In this document: piece after piece, positions 1 to 64,000 of the stretch
Numbering within the stretch: the first letter of the stretch is position 1
Layout of the letters: the number at the start of each line of letters is the position of its first letter
DNA from: a virus
Lineage: Duplodnaviria; Heunggongvirae; Uroviricota; Caudoviricetes
Virus record (IMG/VR): IMGVR_UViG_3300028298_000002
Length of the DNA stretch: 64,000 nt
Strand: one strand, 5' to 3'
The notes under the pieces: generated by a model
What the model was told of the DNA's origin: nothing
The model's input: the letters and a program-made list of their open reading frames with translations, nothing else
Database searches by the model: none
Program-made: the position numbers and the translations under genes

Positions 1-334
1 CCCTTTTCAATTTGTGCAACAGCCATAGCAATTGCATCAACTTGTTCTGCTGCAAAAGCATCACAAACAGCAATCCTAGAAGGGTATCCTAATTTTTCAC
101 GAACATATTCAGCCGTGTCAATTCCATTCATCTTAAACACATTCAAAGCCTCAACGGTTTCAAATGATAATTTAGTAGGAACAACCGCCCCTAAAGGAAT
201 ACAAGAAGAAGCCGTTTGATAGGGCATAGCATTTCTATCTTCCCTAACCGCTTTGGTTAGAACTTCCGCCTGGCTATCTTCCAAACTTATTTCTTCTACT
301 TCTTCTGCTGGAGTTATGCTTAAATTTTCTTCCA
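1..334 (-). CDS. hypothetical protein, N-terminal part only (gene continues beyond window start)
   Basis: Reverse complement of 1-334 is an open frame starting at ATG 334-332 (MEENLSITPAEEVEEISLEDSQAEVLTKAV...). It abuts the stop of the upstream co-oriented gene 335..1561. Confidence 0.45.
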
Positions 335-1561
335 TTAGTTTACCTTTTCAGTAATTGTATGTAATTGCTCCAAAATTTGTTCTAATGAAGCGAAACGCGT
401 ATGGTCTTCTGCATCGTCAATCGTTACTTTTGACTGATCAATTTTATTTATCGTTACTCCATTGAATACTGTTACTGATGTGAACTTTTCAATTCTTTCG
501 CCAATTGTATTTAACCAAGAAAATGCCGATTCACTATTCAAAATTAAATCAACAATCGCCTCAACTGACGTATCAGTAGGCTTAATGCTTAAATATGTTT
601 CCATTAAATTCGATATTTCACCATCGAATTCATTTTGAATATCATCTTCGGTTGGTGTTTTCTTGCGTCCAACTCTTTCTGTAAAATTCGTTTCAACTTC
701 TTGTTTGAAGCGTTCAACAGCTTTGGTAATTCTTTCACGGAAAAGAATTTTTACTTTCGCAAAGCTTAGAATACTGCTATCGCCAACTACTTCAATCTTA
801 CCTAAATCTGTCAAATTAAATCCGCCCAAAACATAATCCCCGCCAGTTGGAAAGATATCAGTATTGATAAATGCTTTTGTTTCTCTATCTTCTGGAAGTG
901 GTTCTACTCCCGCAAATTTATCAAGGACGTGTCCTTTTCTTGGATAAGAAGAAACTTTTTTTGCTTTCCCGCCTTTTGCGAAAACTTCATCCATCACGAC
1001 ACCATTTTCTTCAGCGTATTGAACTAATGCATCAACATTCAATTCATTTTTATCAAGCCATCCAGTAAATGCACCTTTAGAAATTACTTTGGATTCACTA
1101 TATTTTCCAATAGCTTCAATGTAATTTTTTGCAACTTCGGTTTTGTTATTTGTTTTCGGATATTCAAGGATTCTATCACCAGTTATTGTGCTTGAAACGA
1201 TAACTTCGTAAAATTTATCCCCTTGAATAAGTGAAACCCATTTCTTTTGTGTTGGAATGGTGTATCGGCTGATTTCAGTTTCAGAAAGTGGTGTATTTTT
1301 TATTGTTTTTTCTGGCTTATAAATATGTGCTATGCCAGGTTCAGAAAAATAAACTAATCCATCAACTTCAAAGTACTTATCGCCAACTTGATAAAAAGCC
1401 GAATAAGCAGGTTTTACGCCATCTGGGGTATTAATATGTGAATTTGCTTCGCCAAGTGCAAAAGCCCCCTTAAAGCTTTCACTTTGAAGCTTAGTGATAT
1501 AAATTGGTGGCACTGCACCAAGCATATCAAAGTATTTGTCTTCCGAAATTTCTTTGTCCAC
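335..1561 (-). CDS. hypothetical protein (408 aa), possibly virion-associated
   Basis: Long ORF in a tightly packed minus-strand array. No recognisable catalytic motifs. Position next to Gly-rich and charged scaffold-like proteins suggests a structural module (inference). Confidence 0.6.
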   Translation of the reverse strand: MDKEISEDKYFDMLGAVPPIYITKLQSESFKGAFALGEANSHINTPDGVKPAYSAFYQVGDKYFEVDGLVYFSEPGIAHIYKPEKTIKNTPLSETEISRYTIPTQKKWVSLIQGDKFYEVIVSSTITGDRILEYPKTNNKTEVAKNYIEAIGKYSESKVISKGAFTGWLDKNELNVDALVQYAEENGVVMDEVFAKGGKAKKVSSYPRKGHVLDKFAGVEPLPEDRETKAFINTDIFPTGGDYVLGGFNLTDLGKIEVVGDSSILSFAKVKILFRERITKAVERFKQEVETNFTERVGRKKTPTEDDIQNEFDGEISNLMETYLSIKPTDTSVEAIVDLILNSESAFSWLNTIGERIEKFTSVTVFNGVTINKIDQSKVTIDDAEDHTRFASLEQILEQLHTITEKVN

Positions 1562-1606
1562 TTGTTTTTATTTATAAATTTATTTCAACATCCTTATGAA
1601 CATCTT

Positions 1607-2029
1607 TTAAGCTACCTTATCAACACCTTTACGCATATAAGTTGTTCGTAACCCCATTTTTTCATATGTAATCCCATTAATCGTAATTTCATAATCATTC
1701 AAAAAACGTAGCGACCTGCCTAATGCATCTTCAACTTCTTCGTGCGTTAGGACATCTGGCAGCCTTCCGCCACCAGCCATTTCAGTATGTGTATTTGATT
1801 TTTTTTGAAGACCGCAATCGATGGCTCTACCACCTGTGCTTTGATTGATTTTATTGAGTTCTTCACAATGCAGTAGAACAGCATTTTCGTTGATAATTAC
1901 TTCATTTCCGCCAAGTATCACTTGACGACCACCAGCACCACCAACCACAGCTGGTATGCCTTTTCCACCTTCTTTATCAGTTGGGCCGACTAAAAGTCCA
2001 CCTTTTGTTCCATCTGAAGTTACTTTCAT
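1607..2029 (-). CDS. hypothetical Gly-rich protein (140 aa)
   Basis: ORF with GG-rich repeats (GGLLVGPTDKEGGKGIPAVVGGAGG). Co-oriented with neighbours. Confidence 0.5.
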   Translation of the reverse strand: MKVTSDGTKGGLLVGPTDKEGGKGIPAVVGGAGGRQVILGGNEVIINENAVLLHCEELNKINQSTGGRAIDCGLQKKSNTHTEMAGGGRLPDVLTHEEVEDALGRSLRFLNDYEITINGITYEKMGLRTTYMRKGVDKVA

Positions 2030-2146
2030 TTTGAGTAGTAGATATAATTTTTCAAAGATACTATTTTTTTATTTAAAAAAAAATCCTACATTAGCCAAGA
2101 TTCATAGCCATATGAATTTCTTGTTTTGATGGGTTTAAAACAACGC

Positions 2147-2179
2147 AAAAAGCCCCTTCGTTCTGAAGGGGCTTTTTTT
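2147..2179. terminator. rho-independent terminator, bidirectional hairpin
   Basis: AAAAAGCCCCTTcgttctgAAGGGGCTTTTTTT. Perfect GC-rich 8-bp stem flanked by an A-run and a T-run, downstream of the minus-strand gene 2245..3432. Confidence 0.65.
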
Positions 2180-2244
2180 AGGAAATGTGATTAATCACCG
2201 GAACAGAAGGCATCCACGAACATCTCGTAGCACTACGCCATTTC

Positions 2245-3432
2245 CTAATTTCCTACTACATCTTCCATACTTATACCACTATTGTTAGTGCTTTCAGAAG
2301 CTTCGCTTTTTATTTCTACGGCTACTGGTGTAGTTTTTAGAACTTCTTCCATACTAACCACTGCTGCCTCTTTCTGTTCAGGTTTAGGTGCTTCAGCCGT
2401 TTTATGAAGAACGGCTCCTGGTCCCCTACTTTGACGTTCTTTGTGTTCAGCGAGCTCCTTTTCATCTTGTTCTTTTTTGAACTGCTTAAATGTTTCAAGT
2501 TGGTCATCCATTTTCGCTTTCAACCCTACACAGTTTACAACCCCTTGCAAAAGATGACCACCAAGCGCAATCATTAAAGTTACCATAGGCGAAGGAGCAA
2601 TTCCCTTTTCTTGAAGAACCATAATTAATGGACCACGTATCTGTTCCTTCATTTCATCTGTAACCTTGAATGCGTCCTCAACTTCTTTATTGTAATTCAG
2701 GAACTGTTGTCTAACAGTCAGTTTGCCAGTAGCGTCTTGGTCGATAATCATTGATAAACGTAGAATCCCATCTTTATCAAGGATTTCCATTTTATTCATT
2801 TTTACTGAACAGAATCCAGTAAAAGCCATTTGATACAACTGCCCATAGTTTGTCAAGATAACATCAGCAAACATTTCAATCTGTTCCTTTTGCTGTGTTG
2901 GGTTCATTTTGTTGAAATCGTCCACCAACGGCTTATCCTTGTCTTTATCAGCTTCGGGATCTGGCGTAGTACTTCCATTGATTACCGGTTCAGCAAAATC
3001 TCTTTGCGGTGGTGGTGGCGGTGGCAAGTTATCGCCACTAAGGTTATTAACCGTTGGTGGCGGACCAGTTGCAGCTCTATTCGCATCACTTTCGTTTTCG
3101 ATGATGCTTTCGCGGAAACGATCATGTCCAGACGGCTTCACGTAATTCGGATCTTCGGTATCGACCTGTCTTGCATCGCCAGTATTGATATCAAATGCTG
3201 GTTTTTCTTCCGTAGTAGTTGTTCCAGCACCTTTACCCAGCGTTGAAGTTTCTATTTCATTTTCAAGTTCGGAAATGGTAAATCCACCCGTTTTGTCTTC
3301 TACTTTTGGGGGATTTTTTGTTTCCGAAAGAATATTCGCATCTTCAATAGGTTCGCCATTAGGCCCCTTTCCTTCAGCTAATAAATCCGCGATTCTTCTA
3401 CGCTCTTGTTCTTGTTTGGTCGGTCGTGCCAT
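2245..3432 (-). CDS. charged modular protein, paralog family member (N-terminal MARPTKQEQERRRIADLLAEGKGPNGEP motif, poly-Pro tract, conserved central domain shared with 10940..11722)
   Basis: ORF. The central ~150 aa (EQIEMFADVILTNYGQLYQMAFTGFCSVKMNKMEILDKDGILRLSMII...) aligns with 10940..11722. The N-terminal motif recurs inside 43934..44947. E/K-rich ends. Confidence 0.65.
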   Translation of the reverse strand: MARPTKQEQERRRIADLLAEGKGPNGEPIEDANILSETKNPPKVEDKTGGFTISELENEIETSTLGKGAGTTTTEEKPAFDINTGDARQVDTEDPNYVKPSGHDRFRESIIENESDANRAATGPPPTVNNLSGDNLPPPPPPQRDFAEPVINGSTTPDPEADKDKDKPLVDDFNKMNPTQQKEQIEMFADVILTNYGQLYQMAFTGFCSVKMNKMEILDKDGILRLSMIIDQDATGKLTVRQQFLNYNKEVEDAFKVTDEMKEQIRGPLIMVLQEKGIAPSPMVTLMIALGGHLLQGVVNCVGLKAKMDDQLETFKQFKKEQDEKELAEHKERQSRGPGAVLHKTAEAPKPEQKEAAVVSMEEVLKTTPVAVEIKSEASESTNNSGISMEDVVGN

Positions 3433-3437
3433 CTTAT

Positions 3438-3893
3438 TTATTTTTTATTTTTCTTTTGAATTTTACTTACTACGTTTTCTAATACTTTTTCTGTTCTATC
3501 AATAACTACTTTGTCAAATTTGTTTTTTGAATCAAGATCCCGAAATTCGCATAGGGCTCGTCTGACAGAGCGAACATTGAACACCTGGTGCTTGATATTT
3601 ATTTCGTACACCAGGCTATCATACAACTTTCTGTTATCAAATTTTGTCAGCTTACTTACAATAACGATAATTGTATTTCTTGCTAAAACCACTTCCCCTC
3701 TTACGTTCTGCTGAAACAAATCTTCCATCGTGTACTTCCCTCCCCATTCTTTGATTACCATAGAAATAGTCGTACTAATAATAACTGGCGGTGGAGCATA
3801 CACTTCCGTCTGAGCTTTCTTCAGCAGATCCAAAGCGTTTTTAGTGCCTATCTTTTTAACAGATTTTATTATTTCGAAAAATTCGTCCTCCAT
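3438..3893 (-). CDS. hypothetical protein (151 aa)
   Basis: ORF packed between 2245..3432 and 3895..4473. Confidence 0.5.
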   Translation of the reverse strand: MEDEFFEIIKSVKKIGTKNALDLLKKAQTEVYAPPPVIISTTISMVIKEWGGKYTMEDLFQQNVRGEVVLARNTIIVIVSKLTKFDNRKLYDSLVYEINIKHQVFNVRSVRRALCEFRDLDSKNKFDKVVIDRTEKVLENVVSKIQKKNKK

Positions 3894-3894
3894 C

Positions 3895-4473
3895 TTAAAG
3901 TATGCACCAATCGTTTGACAACATATCTGTTTGTGAAGCTAACCAGCCGTTCACAATGCTTCCATCAGCTGCTTTCATACATAGGTAGGCTGTGAATTCT
4001 ACATTCAATGATTCAACAACAAGCTTCCCGTATTCGTCTGGTGAATTTTTTTTCTCGAACCATTTTTTTACAGAATCAGGGAGGGATTTTATTTTTGAAA
4101 TTTGTTCATAGTGGATGCTATCTTTTGGACGCAGAAACACAAACATTCCTTTACCATTCCACCCTTCACGAGCAATTAAATTTCCCATCTTAACAGCTTC
4201 TAAAGCTGAACCAAAGGGTAATCCTTTTGTCATTGGTCTTGTTGGTGTCATTAGTTGGTATTCTCCCGCCAATTCCAAATTGTCTTCGAAATATTTTTTC
4301 GCTACATACCACTTATCATCGTGATTCTTAGGATTTCTTGCAATATACCCACCTTCCAATGTTGGTAGTGCTTTGTCAGGTTCTGATACACTGATTCCAG
4401 CCATATCTTCACCTAAAACATAAGGTCGCATTTCTGATAACCCTTTTCTTTTGTACTGTTTAAATTCGCTCAT
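3895..4473 (-). CDS. DUF2829-like domain protein (Tad2-family-like candidate)
   Basis: Central segment FGSALEAVKMGNLIAREGWNGKGMFVFL matches my memory of the DUF2829 signature (ALxxLKxGKKVAR-GWNGK). CTAACTAACTA motif directly upstream of the ATG. Confidence 0.45.
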   Translation of the reverse strand: MSEFKQYKRKGLSEMRPYVLGEDMAGISVSEPDKALPTLEGGYIARNPKNHDDKWYVAKKYFEDNLELAGEYQLMTPTRPMTKGLPFGSALEAVKMGNLIAREGWNGKGMFVFLRPKDSIHYEQISKIKSLPDSVKKWFEKKNSPDEYGKLVVESLNVEFTAYLCMKAADGSIVNGWLASQTDMLSNDWCIL

Positions 4474-4620
4474 AGTTAGTTAGTTTTGTTTGTTATTTTA
4501 AATTATAAATTTCATTGATGCACATTCTTACTTCGTCAATCGTAAGACCATATCTTTCGGCTAATGGTTCAAAGCCTGGCAAACAATAGTTATTCGCCTT
4601 TGCTTTTCTTAAATATTCTT

Positions 4621-4944
4621 TTAATTCTTCCATTTGATAAATGCTAAAATTACTATCGATGCGTAAAAAATTGTACAAGACAACTGATCAAAAAATTCAG
4701 CTTTTAATTTATCCCTTACGAAATGATAATGGTCTTTTTTGTCCGACAACTTTTCTTCCTCAGTCATAGCATCAGCTATGGCTTGACACTTTTCACAAGT
4801 GCATTCCATATTCATTTCGCTAGGACAAAATCCTTCGCGAACAAATTCTCTGTACACGCAGTAGGCATTGTGTAATTCCGATAAGTAGAAATAAACAATC
4901 CGGATTCCAGAAAGAATAATTAATATGTAGATAACCTTTTCCAT
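4621..4944 (-). CDS. hypothetical small membrane protein with Cys-rich region
   Basis: ORF with an N-terminal hydrophobic helix (VIYILIILSGIRIVYFYL) and a CxC...C cluster. Confidence 0.4.
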   Translation of the reverse strand: MEKVIYILIILSGIRIVYFYLSELHNAYCVYREFVREGFCPSEMNMECTCEKCQAIADAMTEEEKLSDKKDHYHFVRDKLKAEFFDQLSCTIFYASIVILAFIKWKN

Positions 4945-5315
4945 TACGCTTCTTGTTTTGCTAATTGTTTTGCTTTTTCTTTTTCCAACACGATTTTCAC
5001 TTGACGCTCAAATTCGCCTTTATTCAGACTTAAATTTCTGTTGGTGCTGTTCACCTTTCTGCACAGCTGCTTCCATTCACGATTAATCGTATCGAACGCA
5101 AGTTGCGAATCCATATCAGATTTATATTTCCTAGAAAAAAATGTTTGCAAATAATCCGCCATCACCTGCGTGTACTTGTCCATTTCTTTCTGAGTTTGTT
5201 TTCCGTGTGCTTTGAGTTTATCATCAACAGCAGTTGCTAATCTTTCGTTCACTACTGGAACAATGAAGTCCTTTGAAAACAAACCTCTTAACCATTTTCT
5301 AAATTTTTTCCACAT
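4944..5315 (-). CDS. hypothetical protein (123 aa)
   Basis: ORF. The start ATGA overlaps the neighbouring stop. Confidence 0.5.
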   Translation of the reverse strand: MWKKFRKWLRGLFSKDFIVPVVNERLATAVDDKLKAHGKQTQKEMDKYTQVMADYLQTFFSRKYKSDMDSQLAFDTINREWKQLCRKVNSTNRNLSLNKGEFERQVKIVLEKEKAKQLAKQEA

Positions 5316-5456
5316 AATTTTATTTTTTTTATTTATTTAATGCCGTTCAAAAGTACCGCGCGATAGTTACACCCTTTGAACCAACTTGTATGGCTTATCA
5401 TCCAGTCCAAGACACCCTCACCTAAGTAACTTTGGGTATTTTATGGTTTATACTAT

Positions 5457-5936
5457 TTATCTTATATCTAAATTTTGCTTTTTCAAATAATTGAAATACA
5501 TTTCTTCAAAATCTTGGTAATCATCCACCACAAATCTGGAAGAACCATTGAAATAAAGAATCAACACACCAACTACTTTAATTTGTTTTACTGGCGGCTC
5601 AAATTGAGGTCCGAAATCTGGCTGAAAAGAATCTTCTACTTCTACCGTAGCATTTTCATCTATAACAGCTGGAATGCTTGGCCCAAAACTTCTGCGTGGT
5701 CGTGGTCGTGCTTTCATCTTTTCCACTTCTTCCAAATAAGCTGGATATTTTTCTTCATCCAAAACATTTACTATAAGAGTTTTTTCAGAAATATCAACTA
5801 TGCTACGAAGATTGATAATGCACTTTTTGTAAGTGATTGTATCTTCTTTTTTCTCGAAATTATGTGATTGCAAAATATCAATCAATTTCGTTTGGTGATA
5901 GTCAGCTTCCGTTGGAAGTTCGATTATGTTTTTCAT
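5457..5936 (-). CDS. hypothetical protein (159 aa)
   Basis: ORF co-oriented in the array. Confidence 0.5.
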   Translation of the reverse strand: MKNIIELPTEADYHQTKLIDILQSHNFEKKEDTITYKKCIINLRSIVDISEKTLIVNVLDEEKYPAYLEEVEKMKARPRPRRSFGPSIPAVIDENATVEVEDSFQPDFGPQFEPPVKQIKVVGVLILYFNGSSRFVVDDYQDFEEMYFNYLKKQNLDIR

Positions 5937-6154
5937 AGTGTTTCTATTATTTTATCAGTTTCAAACTCATATTTTTTTCCTTTCACATCTTTATAGGTAT
6001 TCGCATCAATTATCCTTTGCATCTTGACAGAACTACCCCCATTTCCATTTGGTCTTGTATGTGTCATAAAAAAGGGTCTAGCTAGAGGCCAAATTTTTTC
6101 CCATTGGTCTAAAGTAATGGTACTATAATTTATTTTTTCTAAAATATCTTCCAT
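5933..6154 (-). CDS. hypothetical protein (73 aa)
   Basis: ORF with 4-nt overlaps to both neighbours. Confidence 0.4.
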   Translation of the reverse strand: MEDILEKINYSTITLDQWEKIWPLARPFFMTHTRPNGNGGSSVKMQRIIDANTYKDVKGKKYEFETDKIIETL

Positions 6155-6924
6155 TATTTTTTTGGATAGATATAAATTAACCCGCGTTTGATTTCAGTAC
6201 TTGTCGCATCACTATTGTAGTGGTAGTCATACCCATCTTCGCCATAAATATCATCGATGTAAGACTTTATGTTCACAAATGAAATATCTACTCCTTCATA
6301 ATGGTCAAAGCCTAATTTCGGTTCATCTGGAACAAGAAAATCGTGGATAGCAATTACTGGTTTTAGTCCTGACGCTTTGATAATTTTCAATTCATCAAAA
6401 ATTGGTAAGGTATTCCAATGGCTGTCGATGAAGATGAACACAGAAGATTCGTCTTCCCCAAGTGCTTCGGATGTTTTGATGCATTTATTCAACACTTCAG
6501 ATAATCGATCAACTGTACTGCCTAGATAAAATTCAATGTTAGTCAATCCAGTGCATCGTTCTATGGCAAATTCTAAAAATGTTTTGTTGATTTCAATGCC
6601 TAATACTCTTTCGAAATTTTCACCGAAGAATTTAGTTGTTCCGCCAACACATGTACCTAATTCTACGGCTGCTTTAACTTTAAACTTTTCTTTCAGCTTC
6701 AAAAATTCTTCAGCTACGAAATGATCGTTGTTGAACGGGCTCGACTGGTGTGGCATCAATACTGGTTCCGACACCGATAGCGATGGATCTGGAGTGTTTT
6801 GTGTTCCAGTTCTGGTATCAATCACTGGATTTATACCAGGCGATGCATTTACTTTCGAATTCGCTGGATCAGGAATTCTGTTTTCGATTCTGGGTTCGCC
6901 AGATGGGTTTCTTGGATCTTTCAT
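6154..6924 (-). CDS. class I SAM-dependent methyltransferase (TylF/MycF/CmcI-like O-methyltransferase fold) carrying N-terminal FDPRNPSGE-type tag
   Basis: N-terminus MKDPRNPSGEPRIENRIP, then a P/S/T/N-rich linker. SAM-binding glycine motif VELGTCVGGTTKFF and acidic IFIDSHWN typical of macrocin-O-MTase-like enzymes. Confidence 0.6.
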   Translation of the reverse strand: MKDPRNPSGEPRIENRIPDPANSKVNASPGINPVIDTRTGTQNTPDPSLSVSEPVLMPHQSSPFNNDHFVAEEFLKLKEKFKVKAAVELGTCVGGTTKFFGENFERVLGIEINKTFLEFAIERCTGLTNIEFYLGSTVDRLSEVLNKCIKTSEALGEDESSVFIFIDSHWNTLPIFDELKIIKASGLKPVIAIHDFLVPDEPKLGFDHYEGVDISFVNIKSYIDDIYGEDGYDYHYNSDATSTEIKRGLIYIYPKK

Positions 6925-6928
6925 ATTT

Positions 6929-6939
6929 TAGTTAGTTAG
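6929..6939 (-). promoter_or_regulatory. CTAACTAACTA start-proximal motif (coding-strand sense), 4 nt upstream of ATG of 6154..6924
   Basis: Plus strand reads tagttagttag immediately after the start-codon complement 'cat' at 6922-6924. Confidence 0.5.
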
Positions 6940-7068
6940 ATTATTAGTTTATGTCTTTTATCTTATCGTAACAGACCTTACATCCTGTTCCATTACAATT
7001 TGTGCATTCTTTTACTATTTTCGTATGCTTCAAATACTTTTTTTGAGTTGATTTACTATTAACGAGAA

Positions 7069-7275
7069 TTAATTCAATTTTTTCTGGGTAATTGGAATCT
7101 CCATTAGGCTACATTTAGTAATTATAATCTTTCCAGTGGGAGTTGTTCGTGGCCCTGAATAAACAGCATAATCCACAATATTTTTAACAAATAAATTTGT
7201 AATTTCTTTGTTAAGACATTCAAACTCTTCTTCTGAAACAGTATCGCCATTTTTAAAGTCAAGTAAATTCTTCAT
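7069..7275 (-). CDS. hypothetical protein (68 aa)
   Basis: ORF. 4-nt overlap with the upstream gene. Confidence 0.4.
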   Translation of the reverse strand: MKNLLDFKNGDTVSEEEFECLNKEITNLFVKNIVDYAVYSGPRTTPTGKIIITKCSLMEIPITQKKLN

Positions 7276-7667
7276 GAGGTTAGGTTTTTATACTCATCAA
7301 ACTTTATTCTATTTTCTTCATTATAATCACAAGGTTGTGGCTGCGTCTTAGCGAACACAAACCATTCTTTTGCTAAGTCTAATCGGTACATCGTTTCAGC
7401 TGCTTTATGTTCTGAACAAACTGGATGAAATGTTTTAATTGAAAAACTTTGAAGTTCACCTTCGCTCAAACTTTTTTCGCAGATGGAACATCTTTTCAAA
7501 TGGGCTGGATAGTCCGTTATTAAGCCCAATTCCATCTTTGCAATTTCTGGAATCATATAATGTGCAAACGAACGATGTTCTTCGCAAACCACTCCCCCAT
7601 CATAAGGGGTTTTTAAGTTCTGAGCTTTGCCCGTTAATTGCTTATCGCAAATACTACATTCTTCCAT
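7272..7667 (-). CDS. Cys-rich (zinc-binding) hypothetical protein
   Basis: ORF with CxxC...C...H and CxxC...C pairs (CSICDK...CEEH, CSICEK...CSEH). Confidence 0.5.
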   Translation of the reverse strand: MEECSICDKQLTGKAQNLKTPYDGGVVCEEHRSFAHYMIPEIAKMELGLITDYPAHLKRCSICEKSLSEGELQSFSIKTFHPVCSEHKAAETMYRLDLAKEWFVFAKTQPQPCDYNEENRIKFDEYKNLTS

Positions 7668-7870
7668 TATTTTACGTCTCTTAAAATGTCAATAATTTCC
7701 ATTGCCGTTTCTTTACTTAGTCGCATAGGGTGTTCACGACCATCACGATCGGTCAATAACATAATAGTTACTTTTTTTCCATCTTCGATTTCTGTATCGA
7801 AGTTCAGCCCAGTTAATGAATCTGGCGTTGTAGATTTTACAACTCTGTTATCTATTCTATTGTTCCCCAT
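7667..7870 (-). CDS. hypothetical protein (67 aa)
   Basis: ORF. Its start overlaps the neighbour's stop. Confidence 0.4.
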   Translation of the reverse strand: MGNNRIDNRVVKSTTPDSLTGLNFDTEIEDGKKVTIMLLTDRDGREHPMRLSKETAMEIIDILRDVK

Positions 7871-7906
7871 ATTATATACAATTACATTTAATGTCTATAC
7901 ACGAAT

Positions 7907-8245
7907 TTAATTTTCACTTCCAAATTCATTCCTGAAGGCTTCGTTGTCTTCATTCACCTTATTGTTAATTATTGAACCCGCAGCCATAGATGATTCTCTT
8001 AATCCTTCAAGGATTTCTGGACTAGAATCAACCGCTTTTTCCATTTCTGAAATTTTAGAAAGGGATTCAATATCAATATGTTTAGATAGTTCTTTTTCTA
8101 TCTTTATAAATATTGGAAGAAACATTTCGGCTACACCTTTATCTGCATTTTCGGCACTATGAATAGCTACATTCATCTTAGCTACCGCTGTAAGAATTTT
8201 AATTTCTTCGCCAGTTAATTCTAGTGTTATTGTTTTTGTTTCCAT
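7907..8245 (-). CDS. hypothetical acidic protein (112 aa)
   Basis: ORF. Confidence 0.45.
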   Translation of the reverse strand: METKTITLELTGEEIKILTAVAKMNVAIHSAENADKGVAEMFLPIFIKIEKELSKHIDIESLSKISEMEKAVDSSPEILEGLRESSMAAGSIINNKVNEDNEAFRNEFGSEN

Positions 8246-8572
8246 TTAATTTTCTGAATTATCTTTCCCTATAATTTCCTTTGCACTTACAATTTCCATA
8301 TTGCCAACTTGGTTTTCTATGAACGATTGGAAAATAAAATTTTCCGCTTGTTTCTTGTGAAAGATTGCTGCACCGACTGGTCCTTCAGCTATAACATAAA
8401 CAACTTCTTTTTCCGTTTCTTTACTTGGATCCGGATGAACGAAAGCGTTTTGATTATCCTTTAAACGAATAAAATATGCATCATTACCGATTACATTTCT
8501 CCCAGCAAGTGGAATCTTTCCAGCTTTCCAATCTTGGTTTTCTTGCTTTGCTTTTATTTGACCTCTTCCCAT
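8246..8572 (-). CDS. possible GroES/gp31-like co-chaperonin
   Basis: 108 aa. KIPLAGRNVIG...VHPDPSKETEKEVVYVIAEGPVG resembles the GroES pattern (I.PL.DRV.v...e.ktagGI.lPdsakek...g.VvAvG.G). Weak match. Confidence 0.35.
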   Translation of the reverse strand: MGRGQIKAKQENQDWKAGKIPLAGRNVIGNDAYFIRLKDNQNAFVHPDPSKETEKEVVYVIAEGPVGAAIFHKKQAENFIFQSFIENQVGNMEIVSAKEIIGKDNSEN

Positions 8573-9333
8573 ATGCCTGTATTATTATGTTTGTGATATT
8601 GAGCCGGCTGATACGAAATACCATAATCAGCTTGTGGCACGTCTTTACTATTGATAAATAACATATTCGTTGTTGCTATTTGATACACTAATGTGTAGCC
8701 ATAGCTTTCCAAAACGCGTTTGAAGGCCATAAAACTTGCTCCAAAATAATTATCGTTTCCCCATGTGTGCGTTGGATTATACTTAATCGTAAGACTTTCG
8801 TTTGCTGGTAAAGTCCCGTTGAATTCGTTATAAATTACGCGTGGAAAATATCCACCATCCAAAATCTTTTTCAATATCCAGAGATCGTTGCCATCCAAAT
8901 CGATGCTCAAAAAGTCAAAGATGAAGGGCACTTCGTACTTTGCAAATAATTCACAAATGTTTTCAGCTGTGATAAATTCCTTCTTAATCATTTCGTTTCC
9001 GGAATTATCGCCATCCATCAGCAATCCTTTCCAGCCTTTATCCAAAAGGTATTTCGAATTACTCATTCCTTGATTAAGACCATTTGCTCCAAAGTCCACC
9101 AAGAACTTTGTATCAGTTCCAATATTTTCAAACACGTAGTCGAAAATATTTTCTTCGCTAAATTGTGCGTAGCGTTTTACTAGTTGAACATCTTTAATTC
9201 TTCTTACCCAACCTTCGCCACTTAGTGGTTGTGTTGGCGTAGCACTTGATGGCACACTAGCTACTTTAGGTGGTGCTACTGCCGAATTAAGATTTCTATT
9301 TTCTCCCGAAGGATCTCTTGGATCAAATACCAT
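8554..9333 (-). CDS. FkbM-family-like methyltransferase carrying N-terminal FDPRDPSGE tag
   Basis: N-terminus MVFDPRDPSGENRNLN, then a P/S/A/T linker. FLVDFGANGLNQG...LLMDGD resembles the FkbM methyltransferase core (DxGAN). Confidence 0.55.
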   Translation of the reverse strand: MVFDPRDPSGENRNLNSAVAPPKVASVPSSATPTQPLSGEGWVRRIKDVQLVKRYAQFSEENIFDYVFENIGTDTKFLVDFGANGLNQGMSNSKYLLDKGWKGLLMDGDNSGNEMIKKEFITAENICELFAKYEVPFIFDFLSIDLDGNDLWILKKILDGGYFPRVIYNEFNGTLPANESLTIKYNPTHTWGNDNYFGASFMAFKRVLESYGYTLVYQIATTNMLFINSKDVPQADYGISYQPAQYHKHNNTGIWEEVK

Positions 9334-9655
9334 TTTCTATTGTATTAATTTTTTTTCTGATTTCGTTTAATAATCCCAACGCTTGTGAATGTTCAGATTC
9401 TAATCTTTCTACTCTTTTTTCTTGTAGCGGTAATCTCGCTTTTAACCAACTTTTTTCATCGAAATAAAAAAACAAATTTCCTTCCCCTTCGTGAAAATTA
9501 TAATCTACTCCTACTTTCAAATCATAATCTTTATTTTTTATTCCAACCATTTTCCCATCGTTAGACAAAAAACTAGGCGTGAATTGATCTGTTCCGCCAG
9601 TCGATTTGTTAAGAACATAAATCTTGCTTTCTAATCCAAGTGCCGATGCTTTCAT
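9323..9655 (-). CDS. hypothetical protein (110 aa)
   Basis: ORF. Confidence 0.45.
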   Translation of the reverse strand: MKASALGLESKIYVLNKSTGGTDQFTPSFLSNDGKMVGIKNKDYDLKVGVDYNFHEGEGNLFFYFDEKSWLKARLPLQEKRVERLESEHSQALGLLNEIRKKINTIENGI

Positions 9656-9829
9656 TATTTTAAATTTGTTAGTACGACTACTTTATATTTTGTGTCGAAA
9701 TTATGCTGAACGCTTGTAACGTAATAATGCTTTTCTTCTAAAATAATTGATTCACCTACCGAAATAGCATAGTTTCCGTTTTCTTCGTGAATTTGTTTTG
9801 TCCCGAAATAGAATAGTGTTTGCTTCATT

Positions 9830-10939
9830 TTATTTTATTTTATCAGTTATAACTTTTAAATTTTCAGCGAAATGATGCCAGGTGAAATTCTGTCTTGCCC
9901 TTCTACATCCTTCACGAGCAATATTTTTTCTTAATTCTTCGTTTTCCAAATAGAACTTAATTTTATTTATCAGTTCATCAATAGAGGTAAACACATCCAG
10001 GTCTAATCCGATATCAAAGTCTTCTTCTAATTCAGGGTAAACATGTGTCAAGCAAAATGCACCAGTTCCCAAGATTCTAAACAACCGGTCCGAAGCATAC
10101 TTGCTTCTTTCAAAGTGCGACAATGAAATCGCTATCTTACAACTTCTGTATGCCAGGCCTTCTTCACCGAAATTCGTGATCAACCCATTCGCTATTTTTT
10201 GTCCGTTCTGCATTTGGTTGCCCCAGTTAGCACCATACACACCGAACTTATCACCAAATACGCTTTTCAAAGTTCTTACCATCGATTCGCGATAGCTTGA
10301 CAATGGGTACTGGCAGTGGTAGTTGCTACCCATAAAGATGATTTCTGGATAAACACCTACTGGTCCTTCAGGATTAAAGTTCAACGAATCAAATCCTACT
10401 TGTAAAAAATCTGCTTTTACGCCTTCTTTACGGAGCTTTTCCACATCTTCTACATTAGTGAACAACGTCAAGTCGATATGATCACCTAAGTCGATATAAT
10501 GGGCAGGAAGTTCTTCCCGGACATCACCGCACCAATTCACCAGCTTTGCTTTTTTATTCATTGCAGCAAGTGCCGTATGCGATATGATTCCTGGTCGTTG
10601 CAAATGCATAAACACGATATCAGGCTTGAATTCATTGAATGTTTTTAACAGAATAGCATCAAATGGACTGTGTTGCCCTATCGATGCACCACGTCCAACC
10701 GCTACTGGAATTCTATTATCCATACGTGCTTCCCCAGATGGATTTCTTACATCAAAGCCGTGAGCCTTATGCATTCTGTTCATCACAGATTGTTGATGTG
10801 CCAATTCTGGCTGATATGGTTCAGGATATTTTACTTCCGTCCAGTCCAAGTGCTTACACTCAAACACGGAATCCAATCCGTTTTGCATATCAGGGTTTCC
10901 TTGTCCCATCATTATATGTAGAAGCTTTTGCTTTTTCAT
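9830..10939 (-). CDS. glycosyltransferase, CgeB/Glyco_trans_1_2-like, with FDVRNPSGE tag. Likely true start at internal ATG 10774 or 10783.
   Basis: C-terminal half (EEGLAYRSCKIAISLSHFERSKYASDRLFRILGTGAFCLTHVYPELEEDFDIGLDLDVFTSIDELINKIKFYLENEELRKNIAREG) matches the GT-B group-1/CgeB-like C-domain. The tag sits at residue 62 of the longest ORF, whereas it is at residues 3-5 in three sibling genes. Confidence 0.55.
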   Translation of the reverse strand: MKKQKLLHIMMGQGNPDMQNGLDSVFECKHLDWTEVKYPEPYQPELAHQQSVMNRMHKAHGFDVRNPSGEARMDNRIPVAVGRGASIGQHSPFDAILLKTFNEFKPDIVFMHLQRPGIISHTALAAMNKKAKLVNWCGDVREELPAHYIDLGDHIDLTLFTNVEDVEKLRKEGVKADFLQVGFDSLNFNPEGPVGVYPEIIFMGSNYHCQYPLSSYRESMVRTLKSVFGDKFGVYGANWGNQMQNGQKIANGLITNFGEEGLAYRSCKIAISLSHFERSKYASDRLFRILGTGAFCLTHVYPELEEDFDIGLDLDVFTSIDELINKIKFYLENEELRKNIAREGCRRARQNFTWHHFAENLKVITDKIK

Positions 10940-11722
10940 CTAATTTGAAGGGGTAAAAAATGAAGTGAAAATATCAAATGGGATATCAAATTTATTTTTT
11001 TGGCTATTAATCAAAACAACCACTTTTGTTTCCTTATAGAAATCGATTGATTGCAATATGCATTCTTCGCCTTGCACGATTGTATATTTGGTATCCTTAT
11101 TTTTAATGGTCGTTTGTGCGATGTATTTTTTATCCCAAGATTTGTTTTCGGATGATTTAATTGGGGCTTCCGATTCGGCTTCTTTTTCTTGCTTTCTAAA
11201 TCCCTTAAATGTTTCTATGTATTCTGTGATTTGATTTTTTAGCTGTAATGATCTCACTATTCCAGTAATCAATTGCTGTGCAACTAGCATTAATGCTTTT
11301 GCCTTTGGCGAAAGAATACCACCTTGTTCCGCAAGGACAATTAGTAATAACTCTCGCAATTCCTCTTTCATTTCTGGAGTTAGTGTGAACTCTATCTCTG
11401 CTTCTTTGTTATGATTAATAAAAACATCGCTAACAGTTAATTTGCCATCTTCTTTATCATTTACCACTACCATTGATAAACGAATATCTCCATCTTTGTC
11501 AAGGAGTTCCATCTTGTTCATCTTTATTGAACAAATCCCAGTAAAGGCCATATGGTATAATTCACCATAAGATTTTAATATTTCGTCAGCAAAAAGTTCG
11601 ATTCTTTCCTTCTTTTCTTCTTCCGATAATACTTTTTCTTCATCCACTGATTCAACTACCTTTCTTGGTCGTCCTGGCTTACGCTTTCCTTCATCTGCGA
11701 TTGTTTTCTTCTTTTGGCTCAT
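10940..11722 (-). CDS. paralog of central domain of 2245..3432, with basic N-terminus containing AT-hook-like GRPRK
   Basis: ERIELFADEILKSYGELYHMAFTGICSIKMNKMELLDKDGDIRLSMVVV... aligns residue-by-residue with 2245..3432. Confidence 0.6.
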   Translation of the reverse strand: MSQKKKTIADEGKRKPGRPRKVVESVDEEKVLSEEEKKERIELFADEILKSYGELYHMAFTGICSIKMNKMELLDKDGDIRLSMVVVNDKEDGKLTVSDVFINHNKEAEIEFTLTPEMKEELRELLLIVLAEQGGILSPKAKALMLVAQQLITGIVRSLQLKNQITEYIETFKGFRKQEKEAESEAPIKSSENKSWDKKYIAQTTIKNKDTKYTIVQGEECILQSIDFYKETKVVVLINSQKNKFDIPFDIFTSFFTPSN

Positions 11723-11730
11723 CTTATTTT

Positions 11731-12564
11731 CTAATTTGTTGGTTGCAACACTTTATAAGGCGGTGCAATGCCTCTTTCTTTTTGTTCTCCTTTTTCATTC
11801 AGGTAATTTCTTACCATAACAACGTGCTGATGATATGTTTTCAAATTCAAGCTCGGATTTAAAACAGCATAACCTGCAATATCCAATTTATATGCTATTG
11901 AATTATCACATCCGGGACTTCCCAATGAAAATGGGGCATCTATTCCTTTTTCTACTGCACCATTGAATATCCATACATCTTGCGAATCCACCCGATTAAA
12001 AAATTCTACGGATCCATCAGCTTTGATATCCCATCTAGTCAATGCCAACACACTTTTTTCTTTTGTCTTGAAATAAGCAACACTTTTTTCCAATGTTTCT
12101 TTTGGGATAACGATGTCCAAATTCGCAATCACATTAATGTTATTCGGAGCATTGCAAAGGTTCGTTAAATCAAAGTATTCCAAGTATGTTGCTCGTTTGC
12201 TTGTTAGCACTGGCGTTAATTCAAAGTTCACTAACCCTTGAATATCTTCAAACGAATCAAAGTCTGCGATAACAAAAATATTATCAAAGTGCTTTGTATT
12301 TTCAACAACACATTTCACCAATTCCTTTTGTCTTTCAATATTTTTATCGATGTAATAGTTGATGAACAAATTATATTTCATCTGCATTCCATCTTCGATA
12401 ATCATATCATTCACCAAGCGAGGCTTCGCCACTACTGGATTACTTCGGTCCTCCCCAGATGGATTTCTTGGATCAAAAACTTTCGACACAGCTGGTGCTA
12501 CGTGCGTTGTTCTTCCTATCTCAATTCTAGGTTCGCCTGAAGGATTACGTGGATCAAAAACCAT
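11731..12564 (-). CDS. putative nucleotide-sugar transferase (GT-A-like) with two tandem N-terminal FDPRNPSGE tags
   Basis: MVFDPRNPSGEPRIEIGRTTHVAPAVSKVFDPRNPSGEDRSNP, followed by a domain with a DxD-like IADFDSFED. Product assignment is tentative. Confidence 0.5.
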   Translation of the reverse strand: MVFDPRNPSGEPRIEIGRTTHVAPAVSKVFDPRNPSGEDRSNPVVAKPRLVNDMIIEDGMQMKYNLFINYYIDKNIERQKELVKCVVENTKHFDNIFVIADFDSFEDIQGLVNFELTPVLTSKRATYLEYFDLTNLCNAPNNINVIANLDIVIPKETLEKSVAYFKTKEKSVLALTRWDIKADGSVEFFNRVDSQDVWIFNGAVEKGIDAPFSLGSPGCDNSIAYKLDIAGYAVLNPSLNLKTYHQHVVMVRNYLNEKGEQKERGIAPPYKVLQPTN

Positions 12565-12729
12565 TTCTTAATTATTTGCTTTACCTAAATATTCAAAATG
12601 AACTGCAAAACTATATTTGCCATAATCTATACGATTTCCAAATGAAGCTTCAGCACAGGTTATCCGAACTTGTCTTGGTCGAACATAACCTTTCTTTAAT
12701 TTCTTTTTAATTTTTCTTGGAATACGCAT

Positions 12730-12990
12730 CTATCCGAAATCTAAAAATTCTAAAAACTTCTGTAAGCCTTTTACTTCAGCTTTACTTAGTTCTAAGCTCT
12801 TTGTTTTTTTTCCGCCATCGTGTTCAACATCTACAAAAAGGAAAAGACTTCCATCCTTATGTTCCGTTAGCGAACCAGTGAAGGAAATTTCTTTCTTAAT
12901 AAGTGATTTTGCTGTCGCCTTCACCTTGTCCTTTATTTTCTTCGGAACTTTTTTAGCTCGATCCTTGATGCTGTTTTTTTTAGTTGCCAT
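12730..12990 (-). CDS. hypothetical basic protein (86 aa)
   Basis: ORF. K-rich. Confidence 0.4.
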   Translation of the reverse strand: MATKKNSIKDRAKKVPKKIKDKVKATAKSLIKKEISFTGSLTEHKDGSLFLFVDVEHDGGKKTKSLELSKAEVKGLQKFLEFLDFG

Positions 12991-13807
12991 AGTAACGCAT
13001 TAATTCGTTTATACAAAATTTGTAAGATGCATCAGCATCGTTATTAAATCTATTCAAAGCTATTCGTAAAATATCTGGTTTATTTTCTTTTAAATAAATT
13101 AAACACGCAACCCAATAATCTTTCTTACTGAATGCACCATAAATTAAATCCTCCTGATAGTTTACATACAAATAAAATCTTTTATTTGTTTTAAATTTAT
13201 AAGCTATCAAAGCTTGTGCAAGTATTAGCACATCAGGGTTACTAACTTTAGCACTAACTGTTTCGGCACGTTCGTTAATCATATGTAATCGAAGCAATCC
13301 AGCGTTTGCCCATATAACAGGGCGTATCACGCGGAAACTTTGATAATGTATGATCACATCCAAATTCGAATGTCTGTTGGAAACCAATGCTGATACAACT
13401 TTTACGCTGTTTGGATTAATCATATATGTTGAAATATCATCTAGCACTAAAAGTCCATTAGCAAAAGTGTCGAGGATTTTGTGAAGTATTTCTACCTTTT
13501 TATCTACATCTTTAACAATCACATTATTTTCATCTAATGCTAATATTCTTCTAACTTCAGTTTTTCCATTATATGTCCAATCTCTTAAATCTCTTATGCC
13601 TAAAGTTTTTGCAGTCCAATTAACCTTGAACTTGCTTCGTAGCTTGGCATCAGAATATTCTGCTTGGGTATCATATATCAAAACTTTCCTACCCTTCCAT
13701 CCTTCTGCTGATGGCTGTATGTAATTTGCTATTTCTTCATTGGCTGTTGTGTGGGTTTTTCCCATCCCTTTTGCAGCAATAACCAATTGTATCATTGCCT
13801 CTCTCAT
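12980..13807 (-). CDS. P-loop NTPase (Walker A/B ATPase)
   Basis: Walker A AAKGMGKTHT. Walker B GLLVLDDIS. Confidence 0.6.
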   Translation of the reverse strand: MREAMIQLVIAAKGMGKTHTTANEEIANYIQPSAEGWKGRKVLIYDTQAEYSDAKLRSKFKVNWTAKTLGIRDLRDWTYNGKTEVRRILALDENNVIVKDVDKKVEILHKILDTFANGLLVLDDISTYMINPNSVKVVSALVSNRHSNLDVIIHYQSFRVIRPVIWANAGLLRLHMINERAETVSAKVSNPDVLILAQALIAYKFKTNKRFYLYVNYQEDLIYGAFSKKDYWVACLIYLKENKPDILRIALNRFNNDADASYKFCINELMRYYGN

Positions 13808-14670
13808 TGTTCTACAATTAAATTATTTTCTTCTACATAATATTCCCATTTGAATCCACCAGCAGTTTTTTCTTTCCCTCTACAAACAGCGGAAATATTA
13901 TTTTTATGAATACCTAATCCCCTTTCCGCATCAGACATTGAATCCCAAACTTTTATTGATTCATTTGTAATAAGATCTATTTGAACAATTTTTTTGCTAC
14001 GTGAATTGTCTTTTCCGAATTTTCCATATAGGGGATGTTTTTCTCCTGTTGCATAAATTCTATTAGGGGCAACTTTTCCCTTTCTATCTAAACTCATTTT
14101 TAGCTTAGTCTTTTCGGTATGCCCTCTTTTAGCCATACCATTTTTTTCTCCAGCTATTTTAGGATTTGGTTTTCCTAATTTAGATGCACTTTGTTTTGCT
14201 TTTGTTTCTGGACTAACTATTCTTCCTGTTAAAGCAATAGACTGCTTTCTTTTTGTTTCTTCTGAACGTAATGGTCTTTTTTTTCCCTTCTGAGCCACAC
14301 TCATTTTTATTTTAGATTCTTCAGAATGCTTTCCATAACTACCGCCTTCTTTTAAATTCATTCCAAATTCCTTGTTACGCGTATTGAATTTTGCAATGAA
14401 GAATATTTCCCTTTCGTTTAATTCTAGTTGAGTTAATTCTTCAGTAGCCCTTTCTTGAATTACTTCTAGGATTTCAAAAGTATGATTTTCGGGACCATAT
14501 TTTTGAAAGGAACTATAAAGCGATGATTGTCCTTTACATTTTCCATACTTGTAATCTTGCTTCCGTTTGTTGATGTCCCAAGACTGCCCCACATTCTTTC
14601 TACCAGATGGAGAAGTAATAAGATAAATTCCTATTAAGATCGGCCCTAGATGATTTGGTCTTTTTCCCAT
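13804..14670 (-). CDS. GIY-YIG homing endonuclease (Seg/I-TevI-like) with NUMOD3 repeats and C-terminal NUMOD1/IENR1 HTH
   Basis: GIYLITSPSGRKNVGQS (GIY...YIG-type). Repeated HSEESKIKMS / TEKTKLKMS NUMOD3 units. C-terminus IKVWDSMSDAERGLGIHKNNISAVCRGKEKTAGGFKWEY. Confidence 0.85.
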   Translation of the reverse strand: MGKRPNHLGPILIGIYLITSPSGRKNVGQSWDINKRKQDYKYGKCKGQSSLYSSFQKYGPENHTFEILEVIQERATEELTQLELNEREIFFIAKFNTRNKEFGMNLKEGGSYGKHSEESKIKMSVAQKGKKRPLRSEETKRKQSIALTGRIVSPETKAKQSASKLGKPNPKIAGEKNGMAKRGHTEKTKLKMSLDRKGKVAPNRIYATGEKHPLYGKFGKDNSRSKKIVQIDLITNESIKVWDSMSDAERGLGIHKNNISAVCRGKEKTAGGFKWEYYVEENNLIVEQ

Positions 14671-14972
14671 TACATCAATTCAATTAAATATTTAACTAAA
14701 ACAATGGAAACCAACGCTACATTGGTTAATAAGCGGATGATATATATTCTTCGGTTATCGAATAAGTAAATCGAAGTGATTAACCAGAAGAAAGAAATTA
14801 ATAAATAGATTCCAGAAGAAGCGCTGATGATACCCGTCAAAACGAATGTGGTAGTGATTGTTAGGGAGATTGCGTTGTATAAAGTAGGGCGGATTATTTG
14901 CGGAAAAACAGCGGCATCGTTGATTCGCTGTATAGAAAGGGCAATATAGACTAGTCCGAAAAAATAAAACAT
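14670..14972 (-). CDS. small integral membrane protein (3 predicted TM helices)
   Basis: ORF with three long hydrophobic segments. Confidence 0.5.
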   Translation of the reverse strand: MFYFFGLVYIALSIQRINDAAVFPQIIRPTLYNAISLTITTTFVLTGIISASSGIYLLISFFWLITSIYLFDNRRIYIIRLLTNVALVSIVLVKYLIELM

Positions 14973-14986
14973 GCCTTAATAATTAA

Positions 14987-15000
14987 TAGTTAGTTAGTTA
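14987..15000 (-). promoter_or_regulatory. CTAACTAACTA-type motif upstream of 14670..14972 (15-nt spacer)
   Basis: Plus strand reads tagttagttagtta. Confidence 0.4.
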
Positions 15001-15058
15001 TAAGGGCAATGATAACAAAATAATCAACAAATCAAAATAAATTCAACTTTATTTTTTT

Positions 15059-15523
15059 TTAACCCTTGTGGGATTGGTTTTGCGAGTTTTCACGATTTTT
15101 GCGAAGTGCGATTATTTTGCTGATTAAGCCAGAATTGTCGTTCATCAGGTTCTTAATCAGTTTGTTTTTTGCAAGGATTGTTTGATTAAGGGTGATGACT
15201 TCCTGATCTCTGCGAACGAACTTTGTAGCTTCTTGGCTGTTTCGGTCTCTTAAAACCTTGTTTTCAGCGGTTAGCGTTTTGGTTTCGGAAGTAAGGCGTT
15301 TGATTTCGGCTTTTAAAGAATCGATTTCTTTAGTGGCTTCTTTAATCTTGGTAACAAGGTGGGGTTCTTTGCTTGTTAAGTGCCACCCTGAACAGCTTTG
15401 GCAGTAGTATGAACGAATAGGAACGCTGGAACGTGTGGATGTTTTTTTGATTCGTTCAACATCCTTGTTTGCTTCAGCTTCATTTGCATACTTGGTCTTG
15501 TGGCATTCCTTGCTATTGTCCAT
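15059..15523 (-). CDS. zinc-ribbon plus coiled-coil protein
   Basis: CxxC (CQSCSGWH) at the N-terminus, then a heptad-rich segment. Confidence 0.5.
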   Translation of the reverse strand: MDNSKECHKTKYANEAEANKDVERIKKTSTRSSVPIRSYYCQSCSGWHLTSKEPHLVTKIKEATKEIDSLKAEIKRLTSETKTLTAENKVLRDRNSQEATKFVRRDQEVITLNQTILAKNKLIKNLMNDNSGLISKIIALRKNRENSQNQSHKG

Positions 15524-16070
15524 TTATGGAAGGGATTTCCTTTTGATCATAGTTATAATTCATTCTAACGGTTTCATAAGCACGAAGTCCAGCCATCTTC
15601 ACTTCTGGAAGGTGCTGTTCAAGGATTACCTTTAAATAATCAATGAATGTTTCCCGGCTAGAATAAAGGAATCCCGTTTTCTTGTCCACTATGGTTTCAG
15701 AATAAGGGTATTGGTAAAGTGTGATCAGCGGAACGCCAAATAATGCCATTTCCAAGAACTTGTTGATGTTTTCAGAAGTTTCGTTGTACACACCTGGAAT
15801 TAATGGGACAAATAGCATATCAAATCCAACACTTTCTTTTAAAGCATGGATGTGCTTAAAATAATGGTTGATAGAAACTGGTTTTGTGAATTCGGTTTCG
15901 GGAGGTAATTCTACCCCATCAGTTCCAATAAATAATAATCGGACCGCATTACCAAATATCTTATTAATTAATCGAAACTCATTTTCATAATAATTAATAT
16001 CGGCCTGGTTAAATCCATTACAGATAACTCCGAGAACCAATGCTGGTTTAGTTTCCGTTTTTGTTTCCAT
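15513..16070 (-). CDS. glycosyltransferase group-1 C-terminal-domain-like protein (short)
   Basis: FLEMALFGVPLITLYQYPYSETIVDKKTGFLY resembles the GT-B donor-binding motif (E..A.G.PvI....g...e.v.dg.tGfl). Confidence 0.4.
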   Translation of the reverse strand: METKTETKPALVLGVICNGFNQADINYYENEFRLINKIFGNAVRLLFIGTDGVELPPETEFTKPVSINHYFKHIHALKESVGFDMLFVPLIPGVYNETSENINKFLEMALFGVPLITLYQYPYSETIVDKKTGFLYSSRETFIDYLKVILEQHLPEVKMAGLRAYETVRMNYNYDQKEIPSINGQ

Positions 16071-16368
16071 TAATTTTGTATTTAGTATTTAATAGTTCTG
16101 ATAACTCATTCCAACTTTTAATTCCAGTATTTTTAGTTTCCAAAAAACGGGTTTTTAATAGGTCCCGCACCATCGGATGTTTCTTTGAATATAATTCCAA
16201 AGAGGTAAAAAGGCGGATTGAAATGTCCGGATTTTCAACCATCACTTGTTTGATGGTTAAATTCTTTCGGATCATAATTCCGACTTCATCTGGATGCTTG
16301 TCAAGGTATTTTTTGACCTGCTCCAGTTCTTTAGGTGTTAGTGATTTTAGGAAGATTTTGATATTCAT
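16048..16368 (-). CDS. hypothetical protein (106 aa)
   Basis: ORF. Confidence 0.45.
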   Translation of the reverse strand: MNIKIFLKSLTPKELEQVKKYLDKHPDEVGIMIRKNLTIKQVMVENPDISIRLFTSLELYSKKHPMVRDLLKTRFLETKNTGIKSWNELSELLNTKYKINGNKNGN

Positions 16369-16492
16369 AAAGCTGGTCTTGGTCTTATTCCGTTGATAAT
16401 CTCTAACTTTTCTTGTTCTTTTTTTAGCTTCTGCACCTCCACTTCGTAATCAAAAGGGACTTGGCTGCCTTTGATTACCATCTGCCAATATC

Positions 16493-16888
16493 CTATCGTT
16501 TGCATTCCTTTTTGTATTTTTCATAAAGTTCTTCGTCCGTGTATTCGGGTGCAACGCCAATTCCTGGCGACTTGACCATATTGTCTTTAATCATTGGGCT
16601 TGAAGGTTCGCCTGGTGCCGTTTCATTTGGTGAAAACCATTTGCCACCAGTTTGTTTGATAAAGTGGTTTTCTTCTTTCCACTTGTCAAATTTGTGATCG
16701 CACAACTGCCCAGTATCAAGCAAGTGTCTCAGATGCTTTTTGTTCTCTGGTGATAAAGGTGGGAACTTCAAACACTTTGAACAATATGGGCGTTCTGAAA
16801 TCCCTCCCATTCCATCGCCAATCTTTTCAATGTATATGGGCTTGTTGCAGCAGTACGATTTGTTCTTGGTTTTTTCGGTTAAAATCAT
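16493..16888 (-). CDS. hypothetical Cys-rich protein (131 aa)
   Basis: ORF. Confidence 0.5.
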   Translation of the reverse strand: MILTEKTKNKSYCCNKPIYIEKIGDGMGGISERPYCSKCLKFPPLSPENKKHLRHLLDTGQLCDHKFDKWKEENHFIKQTGGKWFSPNETAPGEPSSPMIKDNMVKSPGIGVAPEYTDEELYEKYKKECKR

Positions 16889-17097
16889 TCTTTCTTTGAT
16901 TTTGAATAACCGCCATTTTTCCCAAATAATGCACCAGCCAAGATATTCAAGGCTAATGCGTGGAAGAAATCGACTTCAGGGAGTCCAAAAATTTGGGGAC
17001 AAGTATAATTCCAAAGCCACATCACCGGAAAGCCTAGAAGACAGGCAATGATGCACATAATAAAAAATCCAGCAACTAAATTTCCGACTGCTTCCAT
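16885..17097 (-). CDS. small membrane protein
   Basis: Two hydrophobic helices. Confidence 0.45.
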   Translation of the reverse strand: MEAVGNLVAGFFIMCIIACLLGFPVMWLWNYTCPQIFGLPEVDFFHALALNILAGALFGKNGGYSKSKKE

Positions 17098-17098
17098 A

Positions 17099-17332
17099 TT
17101 ATTTCTTTTTAAGGATTACTTGAATTTCATATTCGCCATCTTCCATATTGGCTTGTGTCAGCAGAATGCTGTCGATGTTGAGCTCTGCACCATTATCGTT
17201 TGTAATGGTATTGTTTGCTACGTCAATTGTCGCTGTCATTTCAAGCGTTGCGGATGTGTTTTTCATTTGGTTAGGGTTTTGGTTAAGGTCTGTATGTTCC
17301 TTGTACTTCACGCAGTTTGCGGTCTTCAGCAC
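17099..17332 (-). CDS. hypothetical protein (77 aa)
   Basis: ORF. Confidence 0.4.
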   Translation of the reverse strand: MLKTANCVKYKEHTDLNQNPNQMKNTSATLEMTATIDVANNTITNDNGAELNIDSILLTQANMEDGEYEIQVILKKK

Positions 17333-17621
17333 GTTTGTTAATCCACATTAATGCTTCATCAAGCTTAGTGATAACCATTGATGTTTCGCGGGAAGCCATT
17401 GGTCCTACATTTACAGATTCAAGATACTGCTTTGCTGTTTGGATAAGCGTTTCTGTAAACAATCCCTCTTGGCGTAGGACAGATGCATCTTCTTTGTTTC
17501 CTTTGCAGAAAACGATTTGAATACCAGCACCATCTTCCATTCCGTTGTCTGTTACTTTGTAGGTAGGAACATTGTATGTTGCCCCTTCAATCACTGTTTC
17601 TAATACTTTTGGATTTTTCAT
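17283..17621 (-). CDS. hypothetical protein (112 aa)
   Basis: ORF. CTAACTAACTA motif 4 nt upstream of the ATG (plus 17625-17635). Confidence 0.5.
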   Translation of the reverse strand: MKNPKVLETVIEGATYNVPTYKVTDNGMEDGAGIQIVFCKGNKEDASVLRQEGLFTETLIQTAKQYLESVNVGPMASRETSMVITKLDEALMWINKRAEDRKLREVQGTYRP

Positions 17622-17627
17622 TTTTAG

Positions 17628-17867
17628 TTAGTTAGGTTTATTTAGGCGGAATTGTTCACGTTCCTTATCTTCTTTATCAATTAAATCTCTGTACGCTTTG
17701 TCCCACTTCTGCCATCTTTTTAGGGCTTTCAGAAATGCTGGACTATTTTCAATAACTGCACCTTCTTCTTCGCTTTTCCCTTGCATCTGTTCAGTTATCT
17801 TATCAAATGCTTTCCAAGAAATATAATAGTTATGGGCTAGTCTTATGTATTCCTTGCTTCTTGCCAC
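17628..17867 (-). CDS. hypothetical protein (79 aa)
   Basis: ORF. Confidence 0.45.
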   Translation of the reverse strand: MARSKEYIRLAHNYYISWKAFDKITEQMQGKSEEEGAVIENSPAFLKALKRWQKWDKAYRDLIDKEDKEREQFRLNKPN

Positions 17868-18757
17868 TACTTTTTCTTTTTCTTCTTTTTCGGTGGTGTT
17901 TTCTTAATCTTTGGTTTGGGCTTATTGGGTTTCTTTTTGCTAGAAACTCCACTAGGCTTAGTTATGGGCTTTTGACTTGGCAATTTTACAGCTTTTTTAT
18001 CGGCTTTCAAAGGAGGGTTTTCAACAATTGGGGGTTCGTTTTCAACAACATCGCTAACAACTGCTGGAACTGGCACTTTGAAGATGATATCCTTTGGATC
18101 ATAATCGACATTTTCGAATACGATTTTTTCGCTAGTCCAAAAAGGTTCGTGATTGATTTCAATCATCTCGTTTACAGCGTTTCGCTGAATCCCAAGGTAA
18201 GTTGTTTTCACTAAGTTTCCTAACAGCTGGACCAGGTATTGACGCATCGCTTCGTTTGATACCACTACTGCATCTGAAAAGTACATGTTGTCGCAAACGA
18301 TTGGCAACACGATGTCTTCATCAAACATTGTTTTTAGTGGATGGCTAACTGGTAATTCCCAACAGTTAAAGTCAATAGTGAATTCCACTGTGCAATGCGG
18401 ATTGATTGACCGGATATGGTCATAGATTTCGTGCAGCGGTTGAGCAACGAATGGAAAAACGATTCTGGTAGCCCAGCGGATCATTTTAGTTTGGTCCTCT
18501 GAAGCATTTTCAGGAGATAGGATATCAAGCGACTTGTAGCCTACAAGCTGTTCTTCTACTGAAAAATCACTTAGTGAGGTAACAGCAGTAGCAATGCCTG
18601 GCGTTTTATCTAGGTGCGGAAGCAACATTTTGTATAAGTACTTTCCGCTTAGTGATGGGTTTACGAATAACATTCTTTCTGTTCCTTGTTGTTCAAACTG
18701 GGACATAAAGTATTCGTGGTTCGCCAGGTTTCTTTTTAATTCGATGATCTTTTTCAT
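17867..18757 (-). CDS. hypothetical protein with Pro/Lys-rich C-terminal tail ending in KKKKKKK
   Basis: ORF. Tail ...KPNKPKPKIKKTPPKKKKKKK. Confidence 0.55.
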   Translation of the reverse strand: MKKIIELKRNLANHEYFMSQFEQQGTERMLFVNPSLSGKYLYKMLLPHLDKTPGIATAVTSLSDFSVEEQLVGYKSLDILSPENASEDQTKMIRWATRIVFPFVAQPLHEIYDHIRSINPHCTVEFTIDFNCWELPVSHPLKTMFDEDIVLPIVCDNMYFSDAVVVSNEAMRQYLVQLLGNLVKTTYLGIQRNAVNEMIEINHEPFWTSEKIVFENVDYDPKDIIFKVPVPAVVSDVVENEPPIVENPPLKADKKAVKLPSQKPITKPSGVSSKKKPNKPKPKIKKTPPKKKKKKK

Positions 18758-18759
18758 GG

Positions 18760-19044
18760 TTATTTTAGTTTTTCAAGTGCAATTAATCGGTCAATTTCAG
18801 CAGCAATAAGAGCTCCAGCAACTACTAGTCGCTTGATGTATGATTTGTTAAGGAGTTTTTCTTTTTTGAAGAAGTTCCAATTTTCTGGAAATTCGGAATG
18901 GTCGTTTGTAAGCATAGCGATTGCTACCTTTTTCAATTCTTCATCTTGATTTTTCAGCACATCGTGTTGAACCTGATGATTGTGCTTATGAATTTGTTCA
19001 TTGCGTTCTTCTTGAATTAATTCAAGGCCTGTTTTTGTACTCAT
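18760..19044 (-). CDS. hypothetical protein (94 aa)
   Basis: ORF. CTAACTAACTA motif at plus 19050-19060. Confidence 0.45.
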   Translation of the reverse strand: MSTKTGLELIQEERNEQIHKHNHQVQHDVLKNQDEELKKVAIAMLTNDHSEFPENWNFFKKEKLLNKSYIKRLVVAGALIAAEIDRLIALEKLK

Positions 19045-19087
19045 TGTTCTAGTTAGTTAGGTTTTGTTTGTACGATACTGGTTCGTG

Positions 19088-19342
19088 TTAGTGTGTTAAT
19101 CCATTAGTTATTGAAAAGTGCGACATACAGCCGATTGTTCTATTTATGGAAGGGGTTATGTTGTTACCAAATACCCTCCACATTGGTTTCCCTTCATTCA
19201 ATGGTAGCGAAATTACATCACCACAGCCACAAGGACATTTTAAATCAGCCCTTGCTTCGTTTCTACAAACGTAAACAACACCTTCTTCTAAAGAATTTGG
19301 TGGCGATTCTACATCTGTAAAAATGAAATGTTTACTTAGCAT
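19088..19342 (-). CDS. CPCGCG zinc-ribbon small protein
   Basis: LKCPCGCGDVISLPL...W....ITPSI....C.SHFSI. CTAACTAACTA motif 1 nt upstream (plus 19344-19354). Confidence 0.5.
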   Translation of the reverse strand: MLSKHFIFTDVESPPNSLEEGVVYVCRNEARADLKCPCGCGDVISLPLNEGKPMWRVFGNNITPSINRTIGCMSHFSITNGLTH

Positions 19343-19357
19343 CTAGTTAGTTAGGAT

Positions 19358-20440
19358 TTAATATTTTACAAGGTTATTTTTAATGATTGGATTCCCCTCT
19401 AAATTCACATCGTATCCGTATCGGAAAACCATTTGGGCGTTGGACCACCCTCCAAGTCTGGCAATGTTTGAATCGGATGCACCTTGCTTCAAAAGGTTAG
19501 AAACAAAGTATCGTCTCATGCTGTGTGGTGTTATTGCAACAGATTTGAATTCAGTAGCATTTCTCCATCTTAACAGCTTGGTGTAAATGTATTGGGTAGT
19601 AACGGGCTTAATGCCTTTGGTTTTGGCACTGCGTTTTGAATTATTAAATATCAGGTAATTGTATTTTCTGGTAGGGGTAGCAGGAACATAATCATCTTCT
19701 CCAACTTTACCTTTTGCTGGGGTGCCTGGATGATAAGGTAAAATTCCTTCAGTAGCCCAATCGGGCATCGGGATTCTTTTGTTTGTTCCTTGTTTTTCTT
19801 GGTAGATGTTGATCTCTTTATTCAGCCAGTCTATGTCTGAAGTTTTGATCTTAGCGATTTCTGACCTACGGCATCCAAAAGCCATAAAGAAGAAAATCCA
19901 TTTGTCGTTAATATCACCAGCATCTACGACTGTTTTAATTGCGTTGTAAACATCGTCATTGATACGCGTTTGTTTTTTGAAGGCGTTGGTGTCGCCAGTA
20001 GAAATCCAATCGCTTGAAAAGGAAGCCCGAATATCAAGGTTGTAATCGGGATGGGTGAACTTAAAGAAGTCGAAAAACTTCTTTACACTTTGCTGTGCTA
20101 GTGCTTTTGAGTTCTGGGATAGTTCAGTGGATCCTAATGCTTTTTCATAACAGATAACAAGATTTGTCAGCACCAATGTTTTGGTAACATTGTTTATTGG
20201 AAATTGGAGCTTGTTACACCATACCAGAAACTGCTTAACATTTCGTAAATAGGTGTTTACGGTATGGGCGCTAGTAATCTTCTTTGATATGGCCATAAAG
20301 TTCTGAAAAGCCTTTAATAATTGTTCCACATCATTATAACCAGTTAGGTGTTCTTTAGATACGGAATTCATATCTAAATCAATGCTAGGTAGGTTATCGA
20401 GGTTTATTTTATTTTCGTTATTCTGTAATTGGTCGCTCAT
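19358..20440 (-). CDS. int: tyrosine site-specific recombinase / phage integrase
   Basis: C-terminal catalytic signature HSMRRYFVS...LGGWSNAQMVFRYGY (H-x-x-R...Y). N-terminal SAM-like core-binding region. Confidence 0.85.
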   Translation of the reverse strand: MSDQLQNNENKINLDNLPSIDLDMNSVSKEHLTGYNDVEQLLKAFQNFMAISKKITSAHTVNTYLRNVKQFLVWCNKLQFPINNVTKTLVLTNLVICYEKALGSTELSQNSKALAQQSVKKFFDFFKFTHPDYNLDIRASFSSDWISTGDTNAFKKQTRINDDVYNAIKTVVDAGDINDKWIFFFMAFGCRRSEIAKIKTSDIDWLNKEINIYQEKQGTNKRIPMPDWATEGILPYHPGTPAKGKVGEDDYVPATPTRKYNYLIFNNSKRSAKTKGIKPVTTQYIYTKLLRWRNATEFKSVAITPHSMRRYFVSNLLKQGASDSNIARLGGWSNAQMVFRYGYDVNLEGNPIIKNNLVKY

Positions 20441-20660
20441 TTTGTAGTATTAAAAGCATTTTATCTATGCCGTTTTCCAATTTTGCTAAAGTAGTAAGAA
20501 ATTTGATAGCAAACATCTTTTTTTTATCCAAAGTTATTGGGGGTGGTTTCGGGGCAAAACCAATTCTGTATGGTTTACCGACATAATGATATGCATTATG
20601 GTGCTTCGACCTTTTTTCTTTTGGCTGAGCCAAACTTCTAGCTAATCTTTTATCGTCCAT
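20418..20660 (-). CDS. hypothetical basic protein upstream of integrase
   Basis: ORF overlapping the integrase start. Confidence 0.4.
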   Translation of the reverse strand: MDDKRLARSLAQPKEKRSKHHNAYHYVGKPYRIGFAPKPPPITLDKKKMFAIKFLTTLAKLENGIDKMLLILQNERPITE

Positions 20661-21103
20661 TAGTTCGATAGGTAAACGTAAGCAATACTATATTTTTCAA
20701 TCCGGTCGTGATCCTTTTTTCGTAAGCCTTTCAATCGGGTGATATCAGAATTGTGCCGTAAATCAGCTTTCTTTACTTCAGTAGCCCTTTTGCTTACTGC
20801 AATCGGTTTAATGTATTCCATATAGTCAGTCCCTTTAATATGGGTAAGCAAATACAAATCACCAACAACTCCCGTTGAAAACCCCGCTGCTAATAGTTTA
20901 TCGAAAGTCCAGTTAATTTCGGAAGTTTCATCTGTGTCTTCAACAAGGTCGTGAAGGACGGCAACTATCATCGCCTCTTCACCTAAATGGCGAACCTCGT
21001 TCATTACCCAAAGACAATGTAAGATGTATGGGTTTCCACCTTTATCCGTTTTGCCTTCAAAGGCTTTTGCTGCGATTGAAATCGCTAGTCCTAGTTTGTT
21101 CAT
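20660..21103 (-). CDS. RelA/SpoT-family HD hydrolase domain protein (small alarmone hydrolase-like)
   Basis: YILHCLWV...MIVAVLHDLVEDT plus KKADLRHNS, matching the SpoT hydrolase motifs (H...LHDvvEDT, KLADRLHN). Confidence 0.7.
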   Translation of the reverse strand: MNKLGLAISIAAKAFEGKTDKGGNPYILHCLWVMNEVRHLGEEAMIVAVLHDLVEDTDETSEINWTFDKLLAAGFSTGVVGDLYLLTHIKGTDYMEYIKPIAVSKRATEVKKADLRHNSDITRLKGLRKKDHDRIEKYSIAYVYLSN

Positions 21104-21348
21104 TTTTTTTCCTCCAGTTGTTTTAAAAGTTCGTCAGCATAGCGAATAGAAGCTGTAACCACTGTTTTTATTTCTGCTGTTCCTAATTGTCCTGCAAGTA
21201 ACCCTTGCAAAGCCATTGCTGAAATATATTCACGTTTTGTTAAGCCAGATTGACCGGATTCAATATAATTCATATCGGTTTCTCTGCATTGCTGTCCATC
21301 TTGTTTAAATGAAGGGATTCCAAAAGCTGATGCGTCTGCGTTTTTCAT
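21100..21348 (-). CDS. hypothetical protein (82 aa)
   Basis: ORF. Confidence 0.45.
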   Translation of the reverse strand: MKNADASAFGIPSFKQDGQQCRETDMNYIESGQSGLTKREYISAMALQGLLAGQLGTAEIKTVVTASIRYADELLKQLEEKK

Positions 21349-21358
21349 AGGTTTATAA

Positions 21359-22048
21359 TTAGCAAGGTTTACCGAATGGCTTTGCCTTTTGGTTTAAATC
21401 GATTTTGATTACTTTAACGAATTCGTTAGTATCCTTTCCGAAGAAGTCGCCTTCTGTTTCCGTAATCATTGTGTAATGGGCTTGGATAATATGTCCAGAT
21501 TCGACTACGACAAAATAATCGCGGCCTTTTTCAAGTGCAGACCGATTAATGAATTCGATAGGAATGAAGTTGAATGGAGGTTGTTTCTTTATTTCCTTGA
21601 AATTTTTTAAAGCACCATATCCACTCGTTCCTACGCCTGGTGAACCTCGCCAGATATGATACCATTCGGCAAACGTAATCATATCATCATCAGACCAAGG
21701 AAATTTATCAATTTCACCAACCACATTCAATCCGCTACCATCATCGTTAATTGATATTTCGGCTATGGTATTGTGTGCCGAATTCTTGATGACTATTTTA
21801 TTTGTGGTTGCAGAAGTAGTTCCTTTACCAATGATGGTAACATAGTCTGTTTCGGGAAGAGGGAAAGGATATTCCGGAATAGGAAACTCCTGAATCTTCT
21901 TTGCGATTGCTGAAAAGGTAGCTTTCACATCGATAGAAGTGGCTTTATCCGTGTTCTGTTCGTCTGAAAACGCTTTGGATATGCTTTCAAGTGTTTGTTT
22001 ACAGGCTTTGTCCCATATGCATCGCCCTGTGCTGAATTGGTTTTCCAT
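21359..22048 (-). CDS. hypothetical protein (229 aa)
   Basis: ORF. Confidence 0.5.
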   Translation of the reverse strand: MENQFSTGRCIWDKACKQTLESISKAFSDEQNTDKATSIDVKATFSAIAKKIQEFPIPEYPFPLPETDYVTIIGKGTTSATTNKIVIKNSAHNTIAEISINDDGSGLNVVGEIDKFPWSDDDMITFAEWYHIWRGSPGVGTSGYGALKNFKEIKKQPPFNFIPIEFINRSALEKGRDYFVVVESGHIIQAHYTMITETEGDFFGKDTNEFVKVIKIDLNQKAKPFGKPC

Positions 22049-22338
22049 TATTTTTCGATTTTGCTGAATAACTTGTAAATACTGATTTGTCCTTGAAAGA
22101 ACTGAATGCCTAAATTACCTTTGGTTAATGTAAGAAGCTTCACGATTTCTTTCCGGGAAATTAATTGGTCGCTGTTAATGTTGATCAGGTTGCCCTTTTC
22201 GTTTTCGGTGAATGTGATACTGTGTTTTTCCAGCCATTCTTTCAAGAAAAATAATGCTAGTTTTTCTTCCTTTTCTTTTTCTTCTTGGAGCTTTTTATCT
22301 TGAAAAGCTTTCCAGGGTTCTTTCTTTGCGTCTGCCAT
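22048..22338 (-). CDS. hypothetical protein (96 aa)
   Basis: ORF. Confidence 0.45.
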   Translation of the reverse strand: MADAKKEPWKAFQDKKLQEEKEKEEKLALFFLKEWLEKHSITFTENEKGNLININSDQLISRKEIVKLLTLTKGNLGIQFFQGQISIYKLFSKIEK

Positions 22339-22341
22339 AAT

Positions 22342-22866
22342 TTATTTTTCTTCGTTAGTTTGTCTGATTTGAGTGGTTTTAAAAAACATAATAGCCCCAT
22401 TTTCGCTTAATCTGGCGTACACCGGATAAAGAAAAAATTGTTTGTTGTATTCGGGACATTTGGGATCTGTGATTCGGTATTTGAAGTTTTTGTAACCATC
22501 GAAGAATTTAAGGTTTACATCAAGTGGTTCGGGCTTATCCATATTTGTCATATCTGAATTGATAGCCGTTTTGCAACCGCGTTTCATTAATTCATCCATC
22601 CACATAGTCTGAAACATAAGTATCAAAATAACGGCAATCGTCCCGAAGAATAATTTAAGCCAAAAGGCGTTATCGGTGCATATCCAAACGATAAGTGTTG
22701 ATGCCCAAGCCGAACCTAATAACGCCCCGATAACAGCCGAAACAATTCTGCCAGTAGTTTTGTACCACTTTTGGATTTTGAATATCCATAATCCCATAAT
22801 TAACACGTTATTTGCCGAAGCCATCACGGATTCGAGATCCTTGAATTCTTTGTTGTCTTTTTTCAT
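22342..22866 (-). CDS. membrane protein (174 aa)
   Basis: Several hydrophobic helices. Confidence 0.5.
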   Translation of the reverse strand: MKKDNKEFKDLESVMASANNVLIMGLWIFKIQKWYKTTGRIVSAVIGALLGSAWASTLIVWICTDNAFWLKLFFGTIAVILILMFQTMWMDELMKRGCKTAINSDMTNMDKPEPLDVNLKFFDGYKNFKYRITDPKCPEYNKQFFLYPVYARLSENGAIMFFKTTQIRQTNEEK

Positions 22867-23147
22867 TTTTCGATTAAGATTGATTGAATGCGCGTAGGAT
22901 TATTTTTGATAGCGAAGCCTTTCCAAGATTCTCTGTAACCACCTGATGTAACAACATAGTAATAATCCATATCATTCAGGCTATTAATAAGTTCTTCTGT
23001 GGCGATTGTTGGGACAAATACAGCTGGGACTTCTTTACCCATTTTTTGAAGCATAATGTTGAAGTCGCATAAAGCGTTTCTTTCTGGACCAGTTGGGGTG
23101 GCTTCAATTTTCTGTTCCAGTTCGGATTGGTTAATTATTCTGTTCAT
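22863..23147 (-). CDS. hypothetical protein (94 aa)
   Basis: ORF. Confidence 0.45.
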   Translation of the reverse strand: MNRIINQSELEQKIEATPTGPERNALCDFNIMLQKMGKEVPAVFVPTIATEELINSLNDMDYYYVVTSGGYRESWKGFAIKNNPTRIQSILIEK

Positions 23148-23153
23148 AGTTTG

Positions 23154-23351
23154 TTATTTTTTACCTTTTTTTGCAAATATCGTTATTAATCCCATTGAAG
23201 CGAACAATAAAAAAAACGAAAGAAGAAATGTTCGTACTGACCACCAATTAAATTCGTTTCCAAAGACCAATTCTATCACCATCCATATTCCAGTAATAAA
23301 GATTGACATGTATGATATGAATATCATTGCTATTGCAAATGTTTTGTTCAT
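23154..23351 (-). CDS. small membrane protein
   Basis: Two TM helices. Confidence 0.4.
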   Translation of the reverse strand: MNKTFAIAMIFISYMSIFITGIWMVIELVFGNEFNWWSVRTFLLSFFLLFASMGLITIFAKKGKK

Positions 23352-24952
23352 AATACCATATAGCTAAAGAGGTGGGATATTACTTCAATCGTCCACCCAT
23401 TTCCTAAACACTGGTAAACCCTAGTTTCTGATATGATGTACTTTCCGTCTTTGAAGAAATAATCGTCTTTTACGGTCTGTAAACGGCAACATTCAATTGG
23501 TGTTAATCTGCGGATTCGGAAGTCGCTGGTGTATATCGACTTTCTCGAACTATCCAAATCTAGGGTTGGGCTAATGCCGTTAATATCGTAAACTCGATTC
23601 TGTTGATATGGTTGTCGTCCACTTTCTTTTGATGGATTTAATTGTCTAATCTCACGTACCAATATTCGTTCGTCAGCGCCTGTGCTGGTTAATGTTGGGG
23701 CTAACCCATCTTCATCGTAAACGCGGTTGGTCTTTTCGAATACGCTTTCCTTTTCAATGAATTCCATTACCTGTGCATCGAACTTGTCGGTAGTGATGGA
23801 TAGGATTTCTTTTAATTTCATCCAATATTCTGGACTAGGAATACTGAAACTTGCATCGGTTCTGAACCAATGTTCTATTTCGGTTTTCGGTATTCTAAGT
23901 TTTTCTGCAAGATTTCGGATGGTGATATTGCCTTTGTGTTCCTTCAGCAACGCTTGTAATCCCGGAATATCCACTTCGTGCTTTCTGACTGATACCATTT
24001 CTGGAATGTCGTGGGCAATAAGTCTAGGAATAGCATATAACCCCGTTTTAGCACCGCCACCGCCACCAAGTGCTGAAAGTGTCACACTTTTACCAGTGTC
24101 GGTATAAATTCGCCCAGCAACGCTATTATGCTCGTTATCGTAAATGTTTCCAATTTGGGTAAGTCCATCCTTTTTGCTGTCAGCGATGTATTGCTGATCA
24201 CGTCCACCACCTTTGAAATAACCCGCGTGAATAGTGTTGGATTTTTCGTTTTCGATAGAATCGTTGTTGTGTCTTTCAATTTTAGCAAGTGCTAAATCAC
24301 TAAGGAAATACTTTTCAGCAACATCTTTTTGAAGGATATCGCGAAGGAATATTTTTCTGTCCTTTGGCTGCGGGATGTAGCTTTCCATATCACCGAACAA
24401 TCCAGCTTCCGCCATTCCGATGTTGGTCCAGTACAATCTGCGTCTTGACTGAGCGCTCACTAGGGAACTATTGATTTCAATCGGGTTTACACCGATGGCT
24501 TTTGTAAGGATCTTTTCCCACTTTTCGCCCATCATCACGTTTTCCAAAAGGAAGTATCGTGGTTTTGTTTCCTTCAGTAATCGCATAAATTCCCAGAACA
24601 GATAACTTTGTCCTTCAAATTCGTACCCTTCGGACTTCAGCTGAAGATAATGTTCAAGCGTTAGGACTTCCTGTTCATCCTTCGTGGACATCCCTTTTCT
24701 TTTACCCGCGAAACTGAAGGATTGGCAGGGACTCCCTCCACAAAGCAAGTCGATTTGGGGCAAAGAATACCCATCTACATCGACAACGCTTCCCAATTGC
24801 CTAGTGTTTGGATAATTTGCCATCGTTGCCTGGATAGCATACTTGTCGATTTCGGAAGCAAAGTAGTTATCTACCTTGATTCCTAATCGGTCAAGTGCTT
24901 GTTGCCCACAAGAACAACCATCAAAAAGAGAAAGGACATTGAATTCTGGCAT
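23348..24952 (-). CDS. DNA (cytosine-5)-methyltransferase
   Basis: Motif I LFDGCSCG, motif IV GGSPCQSFSFAG, motif VI LLENV, C-terminal motif X region QCLGNGW. Confidence 0.9.
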   Translation of the reverse strand: MPEFNVLSLFDGCSCGQQALDRLGIKVDNYFASEIDKYAIQATMANYPNTRQLGSVVDVDGYSLPQIDLLCGGSPCQSFSFAGKRKGMSTKDEQEVLTLEHYLQLKSEGYEFEGQSYLFWEFMRLLKETKPRYFLLENVMMGEKWEKILTKAIGVNPIEINSSLVSAQSRRRLYWTNIGMAEAGLFGDMESYIPQPKDRKIFLRDILQKDVAEKYFLSDLALAKIERHNNDSIENEKSNTIHAGYFKGGGRDQQYIADSKKDGLTQIGNIYDNEHNSVAGRIYTDTGKSVTLSALGGGGGAKTGLYAIPRLIAHDIPEMVSVRKHEVDIPGLQALLKEHKGNITIRNLAEKLRIPKTEIEHWFRTDASFSIPSPEYWMKLKEILSITTDKFDAQVMEFIEKESVFEKTNRVYDEDGLAPTLTSTGADERILVREIRQLNPSKESGRQPYQQNRVYDINGISPTLDLDSSRKSIYTSDFRIRRLTPIECCRLQTVKDDYFFKDGKYIISETRVYQCLGNGWTIEVISHLFSYMVL

Positions 24953-25145
24953 ACTAGCTAGTTCGGTTTTGTAAAGATTTCATTCACTGCAAATAATGGC
25001 TTATAATCCTTTTGAATTGACAATAGAATTTCTTTCAGTTCGGTGGGACATTTAGCCATTTGTATTCTTCGGTAATCTTCCACCCGAAGCCGATATGCTT
25101 GTCGGTCTATTAGTACGATCTTTCTCGATTTCATTGGTTCAAAAT

Positions 25146-25652
25146 TTATTTTTTAGAATTCATATGAAGAAAGTGCTGTATTTCAACCATTCTATTCTGA
25201 TTGTGCAATCCTTCTGCACGGCTAAATATATCAGCATATCCTTTTATTAAATTTGACACGCTCCGACCAGTTGTTAAATAATATTCTAGGAGGATAGCGT
25301 CCACGTAAGTGTCGCTATATGTTCTATCGCGAACAACATTACTTTTAGTATCAAGCCAAAGTATTAGGAAGAAAACGAAATCAGGGGTACAATCTTCAAC
25401 CATCAATCTTTTTTTACTGAATTCCATTATGCCACTAGAATGGGAAACTCTGCAATTTGTCGAAAGTGCTTGGCTACTATTGTCAAATAATTCATCAAAA
25501 TATGAAATATGATATTTTTGATCCTTCGAAAAATATTCTCCAGCAGAAAGAATAGTGTATTTTTCCGAAAAAGATTTTGCGAAATCTAATAATTCTTGGT
25601 CTGGATTGAGTGTTGGATTTGGTTTCATTTTTAGTGTTGGATTTGGTTTCAT
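25146..25652 (-). CDS. hypothetical protein, tandem paralog A, with duplicated MKPNPTL N-terminus
   Basis: Shares ...LLDFAKSFSEKY...YYLTTGR... with 25657..26112. The 24-bp tandem duplication at 25606-25653 encodes MKPNPTL twice. Confidence 0.55.
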   Translation of the reverse strand: MKPNPTLKMKPNPTLNPDQELLDFAKSFSEKYTILSAGEYFSKDQKYHISYFDELFDNSSQALSTNCRVSHSSGIMEFSKKRLMVEDCTPDFVFFLILWLDTKSNVVRDRTYSDTYVDAILLEYYLTTGRSVSNLIKGYADIFSRAEGLHNQNRMVEIQHFLHMNSKK

Positions 25653-25656
25653 TTTT

Positions 25657-26112
25657 TTATTTTTTAGCGTTTACAAAATCAATCAATGCTTGGATTCTTT
25701 CGCGTGTAACATCGTTATCACCAGAAGAAAATAGGCTTATGTACCCGGTCATAACATTCTTGGGCAAACGACCAGTTGTTAAATAATATTCCATTGTTCT
25801 GATATCAGATTTTTCTGTGTCCAATATTTCTCTTTGGATAATGCACCAGATAACCATAAAGAAAATATAATCATCATTGGTTTCAAGCTTTCGTAGCTTG
25901 TCCCTTGAAATAACAATCATTCCAGACGGGTTTTCGACTAGGATATTTGTTGTTTTTTCTTCTCCATCAACAGTGATTCTGTCCACATACTTGATGTGAT
26001 ACTTTTTATCACCTGGCGAAACGTAGTCGCCTGGACCAATAATGTTCCAGTTTTCTGAAAAGGTTTCTGCGAAGGCCAATAGTTCTTGGTCTGGTTCGAA
26101 TGTGGTTTCCAT
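25657..26112 (-). CDS. hypothetical protein, tandem paralog B (start at internal ATG 26112)
   Basis: The longest ORF runs to 26178 but overlaps the upstream gene by 65 nt. The ATG at 26112 (METTFEPDQELL) aligns with paralog A and lies 1 nt after the upstream stop. Confidence 0.55.
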   Translation of the reverse strand: METTFEPDQELLAFAETFSENWNIIGPGDYVSPGDKKYHIKYVDRITVDGEEKTTNILVENPSGMIVISRDKLRKLETNDDYIFFMVIWCIIQREILDTEKSDIRTMEYYLTTGRLPKNVMTGYISLFSSGDNDVTRERIQALIDFVNAKK

Positions 26113-26113
26113 T

Positions 26114-26965
26114 TTATAAATCTTTATGAATGCAACAATGTTTATACTTCTTTCCGCTTCCGCAATGACAGACATCATTTCGTCTTCGCTTTGGATCCGG
26201 TACTTTTTTTACGACTGGTGGTTTTGGTTTTGGTTCTTCTTTTGGTTTTGGTAGAACACCATGAATGATAAAATCACCTGTCTTTTTGCTGATTTGGTAC
26301 ACGCAGTTTGAATCCGTTTTTTGAAATAGAAATTCATCTGTGGACATTGAATCGTAGGCCCCTTCACAAATAACGTGTCCAGTTAATAGATTGATATATT
26401 TACGATTCACCGAACAAACAACTCCGTGTAGATATGGTGAATCGTCTGCCTGGAAAACAATTTCACCTAATTTATTAATTACAGCTTTTTTACTCCAAAT
26501 TCCGAAAAAACCAACCACAGCAAATCCAAATTCATTGAAGTTTTCATTCATTCCATAGGGTTTGAAGATTGCTTCAGTAAGCTTATGTTCTTCGTTGTAT
26601 AAAGCATATCCAAATTCGGAAGCTATTCCTGATTTGGTTATGATACTCACTTCAGCTTTTTTTCCAACAAGGAACATCCCGCCTTTGTAATACCTAAAAT
26701 CAGTACACTCAAATAGGAATTTGCCTTCTTTAGAATAAATGGTTTTTGTATCATTCAGAAAACAAGAAAAGTATCGACCGCCAACTTGTATGAAATCGTA
26801 TTTATGGGGGATATTTAATCTTTCGATTCCCTCAAAACTGTTGATAGTGGTGATGCCTTCTTCTTCCCTCTGTTTTTGTTTTTGACGGGCATCCATTCCA
26901 GCAATTAGTTGCGAAAAGAAATCTCCGCCACCACCTAACATTCTTAAATATTCAGAATACCCCAT
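26114..26965 (-). CDS. SEC-C motif (SecA C-terminal-type zinc-binding) domain protein
   Basis: C-terminus CHCGSGKKYKHCC. Confidence 0.6.
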   Translation of the reverse strand: MGYSEYLRMLGGGGDFFSQLIAGMDARQKQKQREEEGITTINSFEGIERLNIPHKYDFIQVGGRYFSCFLNDTKTIYSKEGKFLFECTDFRYYKGGMFLVGKKAEVSIITKSGIASEFGYALYNEEHKLTEAIFKPYGMNENFNEFGFAVVGFFGIWSKKAVINKLGEIVFQADDSPYLHGVVCSVNRKYINLLTGHVICEGAYDSMSTDEFLFQKTDSNCVYQISKKTGDFIIHGVLPKPKEEPKPKPPVVKKVPDPKRRRNDVCHCGSGKKYKHCCIHKDL

Positions 26966-27060
26966 TTACTTTAAATTTAAAATTATTAAAAGGTTCAACA
27001 ATCCTCCAATCAATGAAATTATTTCAATCACTAATGCAGTAGCGCTTCGTTTGCTGTGCT

Positions 27061-27339
27061 TCATTTTCGATATTTTTCCATCATTTGATCATCGCAAACA
27101 ATTAACTTTCTGACGATATCCTTATCAGTAATTTTTTGTCCGTGTTCCCTGATGAAATCTTCATTGTGTCCAGCAAAATGAAGGTAGATAGCCCAATCGT
27201 TGCCACCGCCTTTTTTGGCAATCCATTTCAGCTTGTTTCCAGAACCAGTCATATTGATTCCTTCGGCATTGTCGGTTGCTATCCCTCTGTCGAAGATTTC
27301 GCCATATGGGATTTTATTGAAGTCGTCTGTTGTGACCAT
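27061..27339 (-). CDS. hypothetical protein (92 aa)
   Basis: ORF. Confidence 0.45.
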   Translation of the reverse strand: MVTTDDFNKIPYGEIFDRGIATDNAEGINMTGSGNKLKWIAKKGGGNDWAIYLHFAGHNEDFIREHGQKITDKDIVRKLIVCDDQMMEKYRK

Positions 27340-27911
27340 TATTTTCCCATTGCTTTTTTAGATGCTTCAAGCATTTGCTTTGCTTCATCAGTATTGATAA
27401 TTGCTAGGCGATTTACTGGCTTTGTAAAGTTCAAGGGAACGGTAGCACAAATAAATTTCATGTTAGTTTCGATGCATATGTCTTCGGGGGTAAATCCAAA
27501 GACTGCATCACCATTTTCGCCATAGGATCCATCTTCCGAAGGAGAAGCCATAACAAAATCGGTACTATATTGACCACCATCACCAGTTACCAGCTGTTCC
27601 GGGTTACTCAATTGTGAATTTACCGATGAAACTTTATTTACCTGATAAAAACCAATCGGATCAGAAACCCCTTCGATAAAAACATACATAAAAAATGTTA
27701 CCGTTTTATCATTCTGAAGTTTCTTCAGCTTGGTTAGGTTGTCGCGTTCCATCGACCAAGTAATTGTCGGCAACGGTTGGTTTTCAATCAATGTTCGTTG
27801 ATTGCTTTCTGTGTGTGCTTGTTCGGTAATTGCACTTGTGTTTGCTGGTTGTGATGGTTCACAAGATGCGAATGCTAATAAGGTAATAGCTACCATAAAT
27901 ATTTTTTTCAT
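27339..27911 (-). CDS. lipoprotein (signal peptide plus lipobox LAFASC)
   Basis: MKKIFMVAITLLAFASC... Confidence 0.6.
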   Translation of the reverse strand: MKKIFMVAITLLAFASCEPSQPANTSAITEQAHTESNQRTLIENQPLPTITWSMERDNLTKLKKLQNDKTVTFFMYVFIEGVSDPIGFYQVNKVSSVNSQLSNPEQLVTGDGGQYSTDFVMASPSEDGSYGENGDAVFGFTPEDICIETNMKFICATVPLNFTKPVNRLAIINTDEAKQMLEASKKAMGK

Positions 27912-27922
27912 TGTTTTAGTTT

Positions 27923-28321
27923 TTAGTAACAGTTAAAATCACTTGTTGATAATTGGTATGGAAGTGTGGACGATTTCCACAAGGAATGATTCCACATTTC
28001 CGATTTGGCATTGTAATCTTCAACCCATCGGTTAAGGTTGGTTTTGATGGTATTAATTCGCTGTGCCTTACTGAATTGGTCGAACATTTTATCGGTGTCT
28101 GGCAATTCTTTCATATTGCACAAATCGGTGTTCAGCTTTTTGCAAGTATTATAGGTGTCCTGAAATTCTTCGTATCGGATGATAGCGGTATTCGCAACAT
28201 CACTAGATCGGTTTAAGAACCAACTGATTCCAGCAACAATAAATACCAGTACAACGAACCAGATTAAAAGTTTTTTTACCTTTTTTTCTGCATATTCATA
28301 TTCTTCATTTCCTGTGTTCAT
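27923..28321 (-). CDS. membrane-anchored protein (single N-terminal TM helix), LemA-like topology
   Basis: KKLLIWFVVLVFIVAGISWFL, followed by a soluble domain. Confidence 0.45.
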   Translation of the reverse strand: MNTGNEEYEYAEKKVKKLLIWFVVLVFIVAGISWFLNRSSDVANTAIIRYEEFQDTYNTCKKLNTDLCNMKELPDTDKMFDQFSKAQRINTIKTNLNRWVEDYNAKSEMWNHSLWKSSTLPYQLSTSDFNCY

Positions 28322-28344
28322 TTTTTTAGTTTTTAGGTTAGTAA

Positions 28345-29184
28345 TTATCTTCCAGTTGGCAATGTAAGGTTTGTACTATTCTTTGTGTCCATCACGATAA
28401 GAGTATTCTTAGAAGCACTTCCAATTTTTTCTAAAACTTCCAATCGTCTTGATTCAAGGTATTGTGGATTTTTTCTTATTGCTTCGCCAAGCATGTTGGC
28501 AGCTTCTACCTGGTTTTTAGCAGCAACTAGTTTATTTTTGCTGTCAAGGATGGTTGGATCTTCTTTTACGTTCGAAAGCTGTGCATTTAAAATCTCAAAT
28601 GGAGCTTTTGACTGCTTGATGACATTTATTACCATTAACGATATTTCAGCGTTAATTTCGCTATAATGGGCATAAACGCTATCAACATTCTGATACTTAG
28701 CAAATATTCCACGAACATTACCGCGAATGGTCATTTTTGCAAATTGGTTGTAAACGGATTCGATTTTAATTATTGATACACGCGAATCAGAGGTCGGTGT
28801 CGGAGAAATCATTGCATAAATACCATCTCTTAATTTTTTATCTTGTGGGATAGCTACTTGGGCGTAGATATCCACAGCCACTGGCGCTCCATCTTTTGTT
28901 CTTACACGATGATCGCCAGGCTTGGAAGAATCGCCACCTTCAGCATCAAAACTTTCTTTAATCGTGGTAGTTGTAACTTCCAATAATACAAGCGAAGTAG
29001 ATGTTCCATTTCCATTTTCATCACCCAAATCTACTTGTCCAGATTCAAGGATTGCATCAGCAAATCCAGTAGGGGTTAATTCTTTTCCAACAAATCCTGA
29101 TGGGATTGTTTTTACTACATTTCCACAGCTGGAAAAGGTTAGTGCCGAAGCGATAAGCATTACTGCTAAAATTGTTTTTTTCAT
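28345..29184 (-). CDS. lipoprotein with SPFH/band-7 (stomatin-prohibitin-like) domain
   Basis: Lipobox LTFSSC. Central and C-terminal segments resemble the SPFH core followed by an Ala/Glu-rich helix (KNKLVAAKNQVEAANMLGEA). Confidence 0.5.
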   Translation of the reverse strand: MKKTILAVMLIASALTFSSCGNVVKTIPSGFVGKELTPTGFADAILESGQVDLGDENGNGTSTSLVLLEVTTTTIKESFDAEGGDSSKPGDHRVRTKDGAPVAVDIYAQVAIPQDKKLRDGIYAMISPTPTSDSRVSIIKIESVYNQFAKMTIRGNVRGIFAKYQNVDSVYAHYSEINAEISLMVINVIKQSKAPFEILNAQLSNVKEDPTILDSKNKLVAAKNQVEAANMLGEAIRKNPQYLESRRLEVLEKIGSASKNTLIVMDTKNSTNLTLPTGR

Positions 29185-29190
29185 TTGTTC

Positions 29191-29201
29191 TAGTTAGTTA
29201 G
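29191..29201 (-). promoter_or_regulatory. CTAACTAACTA motif 6 nt upstream of ATG of 28345..29184
   Basis: Plus strand reads tagttagttag. Confidence 0.5.
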
Positions 29202-29211
29202 GAATTAATTT

Positions 29212-29505
29212 TTATTTATTTTTAGTAGTATCCGCTACCATTCGGTCTTCAAAGTTGTTACGCATTTCGTTATTGAGTGTGCGGTCGATTGTGTTGCGTG
29301 GAATGTTGTCCACCGACATTAATACGACAAGCCACCAGATTGAAAAGAATAGTGTCAGAAGGGTGATGAACCAGGCGATTTTATTTACCCAATTTTTCGC
29401 TTCTGGATCAGCGTATTTTTTAACTGTTGTAGCCAAAATCCAAATTAGGATTAGCGAAAATAATAATGTGATTAGTGCCGGTAAGATTATGCGAAATGTG
29501 TCCAT
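29212..29505 (-). CDS. membrane protein (2-3 TM)
   Basis: Hydrophobic helices. Confidence 0.5.
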   Translation of the reverse strand: MDTFRIILPALITLLFSLILIWILATTVKKYADPEAKNWVNKIAWFITLLTLFFSIWWLVVLMSVDNIPRNTIDRTLNNEMRNNFEDRMVADTTKNK

Positions 29506-29510
29506 TTTTT

Positions 29511-29738
29511 TTAAGATTTAGTTGTTGTTATTTTATTTTCTTTATTGCATTTCATTAATTTGTCTTTAATCACCTCTACTTGTTCTTCGGTCAAATCAGC
29601 GTATCGAAGAGAAATATTAAGATGAATATTAAAAGTAGTATTAATCTTAATTTTTTCAGTAGGCTTAAATCCCATTGCATTCAGCATATTCATTACTGAA
29701 GCTTTATCTCGTTCATTTATTTGGATTATAGCTTCCAC
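29511..29738 (-). CDS. hypothetical protein (75 aa)
   Basis: ORF. Confidence 0.4.
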   Translation of the reverse strand: MEAIIQINERDKASVMNMLNAMGFKPTEKIKINTTFNIHLNISLRYADLTEEQVEVIKDKLMKCNKENKITTTKS

Positions 29739-30068
29739 CTATTTTACAATTTTACAATTCATTGCTGCTATTGAATATCCCTTCCCTTCTTGCGTAAGTG
29801 AATAAACACCGCCATCGTGAAATTCAATGTAGAAGCCATAAGCTACAAAATCAATATCCCAATCATCACGTCCCATAGTGAATTCGCCATAGCAAACCTT
29901 CATTGGCTTTTCAGATTTTCCGATTTCAGGCAAACTTTCAATTAAAATTAAATCGCCAACAAGAATCACTTCTTTATCTTTTGATAGGAATGGTGTTTGT
30001 TTTGTTTTCATTAGTTCGGTAAATCTTTTTGTTCTGGTTTTCCAGCCATTTGTGCAAAAGATGAACAT
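29739..30068 (-). CDS. hypothetical protein (109 aa)
   Basis: ORF. Confidence 0.45.
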   Translation of the reverse strand: MFIFCTNGWKTRTKRFTELMKTKQTPFLSKDKEVILVGDLILIESLPEIGKSEKPMKVCYGEFTMGRDDWDIDFVAYGFYIEFHDGGVYSLTQEGKGYSIAAMNCKIVK

Positions 30069-30256
30069 ATTTCATAGGCATCTTCCATTGATATAACATC
30101 CACCACTTCCACTTCCCAATCTGGTTTTTCTTGCTTATTAGCTTTTGCTACATCGTTAAAAAATCCCATTAGCGAATTAGCCGCTTGTTCTGTTTCAAAA
30201 TACATTATATGTTTTTTTCCGTTTAAGTCCGAAACAACTTTAAGTATCGTTTTCAT
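30011..30256 (-). CDS. hypothetical protein (81 aa)
   Basis: ORF. Overlaps its downstream neighbour by 58 nt. Confidence 0.4.
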   Translation of the reverse strand: MKTILKVVSDLNGKKHIMYFETEQAANSLMGFFNDVAKANKQEKPDWEVEVVDVISMEDAYEICSSFAQMAGKPEQKDLPN

Positions 30257-30261
30257 TTTGT

Positions 30262-30630
30262 TTAATCTCTTGGTTTATTTCGATGTTTTTTGTGTCCAGC
30301 TTTACGATTTCTGTATTCCCAGTTTCTTCCTGGATCCACAAGAATGCTATCCGAATAAAACCAATCTGAAAATGCTTCCAGCGTTGTATTGACATAGAAA
30401 ATCTTACTTCCATATCGTAACACAACACACCAGTGGCGATGCGAATCCTTAACATCGTAAAGGAATTCGTAATAATAATCCACTAATCGTCTTTCGAACC
30501 TAATTGGCTTACAAGAATCTTGAAATCCTTGAAAGTTCGGTTTTACTTGCATGGCGTTCCATACACCATACTTTTCATAGTTCGCACGGTATTTGTCGCT
30601 GAAGGCTTCGTTTTTTGGTTGTTCTTCCAT
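30262..30630 (-). CDS. hypothetical protein (122 aa)
   Basis: ORF. Confidence 0.5.
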   Translation of the reverse strand: MEEQPKNEAFSDKYRANYEKYGVWNAMQVKPNFQGFQDSCKPIRFERRLVDYYYEFLYDVKDSHRHWCVVLRYGSKIFYVNTTLEAFSDWFYSDSILVDPGRNWEYRNRKAGHKKHRNKPRD

Positions 30631-30975
30631 TTAATTTTTTAAAGCTTTAATTAGTTCATCAAATTCATTTAAATTAATGTTTCCTTTTTGTTCATTTCTT
30701 TCTACCCAAGCATCTCTACATTTATTTGCTTCTTCACAGGTTAGGGCGAAAAGACCAAATGGTGTACTTAATGATTTAATGCTTTTTTCACTAATTGGAC
30801 GATCATTATCTGTGATTAAAGTCATCGATATTTCTTTTCTATACCATTCATAACTCAATATGAACTGAGCATATGGTCCACAAGGGCCATAGCCCATTTG
30901 GTGTTTCTTAACTCTGTTGGAATCAATGAATTTTAGCCACAAAAATATTGCTTGTTCTTTTGTAATTGCTTCCAT
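30631..30975 (-). CDS. hypothetical protein (114 aa)
   Basis: ORF. Confidence 0.5.
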   Translation of the reverse strand: MEAITKEQAIFLWLKFIDSNRVKKHQMGYGPCGPYAQFILSYEWYRKEISMTLITDNDRPISEKSIKSLSTPFGLFALTCEEANKCRDAWVERNEQKGNINLNEFDELIKALKN

Positions 30976-31211
30976 TACGGATTCAGTTGTTTATCAATGA
31001 AATCAATTAAGTCATTAATCGTTTTAATGCTTTCAGCATCTTCATCTGGGATAGATACTTTGAATTCGCTTTCAAAATCCATAATGGATTCAAGAACATC
31101 TAAGGAATCCATTCCAGTGTCTTCGATTTTTGTGTCTTTATCTGTTGTTACAACATCGTACTTGTTTTTTAGGATTTTTAATATTCCTACTTCGATTTCG
31201 TTTTTGTTCAT
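30975..31211 (-). CDS. acyl carrier protein-like (phosphopantetheine-attachment) protein, 78 aa
   Basis: EDTGMDSLDVLESIMDFESEFKVSIPDE matches the ACP DSL serine motif and helix II. Start ATG 31211-31209 overlaps the TGA stop of 31208..32749 (ATGA). The longer ORF to 31316 only adds a basic extension overlapping that gene. Confidence 0.7.
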   Translation of the reverse strand: MNKNEIEVGILKILKNKYDVVTTDKDTKIEDTGMDSLDVLESIMDFESEFKVSIPDEDAESIKTINDLIDFIDKQLNP

Positions 31212-32749
31212 TGGTTGAGTTTTTTTCTGATTTCTGTTAGTGTTGTTTGATTTTTTAGTACTCCGTTTTCGTAGATTACTTGAAGCAATCCTTGACTTTC
31301 TTCTTCGAAAGAACATTCTTCCTTACAAACGATTTTTCCTTCGTCTTCAGTAATCATTATCAATCCTTTTAATGATTTCTTAGTTCCATCATCCGTGATA
31401 GGTTCTTTGTAAATATTGTAGCCAGTTCCGTTAGCTTCAAACCAAGCTCCTTTTGCTGCAAACCCAAGTGTATCACGGGTATTCATCTGATAAGTGTAGC
31501 TTCCCACGCCTAATACGATATTGGTAGCTGCAAAGCCTTTTTGTTCTAATCGGTGGTAGATTTCAACTTGGCGATCAAGTGTGATGCTATCGCCATAAAT
31601 TGCACCGATATGGGAATCTAAAACTTTATATCCTTGTTCATTAATCGTTCCACCGAAGATATCCCAAAGTAATTCAATAACGCCTTTAGTTTCAGATTCA
31701 GTTACATTTTCTTTAAGTGTTTTGTATTTAGGAGGATTGCTAACTAAATTAGTAGGTTTTTCACCATTATATTTAAGAAAGGTATCTTTTCTACCACCTA
31801 AACCACAAATAATATCCACTGGATTTCCGCTGTCGGGACGGATAACCAATTTGCCATCACGCGACATAATTAATTCTTTGTTAGCAGGGAGGTATTCTGT
31901 AATTAACTTCCATAAGTCAAACGTATCTGATACAATTGAAAGAATACCCGTTGGAAACTCTTTCAGCCAATCAGCAATCATTTGCTGTTCCCCAACAGTA
32001 AATATTTTGGTGGTTGATACCGAATGTTCGGAAGCATTAACAGAATTTATGCATACTTCGTTTTCTGGTTCGTTGTAGAAATATCTTGCACCTGGAATAA
32101 CAATTAGTGCATCAGATCCACGATGGCTACTAGCATGTCCTAATCCACTTGATAACATATCCCAAGGGGATAATCCTCTAGCACTAAAATCGTGGCATAA
32201 GTAATCAATCAACCAGGCGTTTTGCGGATCCGTTTTCATAACCCATTCAACAGCATTTCTTCTGTATTGCAAAGCGATTGTTGCGGATGTCGATGGCTTC
32301 CAAGCTAAACTTGAAACAATGGTTTCCAAATACAAGGTCAGCCAAGCAAAGCCATCTACCGTATTGATAAATGTCATATGAGGGACGTTTGGCTGTGTTT
32401 CTATCCCTTCAGGTAAACTTTTAATGCGAATAGGTAAATAACCCAGCTTATGCAATTCAGCGAAGTGGTCCGCATTATATTCTTGCATTAGGTACATTCC
32501 CATATCCTTACCAAATTTCATTGCATCTTCCAAAGGAAGGCTGAAGAAGTTTTCAGCAAATTCGTCATGTAGCCAACGAACAACAATTTGTTGTCCAAAT
32601 GATACTATTTTTGAAACGCCTGTTGGAGCGTATTTGATGCTACGCGGAATCCACGTTCCATATAATTTTGTTGTACCTGGTGCCAACATTCTTTTGTGTG
32701 ATGTCTTATACCCATCGGTATAAAATAATGTGTTTGGTTTAAAGCTCAT
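31208..32749 (-). CDS. nicotinamide phosphoribosyltransferase family protein (NadV/NAMPT homolog; possibly Namat-type)
   Basis: 513 aa. N-terminus FYTDGYKTSHKRMLAPGTTKLYGTWIPRS (NAMPT-type TDSYKxxH). Length and overall pattern match phage NadV. Confidence 0.8.
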   Translation of the reverse strand: MSFKPNTLFYTDGYKTSHKRMLAPGTTKLYGTWIPRSIKYAPTGVSKIVSFGQQIVVRWLHDEFAENFFSLPLEDAMKFGKDMGMYLMQEYNADHFAELHKLGYLPIRIKSLPEGIETQPNVPHMTFINTVDGFAWLTLYLETIVSSLAWKPSTSATIALQYRRNAVEWVMKTDPQNAWLIDYLCHDFSARGLSPWDMLSSGLGHASSHRGSDALIVIPGARYFYNEPENEVCINSVNASEHSVSTTKIFTVGEQQMIADWLKEFPTGILSIVSDTFDLWKLITEYLPANKELIMSRDGKLVIRPDSGNPVDIICGLGGRKDTFLKYNGEKPTNLVSNPPKYKTLKENVTESETKGVIELLWDIFGGTINEQGYKVLDSHIGAIYGDSITLDRQVEIYHRLEQKGFAATNIVLGVGSYTYQMNTRDTLGFAAKGAWFEANGTGYNIYKEPITDDGTKKSLKGLIMITEDEGKIVCKEECSFEEESQGLLQVIYENGVLKNQTTLTEIRKKLNQ

Positions 32750-33236
32750 GTTTTTCTAAATATTTTATTGCGTTAATTAATACATTTTTATTATCTTTTA
32801 ATAATCCAAGAGCCCTGTTGCATGTGTTACATAATAACCCTCTTATTCGTCCAGTTTCGTGATCGTGGTCAACAGATAGTACTTTATTCCTGTAATATGT
32901 TTCTGGTTCATTACAAATAGCGCACAACCCATTTTGTGAAGCATTTAATTTGTCGTAATCTTTAATATCAAGATTGAAATTTCTTTTTAAATGAGCTCTT
33001 CGTGAAGACAAAACCCCTCTTTCTGAATTATAAAAAATCAATCTGTTAATTTTTTGAGAATCATTTTTATTTTTCTGCTTTTCAGGCGATTTCTTGTAAT
33101 AATCATTGTATTGTTCATTTCTACACGATTTACAACGAAATGTCAGTCCATCTTTGCTATATTTATCTTTAGCAAAATCTCCAAACGGTTTATTTTTTAA
33201 ACATTTTGTACACTTTTTTTTGTTCAAAAAGCTCAT
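32739..33236 (-). CDS. endonuclease VII (T4 gp49-like Holliday junction resolvase family)
   Basis: CAICNEPE...LSVDHDHETGRIRGLLCNTCNRALG. Confidence 0.8.
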   Translation of the reverse strand: MSFLNKKKCTKCLKNKPFGDFAKDKYSKDGLTFRCKSCRNEQYNDYYKKSPEKQKNKNDSQKINRLIFYNSERGVLSSRRAHLKRNFNLDIKDYDKLNASQNGLCAICNEPETYYRNKVLSVDHDHETGRIRGLLCNTCNRALGLLKDNKNVLINAIKYLEKHEL

Positions 33237-33256
33237 TTTTTTTTAGTTTTAATTAA

Positions 33257-33700
33257 TTATTCCATATTTTGTGTGGTAAGCTTTTGCGTTTGCTGGTATC
33301 CTCTGTATCGGTACATTGCTTCTTCCAATATATCCAATGCTTGTGTCAATCCACTTCTGTCGCAAAGGTTTATGTTGTAATAGATTTTTCCATTGTGTCC
33401 ATATGGAAGTTCAATTGGATTTTTATTTATTGAACTTATTGGAATTTTCAATTCTTCGCAATGTTTTTGTATTTCTTCAAAACGGCTAACATCACTAGCA
33501 GTGAATATCACGATATACGCCCCAGTGTAGTGAGCTTCTTGAAGCAGCTTAATTGTTCGTTCAACATCTTCTTTGTTATCTAAACCCCAATACTTAACTG
33601 TATCGTCCCAATCAGCACTGATGATGATTTTCCCGTGTTGTAGCCATTCTTGGTACAATCGATTGATGTACGTTTCTATTTTACTTAGTTCTGGTTTCAT
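33257..33700 (-). CDS. HAD-superfamily-like hydrolase (DxDxT)
   Basis: ISADWDDTVKYW motif I. Confidence 0.45.
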   Translation of the reverse strand: MKPELSKIETYINRLYQEWLQHGKIIISADWDDTVKYWGLDNKEDVERTIKLLQEAHYTGAYIVIFTASDVSRFEEIQKHCEELKIPISSINKNPIELPYGHNGKIYYNINLCDRSGLTQALDILEEAMYRYRGYQQTQKLTTQNME

Positions 33701-33703
33701 CGC

Positions 33704-34156
33704 TTATAATTCGTTTGAAAGTTCGGTGATTATTTTACCTAAAAGATTATCTCCCCAATCGAAAATGTTTTCTAAGGCATTTTCTTCTGCATATCCTATT
33801 CCCCATATTCTGTCGTATGGCGATGCTTCAACAAAGGTTTTCCCTTTGTGGCTCAATAATTCAGCTTTCATATCAGGATTTTGGTTGAATTTTTCCTTCA
33901 AACCTTTTTTTACTAAATCGTATCTTACTTCATTCCATACAATAGGATTAAAGTTCTGAACGGATCTGCCAAGTTCTTTTTGATCTCTTGGGTGCTTAGT
34001 AGCTAAAATCTTTTTTGCTGTATCAAAATCGTTAAATGTGATTGCTTTTTGATACATCATATATTGTTCGCCACAGCTGTATTTTATTCCATCAATCGTA
34101 AAGAATGATTCAATCCAGTTGCTAAATGTTCCGTTCCAAAAGAAGAAGTATTCCAT
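33704..34156 (-). CDS. NADAR (DUF1768/YbiA-like) domain protein
   Basis: FSNWIESFFTIDGIKYSCGEQYMMYQKA...LGRSVQNF...VEASPYDRIWGIGY matches the NADAR consensus. Confidence 0.8.
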   Translation of the reverse strand: MEYFFFWNGTFSNWIESFFTIDGIKYSCGEQYMMYQKAITFNDFDTAKKILATKHPRDQKELGRSVQNFNPIVWNEVRYDLVKKGLKEKFNQNPDMKAELLSHKGKTFVEASPYDRIWGIGYAEENALENIFDWGDNLLGKIITELSNEL

Positions 34157-34157
34157 A

Positions 34158-35018
34158 TTAAAAAATATTTAATTGTTTTACAAATGGTTCACACGCTGTT
34201 AATGTTTGATAGCTATTGGTACAATATACACCATCAAAAGATTGTTGTAATTCGCCAAAGCCTTTAGAAAAAATACCATGCGTTACCACTAAGTATATTT
34301 TATTTTTCCAGCCGTTAGCTTTCAGTTCTTTTGCAATATTGATAAAGGTTGCACCACCATCACAGATGTCGTCAATTATTACCGCATCTTTGTTTGAATT
34401 CCACAAATCGCCCATTGGAACAACGACTTTGCTTAGTTCCCCATTGGCACCTCTTGACTTGCTGCACGTAACAATGTCCCCTTTGAAAGAAACGTAATCA
34501 GCTACTTTGTATATTTTTTTCAAAGCCCCGCCATCAGGGGAAATAAATATCACGTCCTGGTCCTTGTTGTTTATTTGCGTCAAAGCCCACTTAACAAATT
34601 CACAATTATCTTTTTTAATGAAGTTGTTTAATCCCATTTCCAGACAATCTGAATGCGGATCGAGTATAGTGATAGAAGATATCTGCATTGCATTTATAAG
34701 AGGGCAAACAACTGTTTTAAGGTAATTGTTAGATCCTTCTTCAAACTTCCGGTCAGAACGAGCCCCAAGGATGTAAGGGGAATACAAATGTATCTGTTCA
34801 ACACCCAATCCTTTTAACGATGCTATGGCACACATAATAAGTTCCAAGTCCATAAAATTGTTCAATCGACTTTTGATTGTAACACTTCTATGTTCTATGG
34901 TGGGTGGATAAGACCAAGAATAAGGAGCTATTTTAACTTGTTGTTGTCCATCAGGGAATTTACTTATAGTGTAAACTATTTCTGATTGGCTTTCGTCTAT
35001 TAGGTTTAGTGTCTTCAT
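34158..35018 (-). CDS. ribose-phosphate pyrophosphokinase family protein (Prs homolog; possibly Adps-type)
   Basis: Prs motifs IHLYSPYILGARSDRK, LDPHSD, FISPDGGA, and PRPP loop AVIIDDICDGGATF. Confidence 0.75.
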   Translation of the reverse strand: MKTLNLIDESQSEIVYTISKFPDGQQQVKIAPYSWSYPPTIEHRSVTIKSRLNNFMDLELIMCAIASLKGLGVEQIHLYSPYILGARSDRKFEEGSNNYLKTVVCPLINAMQISSITILDPHSDCLEMGLNNFIKKDNCEFVKWALTQINNKDQDVIFISPDGGALKKIYKVADYVSFKGDIVTCSKSRGANGELSKVVVPMGDLWNSNKDAVIIDDICDGGATFINIAKELKANGWKNKIYLVVTHGIFSKGFGELQQSFDGVYCTNSYQTLTACEPFVKQLNIF

Positions 35019-35027
35019 TTTATATAT

Positions 35028-35318
35028 TTAACAAGCCATACACAGCTGATTATCTGCTGAAGGCTGAATGTTCGATTTTACTTTTTTTAAGATTTCAATC
35101 ATTACATCAATGCTACTAGGATCAAAAAATTCAAGCTCTACTTTTGGTAGTGGCTTTCGGTCCTCTTTTTTGCATTGGGCGTTAATGTCCATCGGTCTTT
35201 CCAATTCTTGTAGCACTAAGAATCTTCCAGCTACACCAACTGCAATAGTTCCTTTACCTTCTTTTCCAAAGGTTACGGCTGTGATTTGTTTTTCTTCGTG
35301 GTGCTTTATCATTACCAA
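35028..35318 (-). CDS. hypothetical protein (96 aa)
   Basis: ORF. Confidence 0.45.
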   Translation of the reverse strand: MVMIKHHEEKQITAVTFGKEGKGTIAVGVAGRFLVLQELERPMDINAQCKKEDRKPLPKVELEFFDPSSIDVMIEILKKVKSNIQPSADNQLCMAC

Positions 35319-35515
35319 GTATCTCTTTTTAGTTTTTCAAGTTCAATTTGCAAGTCCATAAACTTTTTACGGATTTCATTCAATTCTTTTTCGTGATCAG
35401 CTTTCCATTCTCCTGATTCTATCCTTTTTTCAGCAGCACTATTAAATGCCTTGAAACCGCTAAGAATCTTGTCAATTGGTTCTTCCAACGCTTGATTATC
35501 TGGTCTATATCCCAT
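35312..35515 (-). CDS. hypothetical protein (67 aa)
   Basis: ORF. Confidence 0.4.
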   Translation of the reverse strand: MGYRPDNQALEEPIDKILSGFKAFNSAAEKRIESGEWKADHEKELNEIRKKFMDLQIELEKLKRDTW

Positions 35516-35681
35516 TTTATTTTTTTAAAACATTGGCGGTGGTTTGTGTTGCCTACTCATAGTCAAAGCTAACTTAGAAGTGATTATTAAAGCTCCCGAA
35601 ATTCACCCTCGTTTGAAGCGGTGTTTCGCCCTCTACAAATCATCATCACTTGCGATGTGTGTTACCACCAATGTTATTTTT

Positions 35682-36047
35682 TTACTTCAGCATTTCTGTT
35701 AATTGCTTAACTGATTTACCTTTCAAAGATTCGTCTTGCTTATCAGCGATAATAGCCAAAATCTTTTCGTTGTGTGCTTTGTTTTCTTGTTTAGTAGTAG
35801 CAGCTTCCGCTTCATCTACTTTAGTTTGCAACACATCAAGGACGATATCAAATCTTAATTTAGCTGTTTTATCTTTTACAGATTTACTAACTAAGAAAGA
35901 TTTTTTACCTGATTCTTTGTGTTCAGCTTCTAAGGCTACCGCCAAAGCATCTAATTCGGTTACGGACAAATCCCATAACTGTTCTACCGATAAAGATCCT
36001 TTGTTTGTAGCGAATCTTAATTTTTGTTTACTTGCTTCTTTGTACAT
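35682..36047 (-). CDS. hypothetical protein (121 aa)
   Basis: ORF. Confidence 0.5.
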   Translation of the reverse strand: MYKEASKQKLRFATNKGSLSVEQLWDLSVTELDALAVALEAEHKESGKKSFLVSKSVKDKTAKLRFDIVLDVLQTKVDEAEAATTKQENKAHNEKILAIIADKQDESLKGKSVKQLTEMLK

Positions 36048-36077
36048 TTTTTTCTAGTTTTTAATTATTGATTTATT

Positions 36078-38219
36078 TTAAAATTTGATTTTCACAATGC
36101 GTTTGAAAGTTCCGGATAGCTTGACAATTAATTCATCACGAACCGTAGCGTTGAAGCCAAGTCCAGACAATTGCTTATCTGTGGAAGCGATGTTGTTTGT
36201 AGTCCCCAAAACTTCCATCACCTTGCGATGATCAAGCAATTCAGAAATTAAATTTTCATTGTGGAAAGTTCTGATGCTTACTGGGGACTTGCATTTATCC
36301 AACATAAAGAAATAGTACTTGTTTCCTACTTTGTTTCCATTCCAATGGTTAGGCGATAAACACACCAAGTTCACTTTATGAAACTGATTTGTTTCAAGTC
36401 CGTAGATCTCTTTCGATGAAGCTGATTCAGGTAATAAATGCTTAATGGTAAATTCACCATTCTTCAATGTTACTTCAGCAACTTCAACTATTCCAGAAAC
36501 TCGTTTGTTGTATTCGTAAGAATAAACTTCACCACCGAATTCGATTTCTGCTTTAAACCCTTTTGAATTTCTATCGCTGAATTGATGCACCCACAATTTG
36601 TAAACACCATCTTTCATTTTAGATTGGTTATCCCAAGTAATGTTTTCAACTGCTAATCTTCCACTAGGCTGTGTATTATCAACGTCAAGCTGTCCAGACA
36701 TACTTGTTCTTACATTTCCACCTCTGTCTTTTCTGAATGGAGTAGAATAGCCAATTTCTGTTCTACTTGGTTCTGAAGCCCAAGCATCCAAATCCGAATT
36801 ATCATCCATTTTTTCATCGTTCCAGGCCAATCTGAAATTCAATACACCTTCCACATTTCCACCAGCATCTTTTACCGCTTGTTTAATTTCGGACTTACCG
36901 GCAAGGTTTCCGTTGAACGTCCAGCTGTAATTGTTTGTCCACTTGAAAATTGGTTTGCTATCAGGATTGTTTGCTGTTGTCAAACTAACCAAGTTTCCAT
37001 CTTGTGAATTTTTAAGATAAGCTTCGATTGCAGTACAACCTGGCAGGATATCAGTCATAAATTTTTCAATGCTAACTTCTTCGATACCATCAAATTCGCT
37101 TCTTTTGTGGCGTGTAGATGTTGCTTTTACCCCATCGAAAATTGAAACATCTTTAATTTCGCCTTTACCAACATTGCTGTGCAAGATTTCAGATACCTTG
37201 ATATCGTCAATCGTAGCAAAACGTCTGTCGAACGATTCAGCATAACCATTGCTTTCAACAAATTCTTTTGCTTCTGCAATCTGTTTCTTCGTGATAGGAG
37301 CTGTCGCTTTCATATAATTTGCTGGATCAACTCTTTTGTTCCAGGCTTGACATGCTTTATTTAATTCTTCGCCTTCTGACAATTCAGAACACAACACACC
37401 AATCAATTCATTTTTGAATTTTGCGAATGGCAAGTTGTAGCTGTTTACCCAGCACCAGCTGTCTCTTTGGTCTGCTGATAATTTATCGTATTCAGTTTTT
37501 AATGGAATTATTTGTTCGATTTTAAACAAGTGTGCATCACCATTTAGCAAAGAACCTTGAATAATAAGGTCTTTAACCAACTTTAAAGTGTCCAATGAGA
37601 TTTCTTCCATCGCACGTTGGAACACGTTTTTAGCATCTCTGTAAGTAGCCATAATGGATTCCACAGAATTTCCAGAAGCATCCACAAATTCTTTTGGCAA
37701 GAATAAGTGCATATGGTTAAACTCCCTGATTTCTTCTGGCTTTACAACACCAAATTTATCAGCTTCTTCTTTTGTGTATCTCTTATGATTAACAGATGTC
37801 CCCAATTGGAAAACAGAATTTGACTTGCTGCAAGATTCGTATGGCAGTTTATTTAATTCATTGAATGTTTCGAAAAATACTTCCGCCACTTTTGATGAAC
37901 GAATTGCTTCAGCTAGGGCTTTTGCAGTTTTTTGATATTCCAAATCACACACAACATCAAAAATGCTTACAATGTTGTTATCAGCATCTATCGTTACTAC
38001 GTTACCATATCTGCGAATGAAGTTTTTGCAGTGGTTACAATTGTGTGTTGAACTTTCCGGATCCCTGAAGATCGGGTTATTCGTTTTTGTGAACGATTTT
38101 AAGTATAGTCCCCAGATTTCATCACCAGTTAAACTAACTCTGAATAATTTACCAGTCTTGCACATCTCGTCAAGTTGTGCCTGGATTCTTTTGTTGAATT
38201 GTTTCATTTTTGTTTTCAA
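36078..38219 (-). CDS. large hypothetical protein (713 aa)
   Basis: Long ORF with no motif I can name. N-terminal Cys/His cluster (HNCNHCKNF). Confidence 0.6.
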   Translation of the reverse strand: MKTKMKQFNKRIQAQLDEMCKTGKLFRVSLTGDEIWGLYLKSFTKTNNPIFRDPESSTHNCNHCKNFIRRYGNVVTIDADNNIVSIFDVVCDLEYQKTAKALAEAIRSSKVAEVFFETFNELNKLPYESCSKSNSVFQLGTSVNHKRYTKEEADKFGVVKPEEIREFNHMHLFLPKEFVDASGNSVESIMATYRDAKNVFQRAMEEISLDTLKLVKDLIIQGSLLNGDAHLFKIEQIIPLKTEYDKLSADQRDSWCWVNSYNLPFAKFKNELIGVLCSELSEGEELNKACQAWNKRVDPANYMKATAPITKKQIAEAKEFVESNGYAESFDRRFATIDDIKVSEILHSNVGKGEIKDVSIFDGVKATSTRHKRSEFDGIEEVSIEKFMTDILPGCTAIEAYLKNSQDGNLVSLTTANNPDSKPIFKWTNNYSWTFNGNLAGKSEIKQAVKDAGGNVEGVLNFRLAWNDEKMDDNSDLDAWASEPSRTEIGYSTPFRKDRGGNVRTSMSGQLDVDNTQPSGRLAVENITWDNQSKMKDGVYKLWVHQFSDRNSKGFKAEIEFGGEVYSYEYNKRVSGIVEVAEVTLKNGEFTIKHLLPESASSKEIYGLETNQFHKVNLVCLSPNHWNGNKVGNKYYFFMLDKCKSPVSIRTFHNENLISELLDHRKVMEVLGTTNNIASTDKQLSGLGFNATVRDELIVKLSGTFKRIVKIKF

Positions 38220-38258
38220 TTAATTCCGACACTACTTTATTCGTAATCGGATGGTTAG

Positions 38259-38335
38259 TTTGCGATGAAGGTTTCGAACCCCCGACCTTCTTCTTGTATT
38301 GGATGAAGACGCTCTACCAGCTGAGCTAATCGCAA
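38259..38335 (-). tRNA. tRNA-like element with 11-nt anticodon loop (possible unusual tRNA or pseudo-tRNA)
   Basis: Minus strand reads TTGCGAT-TA-GCTC-AGCTGGTA-GAGC-G-TCTTC-ATCCAATACAA-GAAGA-AGGTC-GGGGG-TTCGAAA-CCTTC-ATCGCAA-A. Perfect 7-bp acceptor stem, canonical D-arm and T-arm (TTCGAAA loop). The anticodon stem is 5 bp, but its loop is 11 nt, not 7. Confidence 0.45.
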
Positions 38336-38485
38336 GTGTTATTTAAAATAGTGTTAATTCTTATGGCATTTCAATTGTTGCAATCGTTCCATTTTCAGAT
38401 GTAATTACTTGCTTAGAATTGTTTGGTGTTCTTACAATCCATTTACCTTTTGTGTGTTTCATAATTATGTTTCTTTAATTGACTT

Positions 38486-39022
38486 TTACTTTATAATGTT
38501 TAATCGGGCGAATTCCCCGTGATATTTTTTAGCGTTTTTATTGTAAGCTTCTGCTGCTTTATCTTCATTCGAAAATATTCCTAAATATTTTTGTTTTTTA
38601 TTAACCACTATCTTCGCAGCCCACCACTGATAAAAATATGTTTTTGGTGTACCATCTGAAAGTATTCTATCAATCTTTGCTGTATGAATATAAACTCCTA
38701 AATATTTTGATATACCACAACAATTAACTTTATTTTTTGTGTTTTCTGATGGCGTTGCTTTTCTAATGTTGTTTCTTTGGTTGTTTAATCCATTACCATC
38801 CTTATGGTCGCCAAATTCTGTTTCCGTCAATTCTAATATTTGTCTGTGCATTAAATATTTTACCCCCTTTTCCGTCCTACGTGCATAGTTTGTATATTTA
38901 TCTTTTATCACTTGCCACCTATATTTATTTAGTGATTCGTAATCTTCGTCATCAACTAATGCAACATATTTGCCTTTGTTTTCCCCTGTTTTGATAAATC
39001 TATCTGTCTCATTTGTTGGCAA
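38486..39022 (-). CDS. HNH homing endonuclease with AP2 DNA-binding domain
   Basis: ALVDDEDYESLNKYRWQV...DHKDGNGLNNQRNNIRKATPSEN (HNH_3), then YQWWAAKIVVNKKQKYLGIFSNEDKAAEAYNKNAKKYHGEFARLN (AP2). Confidence 0.8.
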   Translation of the reverse strand: MPTNETDRFIKTGENKGKYVALVDDEDYESLNKYRWQVIKDKYTNYARRTEKGVKYLMHRQILELTETEFGDHKDGNGLNNQRNNIRKATPSENTKNKVNCCGISKYLGVYIHTAKIDRILSDGTPKTYFYQWWAAKIVVNKKQKYLGIFSNEDKAAEAYNKNAKKYHGEFARLNIIK

Positions 39023-39315
39023 AGTAAAACAATATATTTATAACTTCCAAATAAAAAGCAATAAATATTATAATCTCAATTAGCGTATTTACACAAAATA
39101 GCCTAAATCGTTGATTCTATTGAGTTTTCAAAACTTTCAAAAAGCGATAATATATATTATAAAGACAATTATAGAATATATAACTTATTTTATTTACGAT
39201 TATATTTGGAAATGTCAAAACAATATATTATTATTGCGGTCTATAATTGTTCAAAGGGTTGGTGTCGTGTATTTACGGGTGCAGATGCCAACCTGAACAA
39301 CTAAACTAACCACCT
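39023..39315. promoter_or_regulatory. strand-switch intergenic region (divergent promoter region; possible origin)
   Basis: About 290 bp, very AT-rich, no ORF. Separates the minus-strand block from the plus-strand block. Confidence 0.4.
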
Positions 39316-39615
39316 ATGGAATTAATAAAACCAAAAACAACAAAAGGGAAATGGGTTCTTGAAATGAGCGACCTTACTATTCGTGTGAAGGAATGGGAGA
39401 AAAATAATTTGATGGGAGATTACAAGGGCAGCATTATTGCCGACTTGAAACCATCATTAGGAATTACCGATCAAGATGTTGAGAACGGTTGCCTAAAAGA
39501 AGAAAACTATTATTCATATCTAAAAGGTACGGGAGGGAGGCAACATGCTTGGGAAGAAGTAATTGCCAATGCGAATAGTATTTGTGATGTAATGAATAAC
39601 GTGCGTAACCAATGA
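39316..39615 (+). CDS. hypothetical protein (99 aa)
   Basis: First ORF of the plus-strand block. Confidence 0.5.
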   Translation: MELIKPKTTKGKWVLEMSDLTIRVKEWEKNNLMGDYKGSIIADLKPSLGITDQDVENGCLKEENYYSYLKGTGGRQHAWEEVIANANSICDVMNNVRNQ

Positions 39616-39742
39616 AACCAGAGGACCTAAAAAAAGCATTAGAAGAAGCGGCAGATTGGGAACGCATCTTGACCGAAGAAGAAAGCACCAAGATTTCTTA
39701 CGCGGAAGCAAAGAAGAAAGTGCTGAAAAGAATTTTTGATAA

Positions 39743-39940
39743 ATGGAAAATAAAACTGAAATAATGAACAAACAACAACAACTAGATATTCTAATTTCTT
39801 CACAGGAAAATATGAATAGTTCTAAAGCTCTTTCGATTAGAGGCGAGGGATATTTAGAAGGCTTAAAACAAGCTAGAAAAATTATTTTCGGGGAAGATAG
39901 TAAACAACCCAAAGGTCCAAAAACAAATTTTCGCAGATGA
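39743..39940 (+). CDS. hypothetical protein (65 aa)
   Basis: ORF. Confidence 0.4.
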   Translation: MENKTEIMNKQQQLDILISSQENMNSSKALSIRGEGYLEGLKQARKIIFGEDSKQPKGPKTNFRR

Positions 39941-41406
39941 ACGATCTCCTACAACTGATGCACGATACTATGGGTAAAACGGCAAACATTAAAGGTTCTG
40001 TAACACTTTTGAAGAAAGATGGAATTAGCCAGGCTGATGCTGATAAGTTGTTAGATATTATTGAGGGCCAGGCAAAGAAGCTGGATGAAGTGATTGATGT
40101 GTACTATAAAGCAAACAAAGCTTCAAGTGATAAGATGGATTGGGATGAGGTGTTTAGTAAATTTCCGCAAAAGGTTGGCGACATTTATTATGATATTGAC
40201 ACTTTTAAGAAGTTCCTCAAATCCCACTACGTTCTGCCGAAAGAGAGCAAGGAGGGAAGTGATTATAAAATGAATAATGGGTTAATTGGAACAGAAATGT
40301 CTGTATCAAATAACTCTTGTAATGAATGTGGGAAAAAATTAGAATCAGGAACTTTAACTAAACTAAACACTATGAAGACAAAGAAAGTAACATTGGATGA
40401 AATACAGGCACTAATTGACACACTAACTCAAAATCCCGATAGAAAAGTTGAGGTTATAAGACTTTGGATTAAAACATATCTTTCACAACCCACCCCCACC
40501 TCAGAAACGCTAGTGAAAACTAGAATTGAAGATGTGGAGTTGAGTAAGTTGGATATTAATGGAATATACTTAACTAATAAAGGTGATTTTCAGATTCAAA
40601 CAATTAAAGCGGGTTATCCCGAAATCACCCACATCTACTTACCCTCCGCTCCCCAATTAATAGACGAGAAGGAGGTGGATGAAATTAGAACACCATTAAA
40701 TGCACCTACTTGGTTTATGTCTAAACCTCCAATAGTTATTGATGTTCAAACTGCTAACTCCACCATAAATATTCAAAAAGAGGTAGCGAGTATTTTGCAC
40801 CAATTTGGAAACACAGAACTTGGACAATATAAAATACAGCTATTATTTGAAAAAATGTTGCCGTCAGAAGATATTACTCCCCAAGTAACATTAGGTAAAG
40901 AAGAAGTAACGGACGAACAAATAAAAAGACTATTAGCTAATTTTCTTGTAGGGAATGATGTTTACAGAAGTGAACATTGTATAAAGGATTTCCGCAAATT
41001 ATTTAATTCATCTGCATTAGGTAAAGAAGAAGGGAAAGTTCCTAAAGAAATAATAATTGGAATGAATGGTGCGTGGAGCATATTAGATGTGTTGGAAAAA
41101 TTAATAAGTGCATCAAACTATCTATTACACGAAAAAGACTATGATAGACATGACCACGAAGAAATTAGAATTTGTGTCAAAAGAGCCATAGAAATAATAG
41201 AAGAAATTAAATTAAAGTACACTCCATCATCAGAAGGGAAGAAAGAGAGCGATGCGGTGGAGTTTGCGGAATGGATATTTAAAGAAGGTTGGGTTTATGG
41301 ACAAAACAACACTTCATTTGGTTGGGCTAAAAAAGAAGATAACCCTAAAATTGGACGACTATTAACAACGTCAATTTACTCACTCTTTAAAAAATCTCTA
41401 TCCTAA
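39937..41406 (+). CDS. hypothetical protein (489 aa)
   Basis: Long ORF. 4-nt overlap with the upstream gene. Confidence 0.6.
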   Translation: MNDLLQLMHDTMGKTANIKGSVTLLKKDGISQADADKLLDIIEGQAKKLDEVIDVYYKANKASSDKMDWDEVFSKFPQKVGDIYYDIDTFKKFLKSHYVLPKESKEGSDYKMNNGLIGTEMSVSNNSCNECGKKLESGTLTKLNTMKTKKVTLDEIQALIDTLTQNPDRKVEVIRLWIKTYLSQPTPTSETLVKTRIEDVELSKLDINGIYLTNKGDFQIQTIKAGYPEITHIYLPSAPQLIDEKEVDEIRTPLNAPTWFMSKPPIVIDVQTANSTINIQKEVASILHQFGNTELGQYKIQLLFEKMLPSEDITPQVTLGKEEVTDEQIKRLLANFLVGNDVYRSEHCIKDFRKLFNSSALGKEEGKVPKEIIIGMNGAWSILDVLEKLISASNYLLHEKDYDRHDHEEIRICVKRAIEIIEEIKLKYTPSSEGKKESDAVEFAEWIFKEGWVYGQNNTSFGWAKKEDNPKIGRLLTTSIYSLFKKSLS

Positions 41407-41572
41407 CACTCGGCTAAACGAAAACAAATAAAATGATAATCTTCCGAATCCCTTTATTCATCATAACCATATTCGTATTGACAATGATGGATTTGGTTTT
41501 CATAAGAATACTATCGCTGAATTTTAAGCAAGAATTCCTGATCACAAAAAAGGACTGGAATGAAATGGTAGA

Positions 41573-42040
41573 TTGGACTTTAAAAAAATAGCTATGAAAA
41601 CAATTAAAACAATAAATGGAATAGAACAATTACTGGACAAATGTTTCGAAGAGGGCATTACCAATAATAATGAAATTGCCGAAATTTTGTATAACCAATT
41701 AGTAGTAGTTCCTAAAGAAAAAATACTTTGTGCCGCTAACTATTACAATGATTGTCAGACGTATAAAAATCAACCTATAAATATTTCGAAAGGCTTTGTT
41801 ATTTGTGGGTACAGACATAATCACGTCAATTCAATAATTGAAAAAATATATGAAGAATTAACAAATCCTAAAAAAAATTTTCTAATGGATGTTGAAGTTA
41901 AAGGCTTCTTAACAAACACTAACCGGTTCGTCAATCGCAAAGAAGCATACAAAATAGCCTTTGAAGCTGACCAGATTATTGGCCCGAACAAAGGATGCCC
42001 AGAAAATGAAATCGGATTAACAAGTGAGGATTTATACTAA
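41573..42040 (+). CDS. hypothetical protein (155 aa)
   Basis: ORF. Confidence 0.5.
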   Translation: MDFKKIAMKTIKTINGIEQLLDKCFEEGITNNNEIAEILYNQLVVVPKEKILCAANYYNDCQTYKNQPINISKGFVICGYRHNHVNSIIEKIYEELTNPKKNFLMDVEVKGFLTNTNRFVNRKEAYKIAFEADQIIGPNKGCPENEIGLTSEDLY

Positions 42041-42046
42041 AAAAAA

Positions 42047-42259
42047 ATGACGATAGCAGAAATTAAAACTAAGATGTTAGCCCATAGAGATTTTTATGGA
42101 GGCGATATTATGCAGACTGATGAAATCAACAAAGCTAAAACAAAAAAGGATTTAGCTAAAGTTCTTGATAGTTATGAATCGCACTTAGAAATGATCGCAC
42201 TAGATGCCATTTCTCATCATTCAAGGTTTAGGAAAAGTCTAGGATTGCATATGGTTTAG
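42047..42259 (+). CDS. hypothetical protein (70 aa)
   Basis: ORF. Confidence 0.4.
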   Translation: MTIAEIKTKMLAHRDFYGGDIMQTDEINKAKTKKDLAKVLDSYESHLEMIALDAISHHSRFRKSLGLHMV

Positions 42260-42261
42260 AA

Positions 42262-42564
42262 ATGGTAAAACTAATTCAAGCACTAGAAAAAAGAAGCGGA
42301 TTGTCGATTTGGATTTTTGACAAAGCGGAAGATATGCCTAAGTATGCACAAGGCTTTCCAACAATGGAACGCGAAGGAATAACCGAATATCATTCTCCTT
42401 CAGCTAAAGATTTTTGGGACTGGCTTTGGGAAGACGACAAGGGGGAAAAAATGTCTGAAAATATCACAAATGGCAAACAATTATTAACGATAAAAGAAAA
42501 ACAAAATGAAACTATTAACATTATTATTTTTATCTGTGATCCTTGCAAGTTGCACAATGCCTAA
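42262..42564 (+). CDS. hypothetical protein (100 aa)
   Basis: ORF. Confidence 0.45.
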   Translation: MVKLIQALEKRSGLSIWIFDKAEDMPKYAQGFPTMEREGITEYHSPSAKDFWDWLWEDDKGEKMSENITNGKQLLTIKEKQNETINIIIFICDPCKLHNA

Positions 42565-42675
42565 TGATGTGCAAAAAGAACAAATCATACAAGATGCGAA
42601 TGTTGCAATGGCAAAAGAAAAAACAAGTCAGTTACAAATCCAATGGAAAATTGATTCCTTAAAAACGACACAAAA

Positions 42676-42900
42676 ATGAACAAAGCAGAAGCAATCGAAA
42701 AAATGAAAGCTGGTGTTAAGATGACACACAGACACTTTTCACCAGAAGAATGGGTAACAATGCAAGATGGTAAAATTGTATTAGAAGATGGCGTTAAATG
42801 TTCTCCATTAGAATTTTGGCGCTGGAGAACTGATTCTTCTTATGATAACGACTGGGATCTTTTTGAAGAACCAGAATATGATAGACTTAACCAAATTTAA
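42676..42900 (+). CDS. hypothetical protein (74 aa)
   Basis: ORF. Confidence 0.45.
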   Translation: MNKAEAIEKMKAGVKMTHRHFSPEEWVTMQDGKIVLEDGVKCSPLEFWRWRTDSSYDNDWDLFEEPEYDRLNQI

Positions 42901-43028
42901 AAATAAACTAAAAAAAATGAAAATAAAAACACTACTTGAAAAGTTAATCTTTTTGTCCAGATGGCTACTAATCCCTGCGGTGATGGTGGCGGTGGAGAAT
43001 AAAATTACTAACTAATAAACTAAAAAAC

Positions 43029-43511
43029 ATGCAATTAAAATACGAATTTTTATTAAAAAATGAAGCAATACAATTTGATAAGTTACCATTGGATATAGTA
43101 ACTAGAATCAATAATATGAACTTTGATATTAAGAATCTACGCAAAGAGTATAAACATGCCCCAACCATCCTGAAAAGAGAATTACGCGTAAAAAACAAGA
43201 TTGACCTTGGCATTTGCGATGCTATTATGGATTGGCTTGATTCAGAAGGGGCTAAAAATAATAAAAATAAAAAAGAAGCAGTTAACCACCCATCCCATTA
43301 TGGCGGAGCTGAAAACCCATACGAAGCCATCAAAGTGATTGAAGCTTGGGATCTTGGCTTCAACTTAGGTAATACAGTAAAATACATCTCTCGCTGTGGT
43401 AAAAAAGATGCCGTGCTTCAGGAGCTTAAAAAAGCTGCTTGGTACTTGCAAAGGGAAATCGCCAACCTAGAAAAAGCGGATGATGAATTAGCTAATTTAA
43501 AAAAAGTATAA
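43029..43511 (+). CDS. DUF3310-like phage protein
   Basis: C-terminal NHPSHYGG...YEAIKVIEAW...GNTVKYISRCGKKD...LKKAAWYL, as I remember the DUF3310 pattern. Confidence 0.45.
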   Translation: MQLKYEFLLKNEAIQFDKLPLDIVTRINNMNFDIKNLRKEYKHAPTILKRELRVKNKIDLGICDAIMDWLDSEGAKNNKNKKEAVNHPSHYGGAENPYEAIKVIEAWDLGFNLGNTVKYISRCGKKDAVLQELKKAAWYLQREIANLEKADDELANLKKV

Positions 43512-43512
43512 A

Positions 43513-43764
43513 ATGAAAAAGAAAATTATAACAATTAAATACACAAGTATTCACGGAGAGCAAATGATTCTTGTGATGGATAACCAATATAATCTTTGGT
43601 TTAAACACGAAGATTGCAACGATAAATTTGAAGTAATTACAAAGAAATCACTTCAATACATATTGTCAAGTGATGAACAAGTTGTATTTAATTCCTTTTT
43701 GGCTCTTGTAAATGCCACAAAAAAGAGGCATAAAGAATGGAACGATTCAGGGCTTATTAAATAA
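43513..43764 (+). CDS. hypothetical protein (83 aa)
   Basis: ORF. Confidence 0.45.
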   Translation: MKKKIITIKYTSIHGEQMILVMDNQYNLWFKHEDCNDKFEVITKKSLQYILSSDEQVVFNSFLALVNATKKRHKEWNDSGLIK

Positions 43765-43766
43765 TA

Positions 43767-44003
43767 ATGACCAACATCCACATCGACAATCAAATCATTG
43801 AAATCAATGGCGATTCAACACGAATTACCGTTGTGAATGACGTTCGCAATTTCGTTCACAAGCTGAATTTCAATTTTGCTGATTATCCGAAGCATAAAGA
43901 TTTTTTCAAAGAAAAGGATTTTGCCCAATACTGGTGGTTAAGCACACTTTACAACAGCTTTCTGGAAGCAACAATGCCTGGAACACAACTAAAATTATTC
44001 TAA
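43767..44003 (+). CDS. hypothetical protein (78 aa)
   Basis: ORF. Confidence 0.4.
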   Translation: MTNIHIDNQIIEINGDSTRITVVNDVRNFVHKLNFNFADYPKHKDFFKEKDFAQYWWLSTLYNSFLEATMPGTQLKLF

Positions 44004-44947
44004 TGAAAAAAGATTTACAAATTGAATGTAGTGCAACGGAAACGGAGATTATATTTTTTTTTATGGCTTTAGCTAGAGAAAAAAATGACACTTTGGATAT
44101 GTACTATATGGAAGAAAGTGAGGTTCTAGAATTTGTTAAAAATACCTTTTCAGTTTTCAGGAAGAATCCAACAAAAAAATATTTTCCAATAAACTTGAGA
44201 ACATCACAAAAGGGGAGATTAAGATTTTTTATGACTGAATTTTGTAATCTGTATGGATCGAAAACTTCTAATGAAATAAAAAAATATGCATTAGTATTAA
44301 AACACAGCTTTGAAATATTCAAAGATGATAATATATTAAGTTTAATCAATACTATGCAAATAAAAAAGGGTCCTATTGAAAAAAATAGAATCAAACACGA
44401 CATTAACCAATTCAAATTCAAAATGGCACGACCGACAAAAGCAGAACAAGAAAAAAGAAGAATTGCTGGACTACTAGCTGAAGGTAAAGGACCGGATGGC
44501 GAATTACTGTCGCCTCTTTTGCTAAATCCGAAAGGCGTTTGCAAATATTGTTCTAGTACGTTCGAAATCACGCATGGTAGTCAAAAGTTTTGTCCAGAAA
44601 GAAATGGGAAGAAGAATTTTTGTTCAAACAAGTACAGCAATGCTAAGAAGAAAAAAGACCATTCAAAAAAGAAGAAAAAAGTAATTAATCCACACGAAGT
44701 TGAAGAAGTATTGAACGATGCTAAAAATAAATACAGCATAGAAGAGCTTGAAAAGGAAATTGAAAAATACCAAAAGGAAATTGAAGACCATCCCAACTAC
44801 ATTAATCCAGCAGTGCGCGATAAATTCAGAGAACCATTCCAAATCCCTGAACCAGAACCCATCGTTCGCACAGCATCAGACAACAAAATTGCCATAGCAA
44901 TAGCGGTAATATCGTTTTTAATGAGTTTATACAATTTTATATGGTAA
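43934..44947 (+). CDS. hypothetical protein, possibly two genes. Internal ATG at 44422 begins the MARPTKAEQEKRRIAGLLAEGKGPDGE motif shared with the N-terminus of 2245..3432.
   Basis: Single 337-aa frame. The downstream half starts with the paralog-family N-motif and has a K-rich segment plus a CxxC...C cluster. Confidence 0.45.
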   Translation: MVKHTLQQLSGSNNAWNTTKIILMKKDLQIECSATETEIIFFFMALAREKNDTLDMYYMEESEVLEFVKNTFSVFRKNPTKKYFPINLRTSQKGRLRFFMTEFCNLYGSKTSNEIKKYALVLKHSFEIFKDDNILSLINTMQIKKGPIEKNRIKHDINQFKFKMARPTKAEQEKRRIAGLLAEGKGPDGELLSPLLLNPKGVCKYCSSTFEITHGSQKFCPERNGKKNFCSNKYSNAKKKKDHSKKKKKVINPHEVEEVLNDAKNKYSIEELEKEIEKYQKEIEDHPNYINPAVRDKFREPFQIPEPEPIVRTASDNKIAIAIAVISFLMSLYNFIW

Positions 44948-45465
44948 TCGACCACAACTTCCAAACGCCTCGTCCAGTAGCTGAATATATGGCTTCTATG
45001 ATTCCATTAAGTGCGCACACTGTTTTAGAACCAACAAAGGGGCTAGGAAATATAGTTGATGCCATTAAGCGTAAGCGATTATTTGGCTTTGAAATAACAG
45101 CTCCAGATGATTTCTTTCTCTTGGATCCAAAGCTAACTTTTGATGCAGTAGTAATGAATCCGCCATTTTCTTCTAAGTCTGCTTTTTTAGAAAACGCCCC
45201 GACTGACATTGACATCAAGGGAATGAAGCTTGGCTACCACATTCTTTTCGAATGTATGAAAAAAACTGATTGTGTTATTGCATTAGTACCCTGGCTAACC
45301 ATCGCTGATTCCGATGTTCGACTAAGAGCCTTGAAATCATATGGCTTAAAATCACTTACACCGCTTCCTAGAAAGACGTTCGAATATGCACGAATACAAA
45401 CGTGCGTCATTGAATTAGAACGTGGGTATGCTGGAAAAACGCTATTTAAAACCGATTTGATATGA
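44941..45465 (+). CDS. small amino-methyltransferase (N6-adenine/N4-cytosine DNA MTase-like, NPPF class)
   Basis: VLEPTKGLGNIV (motif I-like) and VVMNPPFS (motif IV NPPF). Confidence 0.55.
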   Translation: MVIDHNFQTPRPVAEYMASMIPLSAHTVLEPTKGLGNIVDAIKRKRLFGFEITAPDDFFLLDPKLTFDAVVMNPPFSSKSAFLENAPTDIDIKGMKLGYHILFECMKKTDCVIALVPWLTIADSDVRLRALKSYGLKSLTPLPRKTFEYARIQTCVIELERGYAGKTLFKTDLI

Positions 45466-45800
45466 GTGCGTACAAAAGGTTCTTAGAAAAGTTCCACGAA
45501 GGATTAAAAAAAAAGGAAACGGAGCACAAAAAACGCGAAGACGATATTGAAAGAAACAACGATAAATATAGCTTATACATTGTGAAAGCGGGGTATTATG
45601 AAGATTTAAAATGGTTTGGAAATTACTTAACGAATCATCCGGTTAAACCTGAAAACCCAATTGAATATCAGTTGCCTTTCGATCATTATAGTCTTTTTGA
45701 AAGTATTATGAATGAATTTGCAAAGGATGAAATAAATGAAGTAGAACTTACTAAACTATTCGGCATAATAAAAGAAAATCGCAAAAAATTAGAAAATTAA
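45462..45800 (+). CDS. hypothetical protein (112 aa)
   Basis: ORF. Confidence 0.5.
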   Translation: MSAYKRFLEKFHEGLKKKETEHKKREDDIERNNDKYSLYIVKAGYYEDLKWFGNYLTNHPVKPENPIEYQLPFDHYSLFESIMNEFAKDEINEVELTKLFGIIKENRKKLEN

Positions 45801-45823
45801 TATCAATCCTAACTAAAAACCAA

Positions 45824-46798
45824 ATGAACCCAATCCAATTCACACTAGAAGAACGAACCATCATCGCAGACTTCGTTTACAGCGAACAACAAGATATCTT
45901 GATTGTTACAGATGCAACAAAATTAATTGAAGTACTTGCCAAGCACAAGCTAATCGAAGACAAAGAAGGCTGGTTGCGTAGAGTAGAAGAAAAAGAACCA
46001 AGAACCGTTGCCGACTTGCTCCATCTTTTGAAAACAAAAATTTCAGACGAACAAGGCACTAGCATTATGGACGAATATATGGGAACGCATTCTGTTAAGC
46101 CCAACCCTTCTGATCCAGAAATGGAAAAAGCTGCTGAACAAAAGCCACAAAACTATAACTGGGGCGTAGGAAAAGAAGCCAATTCCAAGCCATACGATAC
46201 CGTTAAAATCGGTGAAAAAGACTACGAATTAATTCATGGTGAATTTCCCCATTCAAGACGTGATAACACCACCTATGCACGTAGTAAAGAAAATCCAGAA
46301 AGGATCTATGGCTTTGATGGACATCGCCTTCCATTTAAAATTGAAATTGAAGAATCCAACTACCTAAAAAGCTCACATCTTTCAGGCGATGAAATCAGAA
46401 AATCTTGCACCGGAAAGCTTTCGCTGAATGGTGTTGTAATTTTCGAATGTGGTGGAAGAACTTACGAACGTGCATTTTCCAACATCCGAAAATTCATTGA
46501 TAGTATGGAAGAAAAATGGTCGTGGTATCCAAATAAATTGGAAGAATGGACAGGTAAAATTATCAAGTACGAAGGCCAATTATTCCGTATAGAATCGTTC
46601 ATCGTTTCGCAAGGTTGTATGATATTAGTTACTCCAGATGGAAAACCTAGAAAGCCTTTTGCATACGAACAAGAAGAATTTGAAAAAGGCGACTTCTATG
46701 GCAATGAATCAGTTAAAATCGAAGTAAACAGCGAACGCATTTGGTGGTATCCGACAAAGAAAGAAGTTGAACCTTTTTTAAATGGAGGGAAAAAATAA
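45824..46798 (+). CDS. hypothetical protein (324 aa)
   Basis: ORF. Confidence 0.55.
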   Translation: MNPIQFTLEERTIIADFVYSEQQDILIVTDATKLIEVLAKHKLIEDKEGWLRRVEEKEPRTVADLLHLLKTKISDEQGTSIMDEYMGTHSVKPNPSDPEMEKAAEQKPQNYNWGVGKEANSKPYDTVKIGEKDYELIHGEFPHSRRDNTTYARSKENPERIYGFDGHRLPFKIEIEESNYLKSSHLSGDEIRKSCTGKLSLNGVVIFECGGRTYERAFSNIRKFIDSMEEKWSWYPNKLEEWTGKIIKYEGQLFRIESFIVSQGCMILVTPDGKPRKPFAYEQEEFEKGDFYGNESVKIEVNSERIWWYPTKKEVEPFLNGGKK

Positions 46799-46802
46799 AT
46801 AA

Positions 46803-46991
46803 ATGGCAACTGAAAAGTGGGTTGAATTAGACGAAGACAATAACAAGCCGGATCCAAAATGTGGCTTGTTTTGTATCCGTTGCAAACGTCCGATTAAACA
46901 AATTAAAGGAAGTTTGCCAACAATGGTCCGAAAATCAATCACCGGAAAGCACTTAATTGGTTCAGAATGTTGGAAAAAAATAAATTGTTAA
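46803..46991 (+). CDS. small Cys-rich protein (62 aa)
   Basis: CGLFCIRCKRP...GSECWKKINC. Confidence 0.4.
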   Translation: MATEKWVELDEDNNKPDPKCGLFCIRCKRPIKQIKGSLPTMVRKSITGKHLIGSECWKKINC

Positions 46992-47264
46992 TAAATAATT
47001 TCATATACATAAGGTATATGTCTTACATTTGCTAAAAATAAATAATGAGAAAGAATATTGACATATCAGACGAAGCCGTTGAAGCAATAACAATACAAGC
47101 TGTAAAGGAAAAAACTGTCTTTAAATTAAAGGCACAAAAAGTTTTGGAAAACTACGCTAAGTCATTGGACAAAAAAGAAAAGAAGAAATAATGGACATTG
47201 TAAAATTTATTTGCCAAGACGGTGGATAACCAACATCATTCAATTTTTAATAATTATAAAACTC

Positions 47265-47288
47265 CTAACTAACTAACTCTAACTAACT
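47265..47288 (+). promoter_or_regulatory. two tandem copies of the CTAACTAACTA motif abutting ATG of 47289..48419
   Basis: ctaactaactaactctaactaactATG. Confidence 0.5.
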
Positions 47289-48419
47289 ATGCAACAATAC
47301 CTAAAATTAATCAACACCATCCTAGCAAGTGGGACAGTGAAACCAGCAGCAAGAGAAAATATGCCATCAACAGTTAGCTTATTCGGATATCAGTTCCGAC
47401 ATAATTTAGCTGACGGCTTTCCATTACTTACAACAAAAAAAATGTACTGGAAAGGCGTTATCGTTGAATTACTTTGGTTTTTACGTGGCGATATCAATAT
47501 CCATTATTTAGTATCAAATGGAGTGAACATCTGGAACGAAGATGCTTTCCAGTATTATCTAAAAAAATGTAAACAAGTGGGAATCGTTGAAACACTTTCT
47601 TTTGAAGCATTTATTGAAGTGATCAAAAAAGGCGATTTAGAAACGGTTTCCAGAAATTTTAATGATAGCAACTACAAATATGGCGATTGCGGTCATCAAT
47701 ACGGAAAAGTATGGAGAGACTTTGGGACAGATGAAACTGGGATGCAGTTCGGAAAAGGAGTTGACCAAATCAAAAAACTAATTGAAGGATTAAGAAAAAA
47801 TCCGGAAAGCAGAAGACATATTGTTACCGCTTGGGATCCGACACACGACCAGGATTTAGCTTTAACCTGGTGTCATGCCCTATTTCAGCTGAATTGTCGC
47901 CCAATGACTACACTCGACCGAGCTCATTATGCTGTGGATAATGCTATTATGCACAGAAATGAATTGATGAATGATTCTGAAGAAACAGGATTAACTCTTA
48001 TAGAACATTTAGACCATTTTAACGTCCCTAAATACCACCTTGACTGCCAACTATATCAACGCAGTGCAGATGTTTTTCTTGGCGTTCCCTTTAATATCGC
48101 TTCGTATGCACTACTTACTGAAATTCTTGCAAAGATGTGCAATATGGTACCAGGCACGTTCATCCATAGCTTTGGAGATGTCCACTGCTATTCCAACCAC
48201 CTAGAAGCGATAGAAGAACAAGTTTCCCGTACTCCAACAGCTTTGCCGAAGCTGAAACTAAAAGGCTGGGTTGATGGAGCTGACAAAGATATTTGGCAGA
48301 CCTACGACCTTGATACTTTATTGTCTCTGCTAGTAAGTAATTTAGATTTAATTGAATTACAAAACTACAATCCGCAACCACCCATCAAAGCTGAACTATC
48401 AACTGGTTTAAAAAAATAG
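47289..48419 (+). CDS. thymidylate synthase family protein (divergent ThyA; dUMP-specific, possibly a dUMP hydroxymethylase)
   Basis: Conserved ThyA blocks FGYQFRHNL, GFPLLTTKK, ELLWFLRGD, SRRHIVTAW, WCHALFQ (catalytic Cys), QLYQRSADVFLGVPFNIASYALL, GDVHCYSNH. ThyA's DRTGTGT is replaced by ARENMPST. Two large insertions and a C-terminal extension are present. Confidence 0.8.
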   Translation: MQQYLKLINTILASGTVKPAARENMPSTVSLFGYQFRHNLADGFPLLTTKKMYWKGVIVELLWFLRGDINIHYLVSNGVNIWNEDAFQYYLKKCKQVGIVETLSFEAFIEVIKKGDLETVSRNFNDSNYKYGDCGHQYGKVWRDFGTDETGMQFGKGVDQIKKLIEGLRKNPESRRHIVTAWDPTHDQDLALTWCHALFQLNCRPMTTLDRAHYAVDNAIMHRNELMNDSEETGLTLIEHLDHFNVPKYHLDCQLYQRSADVFLGVPFNIASYALLTEILAKMCNMVPGTFIHSFGDVHCYSNHLEAIEEQVSRTPTALPKLKLKGWVDGADKDIWQTYDLDTLLSLLVSNLDLIELQNYNPQPPIKAELSTGLKK

Positions 48420-48421
48420 CT

Positions 48422-48952
48422 ATGAACCTGACACGTCAAGTAGTTATGCTTCCTACTGAAAAAGCAAGTAAAATACATTTAGTTTCTCCAGAGGATGAAA
48501 TTAGTGTTAATTATGAGGATAAAGATGATAAATTAGTTCCTTTAAAACATAGTAAATTAATATTTACTGATGAAGCTACTGAATTTGGTTTTCCACCTCA
48601 ACATCTCTACATTACTTCTAATGAAGAAATTAAAGAAGGAGATTGGTGTATTAATAAAAATAGAGATACTTTACATATTATTACCCAAATTCATAAAGGT
48701 GAAAGAATAGTAGAAGAATCTTGGGAAAAAGTAATAGCTACAACAGATAAACTTTTTATTAAAGATAAGTCTTATGAACATATTGCTATTATCCCTGAAT
48801 CATTCATTAAAGCGTTTGTAGAATCTAATGGTACTATTAAAGAAGTATTAGTTAAATACGAAGAAATTGTATCTAAGTCTATGGATAAAGGTAAGTTCCC
48901 TAATATTACCAAACTCAAAACTAATCCCGATAATACTATTATAATAAAATGA
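48422..48952 (+). CDS. hypothetical protein (176 aa)
   Basis: ORF. Confidence 0.5.
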   Translation: MNLTRQVVMLPTEKASKIHLVSPEDEISVNYEDKDDKLVPLKHSKLIFTDEATEFGFPPQHLYITSNEEIKEGDWCINKNRDTLHIITQIHKGERIVEESWEKVIATTDKLFIKDKSYEHIAIIPESFIKAFVESNGTIKEVLVKYEEIVSKSMDKGKFPNITKLKTNPDNTIIIK

Positions 48953-49061
48953 ACAGAGACGTAAAATTTAGAGGCAAACAAAAAACCTGGATTGTTGGCG
49001 GAATTAGAAAAAGCCAGGCCACCGAACTTGTTGAAAATATTACATCAATGATGAAAGAGGA

Positions 49062-49391
49062 ATGAAAGACTATATGTTCATAAATTACAAAGCGCAATTC
49101 GTTAAGATTTTTTTTAATGAAATAAAATACATTCAAGCAGATGGGGATTATTGTAAGATTTTTACCAATGAAAAAATGTATCACATCCATTCTACTTTAA
49201 TCTATTTAGAAACTAAGTTGCCTACTGAAATGTTTTATAGATGCCACCGAAGTTTCTGTGTGAATGTTGATAGAATTACAATTATTGAAGGGTTTACTAT
49301 TTATATTGATAAGGTAAGTGTTCCAATCTCAGAACTTAATAAAAAAGAATTATTGAATAAAATAAATTTAGTAATGTTTCAAAAATCGTAG
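49062..49391 (+). CDS. LytTR-family DNA-binding domain protein (standalone)
   Basis: FVKIFFNEIKYIQADGDYCKIFTNEKMYHIHSTLIYLETKLPTEMFYRCHRSFCVNVDRI matches the LytTR consensus. Confidence 0.7.
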   Translation: MKDYMFINYKAQFVKIFFNEIKYIQADGDYCKIFTNEKMYHIHSTLIYLETKLPTEMFYRCHRSFCVNVDRITIIEGFTIYIDKVSVPISELNKKELLNKINLVMFQKS

Positions 49392-49393
49392 TA

Positions 49394-49606
49394 ATGGAAA
49401 AAAATAAACTAACCCAAAAAGCCGAAAGAGGTATCAAAAGTGTGATTAAACGAGCTGTATTTCAATATACAAGCTTTTCCCCTTCAGTAAGAAACGAAGT
49501 AGCGGAAGCAGCCATAAATGAGTTAAAATTTAAGATTAAATTAGCCAACACCTGCGAAGTTGATTTGAAAAAGGTGAACACTAATCTACCCAGAAAGAAA
49601 AAATGA
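49394..49606 (+). CDS. hypothetical protein (70 aa)
   Basis: ORF. Confidence 0.4.
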   Translation: MEKNKLTQKAERGIKSVIKRAVFQYTSFSPSVRNEVAEAAINELKFKIKLANTCEVDLKKVNTNLPRKKK

Positions 49607-49750
49607 GCAACAAAGACGAATGGAGCTTCCCCGAAAGCCCGGACAATCAAAACAGGCTAAAAAACAACGCACTAGAAGAAAACGCCAAGAAGCGAAAAAA
49701 ATAGATGCAGAAAATCCATTACACAATAAATATCACGGATACCACTAAAT

Positions 49751-50170
49751 ATGTACAACACAGACAAAAAAACTTTGATCAAGCTTGTCAAACAAGAAGC
49801 AAAGAACATTAAAGAAAATGCTACTCCTAGAGAAATTAAGAAACTTAATATAGAGTGGCTTGATCCAGCTGATGTAGAACAATGTATCTATGGGCAGATG
49901 ACTGGCAGTTGCTATTCTAAAAGAGCAAATAAGCTAATTGTAAAATGTGCAACTAAGGTGTATAAAGCTATTGGATCTCAGCCTTTGGAAGATGTGGAAT
50001 TAAACGGAAAACCAAAATTAGTGCTAGACAGGTCAGAAGAATACCATTCCCCTATCGAAATCTTCATCTACCATCATGGGTACGAAAAAGGAAGTATCGA
50101 CCGCGAAGGAAACATCAAACGACTGATTAATTATTTGAAAGGTGTTACCAAAACTTTATCGTTAAAATAA
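49751..50170 (+). CDS. hypothetical protein (139 aa)
   Basis: ORF. Confidence 0.5.
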   Translation: MYNTDKKTLIKLVKQEAKNIKENATPREIKKLNIEWLDPADVEQCIYGQMTGSCYSKRANKLIVKCATKVYKAIGSQPLEDVELNGKPKLVLDRSEEYHSPIEIFIYHHGYEKGSIDREGNIKRLINYLKGVTKTLSLK

Positions 50171-50267
50171 TAAAAACGTAGGTTGTCTGCCACAAGCAAG
50201 TGGTTGATGACCAAGTGGGGAACTACGATAACTGAAAGCCCTTGCCTATGTTTTTTAAATTAAAACA

Positions 50268-50867
50268 ATGGATTTATACGAAATTCTAGGCGTTAAGAAA
50301 AACGCTACCATCAAGGAAATTAAAATTGCATACCGCAAAAAAGCAGTTGAAAATCACCCGGACAAAGAAGGTGGATCTCCTGAAAAAATGTCGGCAATTA
50401 ATCATGCGAAGGATATTTTAACGGATCCAGGTAGAAGGGAAAAGTATGACCGAACTGGATTTGATGGCAAAGAACCATCATTCGACCAGCGATTCAGACA
50501 AACGCTTGACGACCTTCTTATGCAAATAATTAAGGAACCGGCTAACGATCCTGAAAAGGTTGATGTTATAGCATTGATGACTGGCAGTATTCAGGATGCA
50601 TTAGAAAGCTACAAGGGGAAGAAGAAAACAATGATCACCCAGCTGGAAAAAATGCTTTCTATTAAAAAGAGGACCAAAAGCAAGGATAAAACGATTCAGC
50701 ATATTTTAGATGTACGTATTGGACAATGTAATCAAGCATTAGCAAAGATGTCAGACGAAATCCTTTATTGCCAGGAGTGTCTTGAATTTATGAAGAAATA
50801 TGAATATGAATACGAACCACCGCAATCATCATCTGGATTCACCATTGTTCAAATAAAAAACGTATGA
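50268..50867 (+). CDS. DnaJ (J-domain) protein
   Basis: MDLYEILGVKKNATIKEIKIAYRKKAVENHPDK, with the HPD tripeptide. Confidence 0.8.
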   Translation: MDLYEILGVKKNATIKEIKIAYRKKAVENHPDKEGGSPEKMSAINHAKDILTDPGRREKYDRTGFDGKEPSFDQRFRQTLDDLLMQIIKEPANDPEKVDVIALMTGSIQDALESYKGKKKTMITQLEKMLSIKKRTKSKDKTIQHILDVRIGQCNQALAKMSDEILYCQECLEFMKKYEYEYEPPQSSSGFTIVQIKNV

Positions 50868-51169
50868 AAATGAAAACAAAAATGACAGACAAATACGAAG
50901 TAAAAACTATTGTGGATGAAATAATTATTCAACAGGTGAGGGTAAATATAACAGAAACGGTTGATTGCAAAAAAGCAGTTGCTATAAAAATAAAAGAAAA
51001 AAGGAAACAATTAAAAATGACACAAAGGGATGTTGCCGATAGATTTGGCACAGCTGCTGAAAATGGTATCAGCAGAATGGAAAGTGGTAATTACTATATT
51101 TCCATAGAATCATTAGAAAAGTTATGCAAAATATTTAATTGTAAATCGTCAGAAATCTTACCTTTTTAG
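50864..51169 (+). CDS. XRE-family helix-turn-helix transcriptional regulator
   Basis: KRKQLKMTQRDVADRFGTAAENGISRMESG...LEKLCKIFNC. Confidence 0.7.
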   Translation: MKMKTKMTDKYEVKTIVDEIIIQQVRVNITETVDCKKAVAIKIKEKRKQLKMTQRDVADRFGTAAENGISRMESGNYYISIESLEKLCKIFNCKSSEILPF

Positions 51170-51171
51170 AT

Positions 51172-51357
51172 ATGAAAAACTACTTCAAAAGATTAAAAAG
51201 CCATCCAGGTTTAGGTGTGGCAACAGGGATGTCGATTCTTTCTTTTCTTGCAGCTGGAACGAATAAAAATATTCACAGCTTTGAAGGTGTTTTAATTTTA
51301 GGCGGATGTTTTTCTGCTTTCTTTTGGTTGATAGTACTGATAACTAATTTTGAATAA
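51172..51357 (+). CDS. small membrane protein (61 aa)
   Basis: ORF with two hydrophobic segments. Confidence 0.35.
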   Translation: MKNYFKRLKSHPGLGVATGMSILSFLAAGTNKNIHSFEGVLILGGCFSAFFWLIVLITNFE

Positions 51358-51359
51358 TA

Positions 51360-51626
51360 ATGCCAAAGCAATTCTTTAAAATTACTTATGGAAGGTATGG
51401 AAAATATAAGATTGTGTCCTACTTCAAAGATGAAGGAAGTGTTATCGTTAAGGTCGATACTTTCCACAACAAAATTAGTAGGGTGAAACGAAGCACATTG
51501 GAATTAATACACAAGCGCGATACAAAAGAAGTTGTTACTGAAGACGAATTTATTGAAGCAATGACGAAGATTCAGGACACACCATTATCATTCAATCCAA
51601 ACTTAGGAAAAGAAACATGGTATTAA
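51360..51626 (+). CDS. hypothetical protein (88 aa)
   Basis: ORF. Confidence 0.45.
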   Translation: MPKQFFKITYGRYGKYKIVSYFKDEGSVIVKVDTFHNKISRVKRSTLELIHKRDTKEVVTEDEFIEAMTKIQDTPLSFNPNLGKETWY

Positions 51627-51771
51627 AGAAATGCAAATTATGTGATAAAAAATGGAATTGGGTTTACGACTACGAATTCTATTGCGATGAACACTTGCCT
51701 TGTGGTAAGTTTAAAAGATTTATGGGAACATATATCATTCCATTCTTAGCTGAATTTTTAAGATACAGAAC

Positions 51772-52257
51772 ATGGAATTAAAAGACTTAAATAAAAAAAA
51801 CTTTCGATACCACAACATAATCAACTATCATAAAGGTGATGGGATTCTGCAAGGTAAAATTTATTGCATCAACTATCGAACGATAACCGTTGGCGATGAT
51901 ACTTCCAGATACACCATTAAATACAACAACATAATTCCTATTCCACTTTCAGAAGAATGGCTACTAAAACTTGGTGGCAAAAAAATTGAAAGCGTTATTG
52001 AACCTTCTTTTTCTTTCGTCCTTCAAGATGAAAAAATTCCTGATCCGATTTTAGGCGGATGCTTGTATAAATACAAAGAAATATCACTAATGCTTTGCAA
52101 TGACACTGGAAAGGGTGAATACTATGCATTCATTCGCGAAGGGACAACAACCGATAGACAAAAAGACGACATTGTTTGCCTTACAAGAGAATTAAACTTT
52201 GTTCATTCTTTTCAGAACCTTTATTACGCAATTACTAACGAAGAACTAATCAAATGA
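51772..52257 (+). CDS. hypothetical protein (161 aa)
   Basis: ORF. Confidence 0.5.
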   Translation: MELKDLNKKNFRYHNIINYHKGDGILQGKIYCINYRTITVGDDTSRYTIKYNNIIPIPLSEEWLLKLGGKKIESVIEPSFSFVLQDEKIPDPILGGCLYKYKEISLMLCNDTGKGEYYAFIREGTTTDRQKDDIVCLTRELNFVHSFQNLYYAITNEELIK

Positions 52258-52562
52258 AGGCAGATAAGTGGTTAAAAAGAAAGTACCCTAAATCTTTCAC
52301 AAAACTGAATGAATATTTTGATAGGCACGAATTGGATTGCTTTAAAAATTCAAGATTTAAAATAGGAGTACTAACAAAGGATGTTATTTTCGTTCAGAAA
52401 TATACGAAGGGAAGCATCATTCAATTCAGAAGAAGTAATCCAATTAATGACTACAATCACCCATTTGTACATTGTATCGTCAAGTGTCAATTAGGCTTCA
52501 CCAGTAGTGGTTATCATTCGTTTAACATAACAGAATCAGATTTAAAAGAACTAATCAAATGA
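52254..52562 (+). CDS. hypothetical protein (102 aa)
   Basis: ORF. 4-nt overlap. Confidence 0.45.
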   Translation: MKADKWLKRKYPKSFTKLNEYFDRHELDCFKNSRFKIGVLTKDVIFVQKYTKGSIIQFRRSNPINDYNHPFVHCIVKCQLGFTSSGYHSFNITESDLKELIK

Positions 52563-52768
52563 AAGAAAAATTCAAAAAACTTCCGCTAGAAAAGAAGATA
52601 AAATACACAATTGTACTTATCTTACTTTCGCCAATGATAATCATTGGGACAATTATTTTATTAGGGATTGCCGTCCAAGTAAAAGGCAGTAGCAGACAAA
52701 GTTATAAATACAAAAAAGTAATCAAGAAAGGATTATTTTGGGACACTGAATATTTAATTGAAAGATGA
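52559..52768 (+). CDS. small membrane protein (69 aa)
   Basis: Hydrophobic core IKYTIVLILLSPMIIIGTIILLGIAV. Confidence 0.4.
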   Translation: MKEKFKKLPLEKKIKYTIVLILLSPMIIIGTIILLGIAVQVKGSSRQSYKYKKVIKKGLFWDTEYLIER

Positions 52769-53091
52769 AGATGAATATAACACTTTCAGAAAAAAGAAAA
52801 TTAGGAATTATTTCGCAAATGGCAAATCCAAATGTTTCTTATTGTAAAAGATGTTGGCTTACGTGGAGCTTAGAAACATCGGGTAGAACCGTAATGACTA
52901 GCGATGATGGTGGCACATTCGCAGTATGCACAGATTGTTGGAAAGAAGCTTCGCTAGAAGAATTGAAAGCATATTTCACTAGCACTTATCTTGCCCAATT
53001 AAAATCTGTTTACCACACTGAATATAAAATGGAGCACACGCTAGAACATTTGATAGAATGTGTTGAAAAAGAAAAAAATGTTATTTTTTAA
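52765..53091 (+). CDS. hypothetical Cys-containing protein (108 aa)
   Basis: ORF. Confidence 0.45.
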   Translation: MKMNITLSEKRKLGIISQMANPNVSYCKRCWLTWSLETSGRTVMTSDDGGTFAVCTDCWKEASLEELKAYFTSTYLAQLKSVYHTEYKMEHTLEHLIECVEKEKNVIF

Positions 53092-53269
53092 TTATGATCG
53101 AAAACATAATCCACAAAAGTACGCTTAGAAAAATCCTTCGGGAACATTGTGAACAGGGAACGAAACTGAAAAAGTTTAGGAAGCAACATGAGGCTTACAT
53201 ATTTCAGGCTTCTTTGTCTAAGAATATTTTTATTAAGGCACACACAGCAATAACAGCTATTGTAGTACT

Positions 53270-53584
53270 TTGCCTAACAAAAGAAATCCGTTTACTGGAA
53301 CTAAAAAAGAAAACATTGAAACGAATGATTCGGAGAAAATGAAAAAAGAAAAAGAAGAACCTATTTCAGTTCTTGCCGCACTACTTGGCGTTGGACTAGT
53401 ATTCGGACTAGCAATGCTTGTTAATGGTCAGAAGAAGCGAAAACGCACTTACAAGCAAAAGCCACTGCCAATAGTAACTGAAGATCTCGGATATGCCGAA
53501 GAAGTGAAAGATCAAAAATTATTGATGCCACCTACTAGCGATGATTTTATCGCTAGTGATAGATTTAAAGACGAATGGACATAA
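53270..53584 (+). CDS. hypothetical membrane-anchored protein (104 aa)
   Basis: TM helix VLAALLGVGLVFGLAMLV. Overlaps the alternative ORF 53094..53342. Confidence 0.4.
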   Translation: MPNKRNPFTGTKKENIETNDSEKMKKEKEEPISVLAALLGVGLVFGLAMLVNGQKKRKRTYKQKPLPIVTEDLGYAEEVKDQKLLMPPTSDDFIASDRFKDEWT

Positions 53585-54141
53585 AAAAAGTATTATCAGA
53601 ATCTGTTGAAAAAAGATTTCAAGCGGAAGCAACCATCAATTCACTAAGAAAAAAAATCTGCGGAATAGCTGAATATGAAACTTTAAAAAAGTATAAATCT
53701 GTCAATTTATTGCTTAAAGGAATGGAATTTGAATTAATTGGCGTTAAAGCGTCCTTTGATTTTTACGATATTGACATACCAAAAAAGGTTAATATACAAC
53801 TCGCTTACCTTTTTATTTCGAAAAGAAAAAGAGTTAAAGAAATTAAAGATTTTTATGCGAATAACAATCGCTTCCCTTTTACCAATAGTAAGAATCCATT
53901 TTTTGAAGAACGTCTGTATAGTGTAGATTTGGATAAGGTTTTAAATAAAGAAATTAACCTTAAAATTGATGGTAGCAAAAAATCACACGAAGAAAAGCTG
54001 GCAAAGGATAAAAAAATATTCGAAGAAAAAATAGCAAAAGAAGAAAAGCTATCCAAAGAAAAAAGAGAAAAAGATTTACAACAAAAAAAATCATTTGATT
54101 CTTTGGCAAAAACGATAAATAATTATAAAAATAATGCTTAA
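53575..54141 (+). CDS. hypothetical Lys/Glu-rich protein (188 aa)
   Basis: ORF. Confidence 0.5.
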   Translation: MDIKKVLSESVEKRFQAEATINSLRKKICGIAEYETLKKYKSVNLLLKGMEFELIGVKASFDFYDIDIPKKVNIQLAYLFISKRKRVKEIKDFYANNNRFPFTNSKNPFFEERLYSVDLDKVLNKEINLKIDGSKKSHEEKLAKDKKIFEEKIAKEEKLSKEKREKDLQQKKSFDSLAKTINNYKNNA

Positions 54142-55675
54142 AGTAGCCACAGTTTGCACTGGAATCGGTTCACCAGAATACGCCCTTAGAGAATTAGGAA
54201 TCCCGCACCAAATAGTTTTTGGCTGCGACATCGATCGCTTTGCTAGAGAAACTTACCTAGCCAACTTCAAGCCCGATATGATGTTTGAAGATATGACAAA
54301 GCCCGACATCCTAGACCACTATGCCGATTTGTTTCTTGGAGGAATTCCTTGTCAAAGTTTTTCACTAGCCGGTAAACGTCTTGGCGAATTAGATCCGCGT
54401 GGACTTTTATTTTACAATTTTTATGAATACGTCAAAGTTCAAAAACCGAAATATTTTATCATCGAAAATGTGAAAGGCTTACTTTCCGATCAAGACGGGA
54501 AAACATTTCAATCCTGGCTGGATTTACTTGGGCAATCAGTAAACAATCAGCACAATATGTTTACGCACGATGACAGCTTGATGTATAACCTACATTGGAA
54601 CGTCCTAAACACAAAGGATTTCGGACTACCTCAAAATAGAGAACGTGTTTTTATAATCGGCATCAGAAATGATCTTCCAAATAACTTTCGCTTCCCAGTC
54701 GGCTTTCCGCTTACCATTCGCCTAAAAGATATCCTAGAAACCAACGTAGATGAAAAATATTATCTAAGCGACAAAATGGTAGAATATATGAACAATCGTT
54801 CTGCCAATTTCAACAATGGAAAAATAAATTACAAGTATGGCGATGACATCGCTTCCACTATCACACGAAGCAGCAGCAGTTTAGATATCAGTGATAATAT
54901 TATTGTTGAAGAAAAGCAGAACCAAATGGATAGGCTACTTGAGCGCACTGGCGTTGATATTTCGGGAGTAACCGAACCAACTGCACTTGACGTTTACAAT
55001 AAAGTGCTTAAAACAGATGGAATATCACCTACACTTACCGAACCGCATCATAATAATTCACTAAGGCTTGTTGAACCCTTCTGCGTAGCGATGCGTGGAA
55101 GAAATCCAGAAAAGCCAAACGACAGAACATCTGGACTTAAAACAGAACAACGTCTTGAACCGAATTCACAAGGCATCACCAACACCATCACTTCCGTTCA
55201 AAAGGATAACTTAATTGTTGAACCAGCAATACTTACTCCTAAGAGGACCGAGTTTGGTAAAGAAACAAGGAAAAAATATGAAGCTGGGGAACTAAAACTG
55301 AACAGAAGCGAAATAACCAAACTTGAACCGAGAACAGATGGCATTTCTAACACCATTACGTCCGTTCAGAAAGATAATCTTTTGTTTGAACCTTATATCG
55401 TCCAAAAGCATCAAGACTGGCGACAAAAGGGCGATGATTTAAGGGAATTTCACGAACTAGCACCTACACTTCGCAGTAATATGGGCGACAACCATCCGCT
55501 TGTCGTTAGCCATAGAATCCGTAAGCTCACACCACGCGAATGTGGTAGATTGCAAGGATTTGCTGACGATTTTAAACAGCCCGTTTCTGACACCCAAGCG
55601 TTCAAGCAATTTGGAAATACCATAAGTACGCCAGTGATTAAAGCGATTTTAAAAAACTTATTAACCCCCAAGTAG
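54134..55675 (+). CDS. DNA (cytosine-5)-methyltransferase
   Basis: Motif I VCTGIGS, motif IV GGIPCQSFSLAGKRLG, motif VI IIENVKGL, C-terminal QFGNTISTPV. Confidence 0.9.
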   Translation: MLKVATVCTGIGSPEYALRELGIPHQIVFGCDIDRFARETYLANFKPDMMFEDMTKPDILDHYADLFLGGIPCQSFSLAGKRLGELDPRGLLFYNFYEYVKVQKPKYFIIENVKGLLSDQDGKTFQSWLDLLGQSVNNQHNMFTHDDSLMYNLHWNVLNTKDFGLPQNRERVFIIGIRNDLPNNFRFPVGFPLTIRLKDILETNVDEKYYLSDKMVEYMNNRSANFNNGKINYKYGDDIASTITRSSSSLDISDNIIVEEKQNQMDRLLERTGVDISGVTEPTALDVYNKVLKTDGISPTLTEPHHNNSLRLVEPFCVAMRGRNPEKPNDRTSGLKTEQRLEPNSQGITNTITSVQKDNLIVEPAILTPKRTEFGKETRKKYEAGELKLNRSEITKLEPRTDGISNTITSVQKDNLLFEPYIVQKHQDWRQKGDDLREFHELAPTLRSNMGDNHPLVVSHRIRKLTPRECGRLQGFADDFKQPVSDTQAFKQFGNTISTPVIKAILKNLLTPK

Positions 55676-55879
55676 CCACGAACGACCACAAAATGAAAAT
55701 AACTTATTAACATCCTTGCAGAATAAATATATTTATTATATTATTGTCTCCGCTTAACAGATGATAATGAAATCACAGACCAAACATATTTAAAATAAAG
55801 GGCGAAAGCTGCTGTAAATCTCCGGCTTCGGCTAGTCATTTGTTAAGCAACGGTAGTCGTAGCCCCTCTTTTTGACCGC

Positions 55880-58411
55880 ATGATTAAACTAAGACCATAT
55901 CAGCAAAAATTTGTGGATGAAATTCGAACGAAACTTTTCAAAAAAGAAAGGGTAATCGCATGTGCTGCTACGGGGTGTCATGCGGTAGGCACTAAAATAT
56001 TAATGTACAATGGATCTTTAAAAAATGTTGAAGATATATGTGTAGGAGATGCATTAATGGGCAACGATAGCACGAAAAGAACTGTGGATAGATTAATAAG
56101 AGGGAGGGAGTTGATGTATCAGATAACTCCAGTTAAGGGTGATTCATTTATTGTTAATGGAAATCATATTCTTTCTCTTAAAAGAACTACTAGCGATAAA
56201 AATTCAAGAGGCCGCGAACCAATAATGAATTTATCGGTTAATGATTACATTAAAACAAATAAAAATTTCAAGCATTTGTATAAATTATACAGAACCGGCA
56301 TTGATTTTAATTCATATAGCGAAAAATTAAGAACACACCCCTACTTTGTTGGATTATGGCTTGGAGATGGCACTATGGCAAATACCGCACTTACAAATCC
56401 AGATAAAGAAGTTCAGAGTTGGATGCTAAATGAATTTCAGGAGGACTGTAAAATTAATCACGAAGGGGTTATTGTTAAGGTTGTAAAGAACAAAGATAGG
56501 TGCGATACAATATTTTCGAATGTCCCAATTGGCGGAGGGAGGGGGAATCACAACAATTCATTGTTAAATTTTACTAGAACGCTTATTAGTAATAGTGAAA
56601 AAAGAATCCCTAAAGACTATTTAATAAATAGCAGAGAAGTAAGGTTGCAAGTATTAGCAGGGTTACTAGACACAGATGGGTATAGAGGACATGGAGGATA
56701 TGAAATAACAACTAAATATAATGGACTTTCGGATGATATATTATTCCTTGCTAGATCACTTGGATTAGCTGCTTATGTTAGTAAAAAAATAGGGAAAATA
56801 AAAAAACTTAATTTTATAGGAGAATATTTTCGAATTTCTATATCGGGCGATTGTTCAATAATCCCTTGTAAAATAGAAAGAAAAAAAGCGAGTGTTAGGC
56901 AACAAATTAAAAGTGTTCTTACAACTGGCTTTTCAATACAAGAATTACCAGAAGATAATTTTTACGGTTTTGAATTAGATGGAAATAATCTTTATTGTAT
57001 GGGGGATTTTACAATAACACATAATAGTGGTAAAACCAAATGCTTCATCGCAATCTCAAATATGGCTATTTCAAAAGGGAAGACAGTTTTGATAATGTCC
57101 GAAACTGCAAAAATATTTTCCCAAATATCTAAAGAAATAGAAAATTGTGTTAATATCGAAAGCAAAGTTAAAACGCTTGACGTAAAGCCAACTCACATCT
57201 ACGTTGCGATGTCCCAAACTCTAGCAAAGAGACCAAATATTATTTCTAAATTTTTAGAATTAGGCAAAGATCTTATAATCATAGCCGATGAATGCCATAT
57301 TGGGACCTTTACTAAATTAATAATGCAATTTCGTAATAGTTCATATATAATAGGCTTTTCAGCTACTCCAGATTTCAGATTTGCGAAGCACCTTCCACTT
57401 TTATACCACGATATTATTATTGGCGCTCAGCCGCAAGAACTAGTAGAAATGGGGTTTCTTGCACCATATTATCACTACGAAAGAAAGGTTGTTGATTTGA
57501 AAGGCTTAAAAAAAAGCAGCACTGGCGACTTTACAGAACAATCGCAGGAACAGGCTTTTGAAAAGGCTATTGTTTACGATGGAATATTTGAAGACATCGT
57601 AAAGTTTAAATTCAGGAAGTGTATGATCTTCACCGCGTCCATTCAACATGCAGAAGATGTTGGACAAAAAATGAGAAGTCGTGGATACAAAGTCGCTGTA
57701 TGCCATTCAAAGAATCCTGAATCTGATTTTGAATTATTTCAGTTTTTAAATCTCAATAGCGGAATTGATATTTGTATCAGTGTAGCATCGCTCACAAAAG
57801 GCTTTGACGCGCCTTCGGTGGACAATATAATTTTACTAAGAAGTACACTTTCGCTACCGCTATACCTTCAGATGATTGGTCGTGGATCCAGGATAAATGA
57901 ATTTACTGGGAAGACTAAATTCACAGTAATTGATTATGGTGGAAATGCTACAAGACATGGACTTTGGAACTTTGAAAGAGACTGGAGTTCTATGTGGTCT
58001 GGTAAACAAAAAACGAAAGGCGAAGGTATAGCTCCAGTGAAGACGTGTCCCAACAAATTACCTCCATTGAATCAACAATGTGGATATATGATGCATACAA
58101 ATGTTATGATTTGTCCTGATTGTGGATTTGTATTTGAAAAGAAAAAAGTTGATGCGAAAGAAACTGAGCTTGTTGAATTAAATACACGATACAATGCATT
58201 ACGGGGTAGAAAAATTTCTACGCTTACACCTAGCGAATTAGTGGACTATGCAAGAAGTACAAACAAGAAAAAATACGCTGAACGCATTGCAAAATCAAAA
58301 GGGATGGATTACCTACGTGAATATGGATTTAAAATGGGATATAAGGAAAGCTGGGTATATGCAACGCATACAGATGAAGTAGTAGAATTTTATGATGTAG
58401 AAATTAAATAA
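55880..58411 (+). CDS. SF2 DEAD/DEAH-box DNA helicase interrupted by a LAGLIDADG intein in the Walker A loop
   Basis: Extein: LRPYQQKFV...ACAATG | SGKTKCFIA restores GxGKT. Then IIADECHIG (DECH), GFSATPDF (motif III), QMIGRGSR (motif VI), and C-terminal Cys clusters. Confidence 0.85.
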   Translation: MIKLRPYQQKFVDEIRTKLFKKERVIACAATGCHAVGTKILMYNGSLKNVEDICVGDALMGNDSTKRTVDRLIRGRELMYQITPVKGDSFIVNGNHILSLKRTTSDKNSRGREPIMNLSVNDYIKTNKNFKHLYKLYRTGIDFNSYSEKLRTHPYFVGLWLGDGTMANTALTNPDKEVQSWMLNEFQEDCKINHEGVIVKVVKNKDRCDTIFSNVPIGGGRGNHNNSLLNFTRTLISNSEKRIPKDYLINSREVRLQVLAGLLDTDGYRGHGGYEITTKYNGLSDDILFLARSLGLAAYVSKKIGKIKKLNFIGEYFRISISGDCSIIPCKIERKKASVRQQIKSVLTTGFSIQELPEDNFYGFELDGNNLYCMGDFTITHNSGKTKCFIAISNMAISKGKTVLIMSETAKIFSQISKEIENCVNIESKVKTLDVKPTHIYVAMSQTLAKRPNIISKFLELGKDLIIIADECHIGTFTKLIMQFRNSSYIIGFSATPDFRFAKHLPLLYHDIIIGAQPQELVEMGFLAPYYHYERKVVDLKGLKKSSTGDFTEQSQEQAFEKAIVYDGIFEDIVKFKFRKCMIFTASIQHAEDVGQKMRSRGYKVAVCHSKNPESDFELFQFLNLNSGIDICISVASLTKGFDAPSVDNIILLRSTLSLPLYLQMIGRGSRINEFTGKTKFTVIDYGGNATRHGLWNFERDWSSMWSGKQKTKGEGIAPVKTCPNKLPPLNQQCGYMMHTNVMICPDCGFVFEKKKVDAKETELVELNTRYNALRGRKISTLTPSELVDYARSTNKKKYAERIAKSKGMDYLREYGFKMGYKESWVYATHTDEVVEFYDVEIK
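55976..57025 (+). mobile_element. intein (350 aa) with LAGLIDADG homing endonuclease domain
   Basis: Begins CHAVGTKIL immediately after ACAATG. Ends ...FTITHN, followed by extein Ser. Two dodecapeptide motifs FVGLWLGDGTMAN and LAGLLDTDGYRGHGG. Confidence 0.8.
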
Positions 58412-58641
58412 AAAAATAAATAAAAAAATGGAAATGTACCCAATTACTTACAAAGGAAAGGTTTATCATAAAAAAGATTGCGATGATATATTTGAACAAT
58501 TCTATACTTGTGCTGACGCTTTAACTAATGAAGGTATGGTATATATAGCAGATGGAACTTATGTTGCACCAGATGGATCGATGCACCACACTAGATAAAA
58601 GAAAAATGAAATTATTTGTGAATAATTAAAATATTAAATAA

Positions 58642-59220
58642 ATGGAAACAACAACAAAAGAAAAGAAGAAGAAGCCTGAATCGGAAATGACTGCGATTGA
58701 ATTAATGCAAGATATGATGAAGGTAAACGAAAAAGATGATGATGAAATATTTATAAAGTCATATCTATTAGAAAGAGTTTTTTATAGTTGGGAATTGCCA
58801 TTCTATGATAAAGGACGTTTATTTTTTTTCGAAGAAAAAGATAAACTATTTGGCGATAAGGTCTTAATTGCTATCTATTCCGAAGGTGAAGCAGAAGGTC
58901 ATTCTGAAAAAATGGGAATCGATGTGAAGAAACATTTTGTTGTGGACGAATATACATTGTTGCCAAAATCATCTATTAAATTTCTTGAAGTAACACAGAA
59001 TTCTTGTCAGAATCCTGATTGCAAATCCTGTGTTGAAGGAGAACCACAACCCGCTAGATTAGATATTGTTACAGAATCAAGAACAATACCATTAATGTCA
59101 TTCACACAATCGAATGCTCTTGATTTAATGGTATTGCTTAATTGCTGGAAAGAGGGCGGATTAAAGCAGTTTGTCGAAACGCCATTTGAAGATGAAGATT
59201 CGTTTAAAGAAAAAAAATAA
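58642..59220 (+). CDS. hypothetical protein (192 aa)
   Basis: ORF. Confidence 0.5.
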   Translation: METTTKEKKKKPESEMTAIELMQDMMKVNEKDDDEIFIKSYLLERVFYSWELPFYDKGRLFFFEEKDKLFGDKVLIAIYSEGEAEGHSEKMGIDVKKHFVVDEYTLLPKSSIKFLEVTQNSCQNPDCKSCVEGEPQPARLDIVTESRTIPLMSFTQSNALDLMVLLNCWKEGGLKQFVETPFEDEDSFKEKK

Positions 59221-59711
59221 TGAAACAGATACCGCTATCATCAAAAAAATCGCCTGGAAATTTCGCATTAGTTGATGACGAAGATTATGATTTTCTTAAT
59301 CAATTTAGTTGGTATTTAGTGGAATCAAAAAGAAATTTATATGCAAGAACACACAATGGAGAAAGGAAGGTTTTAATGCATCGAATGATAATGAAATTAG
59401 GTAACGGCAACGAAGACAAAAGGCTTGTAGATCACATAGATAATTTTGGACTGAACTGCCAAAAGTATAATATGAGGGTTTGTAACACGAGTCAAAACAA
59501 TCGTAACAGAGATAGTGCTTTAAATAAAACATCCAACTATTTAGGAGTTTGTTGGCATAAAAGAGATCAGTTGTGGGTTGCTCAAATAAGAGCAGATAAT
59601 AAACCTATGTGGATAGGTAATTTTAAGACTGAAATTGAAGCTGCCAAAGCGTATAATAAAGAAGCAATCCAACTTCATGGCGAATTCGCCAACTTAAACA
59701 CATTTGAATAA
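59220..59711 (+). CDS. HNH homing endonuclease with AP2 domain (paralog of 38486..39022)
   Basis: ALVDDEDYDFLNQFSWYL...VDHIDNFGLNCQKYNMRVCNTSQNNRN, plus AP2-like WVAQIRADNKPMWIGNFKTEIEAAKAYNKEAIQLHGEFANLN. Confidence 0.8.
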   Translation: MKQIPLSSKKSPGNFALVDDEDYDFLNQFSWYLVESKRNLYARTHNGERKVLMHRMIMKLGNGNEDKRLVDHIDNFGLNCQKYNMRVCNTSQNNRNRDSALNKTSNYLGVCWHKRDQLWVAQIRADNKPMWIGNFKTEIEAAKAYNKEAIQLHGEFANLNTFE

Positions 59712-62215
59712 TGGACGAAATATCAAAATCGTGGAAAATAAATTCTGACTACCTTAAACAAGGCATCTCGCTTATTCCCGTAAGAGATAAGGCTGACAGT
59801 AAGTACCCAGCAAAAACGCCTATGTTTGGATGGAAGCGCTATCAGGAGGAAATAATTACTGAAGCTGAGTTATTTCAACAGCTAGAGAAATTTAATACCA
59901 CTGCTGTTGCCTTCGTGATGGGGCGGGTTTCGGGTAATTTTGAGGGGATAGATATTGATGAAAAAAATTGGATCGGCATATCGGTTATGTTTTTCGATCA
60001 GATTGAAAAATTAATGCCTAGCGTGTGGGCCAAACTTAGAATCCATAAGTCCCCATCAGGCGGAAGACATATTTTATACAGAATTTCAGACCACGAACCA
60101 GAAGGCAACAGGAAACTTGCTTGGAAAGAAGGGATGAAGGAGGCAGCGATTGAAACTCGCGGAGAAGGAGGAATTTTATTAAATGATTCTTGCTTAAATT
60201 ATTCAGCTGAGTTTGATCGTCCAATACCAACTATTACTTGGCTGGAAAGATGTTCTCTTTTTGCAATAGCTACTAGTTTTAATCAGAAAATAAAAGTTGA
60301 AGCTATTAAGCCAAAGAGAGAGCAAACAGATTTTTATACAGAAAATCCATTTGAGGACTATAATAAAAAAGATGGCGGAACAATATTAACTGAATATGGT
60401 TGGAAGGTGATAGGAAGTGAAAATAATAAATACATTTATTATACACGTCCAGGGAAAACAGAAGGTATTTCAGCATCTTTTAATAAGGAAACGAATGTTT
60501 ATTTCGTATTTACTTCTTCAACAGAATTTGAACCAAGTGTTGGCTACTTCCCATCAATGGTTTTGTCAAAGTTGCAATTCAACAACGACAATAAGGCTGT
60601 TTATCAGTACTTGGTTGAAAAAGGATATGGTAGTGTAAATAAAACAAAGGAATTAAAATTCGCTGAACAATATGCGAAGAAAAAAATTCCTCTTCCGAAT
60701 AACTTTTCCGAAGAAGCAAAAGGAAAATACAAAGAAGTAACAGAAAAAATTGAAGAAGCTTACCCATATGGTGTGTTCATTAAAACGGATCCACAAGATG
60801 AAGACGGCAAGATGGAAGTTAGCCGGGAAGCTCTTTATTATATTTCTGGAAAACTTGGCTTCCGCTTCTATGAAAATAACATCGTTAGAATTGAGGACCA
60901 CGTAGTTCGTAAATGTACTGAACGCGAATACTACGATGAGGTGAAAGAATACATCAAGGCGGATGATCCTGACGAACTGGAAATGCTTTTAAACATCTGG
61001 GAAAAATTTATCCAGAAAAACGGCTCTTTTACGATGTCTAGGCTACCCGAATTCGATACTGAGCTACTTATCAAGGATGATAGACAAAACGCTTACCAGT
61101 TCTTTAGAAATGGTTTTTTGCACATAACGTCTGGTGTGATGGAATTCAAGGATTATGAAGAATTTGACCAGCTTGTGTTCAAAGAAAAAATCAGAGACCG
61201 CGACTACGTTGAAACGGATAATACGGGGGTGTATGGCGAATATCTTCAGAATTGTGTTGGATTGAATGATTATACAAAAGCGATTATTGGGTTCCTTGTC
61301 CACGATTTTAAAAATTCATCAACTGGTTTTATTCCGGTGCTGACTGAACAATGTGAAAACCCCGAAGATGGTGGTGGTTCTGGAAAGAATGTGTTTTGTA
61401 ACCTACTTTCACACGCGACATCGTTCATTAATAAGAATTGTGCTGGGGTGAAGTATGATGAAAAGTTCTTCCAGATGTGGACAGGTCAAAGAATTATGGC
61501 ACTTTCGGATCTGCCTGAACACTTTGATTTTGGATTTATAAAAGAGGCAGCAACTGGATCTCTTTTGCACAAGCGGTTGTTTAAAGATGAGGTGGAAGTG
61601 CCGGTGGACAGAACCCCAAAGATTGTTTGCCAAACCAACTATTCGGTTGAAAATGTGGATGGGGGTATCAAAAGAAGGATTCGGCTTTTGGAATTTACTG
61701 ACTTCTACACCAAAGCTGGAGGAATTGATGAACATCACAAAAAGCATTTTCCAGAAGATTGGACTGCGGATGACTGGCACGGGTACGATAGCGTGATAGC
61801 TAGTTCTATCCAAGTGTATCTTCAAAACAATTGTAAAATCAATAAGCCAACTATTACTGAAGGCGGATGGATGAAGCGATTTAGACAGACTTACGGACCA
61901 ACCATTGCTGATATTTTGCATGTTTATTTTAAAGGCTGGGTTGAAAAAGGAGCTGTTTCGAAAGATGATTTCAACAAGGATCTGAATGAATATTATTCGG
62001 ACAATGGGGTTCAGAAAAAGTATGAAGTGTCGTCAATGAAGATGAATAAGGCATTAGCTGAATTTTGTAGCCACCACGACATTAAATTTAACAAGGATCA
62101 CCAATGGTCAGAAAACAATATTAAGGTCAAGGGGAAGCTATTTGGGGTGCAAATTGAAGGCTTTGACGATGAAGAAGATGGTGTTAAGGGTTACGAAAAA
62201 GATGTGCCGTTTTAA
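59711..62215 (+). CDS. DNA primase-polymerase (Prim-Pol / D5-P4-like primase) with degenerate P-loop
   Basis: N-terminal Prim-Pol-like GISLIPVRDKADSKYPAKTPMFGWKRYQ...AVAFVMGR..EGIDIDEK. Later EDGGGSGKNVFCNLLSH (Walker-A-like but GKN, not GKS/T). Confidence 0.55.
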   Translation: MDEISKSWKINSDYLKQGISLIPVRDKADSKYPAKTPMFGWKRYQEEIITEAELFQQLEKFNTTAVAFVMGRVSGNFEGIDIDEKNWIGISVMFFDQIEKLMPSVWAKLRIHKSPSGGRHILYRISDHEPEGNRKLAWKEGMKEAAIETRGEGGILLNDSCLNYSAEFDRPIPTITWLERCSLFAIATSFNQKIKVEAIKPKREQTDFYTENPFEDYNKKDGGTILTEYGWKVIGSENNKYIYYTRPGKTEGISASFNKETNVYFVFTSSTEFEPSVGYFPSMVLSKLQFNNDNKAVYQYLVEKGYGSVNKTKELKFAEQYAKKKIPLPNNFSEEAKGKYKEVTEKIEEAYPYGVFIKTDPQDEDGKMEVSREALYYISGKLGFRFYENNIVRIEDHVVRKCTEREYYDEVKEYIKADDPDELEMLLNIWEKFIQKNGSFTMSRLPEFDTELLIKDDRQNAYQFFRNGFLHITSGVMEFKDYEEFDQLVFKEKIRDRDYVETDNTGVYGEYLQNCVGLNDYTKAIIGFLVHDFKNSSTGFIPVLTEQCENPEDGGGSGKNVFCNLLSHATSFINKNCAGVKYDEKFFQMWTGQRIMALSDLPEHFDFGFIKEAATGSLLHKRLFKDEVEVPVDRTPKIVCQTNYSVENVDGGIKRRIRLLEFTDFYTKAGGIDEHHKKHFPEDWTADDWHGYDSVIASSIQVYLQNNCKINKPTITEGGWMKRFRQTYGPTIADILHVYFKGWVEKGAVSKDDFNKDLNEYYSDNGVQKKYEVSSMKMNKALAEFCSHHDIKFNKDHQWSENNIKVKGKLFGVQIEGFDDEEDGVKGYEKDVPF

Positions 62216-62399
62216 AAAATAGAAAAATGAGCAATAAATTATTAACATTTTGGGTAGTGATGCTACTTTTTATAGCGATTAATTATGATTGCAAAATCAA
62301 GAAACTTCAAAAAGAAATTGACTTAATGGTTCACACGGATTCATTGCACAACGAAATAAATATTCTTTTGCAGAAAAGAACAAACAGACTTGATTCACT

Positions 62400-62630
62400 A
62401 TGGAAAAAAAAGAACTTTTATTAGTCCTAGACTACGTATCGACAAGAAAAACGCTTTCTTGTGCAAACCTACAACTACGCTTTAAAAAAGGCTACAATTG
62501 GGCTGGACGAATGATGGATTATTTAGAAGATAAAAAATTAGTTGGACCATTTAGCGGTGTTAGAGACCGTGATGTTATTGGTTCTGCTGAATTGTTTGAA
62601 GAAATTAAAAACGTAGAAAAAAATGGTTAA
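62400..62630 (+). CDS. FtsK-gamma-like winged-helix domain protein (standalone)
   Basis: LLLVLDYVSTRKTLSCANLQLRFKKGYNWAGRMMDYLEDKKLVGPFSGVRDRDVIG resembles the FtsK gamma pattern (a..V....kaS.S.LQRrlriGYnRAarl.d.mE..GiVgp..Gsk.ReVL). Confidence 0.5.
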   Translation: MEKKELLLVLDYVSTRKTLSCANLQLRFKKGYNWAGRMMDYLEDKKLVGPFSGVRDRDVIGSAELFEEIKNVEKNG

Positions 62631-62991
62631 ACAAGTCCACTACCCAGCAATAGAAATCGACAATAACGAAAAAGATATTGTTCAGATTTGGCAGAACGGA
62701 AAGGAAGATAGCAACGTGATTCAGGTTGAACGCGGAAAAATGGATGAACTAATTTCAAAGTTGGTCGAAGCGAAAAATGTTCCAGTAACAAAGGCTGTTT
62801 ACGATTATGATTGGGTTAAACCTGGCGTACAAGCCTGGATTTCAAGTATATTTTTAATGCCTACTGAAGTTACGATTATAGGAGTGAATCGTGAGCTAAA
62901 GGTAGCAAACGTAAAAACTGAAAATCAAAGCGGTGTCGTTGTTGGCTTGGACAGATTATACAAAACAGAAAAAGAATGCCCTTGCAGATGA
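62623..62991 (+). CDS. hypothetical protein (122 aa)
   Basis: ORF. Confidence 0.45.
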   Translation: MVKQVHYPAIEIDNNEKDIVQIWQNGKEDSNVIQVERGKMDELISKLVEAKNVPVTKAVYDYDWVKPGVQAWISSIFLMPTEVTIIGVNRELKVANVKTENQSGVVVGLDRLYKTEKECPCR

Positions 62992-63156
62992 GACTGAAAC
63001 TAAAAGATATTTTAATCAAAGGATCTAAAATTGGTGCTTTGAAGATTAAGGATACCAAAGAAGTTCGGGACTTAATTGAAAGAACCATAGCTGAACAAAA
63101 AGCCATTTTAGAACTGAAAGAACAACCATTAATTAACCATATAATTACTATTTAAA

Positions 63157-63588
63157 ATGAAACTAAAAATCAGAACAAAAAAAGAAGTAGATATCAAAAC
63201 GCTTGTGGTTAAAGCAGAAGTTCGCTATTGGGAAGATGCTACCGTTGATGGTGTTGAAGATGACAACGGCAACCTAATTCCTTGTCGAAGTGGCGATTTG
63301 TGGAATCCAATTATTGATATTGAAACTGGTGTAATCACCAACTGGAAACAAGGCACGAAGGCGGAAGTACATTACAAAGTTTGCGACTGCGGAAGCTACT
63401 ATTTGCAAGACGGAAATGGCGATGAAGTATTAATGATTGAAGACAATTATGTTCCAAGCATTATGTGTCCGAAAGAAGCTGGATATGGCGATTATATCAT
63501 TATGGACATTGATGAAAATGGGAAGATTGACAAATGGAAATGTACTCCAGAATTGTTGCGACAATTTGAACAGGAAGAAGAAGATTAA
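63157..63588 (+). CDS. hypothetical protein (143 aa)
   Basis: ORF. Confidence 0.5.
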   Translation: MKLKIRTKKEVDIKTLVVKAEVRYWEDATVDGVEDDNGNLIPCRSGDLWNPIIDIETGVITNWKQGTKAEVHYKVCDCGSYYLQDGNGDEVLMIEDNYVPSIMCPKEAGYGDYIIMDIDENGKIDKWKCTPELLRQFEQEEED

Positions 63589-63598
63589 AAAAATAAAC

Positions 63599-63613
63599 CT
63601 AACTAACTAACTA
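63599..63613 (+). promoter_or_regulatory. CTAACTAACTAACTA motif 1 nt upstream of ATG 63615
   Basis: cctaactaactaactagATG. Confidence 0.5.
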
Positions 63614-63614
63614 G

Positions 63615-64000
63615 ATGAAAAAAATCACACTTTGTGGCTCAACCAAATTCAAAAGAGAATTTGAAGCCATCAACAAACAGCTTTCCCTTGAAGGACACGT
63701 TGTTTACTCTGTTGCCTTTTTTGGACACGCTGACAAGATTCCTTTAACTCCTGAACAAAAAACTTTATTGGATGAAGTTCACAAGCGGAAAATCGACAAT
63801 TCCGATGGCATCCTTGTCGTTGATGTCGATGGCTACATTGGAGAAAGCACACAATCCGAAATCTACTACGCTCAAAACAATAAAAAATTCGTTAAGTATT
63901 TATCAGAATTTCCTGACCTGAAAATGATGTGCGACACGCTGTTGTTTGAAAAAATGAGTGGAATGAAGATAATCATTGGCGAAGCATTTGTCAAGGGCAT
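63615..64000 (+). CDS. hypothetical protein, N-terminal part (runs off window end)
   Basis: ATG at 63615 preceded by the CTAACTAACTA motif. Open to 64000 (MKKITLCGSTKFKREFEAINKQLSLEGHVVYSVAFFGHADKIPL...). Confidence 0.4.
   Translation, partial: MKKITLCGSTKFKREFEAINKQLSLEGHVVYSVAFFGHADKIPLTPEQKTLLDEVHKRKIDNSDGILVVDVDGYIGESTQSEIYYAQNNKKFVKYLSEFPDLKMMCDTLLFEKMSGMKIIIGEAFVKG

Follow-up and report, generated by a model that had tools for sequence, protein, structure and literature searches.

In large phages of a rare group, the enzymes of a glycosyltransferase and methyltransferase cassette share a short peptide tag that is under purifying selection and is not a product of chance, and the preferred explanation, at about even odds on sequence grounds, is that it acts as a short linear docking motif bringing the enzymes of a pathway to one putative partner. 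In the 64-kb window (the whole stretch of 64,000 nucleotides analysed) the core [DN][PV]R[ND]PSGE was present in five copies in four ORFs, all on the minus strand (Table 1), with no further copies found elsewhere in the six frames. A sequence-only reading of this DNA had reported the tag in four enzymes, twice in one of them; the observation is confirmed, and the case is stronger than first stated. A degenerate DNA pattern matched 4 times, where 100 shuffles gave an expectation of 0.00, and missed the fifth copy, in which Val replaces Pro. In keeping with the earlier proposal that conservation acts on the peptide, the codons differed synonymously in 32 of 72 same-residue pairwise comparisons, indicating selection on the tag peptide. 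The fuller consensus, approximately [FK]-D-[PVI]-R-N-P-S-G-E-x-R-[IMT]-[ED]-N-R-[IV]-P, is longer than had been described, with D, R, P, S and G as the invariant residues.

Table 1. Coordinates of the tag copies, the cassette genes and their neighbours in the 64-kb window.
Feature	Position	Strand	Description
395-aa protein	2245..3432	-	Conserved N-terminal peptide, Pro-rich disordered middle (predicted), helical domain
s123, 123 aa	4944..5315	-	Helical-looking
Class I SAM methyltransferase, subfamily unsettled	6154..6924	-	N-terminal tag MKDPRNPSGEPRIENRIP, 44-aa linker
Tag of the 6154 methyltransferase, DPRNPSGEPRIENRIP	6871..6918	-	Residues 3-18; core 6895..6918
FkbM-like class I SAM methyltransferase	8554..9333	-	N-terminal tag MVFDPRDPSGENR, linker ~26 aa
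Tag core of the FkbM-like methyltransferase, DPRDPSGE	9301..9324	-	
s110, 110 aa	9323..9655	-	Between GT-B and FkbM-like methyltransferase; lineage-specific
s57, 57 aa	9655..9828	-	Directly downstream of GT-B gene
CgeB-like GT-B glycosyltransferase (Glyco_trans_1_2)	9830..10939	-	PF13524, E 2.9e-21
Internal tag of GT-B, FDVRNPSGEARMDNRIP	10706..10756	-	Residues 62-78; core 10730..10753, Asp = residue 63
260-aa paralog of the 395-aa protein	10940..11722	-	No tag; 48% identity over 158 aa to 2245..3432
GT-A-fold glycosyltransferase	11731..12564	-	Family without Pfam model; residues 1-60 disordered (predicted), two tags; 61-277 globular
GT-A tag copy 2, SKVFDPRNPSGEDRSNP	12451..12474	-	27 residues after copy 1
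GT-A tag copy 1, core DPRNPSGE	12532..12555	-	Context MVFDPRNPSGEPRIEIG
P-loop NTPase-like protein, 275 aa	12980..13807	-	Walker A AAKGMGKT, Walker B LLVLDD; no tag

The enzyme assignments made from the sequence alone were borne out, namely a GT-A-fold glycosyltransferase, a CgeB-like GT-B glycosyltransferase, an FkbM-like methyltransferase and a class I SAM methyltransferase. The label TylF/CmcI-like given to the last of these is at best faint, with the profile of its family matching a PIMT-like protein (1.2e-5) and family-3 O-methyltransferases (2.5e-4) in the PDB ahead of CmcI (0.04), and 6 of 7 members of the family matching Methyltransf_11 and Methyltransf_25. The enzymes had been called otherwise unrelated, which is true of their folds and sequences but not of their genes, the four forming one conserved cassette. 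Natural fusions indicate that the cassette enzymes are functionally linked, with GT-B::FkbM in L001, GT-A::FkbM-like in P0027 and GT-A joined to a methyltransferase in pithoviruses.

The placement of the tag is modular, being N-terminal in three enzyme families, C-terminal in the GT-A homologs P0010 and P0011, at the junction of the GT-B and FkbM domains in an L001 fusion protein (FkbM TIGR01444, E 5e-23) and in a loop inserted into the N-domain of GT-B. As such the claim that the tag is N-terminal in all four enzymes holds for three of the ORFs but not for GT-B, where it is internal and, in 8/8 tagged relatives, lies in the inserted surface loop, an insertion of ~45 residues that follows the conserved first 37 residues and precedes the rest of the N-domain. 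A GT-B start at ATG 10774 or 10783 had been suggested; it is contradicted by protein-level conservation of the upstream 37 residues (KLLHIMMG..NPDMQ.GL.SVFEC.H.DW) in eight relatives and by a separate gene call in the same genome giving a protein of 359 aa. Among relatives, the GT-B loop is short in untagged L050, carries a degenerate YGFDPLDPAGT in L049 and in some cases holds one and a half tag repeats. The double tag of GT-A is kept in P0001-P0007, L052 and L054, with 11 of the 37 retrieved proteins of the GT-A family tagged. The tag was present in 2/120 FkbM-like homologs among the matches listed, and the L002, L005 and L049 homologs of the 6154 methyltransferase are without it.

Across orthologs the tag is 85-88% identical (63% in a more divergent GT-B set) and the catalytic domains 66-89%, with the disordered flanking linkers at 22-56% and containing indels; judged by these identities, the tag is conserved on a par with the catalytic domains and the linkers far less. 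The linkers are 16-44 aa long, rather than the 30-60 aa first given, and their low-complexity character was upheld for most (P/S/T/N/A/G/Q fraction 0.43-0.73 vs 0.34 in catalytic domains) but not for the GT-A post-tag linker, which is not enriched (0.35). AlphaFold2 pLDDT was low near the N-termini (44-60 for GT-A residues 1-60, 44-56 for residues 1-40 of the FkbM-like protein) and exceeded 90 in the domains, and no secondary structure was predicted over the tag-bearing stretches. The tag is thus located in predicted disorder, in keeping with the layout of short conserved peptide, flexible linker and globular enzyme originally described.

Some 30 instances of the tag were found, all in cassette enzymes, in related loci and in the ~79 kb of the window genome that the analysis covered. 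A profile search for the tag, carried out exhaustively against 1.84 billion protein representatives clustered at 50% identity, returned three matches at E<=1e-3, and all three were cassette enzymes; with this cut-off and with representatives only, carriers outside the cassette that are weaker or hidden within clusters could escape. Matches in bacterial genomes were at chance level, excluding a generic host feature, and the tag was not found in deposited phage genomes; nor was any description found in the searchable literature, which agrees with the earlier statement that no such phage system is known. The tag is confined to a narrow phage lineage. Within it the spread is graded, from L050 with no tags and L049, whose only trace is the degenerate motif of the GT-B loop, through L002 and L005 with both glycosyltransferases tagged and L031 with a tagged GT-B, to the window, L001 and L054, and L052 within the reach of its contig, in which every enzyme is tagged. 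The untagged cassettes of L049 and L050 have the same gene order with shorter proteins, and on this comparison the tag appears to be an add-on to the cassette.

No neighbouring gene that co-varies cleanly with tag presence was found among the relatives compared. The cassette always opens with the P-loop NTPase-like gene, homologs of which directly precede the GT-A gene in L001, L006, L052, L049 and L050, and Pfam, NCBIfam and PDB searches with its product gave no match. The 395-aa protein, likewise without a match in Pfam, PHROG or PDB, is a conserved cassette neighbour with homologs in L001, L002, L005, L054, L049 and L050, while its 260-aa paralog lies within the cassette only in the window genome and is missing there in L001, L002, L005, L049 and L050. 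The paralogy of these two proteins was correctly recognized from the sequence alone, but the specific partner role suggested for them is not supported, the 395-aa family being present in untagged genomes too, as are a 151-aa family and the P-loop protein. Of the smaller proteins, s57 has no Pfam or PDB match and was seen in no genome other than the window, L001, L052 and L054; in L052 it is fused to the C-terminus of GT-B, where the extension is 81% identical to the window s57, and it may be a candidate tag partner or adaptor. Homologs of s110, for which Pfam gave no match, were seen only in L054 and L052. The presence of s123 in tag-bearing L001, L054, L002 and L005 and its absence from L049 and L050 make it a weak phyletic lead to a tag partner, the correlation with the tag, as for s57, being confined to a tiny sample confounded by relatedness.

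The data are equally compatible with the motif serving as a modification site, a degron or a packaging signal. The leading idea of the sequence-only reading, a virion-packaging or capsid-targeting signal, is unlikely; here the tag would attach the enzymes to a head component (scaffold, portal or capsid) for incorporation into the assembling virion or for action on it, and a prohead protease might then cut after S-G-E. A short terminal peptide with linker and cargo resembles cargo-loading systems, and S-G-E is consistent with the S/A/G-x-E specificity reported for the prohead proteases of giant phages such as phiKZ. Multivalency, as in the double tag and the GT-B loops with 1.5 repeats, would suit a repetitive lattice, and pieces of polyvalent-type proteins, large proteins for which virion delivery has been proposed, occur nearby (335..1561 and 1607..2029 of the window, a 1502-aa AAA_34 helicase in L056 and an LPD1 protein in L049). 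However, the supposed P1 Glu falls outside the invariant set, three copies in relatives reading SGR. Glu is deleted from copy 2 in both P0006 and P0007, and P0010 ends C-terminally in ...NPSGR. In GT-B, where the tag is internal in every relative, a cut would sever a conserved stretch of ~60 N-terminal residues from the remainder of the N-domain, and it is hard to see what enzymes dependent on SAM and nucleotide sugars would do within a capsid. Pfam searches of the 64-kb window at E<=1e-4 gave no capsid, portal, scaffold, protease or terminase family, an absence that does not itself weigh against packaging. The tag is a poor fit to a T4-style cleaved N-terminal capsid-targeting signal, and the N-terminal propeptide cut after S-G-E envisaged in the sequence-only reading is countered by the C-terminal, internal and inter-domain tags and by the replacement or deletion of Glu in three copies.

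A shared regulatory site, in which the tag would be recognized by a kinase, by some other modifying enzyme or, as a degron, by a protease adaptor, so that the whole pathway is switched on, switched off or degraded as one, is quite improbable. Its invariant Ser and Arg lie in a disordered, exposed segment, R-N-P-S matches the minimal basophilic kinase pattern R-x-x-S, all pathway enzymes and nothing else carry the tag, and a modification site is compatible with position independence. Yet 9-17 conserved residues including a second half-motif are long for a simple modification site, avidity explains the tandem duplication more easily than regulation, the window gave no match to a kinase or protease family, and untagged cassettes evidently work without it. 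Very doubtful is the proposal that the tag is a glycan acceptor or mimic, the Ser of P-S-G-E being glycosylated by the cassette glycosyltransferases or filling their acceptor site, so that methyltransferases are tethered by substrate mimicry or the enzymes autoglycosylated; we know of no precedent. The invariant S-G, which has an acidic neighbour and lies in a disordered, exposed peptide, would suit such a role, as would the glycosyltransferases being always tagged, the methyltransferases in one sub-lineage only, and a degenerate form of the motif persisting in L049 only in the GT-B loop, but there the Ser has become Ala (DPAG), and a structural protein with many acceptor motifs should have scored high in the exhaustive profile search, which found only cassette enzymes. 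Purely speculative and highly improbable is a homotypic sticker, with tags binding each other or some repeated site and, together with the disordered spacers, driving the enzymes into a shared cluster or condensate. One to two stickers per protein with low-complexity linkers give a sticker-and-spacer layout, but valency is low (a single tag on most proteins) and the motif is hydrophilic, Pro/Gly-rich and has one aromatic residue only.

In the docking explanation, for which we infer that the tag binds at all, what it binds and which acceptor receives the glycan, every cassette enzyme (GT-A, the CgeB-like GT-B and two to three SAM methyltransferases, with O-methylation of the sugars as their presumed task) displays the tag on disordered linkers, and every tag would bind one common site on a shared putative partner. 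The two tag copies kept by GT-A and the one and a half in some GT-B loops make an oligomeric or multivalent partner probable. Docking would gather sequential enzymes on the partner, for which a scaffold, GT-B itself and the acceptor undergoing glycosylation are the candidates, and the outcome would be an assembly line making a methylated glycan.

The peptide shared by the glycan enzymes has the core [DN][PV]R[ND]PSGE, and a six-frame scan of the window found five copies in four minus-strand ORFs and no others. A degenerate DNA pattern of the tag gave four matches in the window where shuffles predicted none. Since the codons differ in 32 of 72 same-residue pairs among the copies, conservation acts on the peptide, and the sequence-only reading was right about both the four ORFs and their synonymous codon differences. 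Conservation at the level of DNA or of translation initiation is excluded by these differences together with the internal and C-terminal copies. The full consensus is approximately [FK]-D-[PVI]-R-N-P-S-G-E-x-R-[IMT]-[ED]-N-R-[IV]-P, with D, R, P, S and G invariant (an example with its flanks is MVFDPRNPSGEPRIENRIPAP); most copies contain S-G-E, with the Glu missing in three, all homologs of the GT-A protein, which have SGR (the second copies of P0006 and P0007, and P0010). Tag identity among orthologs is 85-88% (63% in a more divergent GT-B set), as against 66-89% for the catalytic domains and 22-56%, with many indels, for the linkers. Models predict disorder for the stretches with the tag in the GT-A protein (residues 1-60, pLDDT 44-60, no helix) and the FkbM-like protein (residues 1-40, pLDDT 44-56), with no secondary structure assigned by DSSP in either. 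Tags are N-terminal, C-terminal, within a loop or between domains, in one or two copies and on four to five enzyme families. As with the short linear motifs (SLiMs) of eukaryotes and viruses, 9-17 conserved residues form an island in fast-evolving, predicted disorder, independent of position and in several unrelated proteins, such that the tag behaves as a classical SLiM, variable in copy number and gained by proteins of different ancestry. The feature is real, robust and previously undescribed.

HMM and structure comparison upheld the glycosyltransferase and methyltransferase calls made from the sequence (coordinates of all features are collected in the table). The CgeB-like GT-B matches PF13524 (Glyco_trans_1_2) at 76.4 bits against a gathering cutoff of 25 (E 2.9e-21). 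Its tag always lies within an insertion of ~45 residues that follows the conserved N-terminal segment KLLHIMMG..NPDMQ.GL.SVFEC.H.DW, at a site where the untagged GT-B of the related contig L050 has only a short loop, and some GT-B loops carry a second, partial tag repeat (INPSGEPPVENR, LTPSGEPSIDNR). That conserved upstream segment and an independent gene call of 359 aa in the same genome show the later start proposed for this protein, at 10774 or 10783, to be wrong. The GT-A protein has a GT-A Rossmann-like fold, and its family alignment has invariant N148 and D150 (IANLDI) as well as D196 and D220, a candidate DxD equivalent; neither the protein nor its 36-member family matched Pfam, PHROG, NCBIfam or PDB sequences. 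The FkbM-like protein combines a class I SAM-methyltransferase fold with a family-level PF05050 match, as expected of an FkbM-family methyltransferase. The family profile of the second methyltransferase matched solved SAM-dependent O-methyltransferases in the PDB at E 1.2e-5 to 2.5e-4, and Methyltransf_11 and 25 were matched in six of seven members, supporting its prediction as a class I SAM methyltransferase; the TylF/CmcI label first given to it is only faintly suggested (CmcI E 0.04-0.07, RMNT_CmcI E 0.053 in one of seven members).

In its genomic contexts the cassette keeps the order P-loop protein, GT-A, GT-B, FkbM-like methyltransferase and second methyltransferase, with its tagging varying from locus to locus. 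Tags are absent from the cassette of L050, represented only by a degenerate YGFDPLDPAGT motif in the L049 GT-B loop, restricted to the two glycosyltransferases in L002 and L005 (the short contig L031 is also tagged in its GT-B) and present on every enzyme in the window, L001, L054 and, as far as the contig reaches, L052. For the choice between an ancestral and a decayed motif in L049, neighbour-joining gave bootstrap values of at most 0.5 in both trees. Among the GT-A homologs some have two or one N-terminal tags, two have a C-terminal tag (P0010 ends in NFDPRNPSGR, P0011 in LDPRNPSGESKQ) and most are untagged, while among the matches listed for the FkbM-like protein 2/120 were tagged, namely that of the window and a close relative. 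Natural fusions join the same activities: a single L001 protein combines the GT-B with a bona fide FkbM domain (E 5e-23), a tag separating the two, GT-A is fused to an FkbM-like domain in P0027 and to GT25 in P0030, an FkbM-like domain is joined to PF13524 in P0065, and pithoviruses have structural homologs of the GT-A family fused to methyltransferases. These fusions provide useful Rosetta-stone evidence for enzymes acting in one pathway.

All of the ~30 tag instances, from ~79 kb of this genome (the window and its two flanking contigs) and the related loci, are in cassette enzymes, and when 1.84 billion cluster representatives were scanned exhaustively with HMMER there were three significant tag matches, likewise all cassette enzymes. 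Among 50,697 deposited phage genomes there was no nucleotide match to the cluster, no tblastn match to the tag 21-mer and no real homolog of the GT-B protein, and two back-translated tag patterns had zero matches in IMG/VR. The sequence-only reading had allowed that the tag might be a generic feature of host proteins. This was rejected, as 596 Gb of bacterial and archaeal genomes held 17 matches against ~17 estimated by chance, which were internal, mostly in high-GC DNA and mutually unrelated. A secreted BNR-repeat sialidase of ~533 aa, encoded on three Bacteroidota-like contigs (L014, L017 and L033), has the exact 9-mer FDPRNPSGE at residue 97; the 9-mer sits inside the folded N-terminal beta domain, so that host-motif mimicry was rejected and the match was judged a coincidence, though a curious one given the likely host phylum. 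In the searchable literature no paper contained the peptide, none linked CgeB, FkbM and phage, and no description was found of SLiMs common to a bacteriophage's own metabolic enzymes.

The window comes from a phage genome that is large and very divergent, with ~35% G+C; in the window, genes lie on the minus strand to ~39 kb and on the plus strand beyond, with a tRNA-Ile of anticodon AAT at the strand-switch region; bacterial and phage tRNA-Ile normally has GAT or modified CAT, making AAT unusual. The best-conserved protein shares 54% identity with proteins of Cellulophaga phages phi17:2 and phi4:1 and 67% with one from a 462-kb uncultured phage, and from the Cellulophaga relatives the host is probably a member of the Bacteroidota. 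In keeping with such a host, A-rich regions without Shine-Dalgarno sequences precede the genes. The nearest cultured relatives of these phages infect Flavobacteriia. Possible relatives are the 'moraphages' (PMC12619734), large phages of fresh water for which Flavobacteriia hosts are predicted and which have DnaJ/DnaK and four core families of glycosyltransferases; a DnaJ-domain protein is encoded in the window too.

Tad2-like and Acb2/Tad1 domains are encoded nearby, placing the glycan cassette among counter-defence genes. A nicotinamide phosphoribosyltransferase, a PRPP-synthetase-like protein and a NADAR-domain protein together look like an NAD+ reconstitution/ADP-ribose counter-defence set. 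Two ORFs at the start of the window and a protein just past its edge look like a split large polyvalent-type protein beside the cassette neighbourhood, the 140-aa ORF matching parts of a 971-aa N6_Mtase/Eco57I protein (L005) and of a protein of at least 559 aa (L002); L049 has an LPD1 protein at the position of the flanking one. A homing endonuclease inserted just upstream of the P-loop gene is absent there in L001, and in L002 and L049 other homing endonucleases interrupt the cassette region. Elsewhere the window encodes a helicase with an intein-type insertion, two large C5-cytosine DNA methyltransferases, one on each replichore-like arm, and a thymidylate synthase of 376 aa, which compared with the 266-position Pfam model has an insertion of ~110 residues.

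Features of the window, the flanking contig L056 and the related contig L001 (window coordinates unless a contig is named)
Feature	Coordinates	Strand	Remarks
ORFs of a putative split polyvalent-type protein	335..1561; 1607..2029	-	
395-aa protein	2245..3432	-	
Tad2-like Thoeris anti-defence domain	3895..4473	-	PF11195, E 1.9e-22
s123	4944..5315	-	
Second methyltransferase	6154..6924	-	tagged
FkbM-like methyltransferase	8554..9333	-	tagged
s110	9323..9655	-	
s57	9655..9828	-	
GT-B, CgeB-like	9830..10939	-	tagged
Paralog of the 395-aa protein	10940..11722	-	
GT-A	11731..12564	-	tagged
P-loop protein	12980..13807		
GIY-YIG/NUMOD homing endonuclease	13804..14670	-	
185-aa untagged protein	15513..16070	-	
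C5-cytosine DNA methyltransferase	23348..24952	-	PF00145, 534 aa
Acb2/Tad1 hairpin domain	somewhere in 1..30256		E 1.5e-5
Nicotinamide phosphoribosyltransferase	31208..32749	-	phrog_448, E 4e-157
PRPP-synthetase-like protein	34158..35018	-	
Best-conserved protein	36078..38219		
tRNA-Ile (AAT)	38258..38335	-	
Thymidylate synthase	47289..48419	+	
NADAR-domain protein	somewhere in 30265..64000		E 2e-45
C5-cytosine DNA methyltransferase	54134..55675	+	PF00145, 513 aa
Helicase (ResIII + Helicase_C)	55880..58411	+	843 aa; Hom_end_hint E 1.5e-17, plus Hom_end; ORF assigned via the gene table of flanking contig L059
AAA_34/Helicase_C_4 protein	L056 11695..16203		1502 aa; just past window edge
GT-B::FkbM fusion	L001 10837..12618		

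The tag marks exactly the enzymes of one pathway, which in relatives are also covalently fused (L001, P0027 and the pithoviruses), and for this reason we infer that the most economical mechanism would be a common docking peptide, recruiting the enzymes together onto one putative partner. That the double tag is retained suggests binding with avidity to a target that is oligomeric or repetitive. That partner could itself be a virion component to which the tag docks without being cleaved, a possible reading; the window holds no structural genes (capsid or encapsulin Pfam families, 121 ORFs, E<=1e-4). A shared modification site or degron, an acceptor mimic and a homotypic sticker are less well supported. 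The sequence-only reading had instead leaned towards a packaging signal cleaved after S-G-E, in the manner of the T4 capsid-targeting sequence and phiKZ-type prohead propeptides. Like the tag these are short N-terminal peptides common to unrelated phage proteins, and the S-G-E of most tag copies resembles the S/A/G-x-E cleavage site of the phiKZ type. Those signals occur strictly at the N-terminus and are cleaved off after Glu, whereas the tag also stands at the C-terminus of P0010 and P0011, inside all tagged GT-B proteins and between domains in L001, its Glu is dispensable in three copies, and a cut in the GT-B loop would split the GT-B N-domain, such that a cleaved capsid-targeting signal fits poorly.

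The proposed docking of several enzymes through one peptide has parallels in known systems. Encapsulin cargo-loading peptides likewise combine a short conserved terminal peptide with a flexible linker and unrelated enzymes, one address label serving several cargos. They are usually C-terminal, with a consensus of small and hydrophobic residues with Gly. The tag, D-P-R-N-P-S-G-E, is by contrast hydrophilic and Pro-rich, and some of its copies lie within a surface loop or separate the domains of a fusion protein; no HK97-fold or encapsulin shell gene was found in the window (121 ORFs, Pfam E<=1e-4). Bacterial microcompartment encapsulation peptides, which co-localise a pathway, are found at the N- or C-termini of different pathway enzymes encoded in one operon and are joined to them by a poorly conserved linker, as here. 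These peptides are amphipathic alpha-helices of ~18 residues, whereas the tag is Pro/Gly-rich, is modelled without secondary structure and is not an amphipathic helix, and no shell-protein genes were seen.

Glycosyltransferase and methyltransferase activities are also combined in other viruses to give a methylated glycan, as in chlorovirus PBCV-1 A064R, the pithovirus GT-A::methyltransferase fusions and the mycobacteriophage genes for virion glycosylation. In those systems the modules are covalently linked or not linked at all, whereas here they are mostly separate proteins with a common peptide tag; part of the detail on A064R and the mycobacteriophage genes is from the summary given by PMC12619734. 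Phage DNA sugar-hypermodification clusters adjoin a 5mYOX/TET dioxygenase or a ThyS-like hydroxymethylase (Pyle et al., doi 10.1101/2023.12.21.572611). They resemble this genome in having phage GT-A and GT-B enzymes alongside C5 cytosine methyltransferases, but those clusters do not include sugar methyltransferases. DNA as the sugar acceptor, considered in view of the long ThyA homolog and the pair of C5 methylases, was rejected, since no dioxygenase family, TET/5mYOX included, was found in the window (Pfam, 121 ORFs, E<=1e-4) and the thymidylate-synthase homolog, at 303 bits with a cutoff of 108 (TIGR03284), is a true ThyA equivalog.

As to the putative partner of the docking peptide, the small proteins s57 and s123 are weak leads, coming from a small sample confounded by relatedness. 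The s57 gene immediately follows that of the GT-B, the two are fused in L052, and s57 is restricted to the lineage whose tags bear the second half-motif. s123 is present in all four tag-bearing loci of sufficient extent and in neither L049 nor L050. Neither small protein had a family or structure match. The 395-aa protein and its paralog, proposed from the sequence as partners of the tag, are a true paralog pair, but the family also occurs in untagged genomes, which counts against that role, and the P-loop protein and a 151-aa family likewise occur in untagged genomes. Sequence searches gave no identification for the P-loop protein, the 395-aa family or s110. The 395-aa protein has conserved linear elements of its own in a disordered region at residues ~90-125 (DDPNYIKPSGHDRF...IENESDANKAATG) and its family a conserved N-terminus, MARPTKxEQE...AEGKGPNGEPI; the linear elements are distinct from the tag, the resemblance of 'KPSGH' being superficial. 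The untagged 185-aa protein, 80-89% conserved in L001 and L052, has weak matches to the GT1-family C-terminal domain (E 0.04-0.1) and may be a further glycosyltransferase fragment or a partner.

Taken further, the tag and its putative receptor might constitute a previously unrecognised bacteriophage peptide-addressing system, a bold and on balance unlikely proposal in which a label of ~9-17 residues would have been copied recently onto successive pathway enzymes, loading them onto a platform built by the phage, be it an enzyme scaffold, the virion during assembly or some other viral structure, on which a methylated glycan is made. If true, this would be a phage counterpart of encapsulin and microcompartment cargo targeting, using an unrelated peptide with labels placed C-terminally and in loops as well. 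Address peptides common to several proteins are known from encapsulins, microcompartments, cellulosomes and T4 internal proteins; to our knowledge none is known for phage glycosylation enzymes, and phage linear-motif biology has barely been explored. The tag puts a known principle of shared address or docking peptides on phage glycan enzymes with a natural evolutionary series at hand, in which the succession from no tags through two tagged glycosyltransferases to tags on every enzyme bears on how copying a label of ~10 residues can physically organise a pathway. Synthetic biology could use a small, position-independent tag and its cognate receptor as an orthogonal docking pair to co-localise enzymes, and the partner, if identified, would reveal the scaffold or acceptor in a hitherto uncharacterised phage glycan pathway.

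Follow-up and report, generated by a model that had tools for sequence, protein, structure and literature searches.

The NAD+ reconstitution pathway NARP1, known from phages Bas63, SPbetaL1 and Fado, pairs two enzymes, Adps and Namat, and in its original description Namat adjoins 97% of Adps-clade genes (Osterman et al., bioRxiv 10.1101/2024.02.11.579819). Two extended forms have been described. NARP1-AP of Vibrio phage Gary has the order Adps, Macro phosphatase Adpp, Namat (bioRxiv 10.64898/2026.01.28.702374), and in mycobacteriophage DyoEdafos RyDEP, an O-glycosidase with a RyR domain whose targets are cyclic ADPR signals, is encoded beside NARP1 (bioRxiv 10.64898/2026.05.28.727677). NARP2, found in Vibrio phage KVP40, consists of Nampt and Nmnat. 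Separately, an independent role of phage NADAR proteins against DarTG1 toxins is already established (PMC11257639).

The window analysed here, meaning the whole stretch of 64,000 nucleotides, comes from an uncultured phage. An earlier note on it had placed six genes between 30975 and 35018, and all six open reading frames were found at those positions, tightly packed on the minus strand; independent gene calls on assemblies of this phage in ENA and Logan gave the same six products:

34158..35018, minus strand, 286 aa: Adps-like protein of the Prs family, candidate ADP-ribose pyrophosphokinase
33704..34156, minus strand, 150 aa: NADAR-domain protein, probable ADP-ribosyl N-glycohydrolase
33257..33700, minus strand, 147 aa: small HAD-fold phosphatase lacking a cap, from a NARP1-associated family
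32739..33236, minus strand, 165 aa: Endonuclease VII-family protein, zinc finger at the N terminus, probable free-standing homing endonuclease
31208..32749, minus strand, 513 aa: Namat-like protein (NAMPT homologue), candidate nicotinamide ADP-ribose transferase
30975..31211, minus strand, 78 aa: ACP-like protein, serine motif DSL, of doubtful membership in the module

The motifs that had been quoted are likewise present, YSPYILGARSDRK, LDPHSD and IIDDICDGGATF in the Prs-like protein and TDGYKTSHK in the NAMPT-like protein. Spacing within the block ranges from an 11-nt overlap, between the endonuclease gene and the Namat start, up to 20 nt. The ATGA overlap that had been taken to couple the ACP gene to the NAMPT homologue is real, lying at 31211-31208 on inspection of the sequence, but is not peculiar to ACP, whose gene also overlaps the one after it (TAATG). 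Since start-stop overlaps occur across the block, coupling is a property of the whole array. The same gene arm also codes for a Tad2-like protein of the anti-Thoeris kind.

We read the block as a NARP1 NAD+ reconstitution operon with a HAD phosphatase as recurrent third gene, and give this reading a probability of about 0.8. It is supported by the Namat type of one enzyme, the Adps-like scores and motifs of the other, their conserved synteny, and the failure to find an NMN adenylyltransferase. As NARP1, the locus is a new member of an already known system. It resembles the described examples in having the same two families encoded close together and co-directionally, Namat-type clamp and contacts, Adps-type divergence from Prs, no NMNAT found, and a place in the phage early-gene region beside other anti-defence genes. 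It differs in that three genes are inserted between the two enzymes, that a Met takes the place of the second adenine-stacking aromatic residue, and that the two candidate enzymes have identities to the validated ones of only ~30% (Adps) and ~41% (Namat).

The NAMPT homologue (Pfam NAPRTase, 3.5e-29) was compared with solved structures by phmmer. The best matches, at 376 bits, were 9W5X and 9W5W, structures of the biochemically validated SPbetaL1 Namat (PMC12774641), while human, bacterial and other Nampts scored ~150-160 bits. Its GSYTYQMNTRD corresponds to the Namat adenine-clamp (SCH) motif, for which the published signature is GSX-phi-X-phi-X-phi-TRD; four NARP2-type Nampts have GGGLLQxxxRD at this position. 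All NAD+-contact and catalytic-core residues of SPbetaL1 Namat are conserved, the discriminating positions (S189, S388, S417, Y418 and T424) are Namat-type, and the SCL loop carries K39-Y40, the Lys-Tyr of the Bas63 type. Counting against the assignment, at clamp position 7 the adenine-contacting Tyr396 of SPbetaL1 is replaced by Met422. In a neighbour-joining tree the protein nests within the group of Adps-linked homologues. By these sequence comparisons it is of the Namat type, much nearer to SPbetaL1 Namat than to any Nampt.

The Prs homologue is divergent. Its Pfam matches (Pribosyl_synth 8e-7, Pribosyltran 4e-6) are both barely over the curated cut-offs, and with the NCBIfam model TIGR01251 its 90.5 bits miss the cut-off of 113 and stand far under all Prs equivalogs; validated or Namat-linked Adps proteins (SPbetaL1, Barry, ICP1) score 98-124 bits with this model and E. 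coli Prs 423. DPHS and DDICDGGxTF are shared with the Adps of ICP1, Barry, HJ01 and Acquire49, the E. coli Prs equivalents being DLHA and DDMIDTGGT. By blastp, five of the six Adps references matched the protein at 72-98 bits and E. coli Prs at 56; the sixth, from Staphylococcus phage Team1, fell under E. coli Prs at 44 bits. The phrog_619 profile does not separate the two (192 bits here, 193 for E. coli Prs). On the curated Prs models, then, the protein scores as validated Adps do and unlike E. coli Prs, which supports an Adps assignment; because this one canonical Prs was the only outgroup, membership in the Adps clade falls short of rigorous. The earlier note had favoured Adps/Namat over Prs/NadV and proposed HMM scoring and tree placement as the check; its preference is supported by HMM scores of the Prs homologue and by the tree of the NAMPT homologue, as well as by closeness to the Namat structures, the clamp motif and the genomic evidence that follows.

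Among related IMG/VR contigs, an Adps-like gene lies no more than 6 kb upstream of Namat in all 14 of the 14 that are untruncated. Searches for an NMN adenylyltransferase, which had not been visible in the earlier reading, were negative in the window and in ~16 kb of flanks (~80 kb in total, probably part of a larger genome). There was no CTP_transf_like or Nudix match among ~75 further ORFs, the best tblastn match to phage NadM had E = 2, and HxGH was absent from every open frame of at least 100 aa.

The HAD-like hydrolase had been listed before without being singled out, and we found no prior description of a HAD phosphatase as a NARP1 component. Its HAD catalytic motifs and fold support the phosphatase assignment. 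Of 80 viral loci with a homologue, 53 have a NARP1 gene no more than 5 kb away, and after clustering at 60% identity the linkage holds for 14 of 18 clusters, whereas by the same method NADAR relatives lie near NARP1 in only 2 of 23 loci (HAD versus NADAR, Fisher p = 7e-7). The usual order, found in many uncultured phages, is Adps-HAD-Namat, with the HAD gene tens of nucleotides from both enzymes; the cultured crAss-like Bacteroides phage DAC15, which is one of the linked cases, has the same trio in a different order. The HAD gene is a recurrent third gene between or beside Adps and Namat.

One possible explanation is that the HAD protein has taken the place of Adpp without being homologous to it, acting on ADPR-1''-phosphate from aRES-type defences, so that the module would be a HAD version of NARP1-AP. 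Both arrangements have a phosphatase gene between Adps and Namat, and both likely follow the same logic, conversion of a modified ADP-ribose into a NARP1 substrate. The folds differ, HAD here and Macro there, and genes of both kinds occur together in one NARP1 cluster in several related contigs (L019/L096, L083, L084, L086 and L088), which simple equivalence does not predict. Since the two co-occur, their substrates probably differ, and we regard straightforward replacement as rather unlikely. Our preferred reading, that the HAD phosphatase acts on some phosphorylated ADP-ribose and so feeds NARP1, would have precedents in Adpp and RyDEP, accessory enzymes that supply ADPR to NARP1, and these count in favour of an accessory role.

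Less probable still is a reading of the intervening and downstream genes as unrelated cargo that landed in a tightly packed early-gene array and has no functional tie to NAD+ reconstitution: NADAR would oppose DarT, the HAD protein would be a phosphatase for nucleotides or RNA ends, and the other two would be a homing endonuclease and an ACP. Much of this fits the genes other than HAD. The NADAR protein is clearly assigned (Pfam NADAR 2e-45; TIGR02464 148 bits; best solved relative the NADAR structure 8BAU, 69 bits), and the L011 lineage and L050 also have a NADAR between their two NARP1 enzymes, but viral relatives of the protein lie elsewhere in 21 of the 23 loci. As a stand-alone domain of similar size it resembles AdfN and other phage NADARs that counter DarTG1 alone (PMC11257639); it belongs to a different branch, its best models being TIGR02464 and 8BAU, and de-ADP-ribosylation of DNA by it is putative. 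It could contribute ADP-ribose beside NARP1 much as the RyDEP hydrolase does, although it is an unrelated N-glycohydrolase and its NARP1 linkage is inconsistent. The ACP-like protein matches Pfam PP-binding at 9e-10, NCBIfam ACP models at 57-61 bits (under their cut-offs) and, as its best PDB match, a bacterial ACP at 52 bits. Homologues near NARP1 were seen in only two other lineages, L016 and L098, and none in the viral-contig scan. NADAR and ACP are sporadic NARP1 neighbours only, and the suggestion of the earlier note that they may extend the pathway needs correcting. The endonuclease (Pfam Endonuclease_7 1e-22; phrog_2633 1e-35) is patchy. Leptolyngbya phage Lbo-JY46 and L022 have a 64%-identical copy immediately upstream of Namat, and an EndoVII-like match occurs in L087, where the HAD-Namat gap is 620 nt, but most relatives lack the gene; it is probably a mobile homing gene inserted in the operon. 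Start-stop overlaps run throughout the array, promoter and terminator scans gave nothing exceeding shuffled sequence, and a remote branch of the HAD family is found instead in RNA-repair neighbourhoods, beside RNA ligase, HAD_SAK_2 and metallophosphoesterase. The HAD gene itself is the exception, its linkage to NARP1 being too strong and too precise in spacing for chance, and the trio being preserved in DAC15 despite the other gene order.

Classical nicotinamide salvage of the NARP2 kind, in which PRPP would come from the Prs homologue and NMN from the NAMPT homologue, and an NMNAT elsewhere in the phage or host NadR/NadD would complete NAD+, is very unlikely: it agrees with the Pfam families of both proteins, with the NAMPT homologue passing the NCBIfam NF006629 cut-off (a model unable to tell Namat from Nampt), with the ~80 kb scope of the NMNAT search, and with the PRPP-dependent NMN synthesis that Namat retains in vitro at about half the PRPP activity of human Nampt, so that some classical activity is possible, but the Namat motif and residues are present and the Nampt GGGLLQ state is not, the protein is far nearer to Namat than to Nampt, and in the published survey homologues from phages without Adps form a clade apart from NARP1 Namats, with Nmnat in 94% of their phages, and no phage of that survey carried both pathways. 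NARP2 shares with this locus a homologous NAPRTase-family enzyme and the same end, restored NAD+; unlike it, NARP2 has no Prs-like partner and needs the adenylyltransferase.

Under the NARP1 reading, host defence would split NAD+ into ADP-ribose and nicotinamide. By homology, Adps would transfer pyrophosphate from ATP onto the free ribose of ADP-ribose, giving ADPR-PP, and Namat would join nicotinamide to ADPR-PP to form NAD+ directly, with no NMN adenylyltransferase. The HAD phosphatase may strip phosphate from a phosphorylated ADP-ribose species unusable by the core pathway, candidates being ADPR-1''-phosphate, a different ribose-phosphate isomer arising from ADPR-cyclic-phosphate, and 2'-phospho-ADPR from NADP+; its product, ADP-ribose, would then enter NARP1. 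NADAR most likely acts independently, as a glycohydrolase of ADP-ribosyl-guanine that counters DarT-type toxins and yields ADP-ribose as a by-product, the endonuclease gene would be a selfish insertion, and ACP a neighbour of doubtful relevance. The new element of the locus is the 147-residue HAD phosphatase, whose gene is genuinely and repeatedly found inside NARP1 operons.

Six co-directional minus-strand open reading frames fill 30975-35018, with the sizes and motifs that the earlier note described, and where the same phage was assembled in ENA and Logan, independent gene calls return these six products too. Pfam finds Pribosyl_synth and Pribosyltran, both only slightly over their cut-offs, in the Prs-family protein, and elsewhere in the block NADAR (2e-45), Endonuclease_7 (1e-22), NAPRTase (3.5e-29) and PP-binding (9e-10, in the ACP-like protein). 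Genes are packed throughout, neighbours overlapping by up to 11 nt or standing at most 20 nt apart, and a scan for promoter-like and terminator-like sites gave no enrichment over shuffled sequences. The ATGA overlap of the NAMPT-like stop with the ACP start, also pointed out before, is real. Since the whole block is packed and the ACP gene is itself overlapped by the gene that follows (TAATG), this coupling says little about function. Megablast of the block against phage records returned a single 260-bp match, which marks the phage as new at the DNA level; its GC content is ~35%, and its genome is probably larger than the sequence inspected.

Namat or Nampt. In NARP1, Adps and Namat rebuild NAD+ (Osterman et al., bioRxiv 10.1101/2024.02.11.579819); NARP2 consists of Nampt and Nmnat. 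The NAMPT homologue was compared with NARP1-type references (SPbetaL1, Barry, ICP1, Acquire49, HJ01 and Team1) and NARP2-type references (a KVP40-like schizoT4 phage, Aeh1, Matisse and DSS3P8). It is of the Namat type, being nearer to validated Namat than to Nampt, carrying the Namat clamp motif, with Met at position 7, and falling inside the Adps-linked group of the tree. When all PDB sequences were searched with phmmer, the top matches were 9W5X and 9W5W (376 bits), which are SPbetaL1 Namat according to their depositors (PMC12774641), and every true Nampt scored ~150-160 bits. Identity is 41% to SPbetaL1 and 24-28% to the KVP40-like and Aeh1 NadV proteins, and tblastn across phage records shows a step from at least ~320 bits for Namat-type to at most ~240 bits for Nampt-type proteins. 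A neighbor-joining tree groups the protein with those of uncultured phages, Leptolyngbya phage Lbo-JY46 and Tenacibaculum phage PTm1, a group nested within the Adps-linked one.

The Namat-specific clamp helix motif has been given as GSX-phi-X-phi-X-phi-TRD, together with a variable clamp loop (PMC12774641). The window protein reads GSYTYQMNTRD, with Tyr418 at position 3 and, at position 7, Met422 rather than Tyr or Phe. Met422 aligns with SPbetaL1 Tyr396 and is the sole deviation among the mapped contacts; Met also occupies position 7 in three close relatives (L010, L011 and L013, fetched contigs), and the Adps-linked proteins of HJ01 and Acquire49 have Cys and His there. In an alignment of 25 homologues GS[FY][TS][YL][QG] is present in every Adps-linked protein, and GGGLLQ in all four NARP2-type Nampts (KVP40-like R10Z, Aeh1, Matisse and DSS3P8, the last adjoining a NadM). 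When the SPbetaL1 NAD+ contacts are mapped onto the window protein, with the Nampt-like catalytic core in SPbetaL1 numbering (F189, D215, R306 and others) as the basis of comparison, every core residue is kept (F188, R191, D213, A239, R304, D306, G386, D387, R425 and D426), and Namat-type residues fill the discriminating positions (S189, S388, S417, Y418 and T424). A Namat-type SCL loop exceeds the Nampt loop in length and includes a stacking residue, either Arg itself or a residue that comes after Lys/Tyr. Both features are found in the loop PRSIK-YAPT, where Lys39 aligns with SPbetaL1 Arg40 and is followed by Tyr40, the Bas63-type arrangement (K-W in the Bas63-like Barry protein); Nampt loops are shorter. 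The predicted activity would be synthesis of NAD+ from ADPR-PP and nicotinamide, with ADPR-PP preferred to PRPP. NF006629 and phrog_448 were rejected as discriminators because Namat and Nampt both pass.

Adps or Prs. The Prs homologue is divergent from housekeeping Prs, as had been noticed: on TIGR01251, the curated Prs subfamily model, it scores 90.5 bits against a cut-off of 113, where E. coli Prs scores 423 and the Adps references SPbetaL1, Barry (Felixounavirus) and ICP1 score 106, 124 and 98. It lies several-fold under the cut-offs of all Prs equivalogs. DPHS and DDICDGGxTF are common to it and the Adps of ICP1, Barry, HJ01 and Acquire49, whereas E. coli Prs has DLHA and DDMIDTGGT. By blastp it gives 72-98 bits to five of the six Adps references, 44 to the sixth (Staphylococcus phage Team1) and 56 to E. 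coli Prs, the sole canonical Prs compared. The model phrog_619 was discarded as a discriminator, scoring 192 bits with the window protein and 193 with E. coli Prs. The Namat homologue stands four genes from the Adps-like gene, within the limit of ten genes applied, and among 16 IMG/VR Namat relatives an Adps-like gene lies at most 6 kb upstream of Namat in all 14 contigs not truncated upstream. In the original study Namat adjoins 97% of Adps-clade genes (bioRxiv 10.1101/2024.02.11.579819). Sequence and synteny support an Adps-like protein, predicted to convert ADPR and ATP to ADPR-PP.

NMNAT search. None of the ~75 other window ORFs has a CTP_transf_like or Nudix domain, tblastn with phage NadM found no real match in the 64-kb window (best E = 2), and HxGH is absent from all window open frames of 100 aa or more. 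The earlier statement that no NMNAT is visible thus holds for the window by domain, tblastn and motif searches, and the wider search it proposed, run on ~16 kb of flanking public contig (~10 kb to the right and ~6 kb to the left), found none. The NARP2 alternative calls for a phage-encoded NMN adenylyltransferase, not found across the window and these flanks, and for the Nampt-type clamp helix GGGLLQ, in whose place the window protein has GSYTYQ. In a published survey, Nmnat is encoded by 94% of phages with a KVP40-type Nampt, no phage has both pathways and NARP1 occurs in ~4% of sequenced phages (bioRxiv 10.1101/2024.02.11.579819). Namat placement, TIGR01251 scores, synteny and the failure to find an NMNAT in the window and these flanks support Adps/Namat over Prs/NadV, as proposed in the earlier note, and support the core pair as a new divergent member of the known NARP1 system.

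HAD linkage. The main new result, which exceeds the literature consulted, is a family of HAD phosphatases embedded in NARP1 operons. Of the 16 Namat relatives, 5 have the HAD gene between Adps and Namat, and in three unrelated contigs of different origin it sits immediately upstream of a gene of the NAPRTase family. A profile-driven IMG/VR scan placed a NARP1 gene within 5 kb of the HAD gene in 53 of 80 loci, usually 13-120 nt away for Adps and 16-90 nt for Namat; after dereplication at 95, 80 and 60% identity, 38/57, 35/46 and 14/18 clusters were linked. NADAR, run as a control by the same method, was linked in 2 of 23 viral loci (Fisher p = 7e-7 versus HAD). At every HAD-linked locus the adjoining NAPRTase-family gene best matched the Namat-type query, never the Nampt-type. 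The cultured crAss-like Bacteroides phage DAC15 also has the three genes, in the order Namat (gp036), HAD-like protein (gp037, hhalign probability 99.3%) and Adps (gp038). No paper joining NARP1 with HAD terms turned up in a literature search, and the aRES preprint mentions neither HAD nor NADAR.

HAD family and fold. Neither Pfam nor NCBIfam gives a match for the 147-aa protein, which belongs to a family of >200 metagenomic members. D30-x-D32-x-T34, K105 and D114 are invariant in 48 homologues, T67 nearly so; HAD motifs I-IV are thereby all present, and the AlphaFold model (pLDDT 94) shows the Rossmannoid fold of HAD proteins. Searching the PDB with a sequence profile of the family gave nothing significant; fold comparison alone gave matches, and those found by Foldseek include a phage D-arabinose 1,5-diphosphate phosphatase. 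From the invariant catalytic residues, the confident model and the Foldseek match, the protein is by prediction a minimal HAD phosphatase.

Tenacibaculum phage PTm1 ORF-129 (L002 7605-7979; hhalign probability 98.4%) is a degenerate HAD-like protein in which Glu replaces the nucleophile Asp and the motif III Lys is lost. The gene immediately downstream of it encodes a Namat of 62% identity, and no Adps was detected within 8 kb. Distant family members (33-40% identity; IMG/VR contigs L106 and L119-L140) have no NARP1 linkage. Their neighbours are an RNA ligase, a HAD_SAK_2 protein and a calcineurin-like metallophosphoesterase, an RNA-repair neighbourhood; such a setting also yields ADP-ribose phosphates (Iyer et al. 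2022).

Other genes of the block. The NADAR protein scores 148 bits on TIGR02464 (cut-off 73.7) and 69 bits with 8BAU. Phage NADARs are established anti-DarTG1 ADP-ribosyl-guanine glycohydrolases (PMC11257639); all subtypes tested in published work are active in vitro, and NADAR genes beside phage NadV have been noted previously. In L050 and the L011 lineage, too, a NADAR gene lies between the Adps and Namat genes. With linkage in just 2 of 23 loci it was rejected as a dedicated NARP1 part, and the suggestion that it extends the pathway was not borne out. We take the window NADAR as an independent counter-defence gene and predicted glycohydrolase, whose ADP-ribose product could incidentally feed NARP1. 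The same suggestion for the ACP-like protein found no tie: the viral-contig scan gave no relatives, and phmmer over all fetched loci gave homologues near NARP1 only in L016 and L098. A plausible carrier protein from its DSLD motif (DSL serine) and its PP-binding match, it falls under all NCBIfam ACP cut-offs (e.g. 60.6 versus 92). Matches of the EndoVII-like type were located as follows.

Window 32739-33236, minus strand: EndoVII-like gene of the block
L001 (relative's locus) 5523-5999: EndoVII-like gene
L022 (relative's locus) 7524-7961: EndoVII-like gene
L087 (relative's locus): EndoVII-like match where HAD and Namat stand 620 nt apart

The copies in Lbo-JY46 and L022, 64% identical, lie directly upstream of Namat as in the window, and most relatives lack the gene. 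This patchy presence and recurrent position by Namat suggest a free-standing homing endonuclease targeting the site.

Comparison with NARP1-AP. In NARP1-AP a Macro phosphatase (Adpp) between Adps and Namat turns ADPR-1''-phosphate into ADPR and so defeats aRES (bioRxiv 10.64898/2026.01.28.702374), and we confirmed the Adps-Macro-Namat layout in a thalassavirus. Like NARP1-AP, the window has a phosphatase gene, here of HAD fold, at the equivalent position; unlike it, the block has no Macro-domain Adpp, Pfam finding no Macro domain in its proteins and tblastn with two Adpp-like Macro proteins finding no match in the window. The HAD protein might on these grounds be a replacement for Adpp, which predicts that HAD and Macro genes exclude each other. 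However, the two are found together in several NARP1 clusters, which downgrades replacement, and the HAD protein therefore probably acts on a substrate other than that of Adpp. Candidates are the phosphates (2''/3''-phosphate) arising from ADPR-cyclic-phosphate, a spontaneous decay product of ADPR-PP, and the 2'-phospho-ADPR released by NADP+ cleavage.

Sister NARP1 clusters carry further recurrent inserts, often beside the HAD gene: Macro (Adpp-like), DUF1937 and Nuc_deoxyri_tr2 (nucleoside deoxyribosyltransferase-like) genes.

L011 3331-3846: sister-cluster insert
L011 7437-7946: sister-cluster insert
L019 5844-6359: sister-cluster insert
L050 6466-6957: sister-cluster insert
L083-L089: further loci with such inserts

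Across this phage group, the ADP-ribose-processing enzymes of the NARP1 operon form a variable cassette. A bolder reading is tentative, with a probability of roughly 0.35: the ~140-residue HAD phosphatases would be a dedicated third NARP1 enzyme in crAss-like, Bacteroidota-type and aquatic phages, salvaging phosphorylated ADP-ribose that core NARP1 and Adpp cannot use. If true, this would point to a host defence chemistry, or a leak of the NARP1 pathway, so far undescribed. The HAD gene and the Macro, NADAR, DUF1937 and deoxyribosyltransferase-like genes of sister operons would then form a variable funnel, turning many ADP-ribose derivatives into substrate for NARP1.

Several genes elsewhere in the phage were noted.

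3895-4473, minus strand: 192-aa protein with a C-terminal Tad2-like domain (PF11195, 1.9e-22)
17283-17621, minus strand: 112-aa protein with a partial Acb2/Tad1 hairpin match (PF24729, 25.5 bits; gathering score 27)
23348-24952, minus strand: C5 cytosine DNA methyltransferase, 534 aa
36078-38219, minus strand: 713-aa DUF8224 protein (phrog_1735, 5e-219), function unassigned
54134-55675, plus strand: C5 cytosine DNA methyltransferase, 513 aa
55880-58411, plus strand: 843-aa ResIII/Helicase_C helicase with Hom_end_hint and Hom_end domains
L144 (public contig of the same phage) 11227-15735, ~4.5 kb past the left end of the window: 1502-aa AAA_34/Helicase_C_4 protein

The Tad2-like protein, 37% identical to the KVP40 DUF2829 protein, is likely a Thoeris signal sponge, and the 112-aa protein may be a second cyclic-nucleotide sponge. 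Their genes share an early-gene arm with the NARP1 operon, and both are consistent with NAD-based immunity acting on this phage as a pressure. The methyltransferases, taken with a thymidylate synthase family match located in another part of the plus-strand arm, suggest that the phage may also counter defences by modifying DNA. The DUF8224 gene lies ~1 kb upstream of the Adps-like gene, three small genes intervening, and has homologues near NARP1 and HAD genes in L131 and L134. The 843-aa helicase is interrupted by an intein carrying a homing endonuclease.

Few bacterial defences against phages are commoner than NAD+ depletion, and phages are known to reverse it mainly through NARP1. The core pair adds a NARP1 member from poorly sampled, low-GC uncultured phages. 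Of the common annotation resources, PHROGs 619 and 448 and NCBIfam NF006629 do not distinguish Adps from Prs or Namat from Nampt, whereas TIGR01251 scores and the clamp motif do. The conserved HAD protein in NARP1 operons, even in cultured DAC15, suggests that the arms race has a further layer, comparable to the Macro phosphatase directed against aRES, and offers a testable candidate for learning which modified forms of ADP-ribose are important in Bacteroidota of gut and aquatic habitats.

Follow-up and report, generated by a model that had tools for sequence, protein, structure and literature searches.

A G-free (CTAA)n tract at start codons in a phage with few Shine-Dalgarno sites: a candidate translation-initiation spacer

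Short tracts of the tetranucleotide CTAA lie at the start codons of nine genes in the 64,000-nucleotide stretch of phage DNA analyzed here (the window; IMG/VR record IMGVR_UViG_3300028298_000002). They are on the coding strand and far more numerous than expected, the initiation regions that carry them are poor in structure, and at orthologous junctions of relatives other types of junction take their place. The same word recurs in phages without Shine-Dalgarno (SD) sites, in some of which it is part of the leader behind a canonical promoter. Judged from the sequence, there is about an even chance that (CTAA)n serves as an SD-independent, structure-free translation-initiation spacer between cistrons; as such, it may enhance or insulate translation.

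Results

CTAA tracts mark start codons on the coding strand

The window is part of a large phage that is a distant relative of the Cellulophaga phages phi4:1 and phi17:2. SD-like words are found before 5% of the window genes and 6.5% of the phi4:1 genes, and the regions upstream of the window genes are A-rich. The host is of Bacteroidota type, with ribosomes that ignore SD sequences. SD-independent translation initiation regions have been described for Bacteroidia (PMC6847099, PMC13000457).

The most repeated 10-mer of the window corresponds to CTAACTAACTA, with 11 exact matches compared with 0.01 expected from 100 dinucleotide-preserving shuffles (11 were reached in 0/100). An earlier note on this DNA had described the motif and proposed a count against shuffled controls; enrichment was thus confirmed, with all copies at most 14 nt from an ATG. 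We merged the matches at 47265 and 47279 (tandem copies) and those at 63599 and 63603 (overlapping registers of one 15-nt tract) into one locus each, i.e., the 11 matches represent nine loci. The earlier count of at least ten genes was hence slightly generous, as exact copies are present at nine. The coordinates given in the note were correct within 1 nt (the site placed at 4474–4484 is actually at 4473–4483), and the degenerate copies it listed before 45824, 39316, 27923 and 27339 turned out to be partial only, consisting of ACTAA or CTAACTA words (Table 1).

Table 1. CTAA tracts and degenerate copies in the window. Spacing is the distance from the end of the 11-mer to the ATG; at −1, the motif and the ATG overlap by one A.
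Sequence	Position	Strand	Spacing (nt)	Context
(CTAA)2.75	4473..4483	−	−1	abuts ATG of Tad2-like gene 3895–4473
CTAACTAACTAA	6928..6939	−	4 (11-mer at 6929)	3 nt (aat) from 12-mer to ATG, gene 6154–6924; 3′ end of 144-nt spacer
TAACTAACTAACTA	14987..15000	−	14	gene 14670–14972; within conserved 86-nt intergenic region
CTAACTAACTAA	17624..17635	−	3 (11-mer at 17625)	2 nt from 12-mer to ATG, gene 17283–17621
CTAACTAACTA	19050..19060	−	5	gene 18760–19044
CTAACTAACTA	19344..19354	−	1	DUF6527 gene 19088–19342
ttactaacctaaaaactaaaaaa (degenerate, ACTAA-rich spacer)	28322..28344	−		before ATG of gene 27923–28321
CTAACTAACTA	29191..29201	−	6	SPFH/Band-7 lipoprotein gene 28345–29184
ctaAACTAACcacct (degenerate)	39303..39315	+		before ATG 39316
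attaCTAACTAAtaaactaaaaaac (degenerate)	43004..43028	+		before ATG 43029
CTAACTA(aaaaccaa) (degenerate)	45809..45815	+		before ATG 45824
CTAACTAACTAACT and CTAACTAACTA in tandem	47265..47289	+	−1 (11-mer at 47279)	abuts ATG of thymidylate synthase gene 47289–48419; 3′ end of 97-nt spacer
(CTAA)3.75	63599..63613	+	1 (11-mer at 63603)	ATG 63615 (155-aa gene in longer contig)

The element is a (CTAA)n tract of 11–19 nt without G, where n varies from about 2.25 to 4.75. Every CTAACTAACTA copy in the window is on the coding strand, and motif genes are found on the minus strand below ~39.1 kb and on the plus strand above 39.3 kb. The spacing between the end of the 11-mer and the ATG ranges from −1 to +6 nt at the nine loci and is once 14 nt. 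In the long intergenic spacers (144, 97, 86 and 43 nt), too, it is located at the ATG-proximal end. At 14987..15000, the motif is invariant in two relatives, in which the stretch between motif and ATG has diverged. Three other assemblies of this phage (L316, L317 and L318, from at least three different samples) have the identical tract at 63599 and thus show no strain-level polymorphism of its length. The marked genes are mostly of accessory or anti-defence types, and gene 17283–17621 gives a weak Acb2/Tad1 hairpin match.

Independent one-mismatch variants are essentially absent, the few one-mismatch matches being mostly shifted registers of exact copies. Recent copying or slippage would account for this near lack of variants as well as selection.

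The tract contains stop codons in all frames of both strands, with TAG in all three frames of the reverse complement TAGTTAGTTAG too. For the coding strand, three-frame stops had been noted earlier, which holds when the 12th base is A or G. As the tract is G-free, AUG, GUG and UUG are all impossible inside it, as read from the sequence, and the earlier statement that it has no SD complementarity is correct. The stop codon of the upstream ORF lies inside the motif at 6/26 sites of the clade and at 25/97 sites in IMG/VR; at 17624..17635, the second TAA of the motif is the stop of the upstream ORF 17628–17786/17867. At 9 more clade sites and 19 more IMG/VR sites, the upstream ORF ends at most 12 nt before the motif.

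Initiation regions with the tract have little structure

Motif-bearing initiation regions had a mean minimum free energy of −1.7 versus −3.7/−3.4 kcal/mol and a mean unpaired probability of 0.81 versus 0.67/0.63 (p = 0.04 and 0.0009). Their G content was 2.7% versus 10–12%. The low structure is in part a trivial outcome of the G-free tract.

In Flavobacterium johnsoniae, initiation relies on weak secondary structure, on adenines upstream of the start codon and on a scarcity of AUG around it (PMC6847099). The adenines at −3, −6, −12 and −13 known from this organism were not enriched in motif-bearing initiation regions: the A frequency in motif genes was 0.33 at −6, 0.44 at −12 and 0.56 at −13, compared with 0.53–0.73 in other genes. 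The 4-nt period of the tract is out of phase with these positions, and motif-bearing initiation regions gave no sign of a Kozak-like phasing, which we therefore discarded.

The tract is exchangeable at orthologous junctions

Among relatives, the element is carried only by close ones (at least 74% identity in a marker protein), whereas sister lineages at 50–69% identity are without it. The motif is absent from Cellulophaga phage phi4:1 (whole genome), part of LR756500, four IMG/VR relatives, 24 metagenome relatives and three integrase-linked relatives. With phi4:1 and part of LR756500 lacking the motif, we rejected it as a feature common to the named relatives. The element is dispensable, given that sister phages whose host-type signals are the same manage without it.

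In related loci, CTAACTAACTA copies are all on the coding strand, and the clade has 26 unique motif-to-gene junctions. At orthologous junctions, relatives have either an ATGA stop/start overlap or a plain A-rich spacer in place of the element, which at some junctions is a clean 12–13-nt indel that leaves stop and ATG unchanged. Copy number of the tract differs between relatives, from 2.25 to 4.75 units. At 19344..19354, the element directly follows the stop of the tyrosine-recombinase (integrase) gene 19358–20440, and three different genes come next after this junction in three relatives.

We considered two recombination models. A tyrosine-recombinase or attC-like site does not agree with a direct, non-palindromic tetranucleotide repeat that has no G to pair with C; moreover, the sites are scattered over both arms, far from the recombinase gene except for the one adjoining it. 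For a recombination hotspot, some individual junctions are striking, but overall the association was not significant, with synteny breaks at 10/13 motif junctions compared with 46/68 others (p = 0.74).

The same word recurs in phages without SD sites

In IMG/VR, we found 104 copies of AACTAACTAACTATGA, 76 of which lie at the start of ORFs (40 aa or longer) that belong to 42 unrelated protein families. The loci of these gene starts were without SD sites in 87% of cases, and the median SD-like fraction was 0.04 at gene-start loci versus 0.53 where the word starts no gene. For comparison, AATCAATCAATCATGA, the single composition-matched control word scanned in IMG/VR, had 52 copies and 19 starts. 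Gene-start use of the exact word was thus about four times that of the composition-matched repeat, and mostly in SD-less phages. When IMG/VR was scanned for the motif followed by ATG, single chance matches dominated the matches listed, and multi-copy loci were used instead. Several unrelated SD-less contigs have 3–7 copies each, and the same word precedes 40 or more unrelated genes in other phages of this kind. The element had been called phage-specific; this applies to the narrow clade among the relatives of this phage, but not beyond, as the word is found independently in many unrelated SD-less phages.

A canonical TAHHTTTG (−7) element ends 21–33 nt before the ATG in five IMG/VR contexts, where the tract therefore makes up most of the 5′ leader of the mRNA. 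In the unrelated contig L183, the motif marks an anti-restriction gene and comes after hairpins, in a layout recalling the T7 early region. Upstream of genes in Bacteroidota host loci, the CTAA word shows no enrichment (0.79 of the expected number, similar to its permutations); recognition of this particular sequence by the host hence has no support. The 80 titled genome matches included 32 from Bacteroidota, and by hand tally real gene starts were 11/32 in these versus 6/48 in the others. A description of the element was not found in the searchable literature, where the word turns up only in unrelated papers, apparently in primer or construct sequences.

Longer (CTAA)n tracts of at least 16 nt are common microsatellites in viral and bacterial genomes, including giant-virus bins. 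About one-third of them are sense-oriented before an ORF start versus about 4% antisense. In an unbiased sample, long tracts were found just before an ORF start at 17/55 SD-less and 18/50 SD-using loci, i.e., there was no difference.

We considered whether the tract is mostly a neutral by-product. It would then stem from slippage in TAA-rich, A-rich junctions, persist only in intergenic DNA because of its stops in six frames, and be moved with accessory cassettes by recombination, possibly as a microhomology linker, with no specific effect on expression. The variable copy number and the tandem duplication at 47265–47289 agree with this, as do the exact copies almost without one-mismatch variants and the narrow, young distribution that leaves out relatives at 50–69% identity. 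The clean gain and loss at orthologous junctions, with three different genes after the same integrase-motif junction, the abundance of long microsatellites and their similar sense bias in SD-using and SD-less loci point in the same direction. However, sister lineages of the same composition and junction style have no such tracts, so slippage alone fails to explain nine loci in 64 kb. Moreover, the tract is always at the ATG end of long spacers, its association with synteny breaks is not significant, and the exact word exceeds the composition-matched repeat at gene starts, mostly in SD-less phages. We hence regard a mostly neutral origin as rather unlikely.

It is quite doubtful that (CUAA)n is a dedicated functional stand-in for the SD sequence in Bacteroidota phages, with ribosomal protein S1, an rRNA segment or a phage factor recognizing its sequence specifically for ribosome recruitment or reinitiation. 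A signal of this kind would favor the translation of early and anti-defence phage genes on ribosomes blind to SD sequences, and it would have arisen repeatedly in phage lineages that are unrelated.

Regulators, promoters and processing sites

A stand-alone LytTR protein is encoded at 49062–49391, and proteins of the LytTR family bind direct repeats. The tract might be the operator of a phage-encoded regulator and define a regulon of early or accessory genes. The regulator could be a translational repressor or activator that binds (CUAA)n beside the AUG, in the way T4 RegA binds initiation regions; alternatively, it could bind DNA, the LytTR protein being one candidate. An exact, lineage-restricted 11-nt sequence would suit an operator, and operators that block start sites typically tolerate variable distances to the AUG. 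Also, the marked genes are diverse accessory and anti-defence genes (Tad2-like, weakly Acb2/Tad1-like, DUF6527, SPFH and ThyA), and an anti-restriction gene is marked in L183. However, Pfam searches of 120 window proteins at E ≤ 1e-4, in which most proteins match no family, detected neither a sigma factor nor an RNA-binding domain (RegA, KH, S1 or any other). In Rfam, tRNA was the only match. We dropped the link to LytTR because one relative, L324, encodes a LytTR protein but lacks the motif, and both are missing from phi4:1. Moreover, a lineage-specific factor is at odds with the recurrence of the word in many unrelated phages that have no proteins in common with this one. An operator function is therefore decidedly improbable.

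The earlier note had also suggested a promoter for leaderless transcripts. Here, host RNA polymerase with a phage factor, or a phage polymerase, would use the tract as a promoter or start-site element to produce leaderless or near-leaderless mRNAs. A short conserved word directly 5′ of genes, sometimes ending long spacers or following hairpins (L183), is reminiscent of T4 late promoters, and close-set copies resemble phage early regions. However, the word is unlike the canonical Bacteroidota TAnnTTTG elements, which occur between genes, separately from the motif, at 2060, 5355, 39201 and 47024. The last of these, TACATTTG, is found 13 nt before an ATG, i.e., with a very short leader from a host-type −7 promoter. 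TTTG is absent from the motif, which accordingly differs from Bacteroidota sigma-A promoters, defined by TTTG at −33 and by TAnnTTTG at −7, 4–5 nt before the start site.

No −7 element was found within ~80 nt upstream of the motif sites in the window, from which we infer that these sites are at internal-cistron positions. By inspection of the aligned window sites, we saw no conserved promoter flanks, no second conserved upstream element, and no hairpin or promoter. A scan for sigma-70-type promoters and terminators found promoter-like and terminator-like sites no more numerous than in shuffled sequence, and the window proteins showed neither an RNA polymerase nor a sigma domain, with about 81 kb of the genome seen. 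Furthermore, the spacing to the ATG is continuous from −1 to 14 nt and copy number is variable; where the spacing is −1 to 2, transcription that starts at the usual distance after the word would begin inside the coding sequence. In other phages, the word is downstream of canonical −7 elements, and an ATGA overlap replaces it at an orthologous junction. The suggestion of a promoter for leaderless transcripts was hence not supported, and we give any promoter or start-site function a slim chance.

An endonucleolytic processing site that cuts polycistronic transcripts just 5′ of the AUG would be single-stranded, A/U-rich and between cistrons, as the tract is, and in L183 would follow hairpins as in the T7 early region, but it is very unlikely, given that window sites have no conserved flanking structure and that we know of no nuclease specificity that fits CUAA repeats.

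Discussion

Of the three options in the earlier note, the one with the best support is an element for translation initiation or reinitiation. The tract is G-free and unstructured, it is exchanged for ATGA overlaps and A-rich spacers, it supplies the upstream stop in about one-quarter of cases, and it lies within short leaders after TAHHTTTG promoters in other SD-less phages. We propose that (CTAA)n may act in cis on the mRNA, as a modular spacer between cistrons or as a short 5′ leader. In the absence of G, the tract would neither fold nor offer an AUG, GUG or UUG. With TAA or TAG in every frame, a ribosome arriving from upstream, whatever its frame, would be released a few nucleotides from the next AUG. 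This AUG would then be presented in an open landing zone of A, C and U only, for reinitiation or fresh 30S/70S loading. As the tract would function by composition and accessibility and not by base-pairing at a fixed distance, spacing (−1 to 14 nt) and copy number (2.25–4.75 units) would be free to vary. Probably, it was born and resized by slippage in TAA-rich junctions and was copied together with accessory-gene cassettes.

The SD-independent initiation regions of Bacteroidia are similar in that they have no SD sequence, are A-rich, G-poor and unstructured, and lack a competing AUG; in several phages, the tract moreover forms short leaders behind TAHHTTTG promoters. In contrast to these regions, the element is a fixed repeated word of 11–19 nt instead of a compositional bias, and it adds stops in every frame. 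Its adenines at −3, −6, −12 and −13 are unenriched, it is not enriched in host genes, and it is confined to particular phage lineages.

The PeSL of T4-type phages are mobile regulatory cassettes made up of a promoter and a stem-loop (PMC2839356, PMC4122927). Like these, the element is short, repeated and intergenic, a putative expression signal in variable accessory regions of large phages, present or absent at orthologous junctions and with different genes after the same junction. Unlike these, it has neither promoter nor stem-loop and is far shorter (11–19 nt), its link to synteny breaks is not significant, and there was no sign of mini-circles.

Engineered three-frame-stop or universal translation terminator linkers (e.g., CTAACTAACTAA, used in primers and cassettes) follow the same logic, with TAA in three frames within 12 nt. 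The element, however, occurs naturally and recurrently, has a defined orientation and is tied to the start codon that follows, and it is not a terminator only. Tetranucleotide contingency loci of Haemophilus and Neisseria, which undergo phase variation by strand slippage, also have tandem tetranucleotides at or upstream of start codons with copy numbers that differ between relatives. In comparison, the element, with only about three units, is too short to slip at high frequency; it is also located outside the reading frame and does not differ in three other assemblies. T4 RegA operators are translational repressor sites that overlap the start codons of many early mRNAs, and the element likewise marks the start codons of diverse, probably early genes. 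Here, in contrast, Pfam identified no cognate protein, the word is common to unrelated phages, and it is exact, whereas RegA sites are degenerate.

How Bacteroidia ribosomes choose start codons without SD sites is still being worked out and is known mainly in the form of weak compositional preferences. The element would provide a compact, testable object, i.e., 11–19 nt at the starts of many unrelated genes of SD-less phages and swapped at orthologous junctions. If it does act in translation, it would be a candidate portable initiation or insulator part for engineering Bacteroidota and their phages. If it is merely a spacer born by slippage, it would still be a useful cue for the annotation of gene starts in these phages.

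A (CTAA)n element abuts start codons

We counted the 11-mer CTAACTAACTA of the (CTAA)n element and found 11 matches in the 64-kb window, compared with 0.01 expected from dinucleotide-preserving shuffles. Moreover, the top-ranking repeated 10-mer of the window is that of CTAACTAACTA. The matches fall at nine loci and, because gene direction switches from the minus strand (to about 39.1 kb) to the plus strand (from 39.3 kb), all lie on the coding strand. Copies end −1 to 6 nt, in one case 14 nt, before the ATG of a plausible gene, and the element takes the ATG-proximal end even where the spacer is 144, 97, 86 or 43 nt long. The earlier note had described and placed the motif correctly to within 1 nt; its figure of at least ten genes comprises the nine exact copies and, for the remainder, only a few partial ones.

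Tracts in the window are 11–15 nt long, usually with an A-rich run with final C on their 5' side. The repeat reads TAA in two frames, and has a stop in the third, TAA or TAG, only if A or G follows, on which condition the proposal of stops in all three frames holds; the complement has TAG in all three. The element contains no G and, as had been stated, no complementarity to Shine-Dalgarno (SD) sites. Independent one-mismatch variants were essentially absent from the window and related loci. The genes behind it are indeed functionally diverse, i.e., Tad2-like, DUF6527, SPFH lipoprotein, thymidylate synthase and several of no known function, and one is a weak Acb2/Tad1-hairpin match (25.5 bits versus a cut-off of 27).

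One 86-nt intergenic region (14973–15058) is conserved in two close relatives, L130 and L133. It is closed by an invariant TAACTAACTAACTA, from where the 10–14 nt to the ATG are not conserved, and it resembles a promoter or regulatory region, although TATTTTG, the best approach to a −7 element there, lacks one T of TAnnTTTG.

Table. Features of the window and of an unrelated IMG/VR phage contig (L183 = L323)
Feature	Position	Strand	Remarks
CTAACTAACTA	4473, 6929, 14987, 17625, 19050, 19344, 29191	minus	exact match
CTAACTAACTA	47265/47279, 63599/63603	plus	exact match
Canonical Bacteroidota −7 element TAnnTTTG	2060, 5355, 39201, 47024		intergenic
Hairpin	2147–2177	minus	strong, 13 pairs, between A-run and T-run; could terminate both ways
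Anti-defence and NAD-related genes	3895–4473, 17283–17621, 31208–32749 and neighbours	minus	Tad2-like, weak Acb2/Tad1 hairpin match, nicotinamide phosphoribosyltransferase
Conserved intergenic region	14973–15058	minus	84% mean column identity
Tyrosine recombinase	19358–20440	minus	Phage_integrase; 83–100% conserved among close relatives
C5 DNA methyltransferase	23348–24952	minus	534 aa
Gap in gene call	25653–26113	minus	461 nt; reads as coding
tRNA-Ile	38258–38335	minus	anticodon AAT; ARAGORN; Rfam tRNA 47.5 bits
Thymidylate synthase	47289–48419	plus	376 aa; covers just 265 Pfam model positions
LytTR DNA-binding domain protein	49062–49391	plus	stand-alone, 109 aa
C5 DNA methyltransferase	54134–55675	plus	513 aa
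Helicase	55880–58411	plus	843 aa; ResIII/Helicase_C with Hom_end_hint and Hom_end
Repeated layout	L183 2650–6900 = L323 7100–11000	minus (L183), plus (L323)	one or two hairpins without T-run, then AAA(CTAA)nTG

The phage very probably infects a member of Bacteroidota

The window belongs to a large phage, which contigs of the same assemblies lengthen to about 81 kb. A conserved 713-aa protein shares 54% identity with its counterparts in the Cellulophaga baltica phages phi4:1 and phi17:2, and 67% with the uncultured phage LR756500. SD-like words precede 5% of window genes (6.5% in phi4:1), and upstream sequences are A-rich. From the Cellulophaga-phage kinship, the SD scarcity, the A-rich upstream regions and the TAnnTTTG elements we conclude that the host is very probably a member of Bacteroidota. 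Bacteroidota ribosomes ignore SD sites and use low structure, upstream adenines and few nearby AUGs (PMC6847099; PMC13000457).

Other features were recorded in the window. The strong hairpin, followed by the canonical promoter element TATCTTTG (2060, minus strand) about 28 nt 5' of the ATG of gene 1607–2029, looks like a clear operon boundary. Anti-defence and NAD-related genes are dense, with phosphoribosyl-synthetase-like and NADAR domains also on the minus arm. The helicase probably harbours an intein that includes a homing endonuclease, given its Hom_end_hint and Hom_end domains, and the thymidylate synthase has an insertion of about 100 aa, judged by its length against the Pfam model. Both large C5 methyltransferases, one per arm, align over about 510–530 residues to about 280 PHROG profile positions, pointing to large insertions within the proteins. 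Gene calls used ATG starts only, with an overlap filter, and the 461-nt gap probably belongs to ORF 25657–26178, removed by this filter. The sole tRNA, which was also the only Rfam match of the window, has an anticodon unusual in bacteria, where GAT is normal; phi4:1, too, has a tRNA-Ile, adjoining its homologue of the 713-aa protein.

The element is a dispensable module of a narrow clade

The element is absent from the complete genome of phi4:1, 42 kb of LR756500, four IMG/VR relatives (713-aa protein 57–69% identical, the fourth a partial match at 52%), 24 metagenome loci with a 296-aa marker protein at most 48% identical and three contigs with an integrase-like protein 50–56% identical. It is present in the contigs L130–L135 (marker protein 74–91% identical), always on the coding strand before an ATG and with n = 2.25 to 4.75. 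As close relatives have it and more distant ones do not, we conclude that the element is young and restricted to a narrow clade of this phage group.

The window and L130–L135 together hold 26 unique motif-to-gene junctions. The recombinase gene is followed by the element in the window, L131 and L135, each time with a different, unrelated next gene. L130 and L131 have the same gene downstream of the recombinase, and L130 lacks the element; the difference is a clean 12–13-nt indel, with stop and ATG on either side unchanged. Homologues of gene 17867–18757 have the element in L133, L134 and L130 and lack it in the window and L131. The gene 3' of this homologue is joined by the element (L133/L134), an ATGA overlap (L130) or a 22-nt A-rich spacer (L131). 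From presence, absence and swaps at orthologous junctions we conclude that the element is a discrete, dispensable module, exchangeable with both ordinary cistron-joining modes. Synteny breaks were not commoner at motif junctions (10/13 versus 46/68 at others, p = 0.74), and the whole region is mosaic. The recombinase heads a hypervariable accessory-gene run, odd for a large, lytic-type-looking phage.

Similar elements recur in unrelated genomes, mostly without SD sites

Several IMG/VR contigs with no detectable protein in common with the window have multiple copies directly at ATGs, i.e., seven full copies in 11 kb of L183/L323 and three each in L472, L495, L481 and L499. Several L183/L323 copies stand before small genes in a row, among them those for an anti-restriction protein (phrog_7245) and an HNH endonuclease, and intergenic hairpins lie before the tract at several junctions. 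At the other genes there, (A)CTAAC(A)A frequently lies a few nt 5' of the ATG.

We searched IMG/VR with the exact 16-mer AACTAACTAACTATGA and one composition-matched control, AATCAATCAATCATGA, and found 104 and 52 copies; ORFs of 40 codons or more were opened by 76 (73%) and 19 of these, respectively. Among the 76 ORFs, 42 unrelated protein families are represented, one being an out-of-frame artefact from a prophage family in which AACTAACTAACTATGA is coding. Of the loci where AACTAACTAACTATGA is a gene start, 87% have no SD sites, with a median SD-like fraction of 0.04; where it is not, the median is 0.53. Canonical TAHHTTTG ends 21–33 nt before the ATG in five of 59 unique contexts. With the 4–5 nt promoter-to-start distance reported for Flavobacterium johnsoniae, the tract would make up most of a 16–28-nt leader in these five.

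In bacterial genomes, (CTAA)3.75 followed by ATG gave 80 titled hits, 32 of them Bacteroidota; by hand tally, ORFs of 100 aa or more followed in 11/32 Bacteroidota hits versus 6/48 from other phyla. Yet upstream of Bacteroidota genes in general, the CTAA word shows no enrichment. Many viruses have long (CTAA)n tracts as ordinary microsatellites, and such tracts precede an ORF start in about one third of cases in sense versus about 4% in antisense, equally in SD-using and SD-less loci. Genome contigs (L359, L436, L447, L356 and others) have such microsatellites of up to 131 nt adjoining ATGs, e.g., one of 123 nt in Flavobacterium notoginsengisoli (L359) and one of 75 nt in a Bacteroidota MAG (L356); these very long bacterial tracts could mark phase-variable loci.

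Start regions behind the element fold less

We compared folding from −30 to +30 around starts in three gene classes, i.e., motif genes, genes with a spacer of at least 10 nt without motif, and genes with a shorter spacer or overlap. Mean MFE was −1.7, −3.7 and −3.4 kcal/mol, mean unpaired probability 0.81, 0.67 and 0.63, and G content 2.7%, about 10% and about 12%, respectively. Motif genes hence fold less around their starts than other genes. The adenine positions important in F. johnsoniae were not enriched. At 6 of the 26 clade sites the upstream ORF stops inside the element, and at 9 more at most 12 nt before it.

Discussion

The best-supported reading, to which we give roughly an even chance, is that (CTAA)n belongs to the mRNA and acts as an SD-independent translation spacer before the start codon. 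A G-free spacer would be unable to fold or to hold a start codon of its own and would halt ribosomes in all frames; the tract stands immediately before the gene's start codon, in phages of hosts without SD pairing. Between cistrons it would form a combined 'terminate here, start here' junction, and behind a promoter a short open leader. We infer each of these effects on expression. A translation spacer accounts for strand, position, tolerance of variable spacing and copy number, use as an upstream stop, exchange with ATGA overlaps and A-rich spacers, and recurrence in SD-less phages. Left unexplained are the preference for CTAA over other G-free words, the exactness of the copies, and the contrast between one clade with many copies and sister clades with none.

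These three features fit slippage and cassette copying, i.e., a largely neutral tract of slippage or linker origin, which we consider unlikely though the strongest of the alternatives. They also fit a putative specific reader, with the tract as operator for a regulator. We regard this as improbable, since Pfam found no KH, S1 or RegA-like domain in 120 window proteins (nor RNA polymerase or sigma factor), and the relative L324 has a LytTR-domain protein without the motif; phi4:1 has neither. A promoter, including the leaderless one suggested in the earlier note, is slightly less probable still: inspection of aligned sites revealed no conserved upstream element beyond A-richness, spacing to the ATG and copy number vary, and host-type promoters of the window stand apart from the element. 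A sigma-70-type scan of the window added nothing. An RNA processing site is very improbable.

In its working, a translation spacer comes closest to the SD-independent initiation regions of F. johnsoniae. Like these, the element lacks an SD site and nearby AUGs and has little structure; unlike these, it is without phased adenines and is a fixed repeat, not a compositional bias. Like T4-type PeSL cassettes (PMC2839356), it would be an expression signal repeated in variable regions, but without promoter or stem-loop. Engineered three-frame stop linkers have the same sequence, and matches to the word in a literature search were all apparently primer or construct sequences in unrelated papers. The element is neither a contingency repeat nor an attC-like site, an SD site or a Bacteroidota promoter; the TAnnTTTG elements of the window are separate from it. 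We found no description of it in the literature searched. Its main value is that it offers a natural element, compact and open to testing, with which to study how SD-blind ribosomes select start sites.
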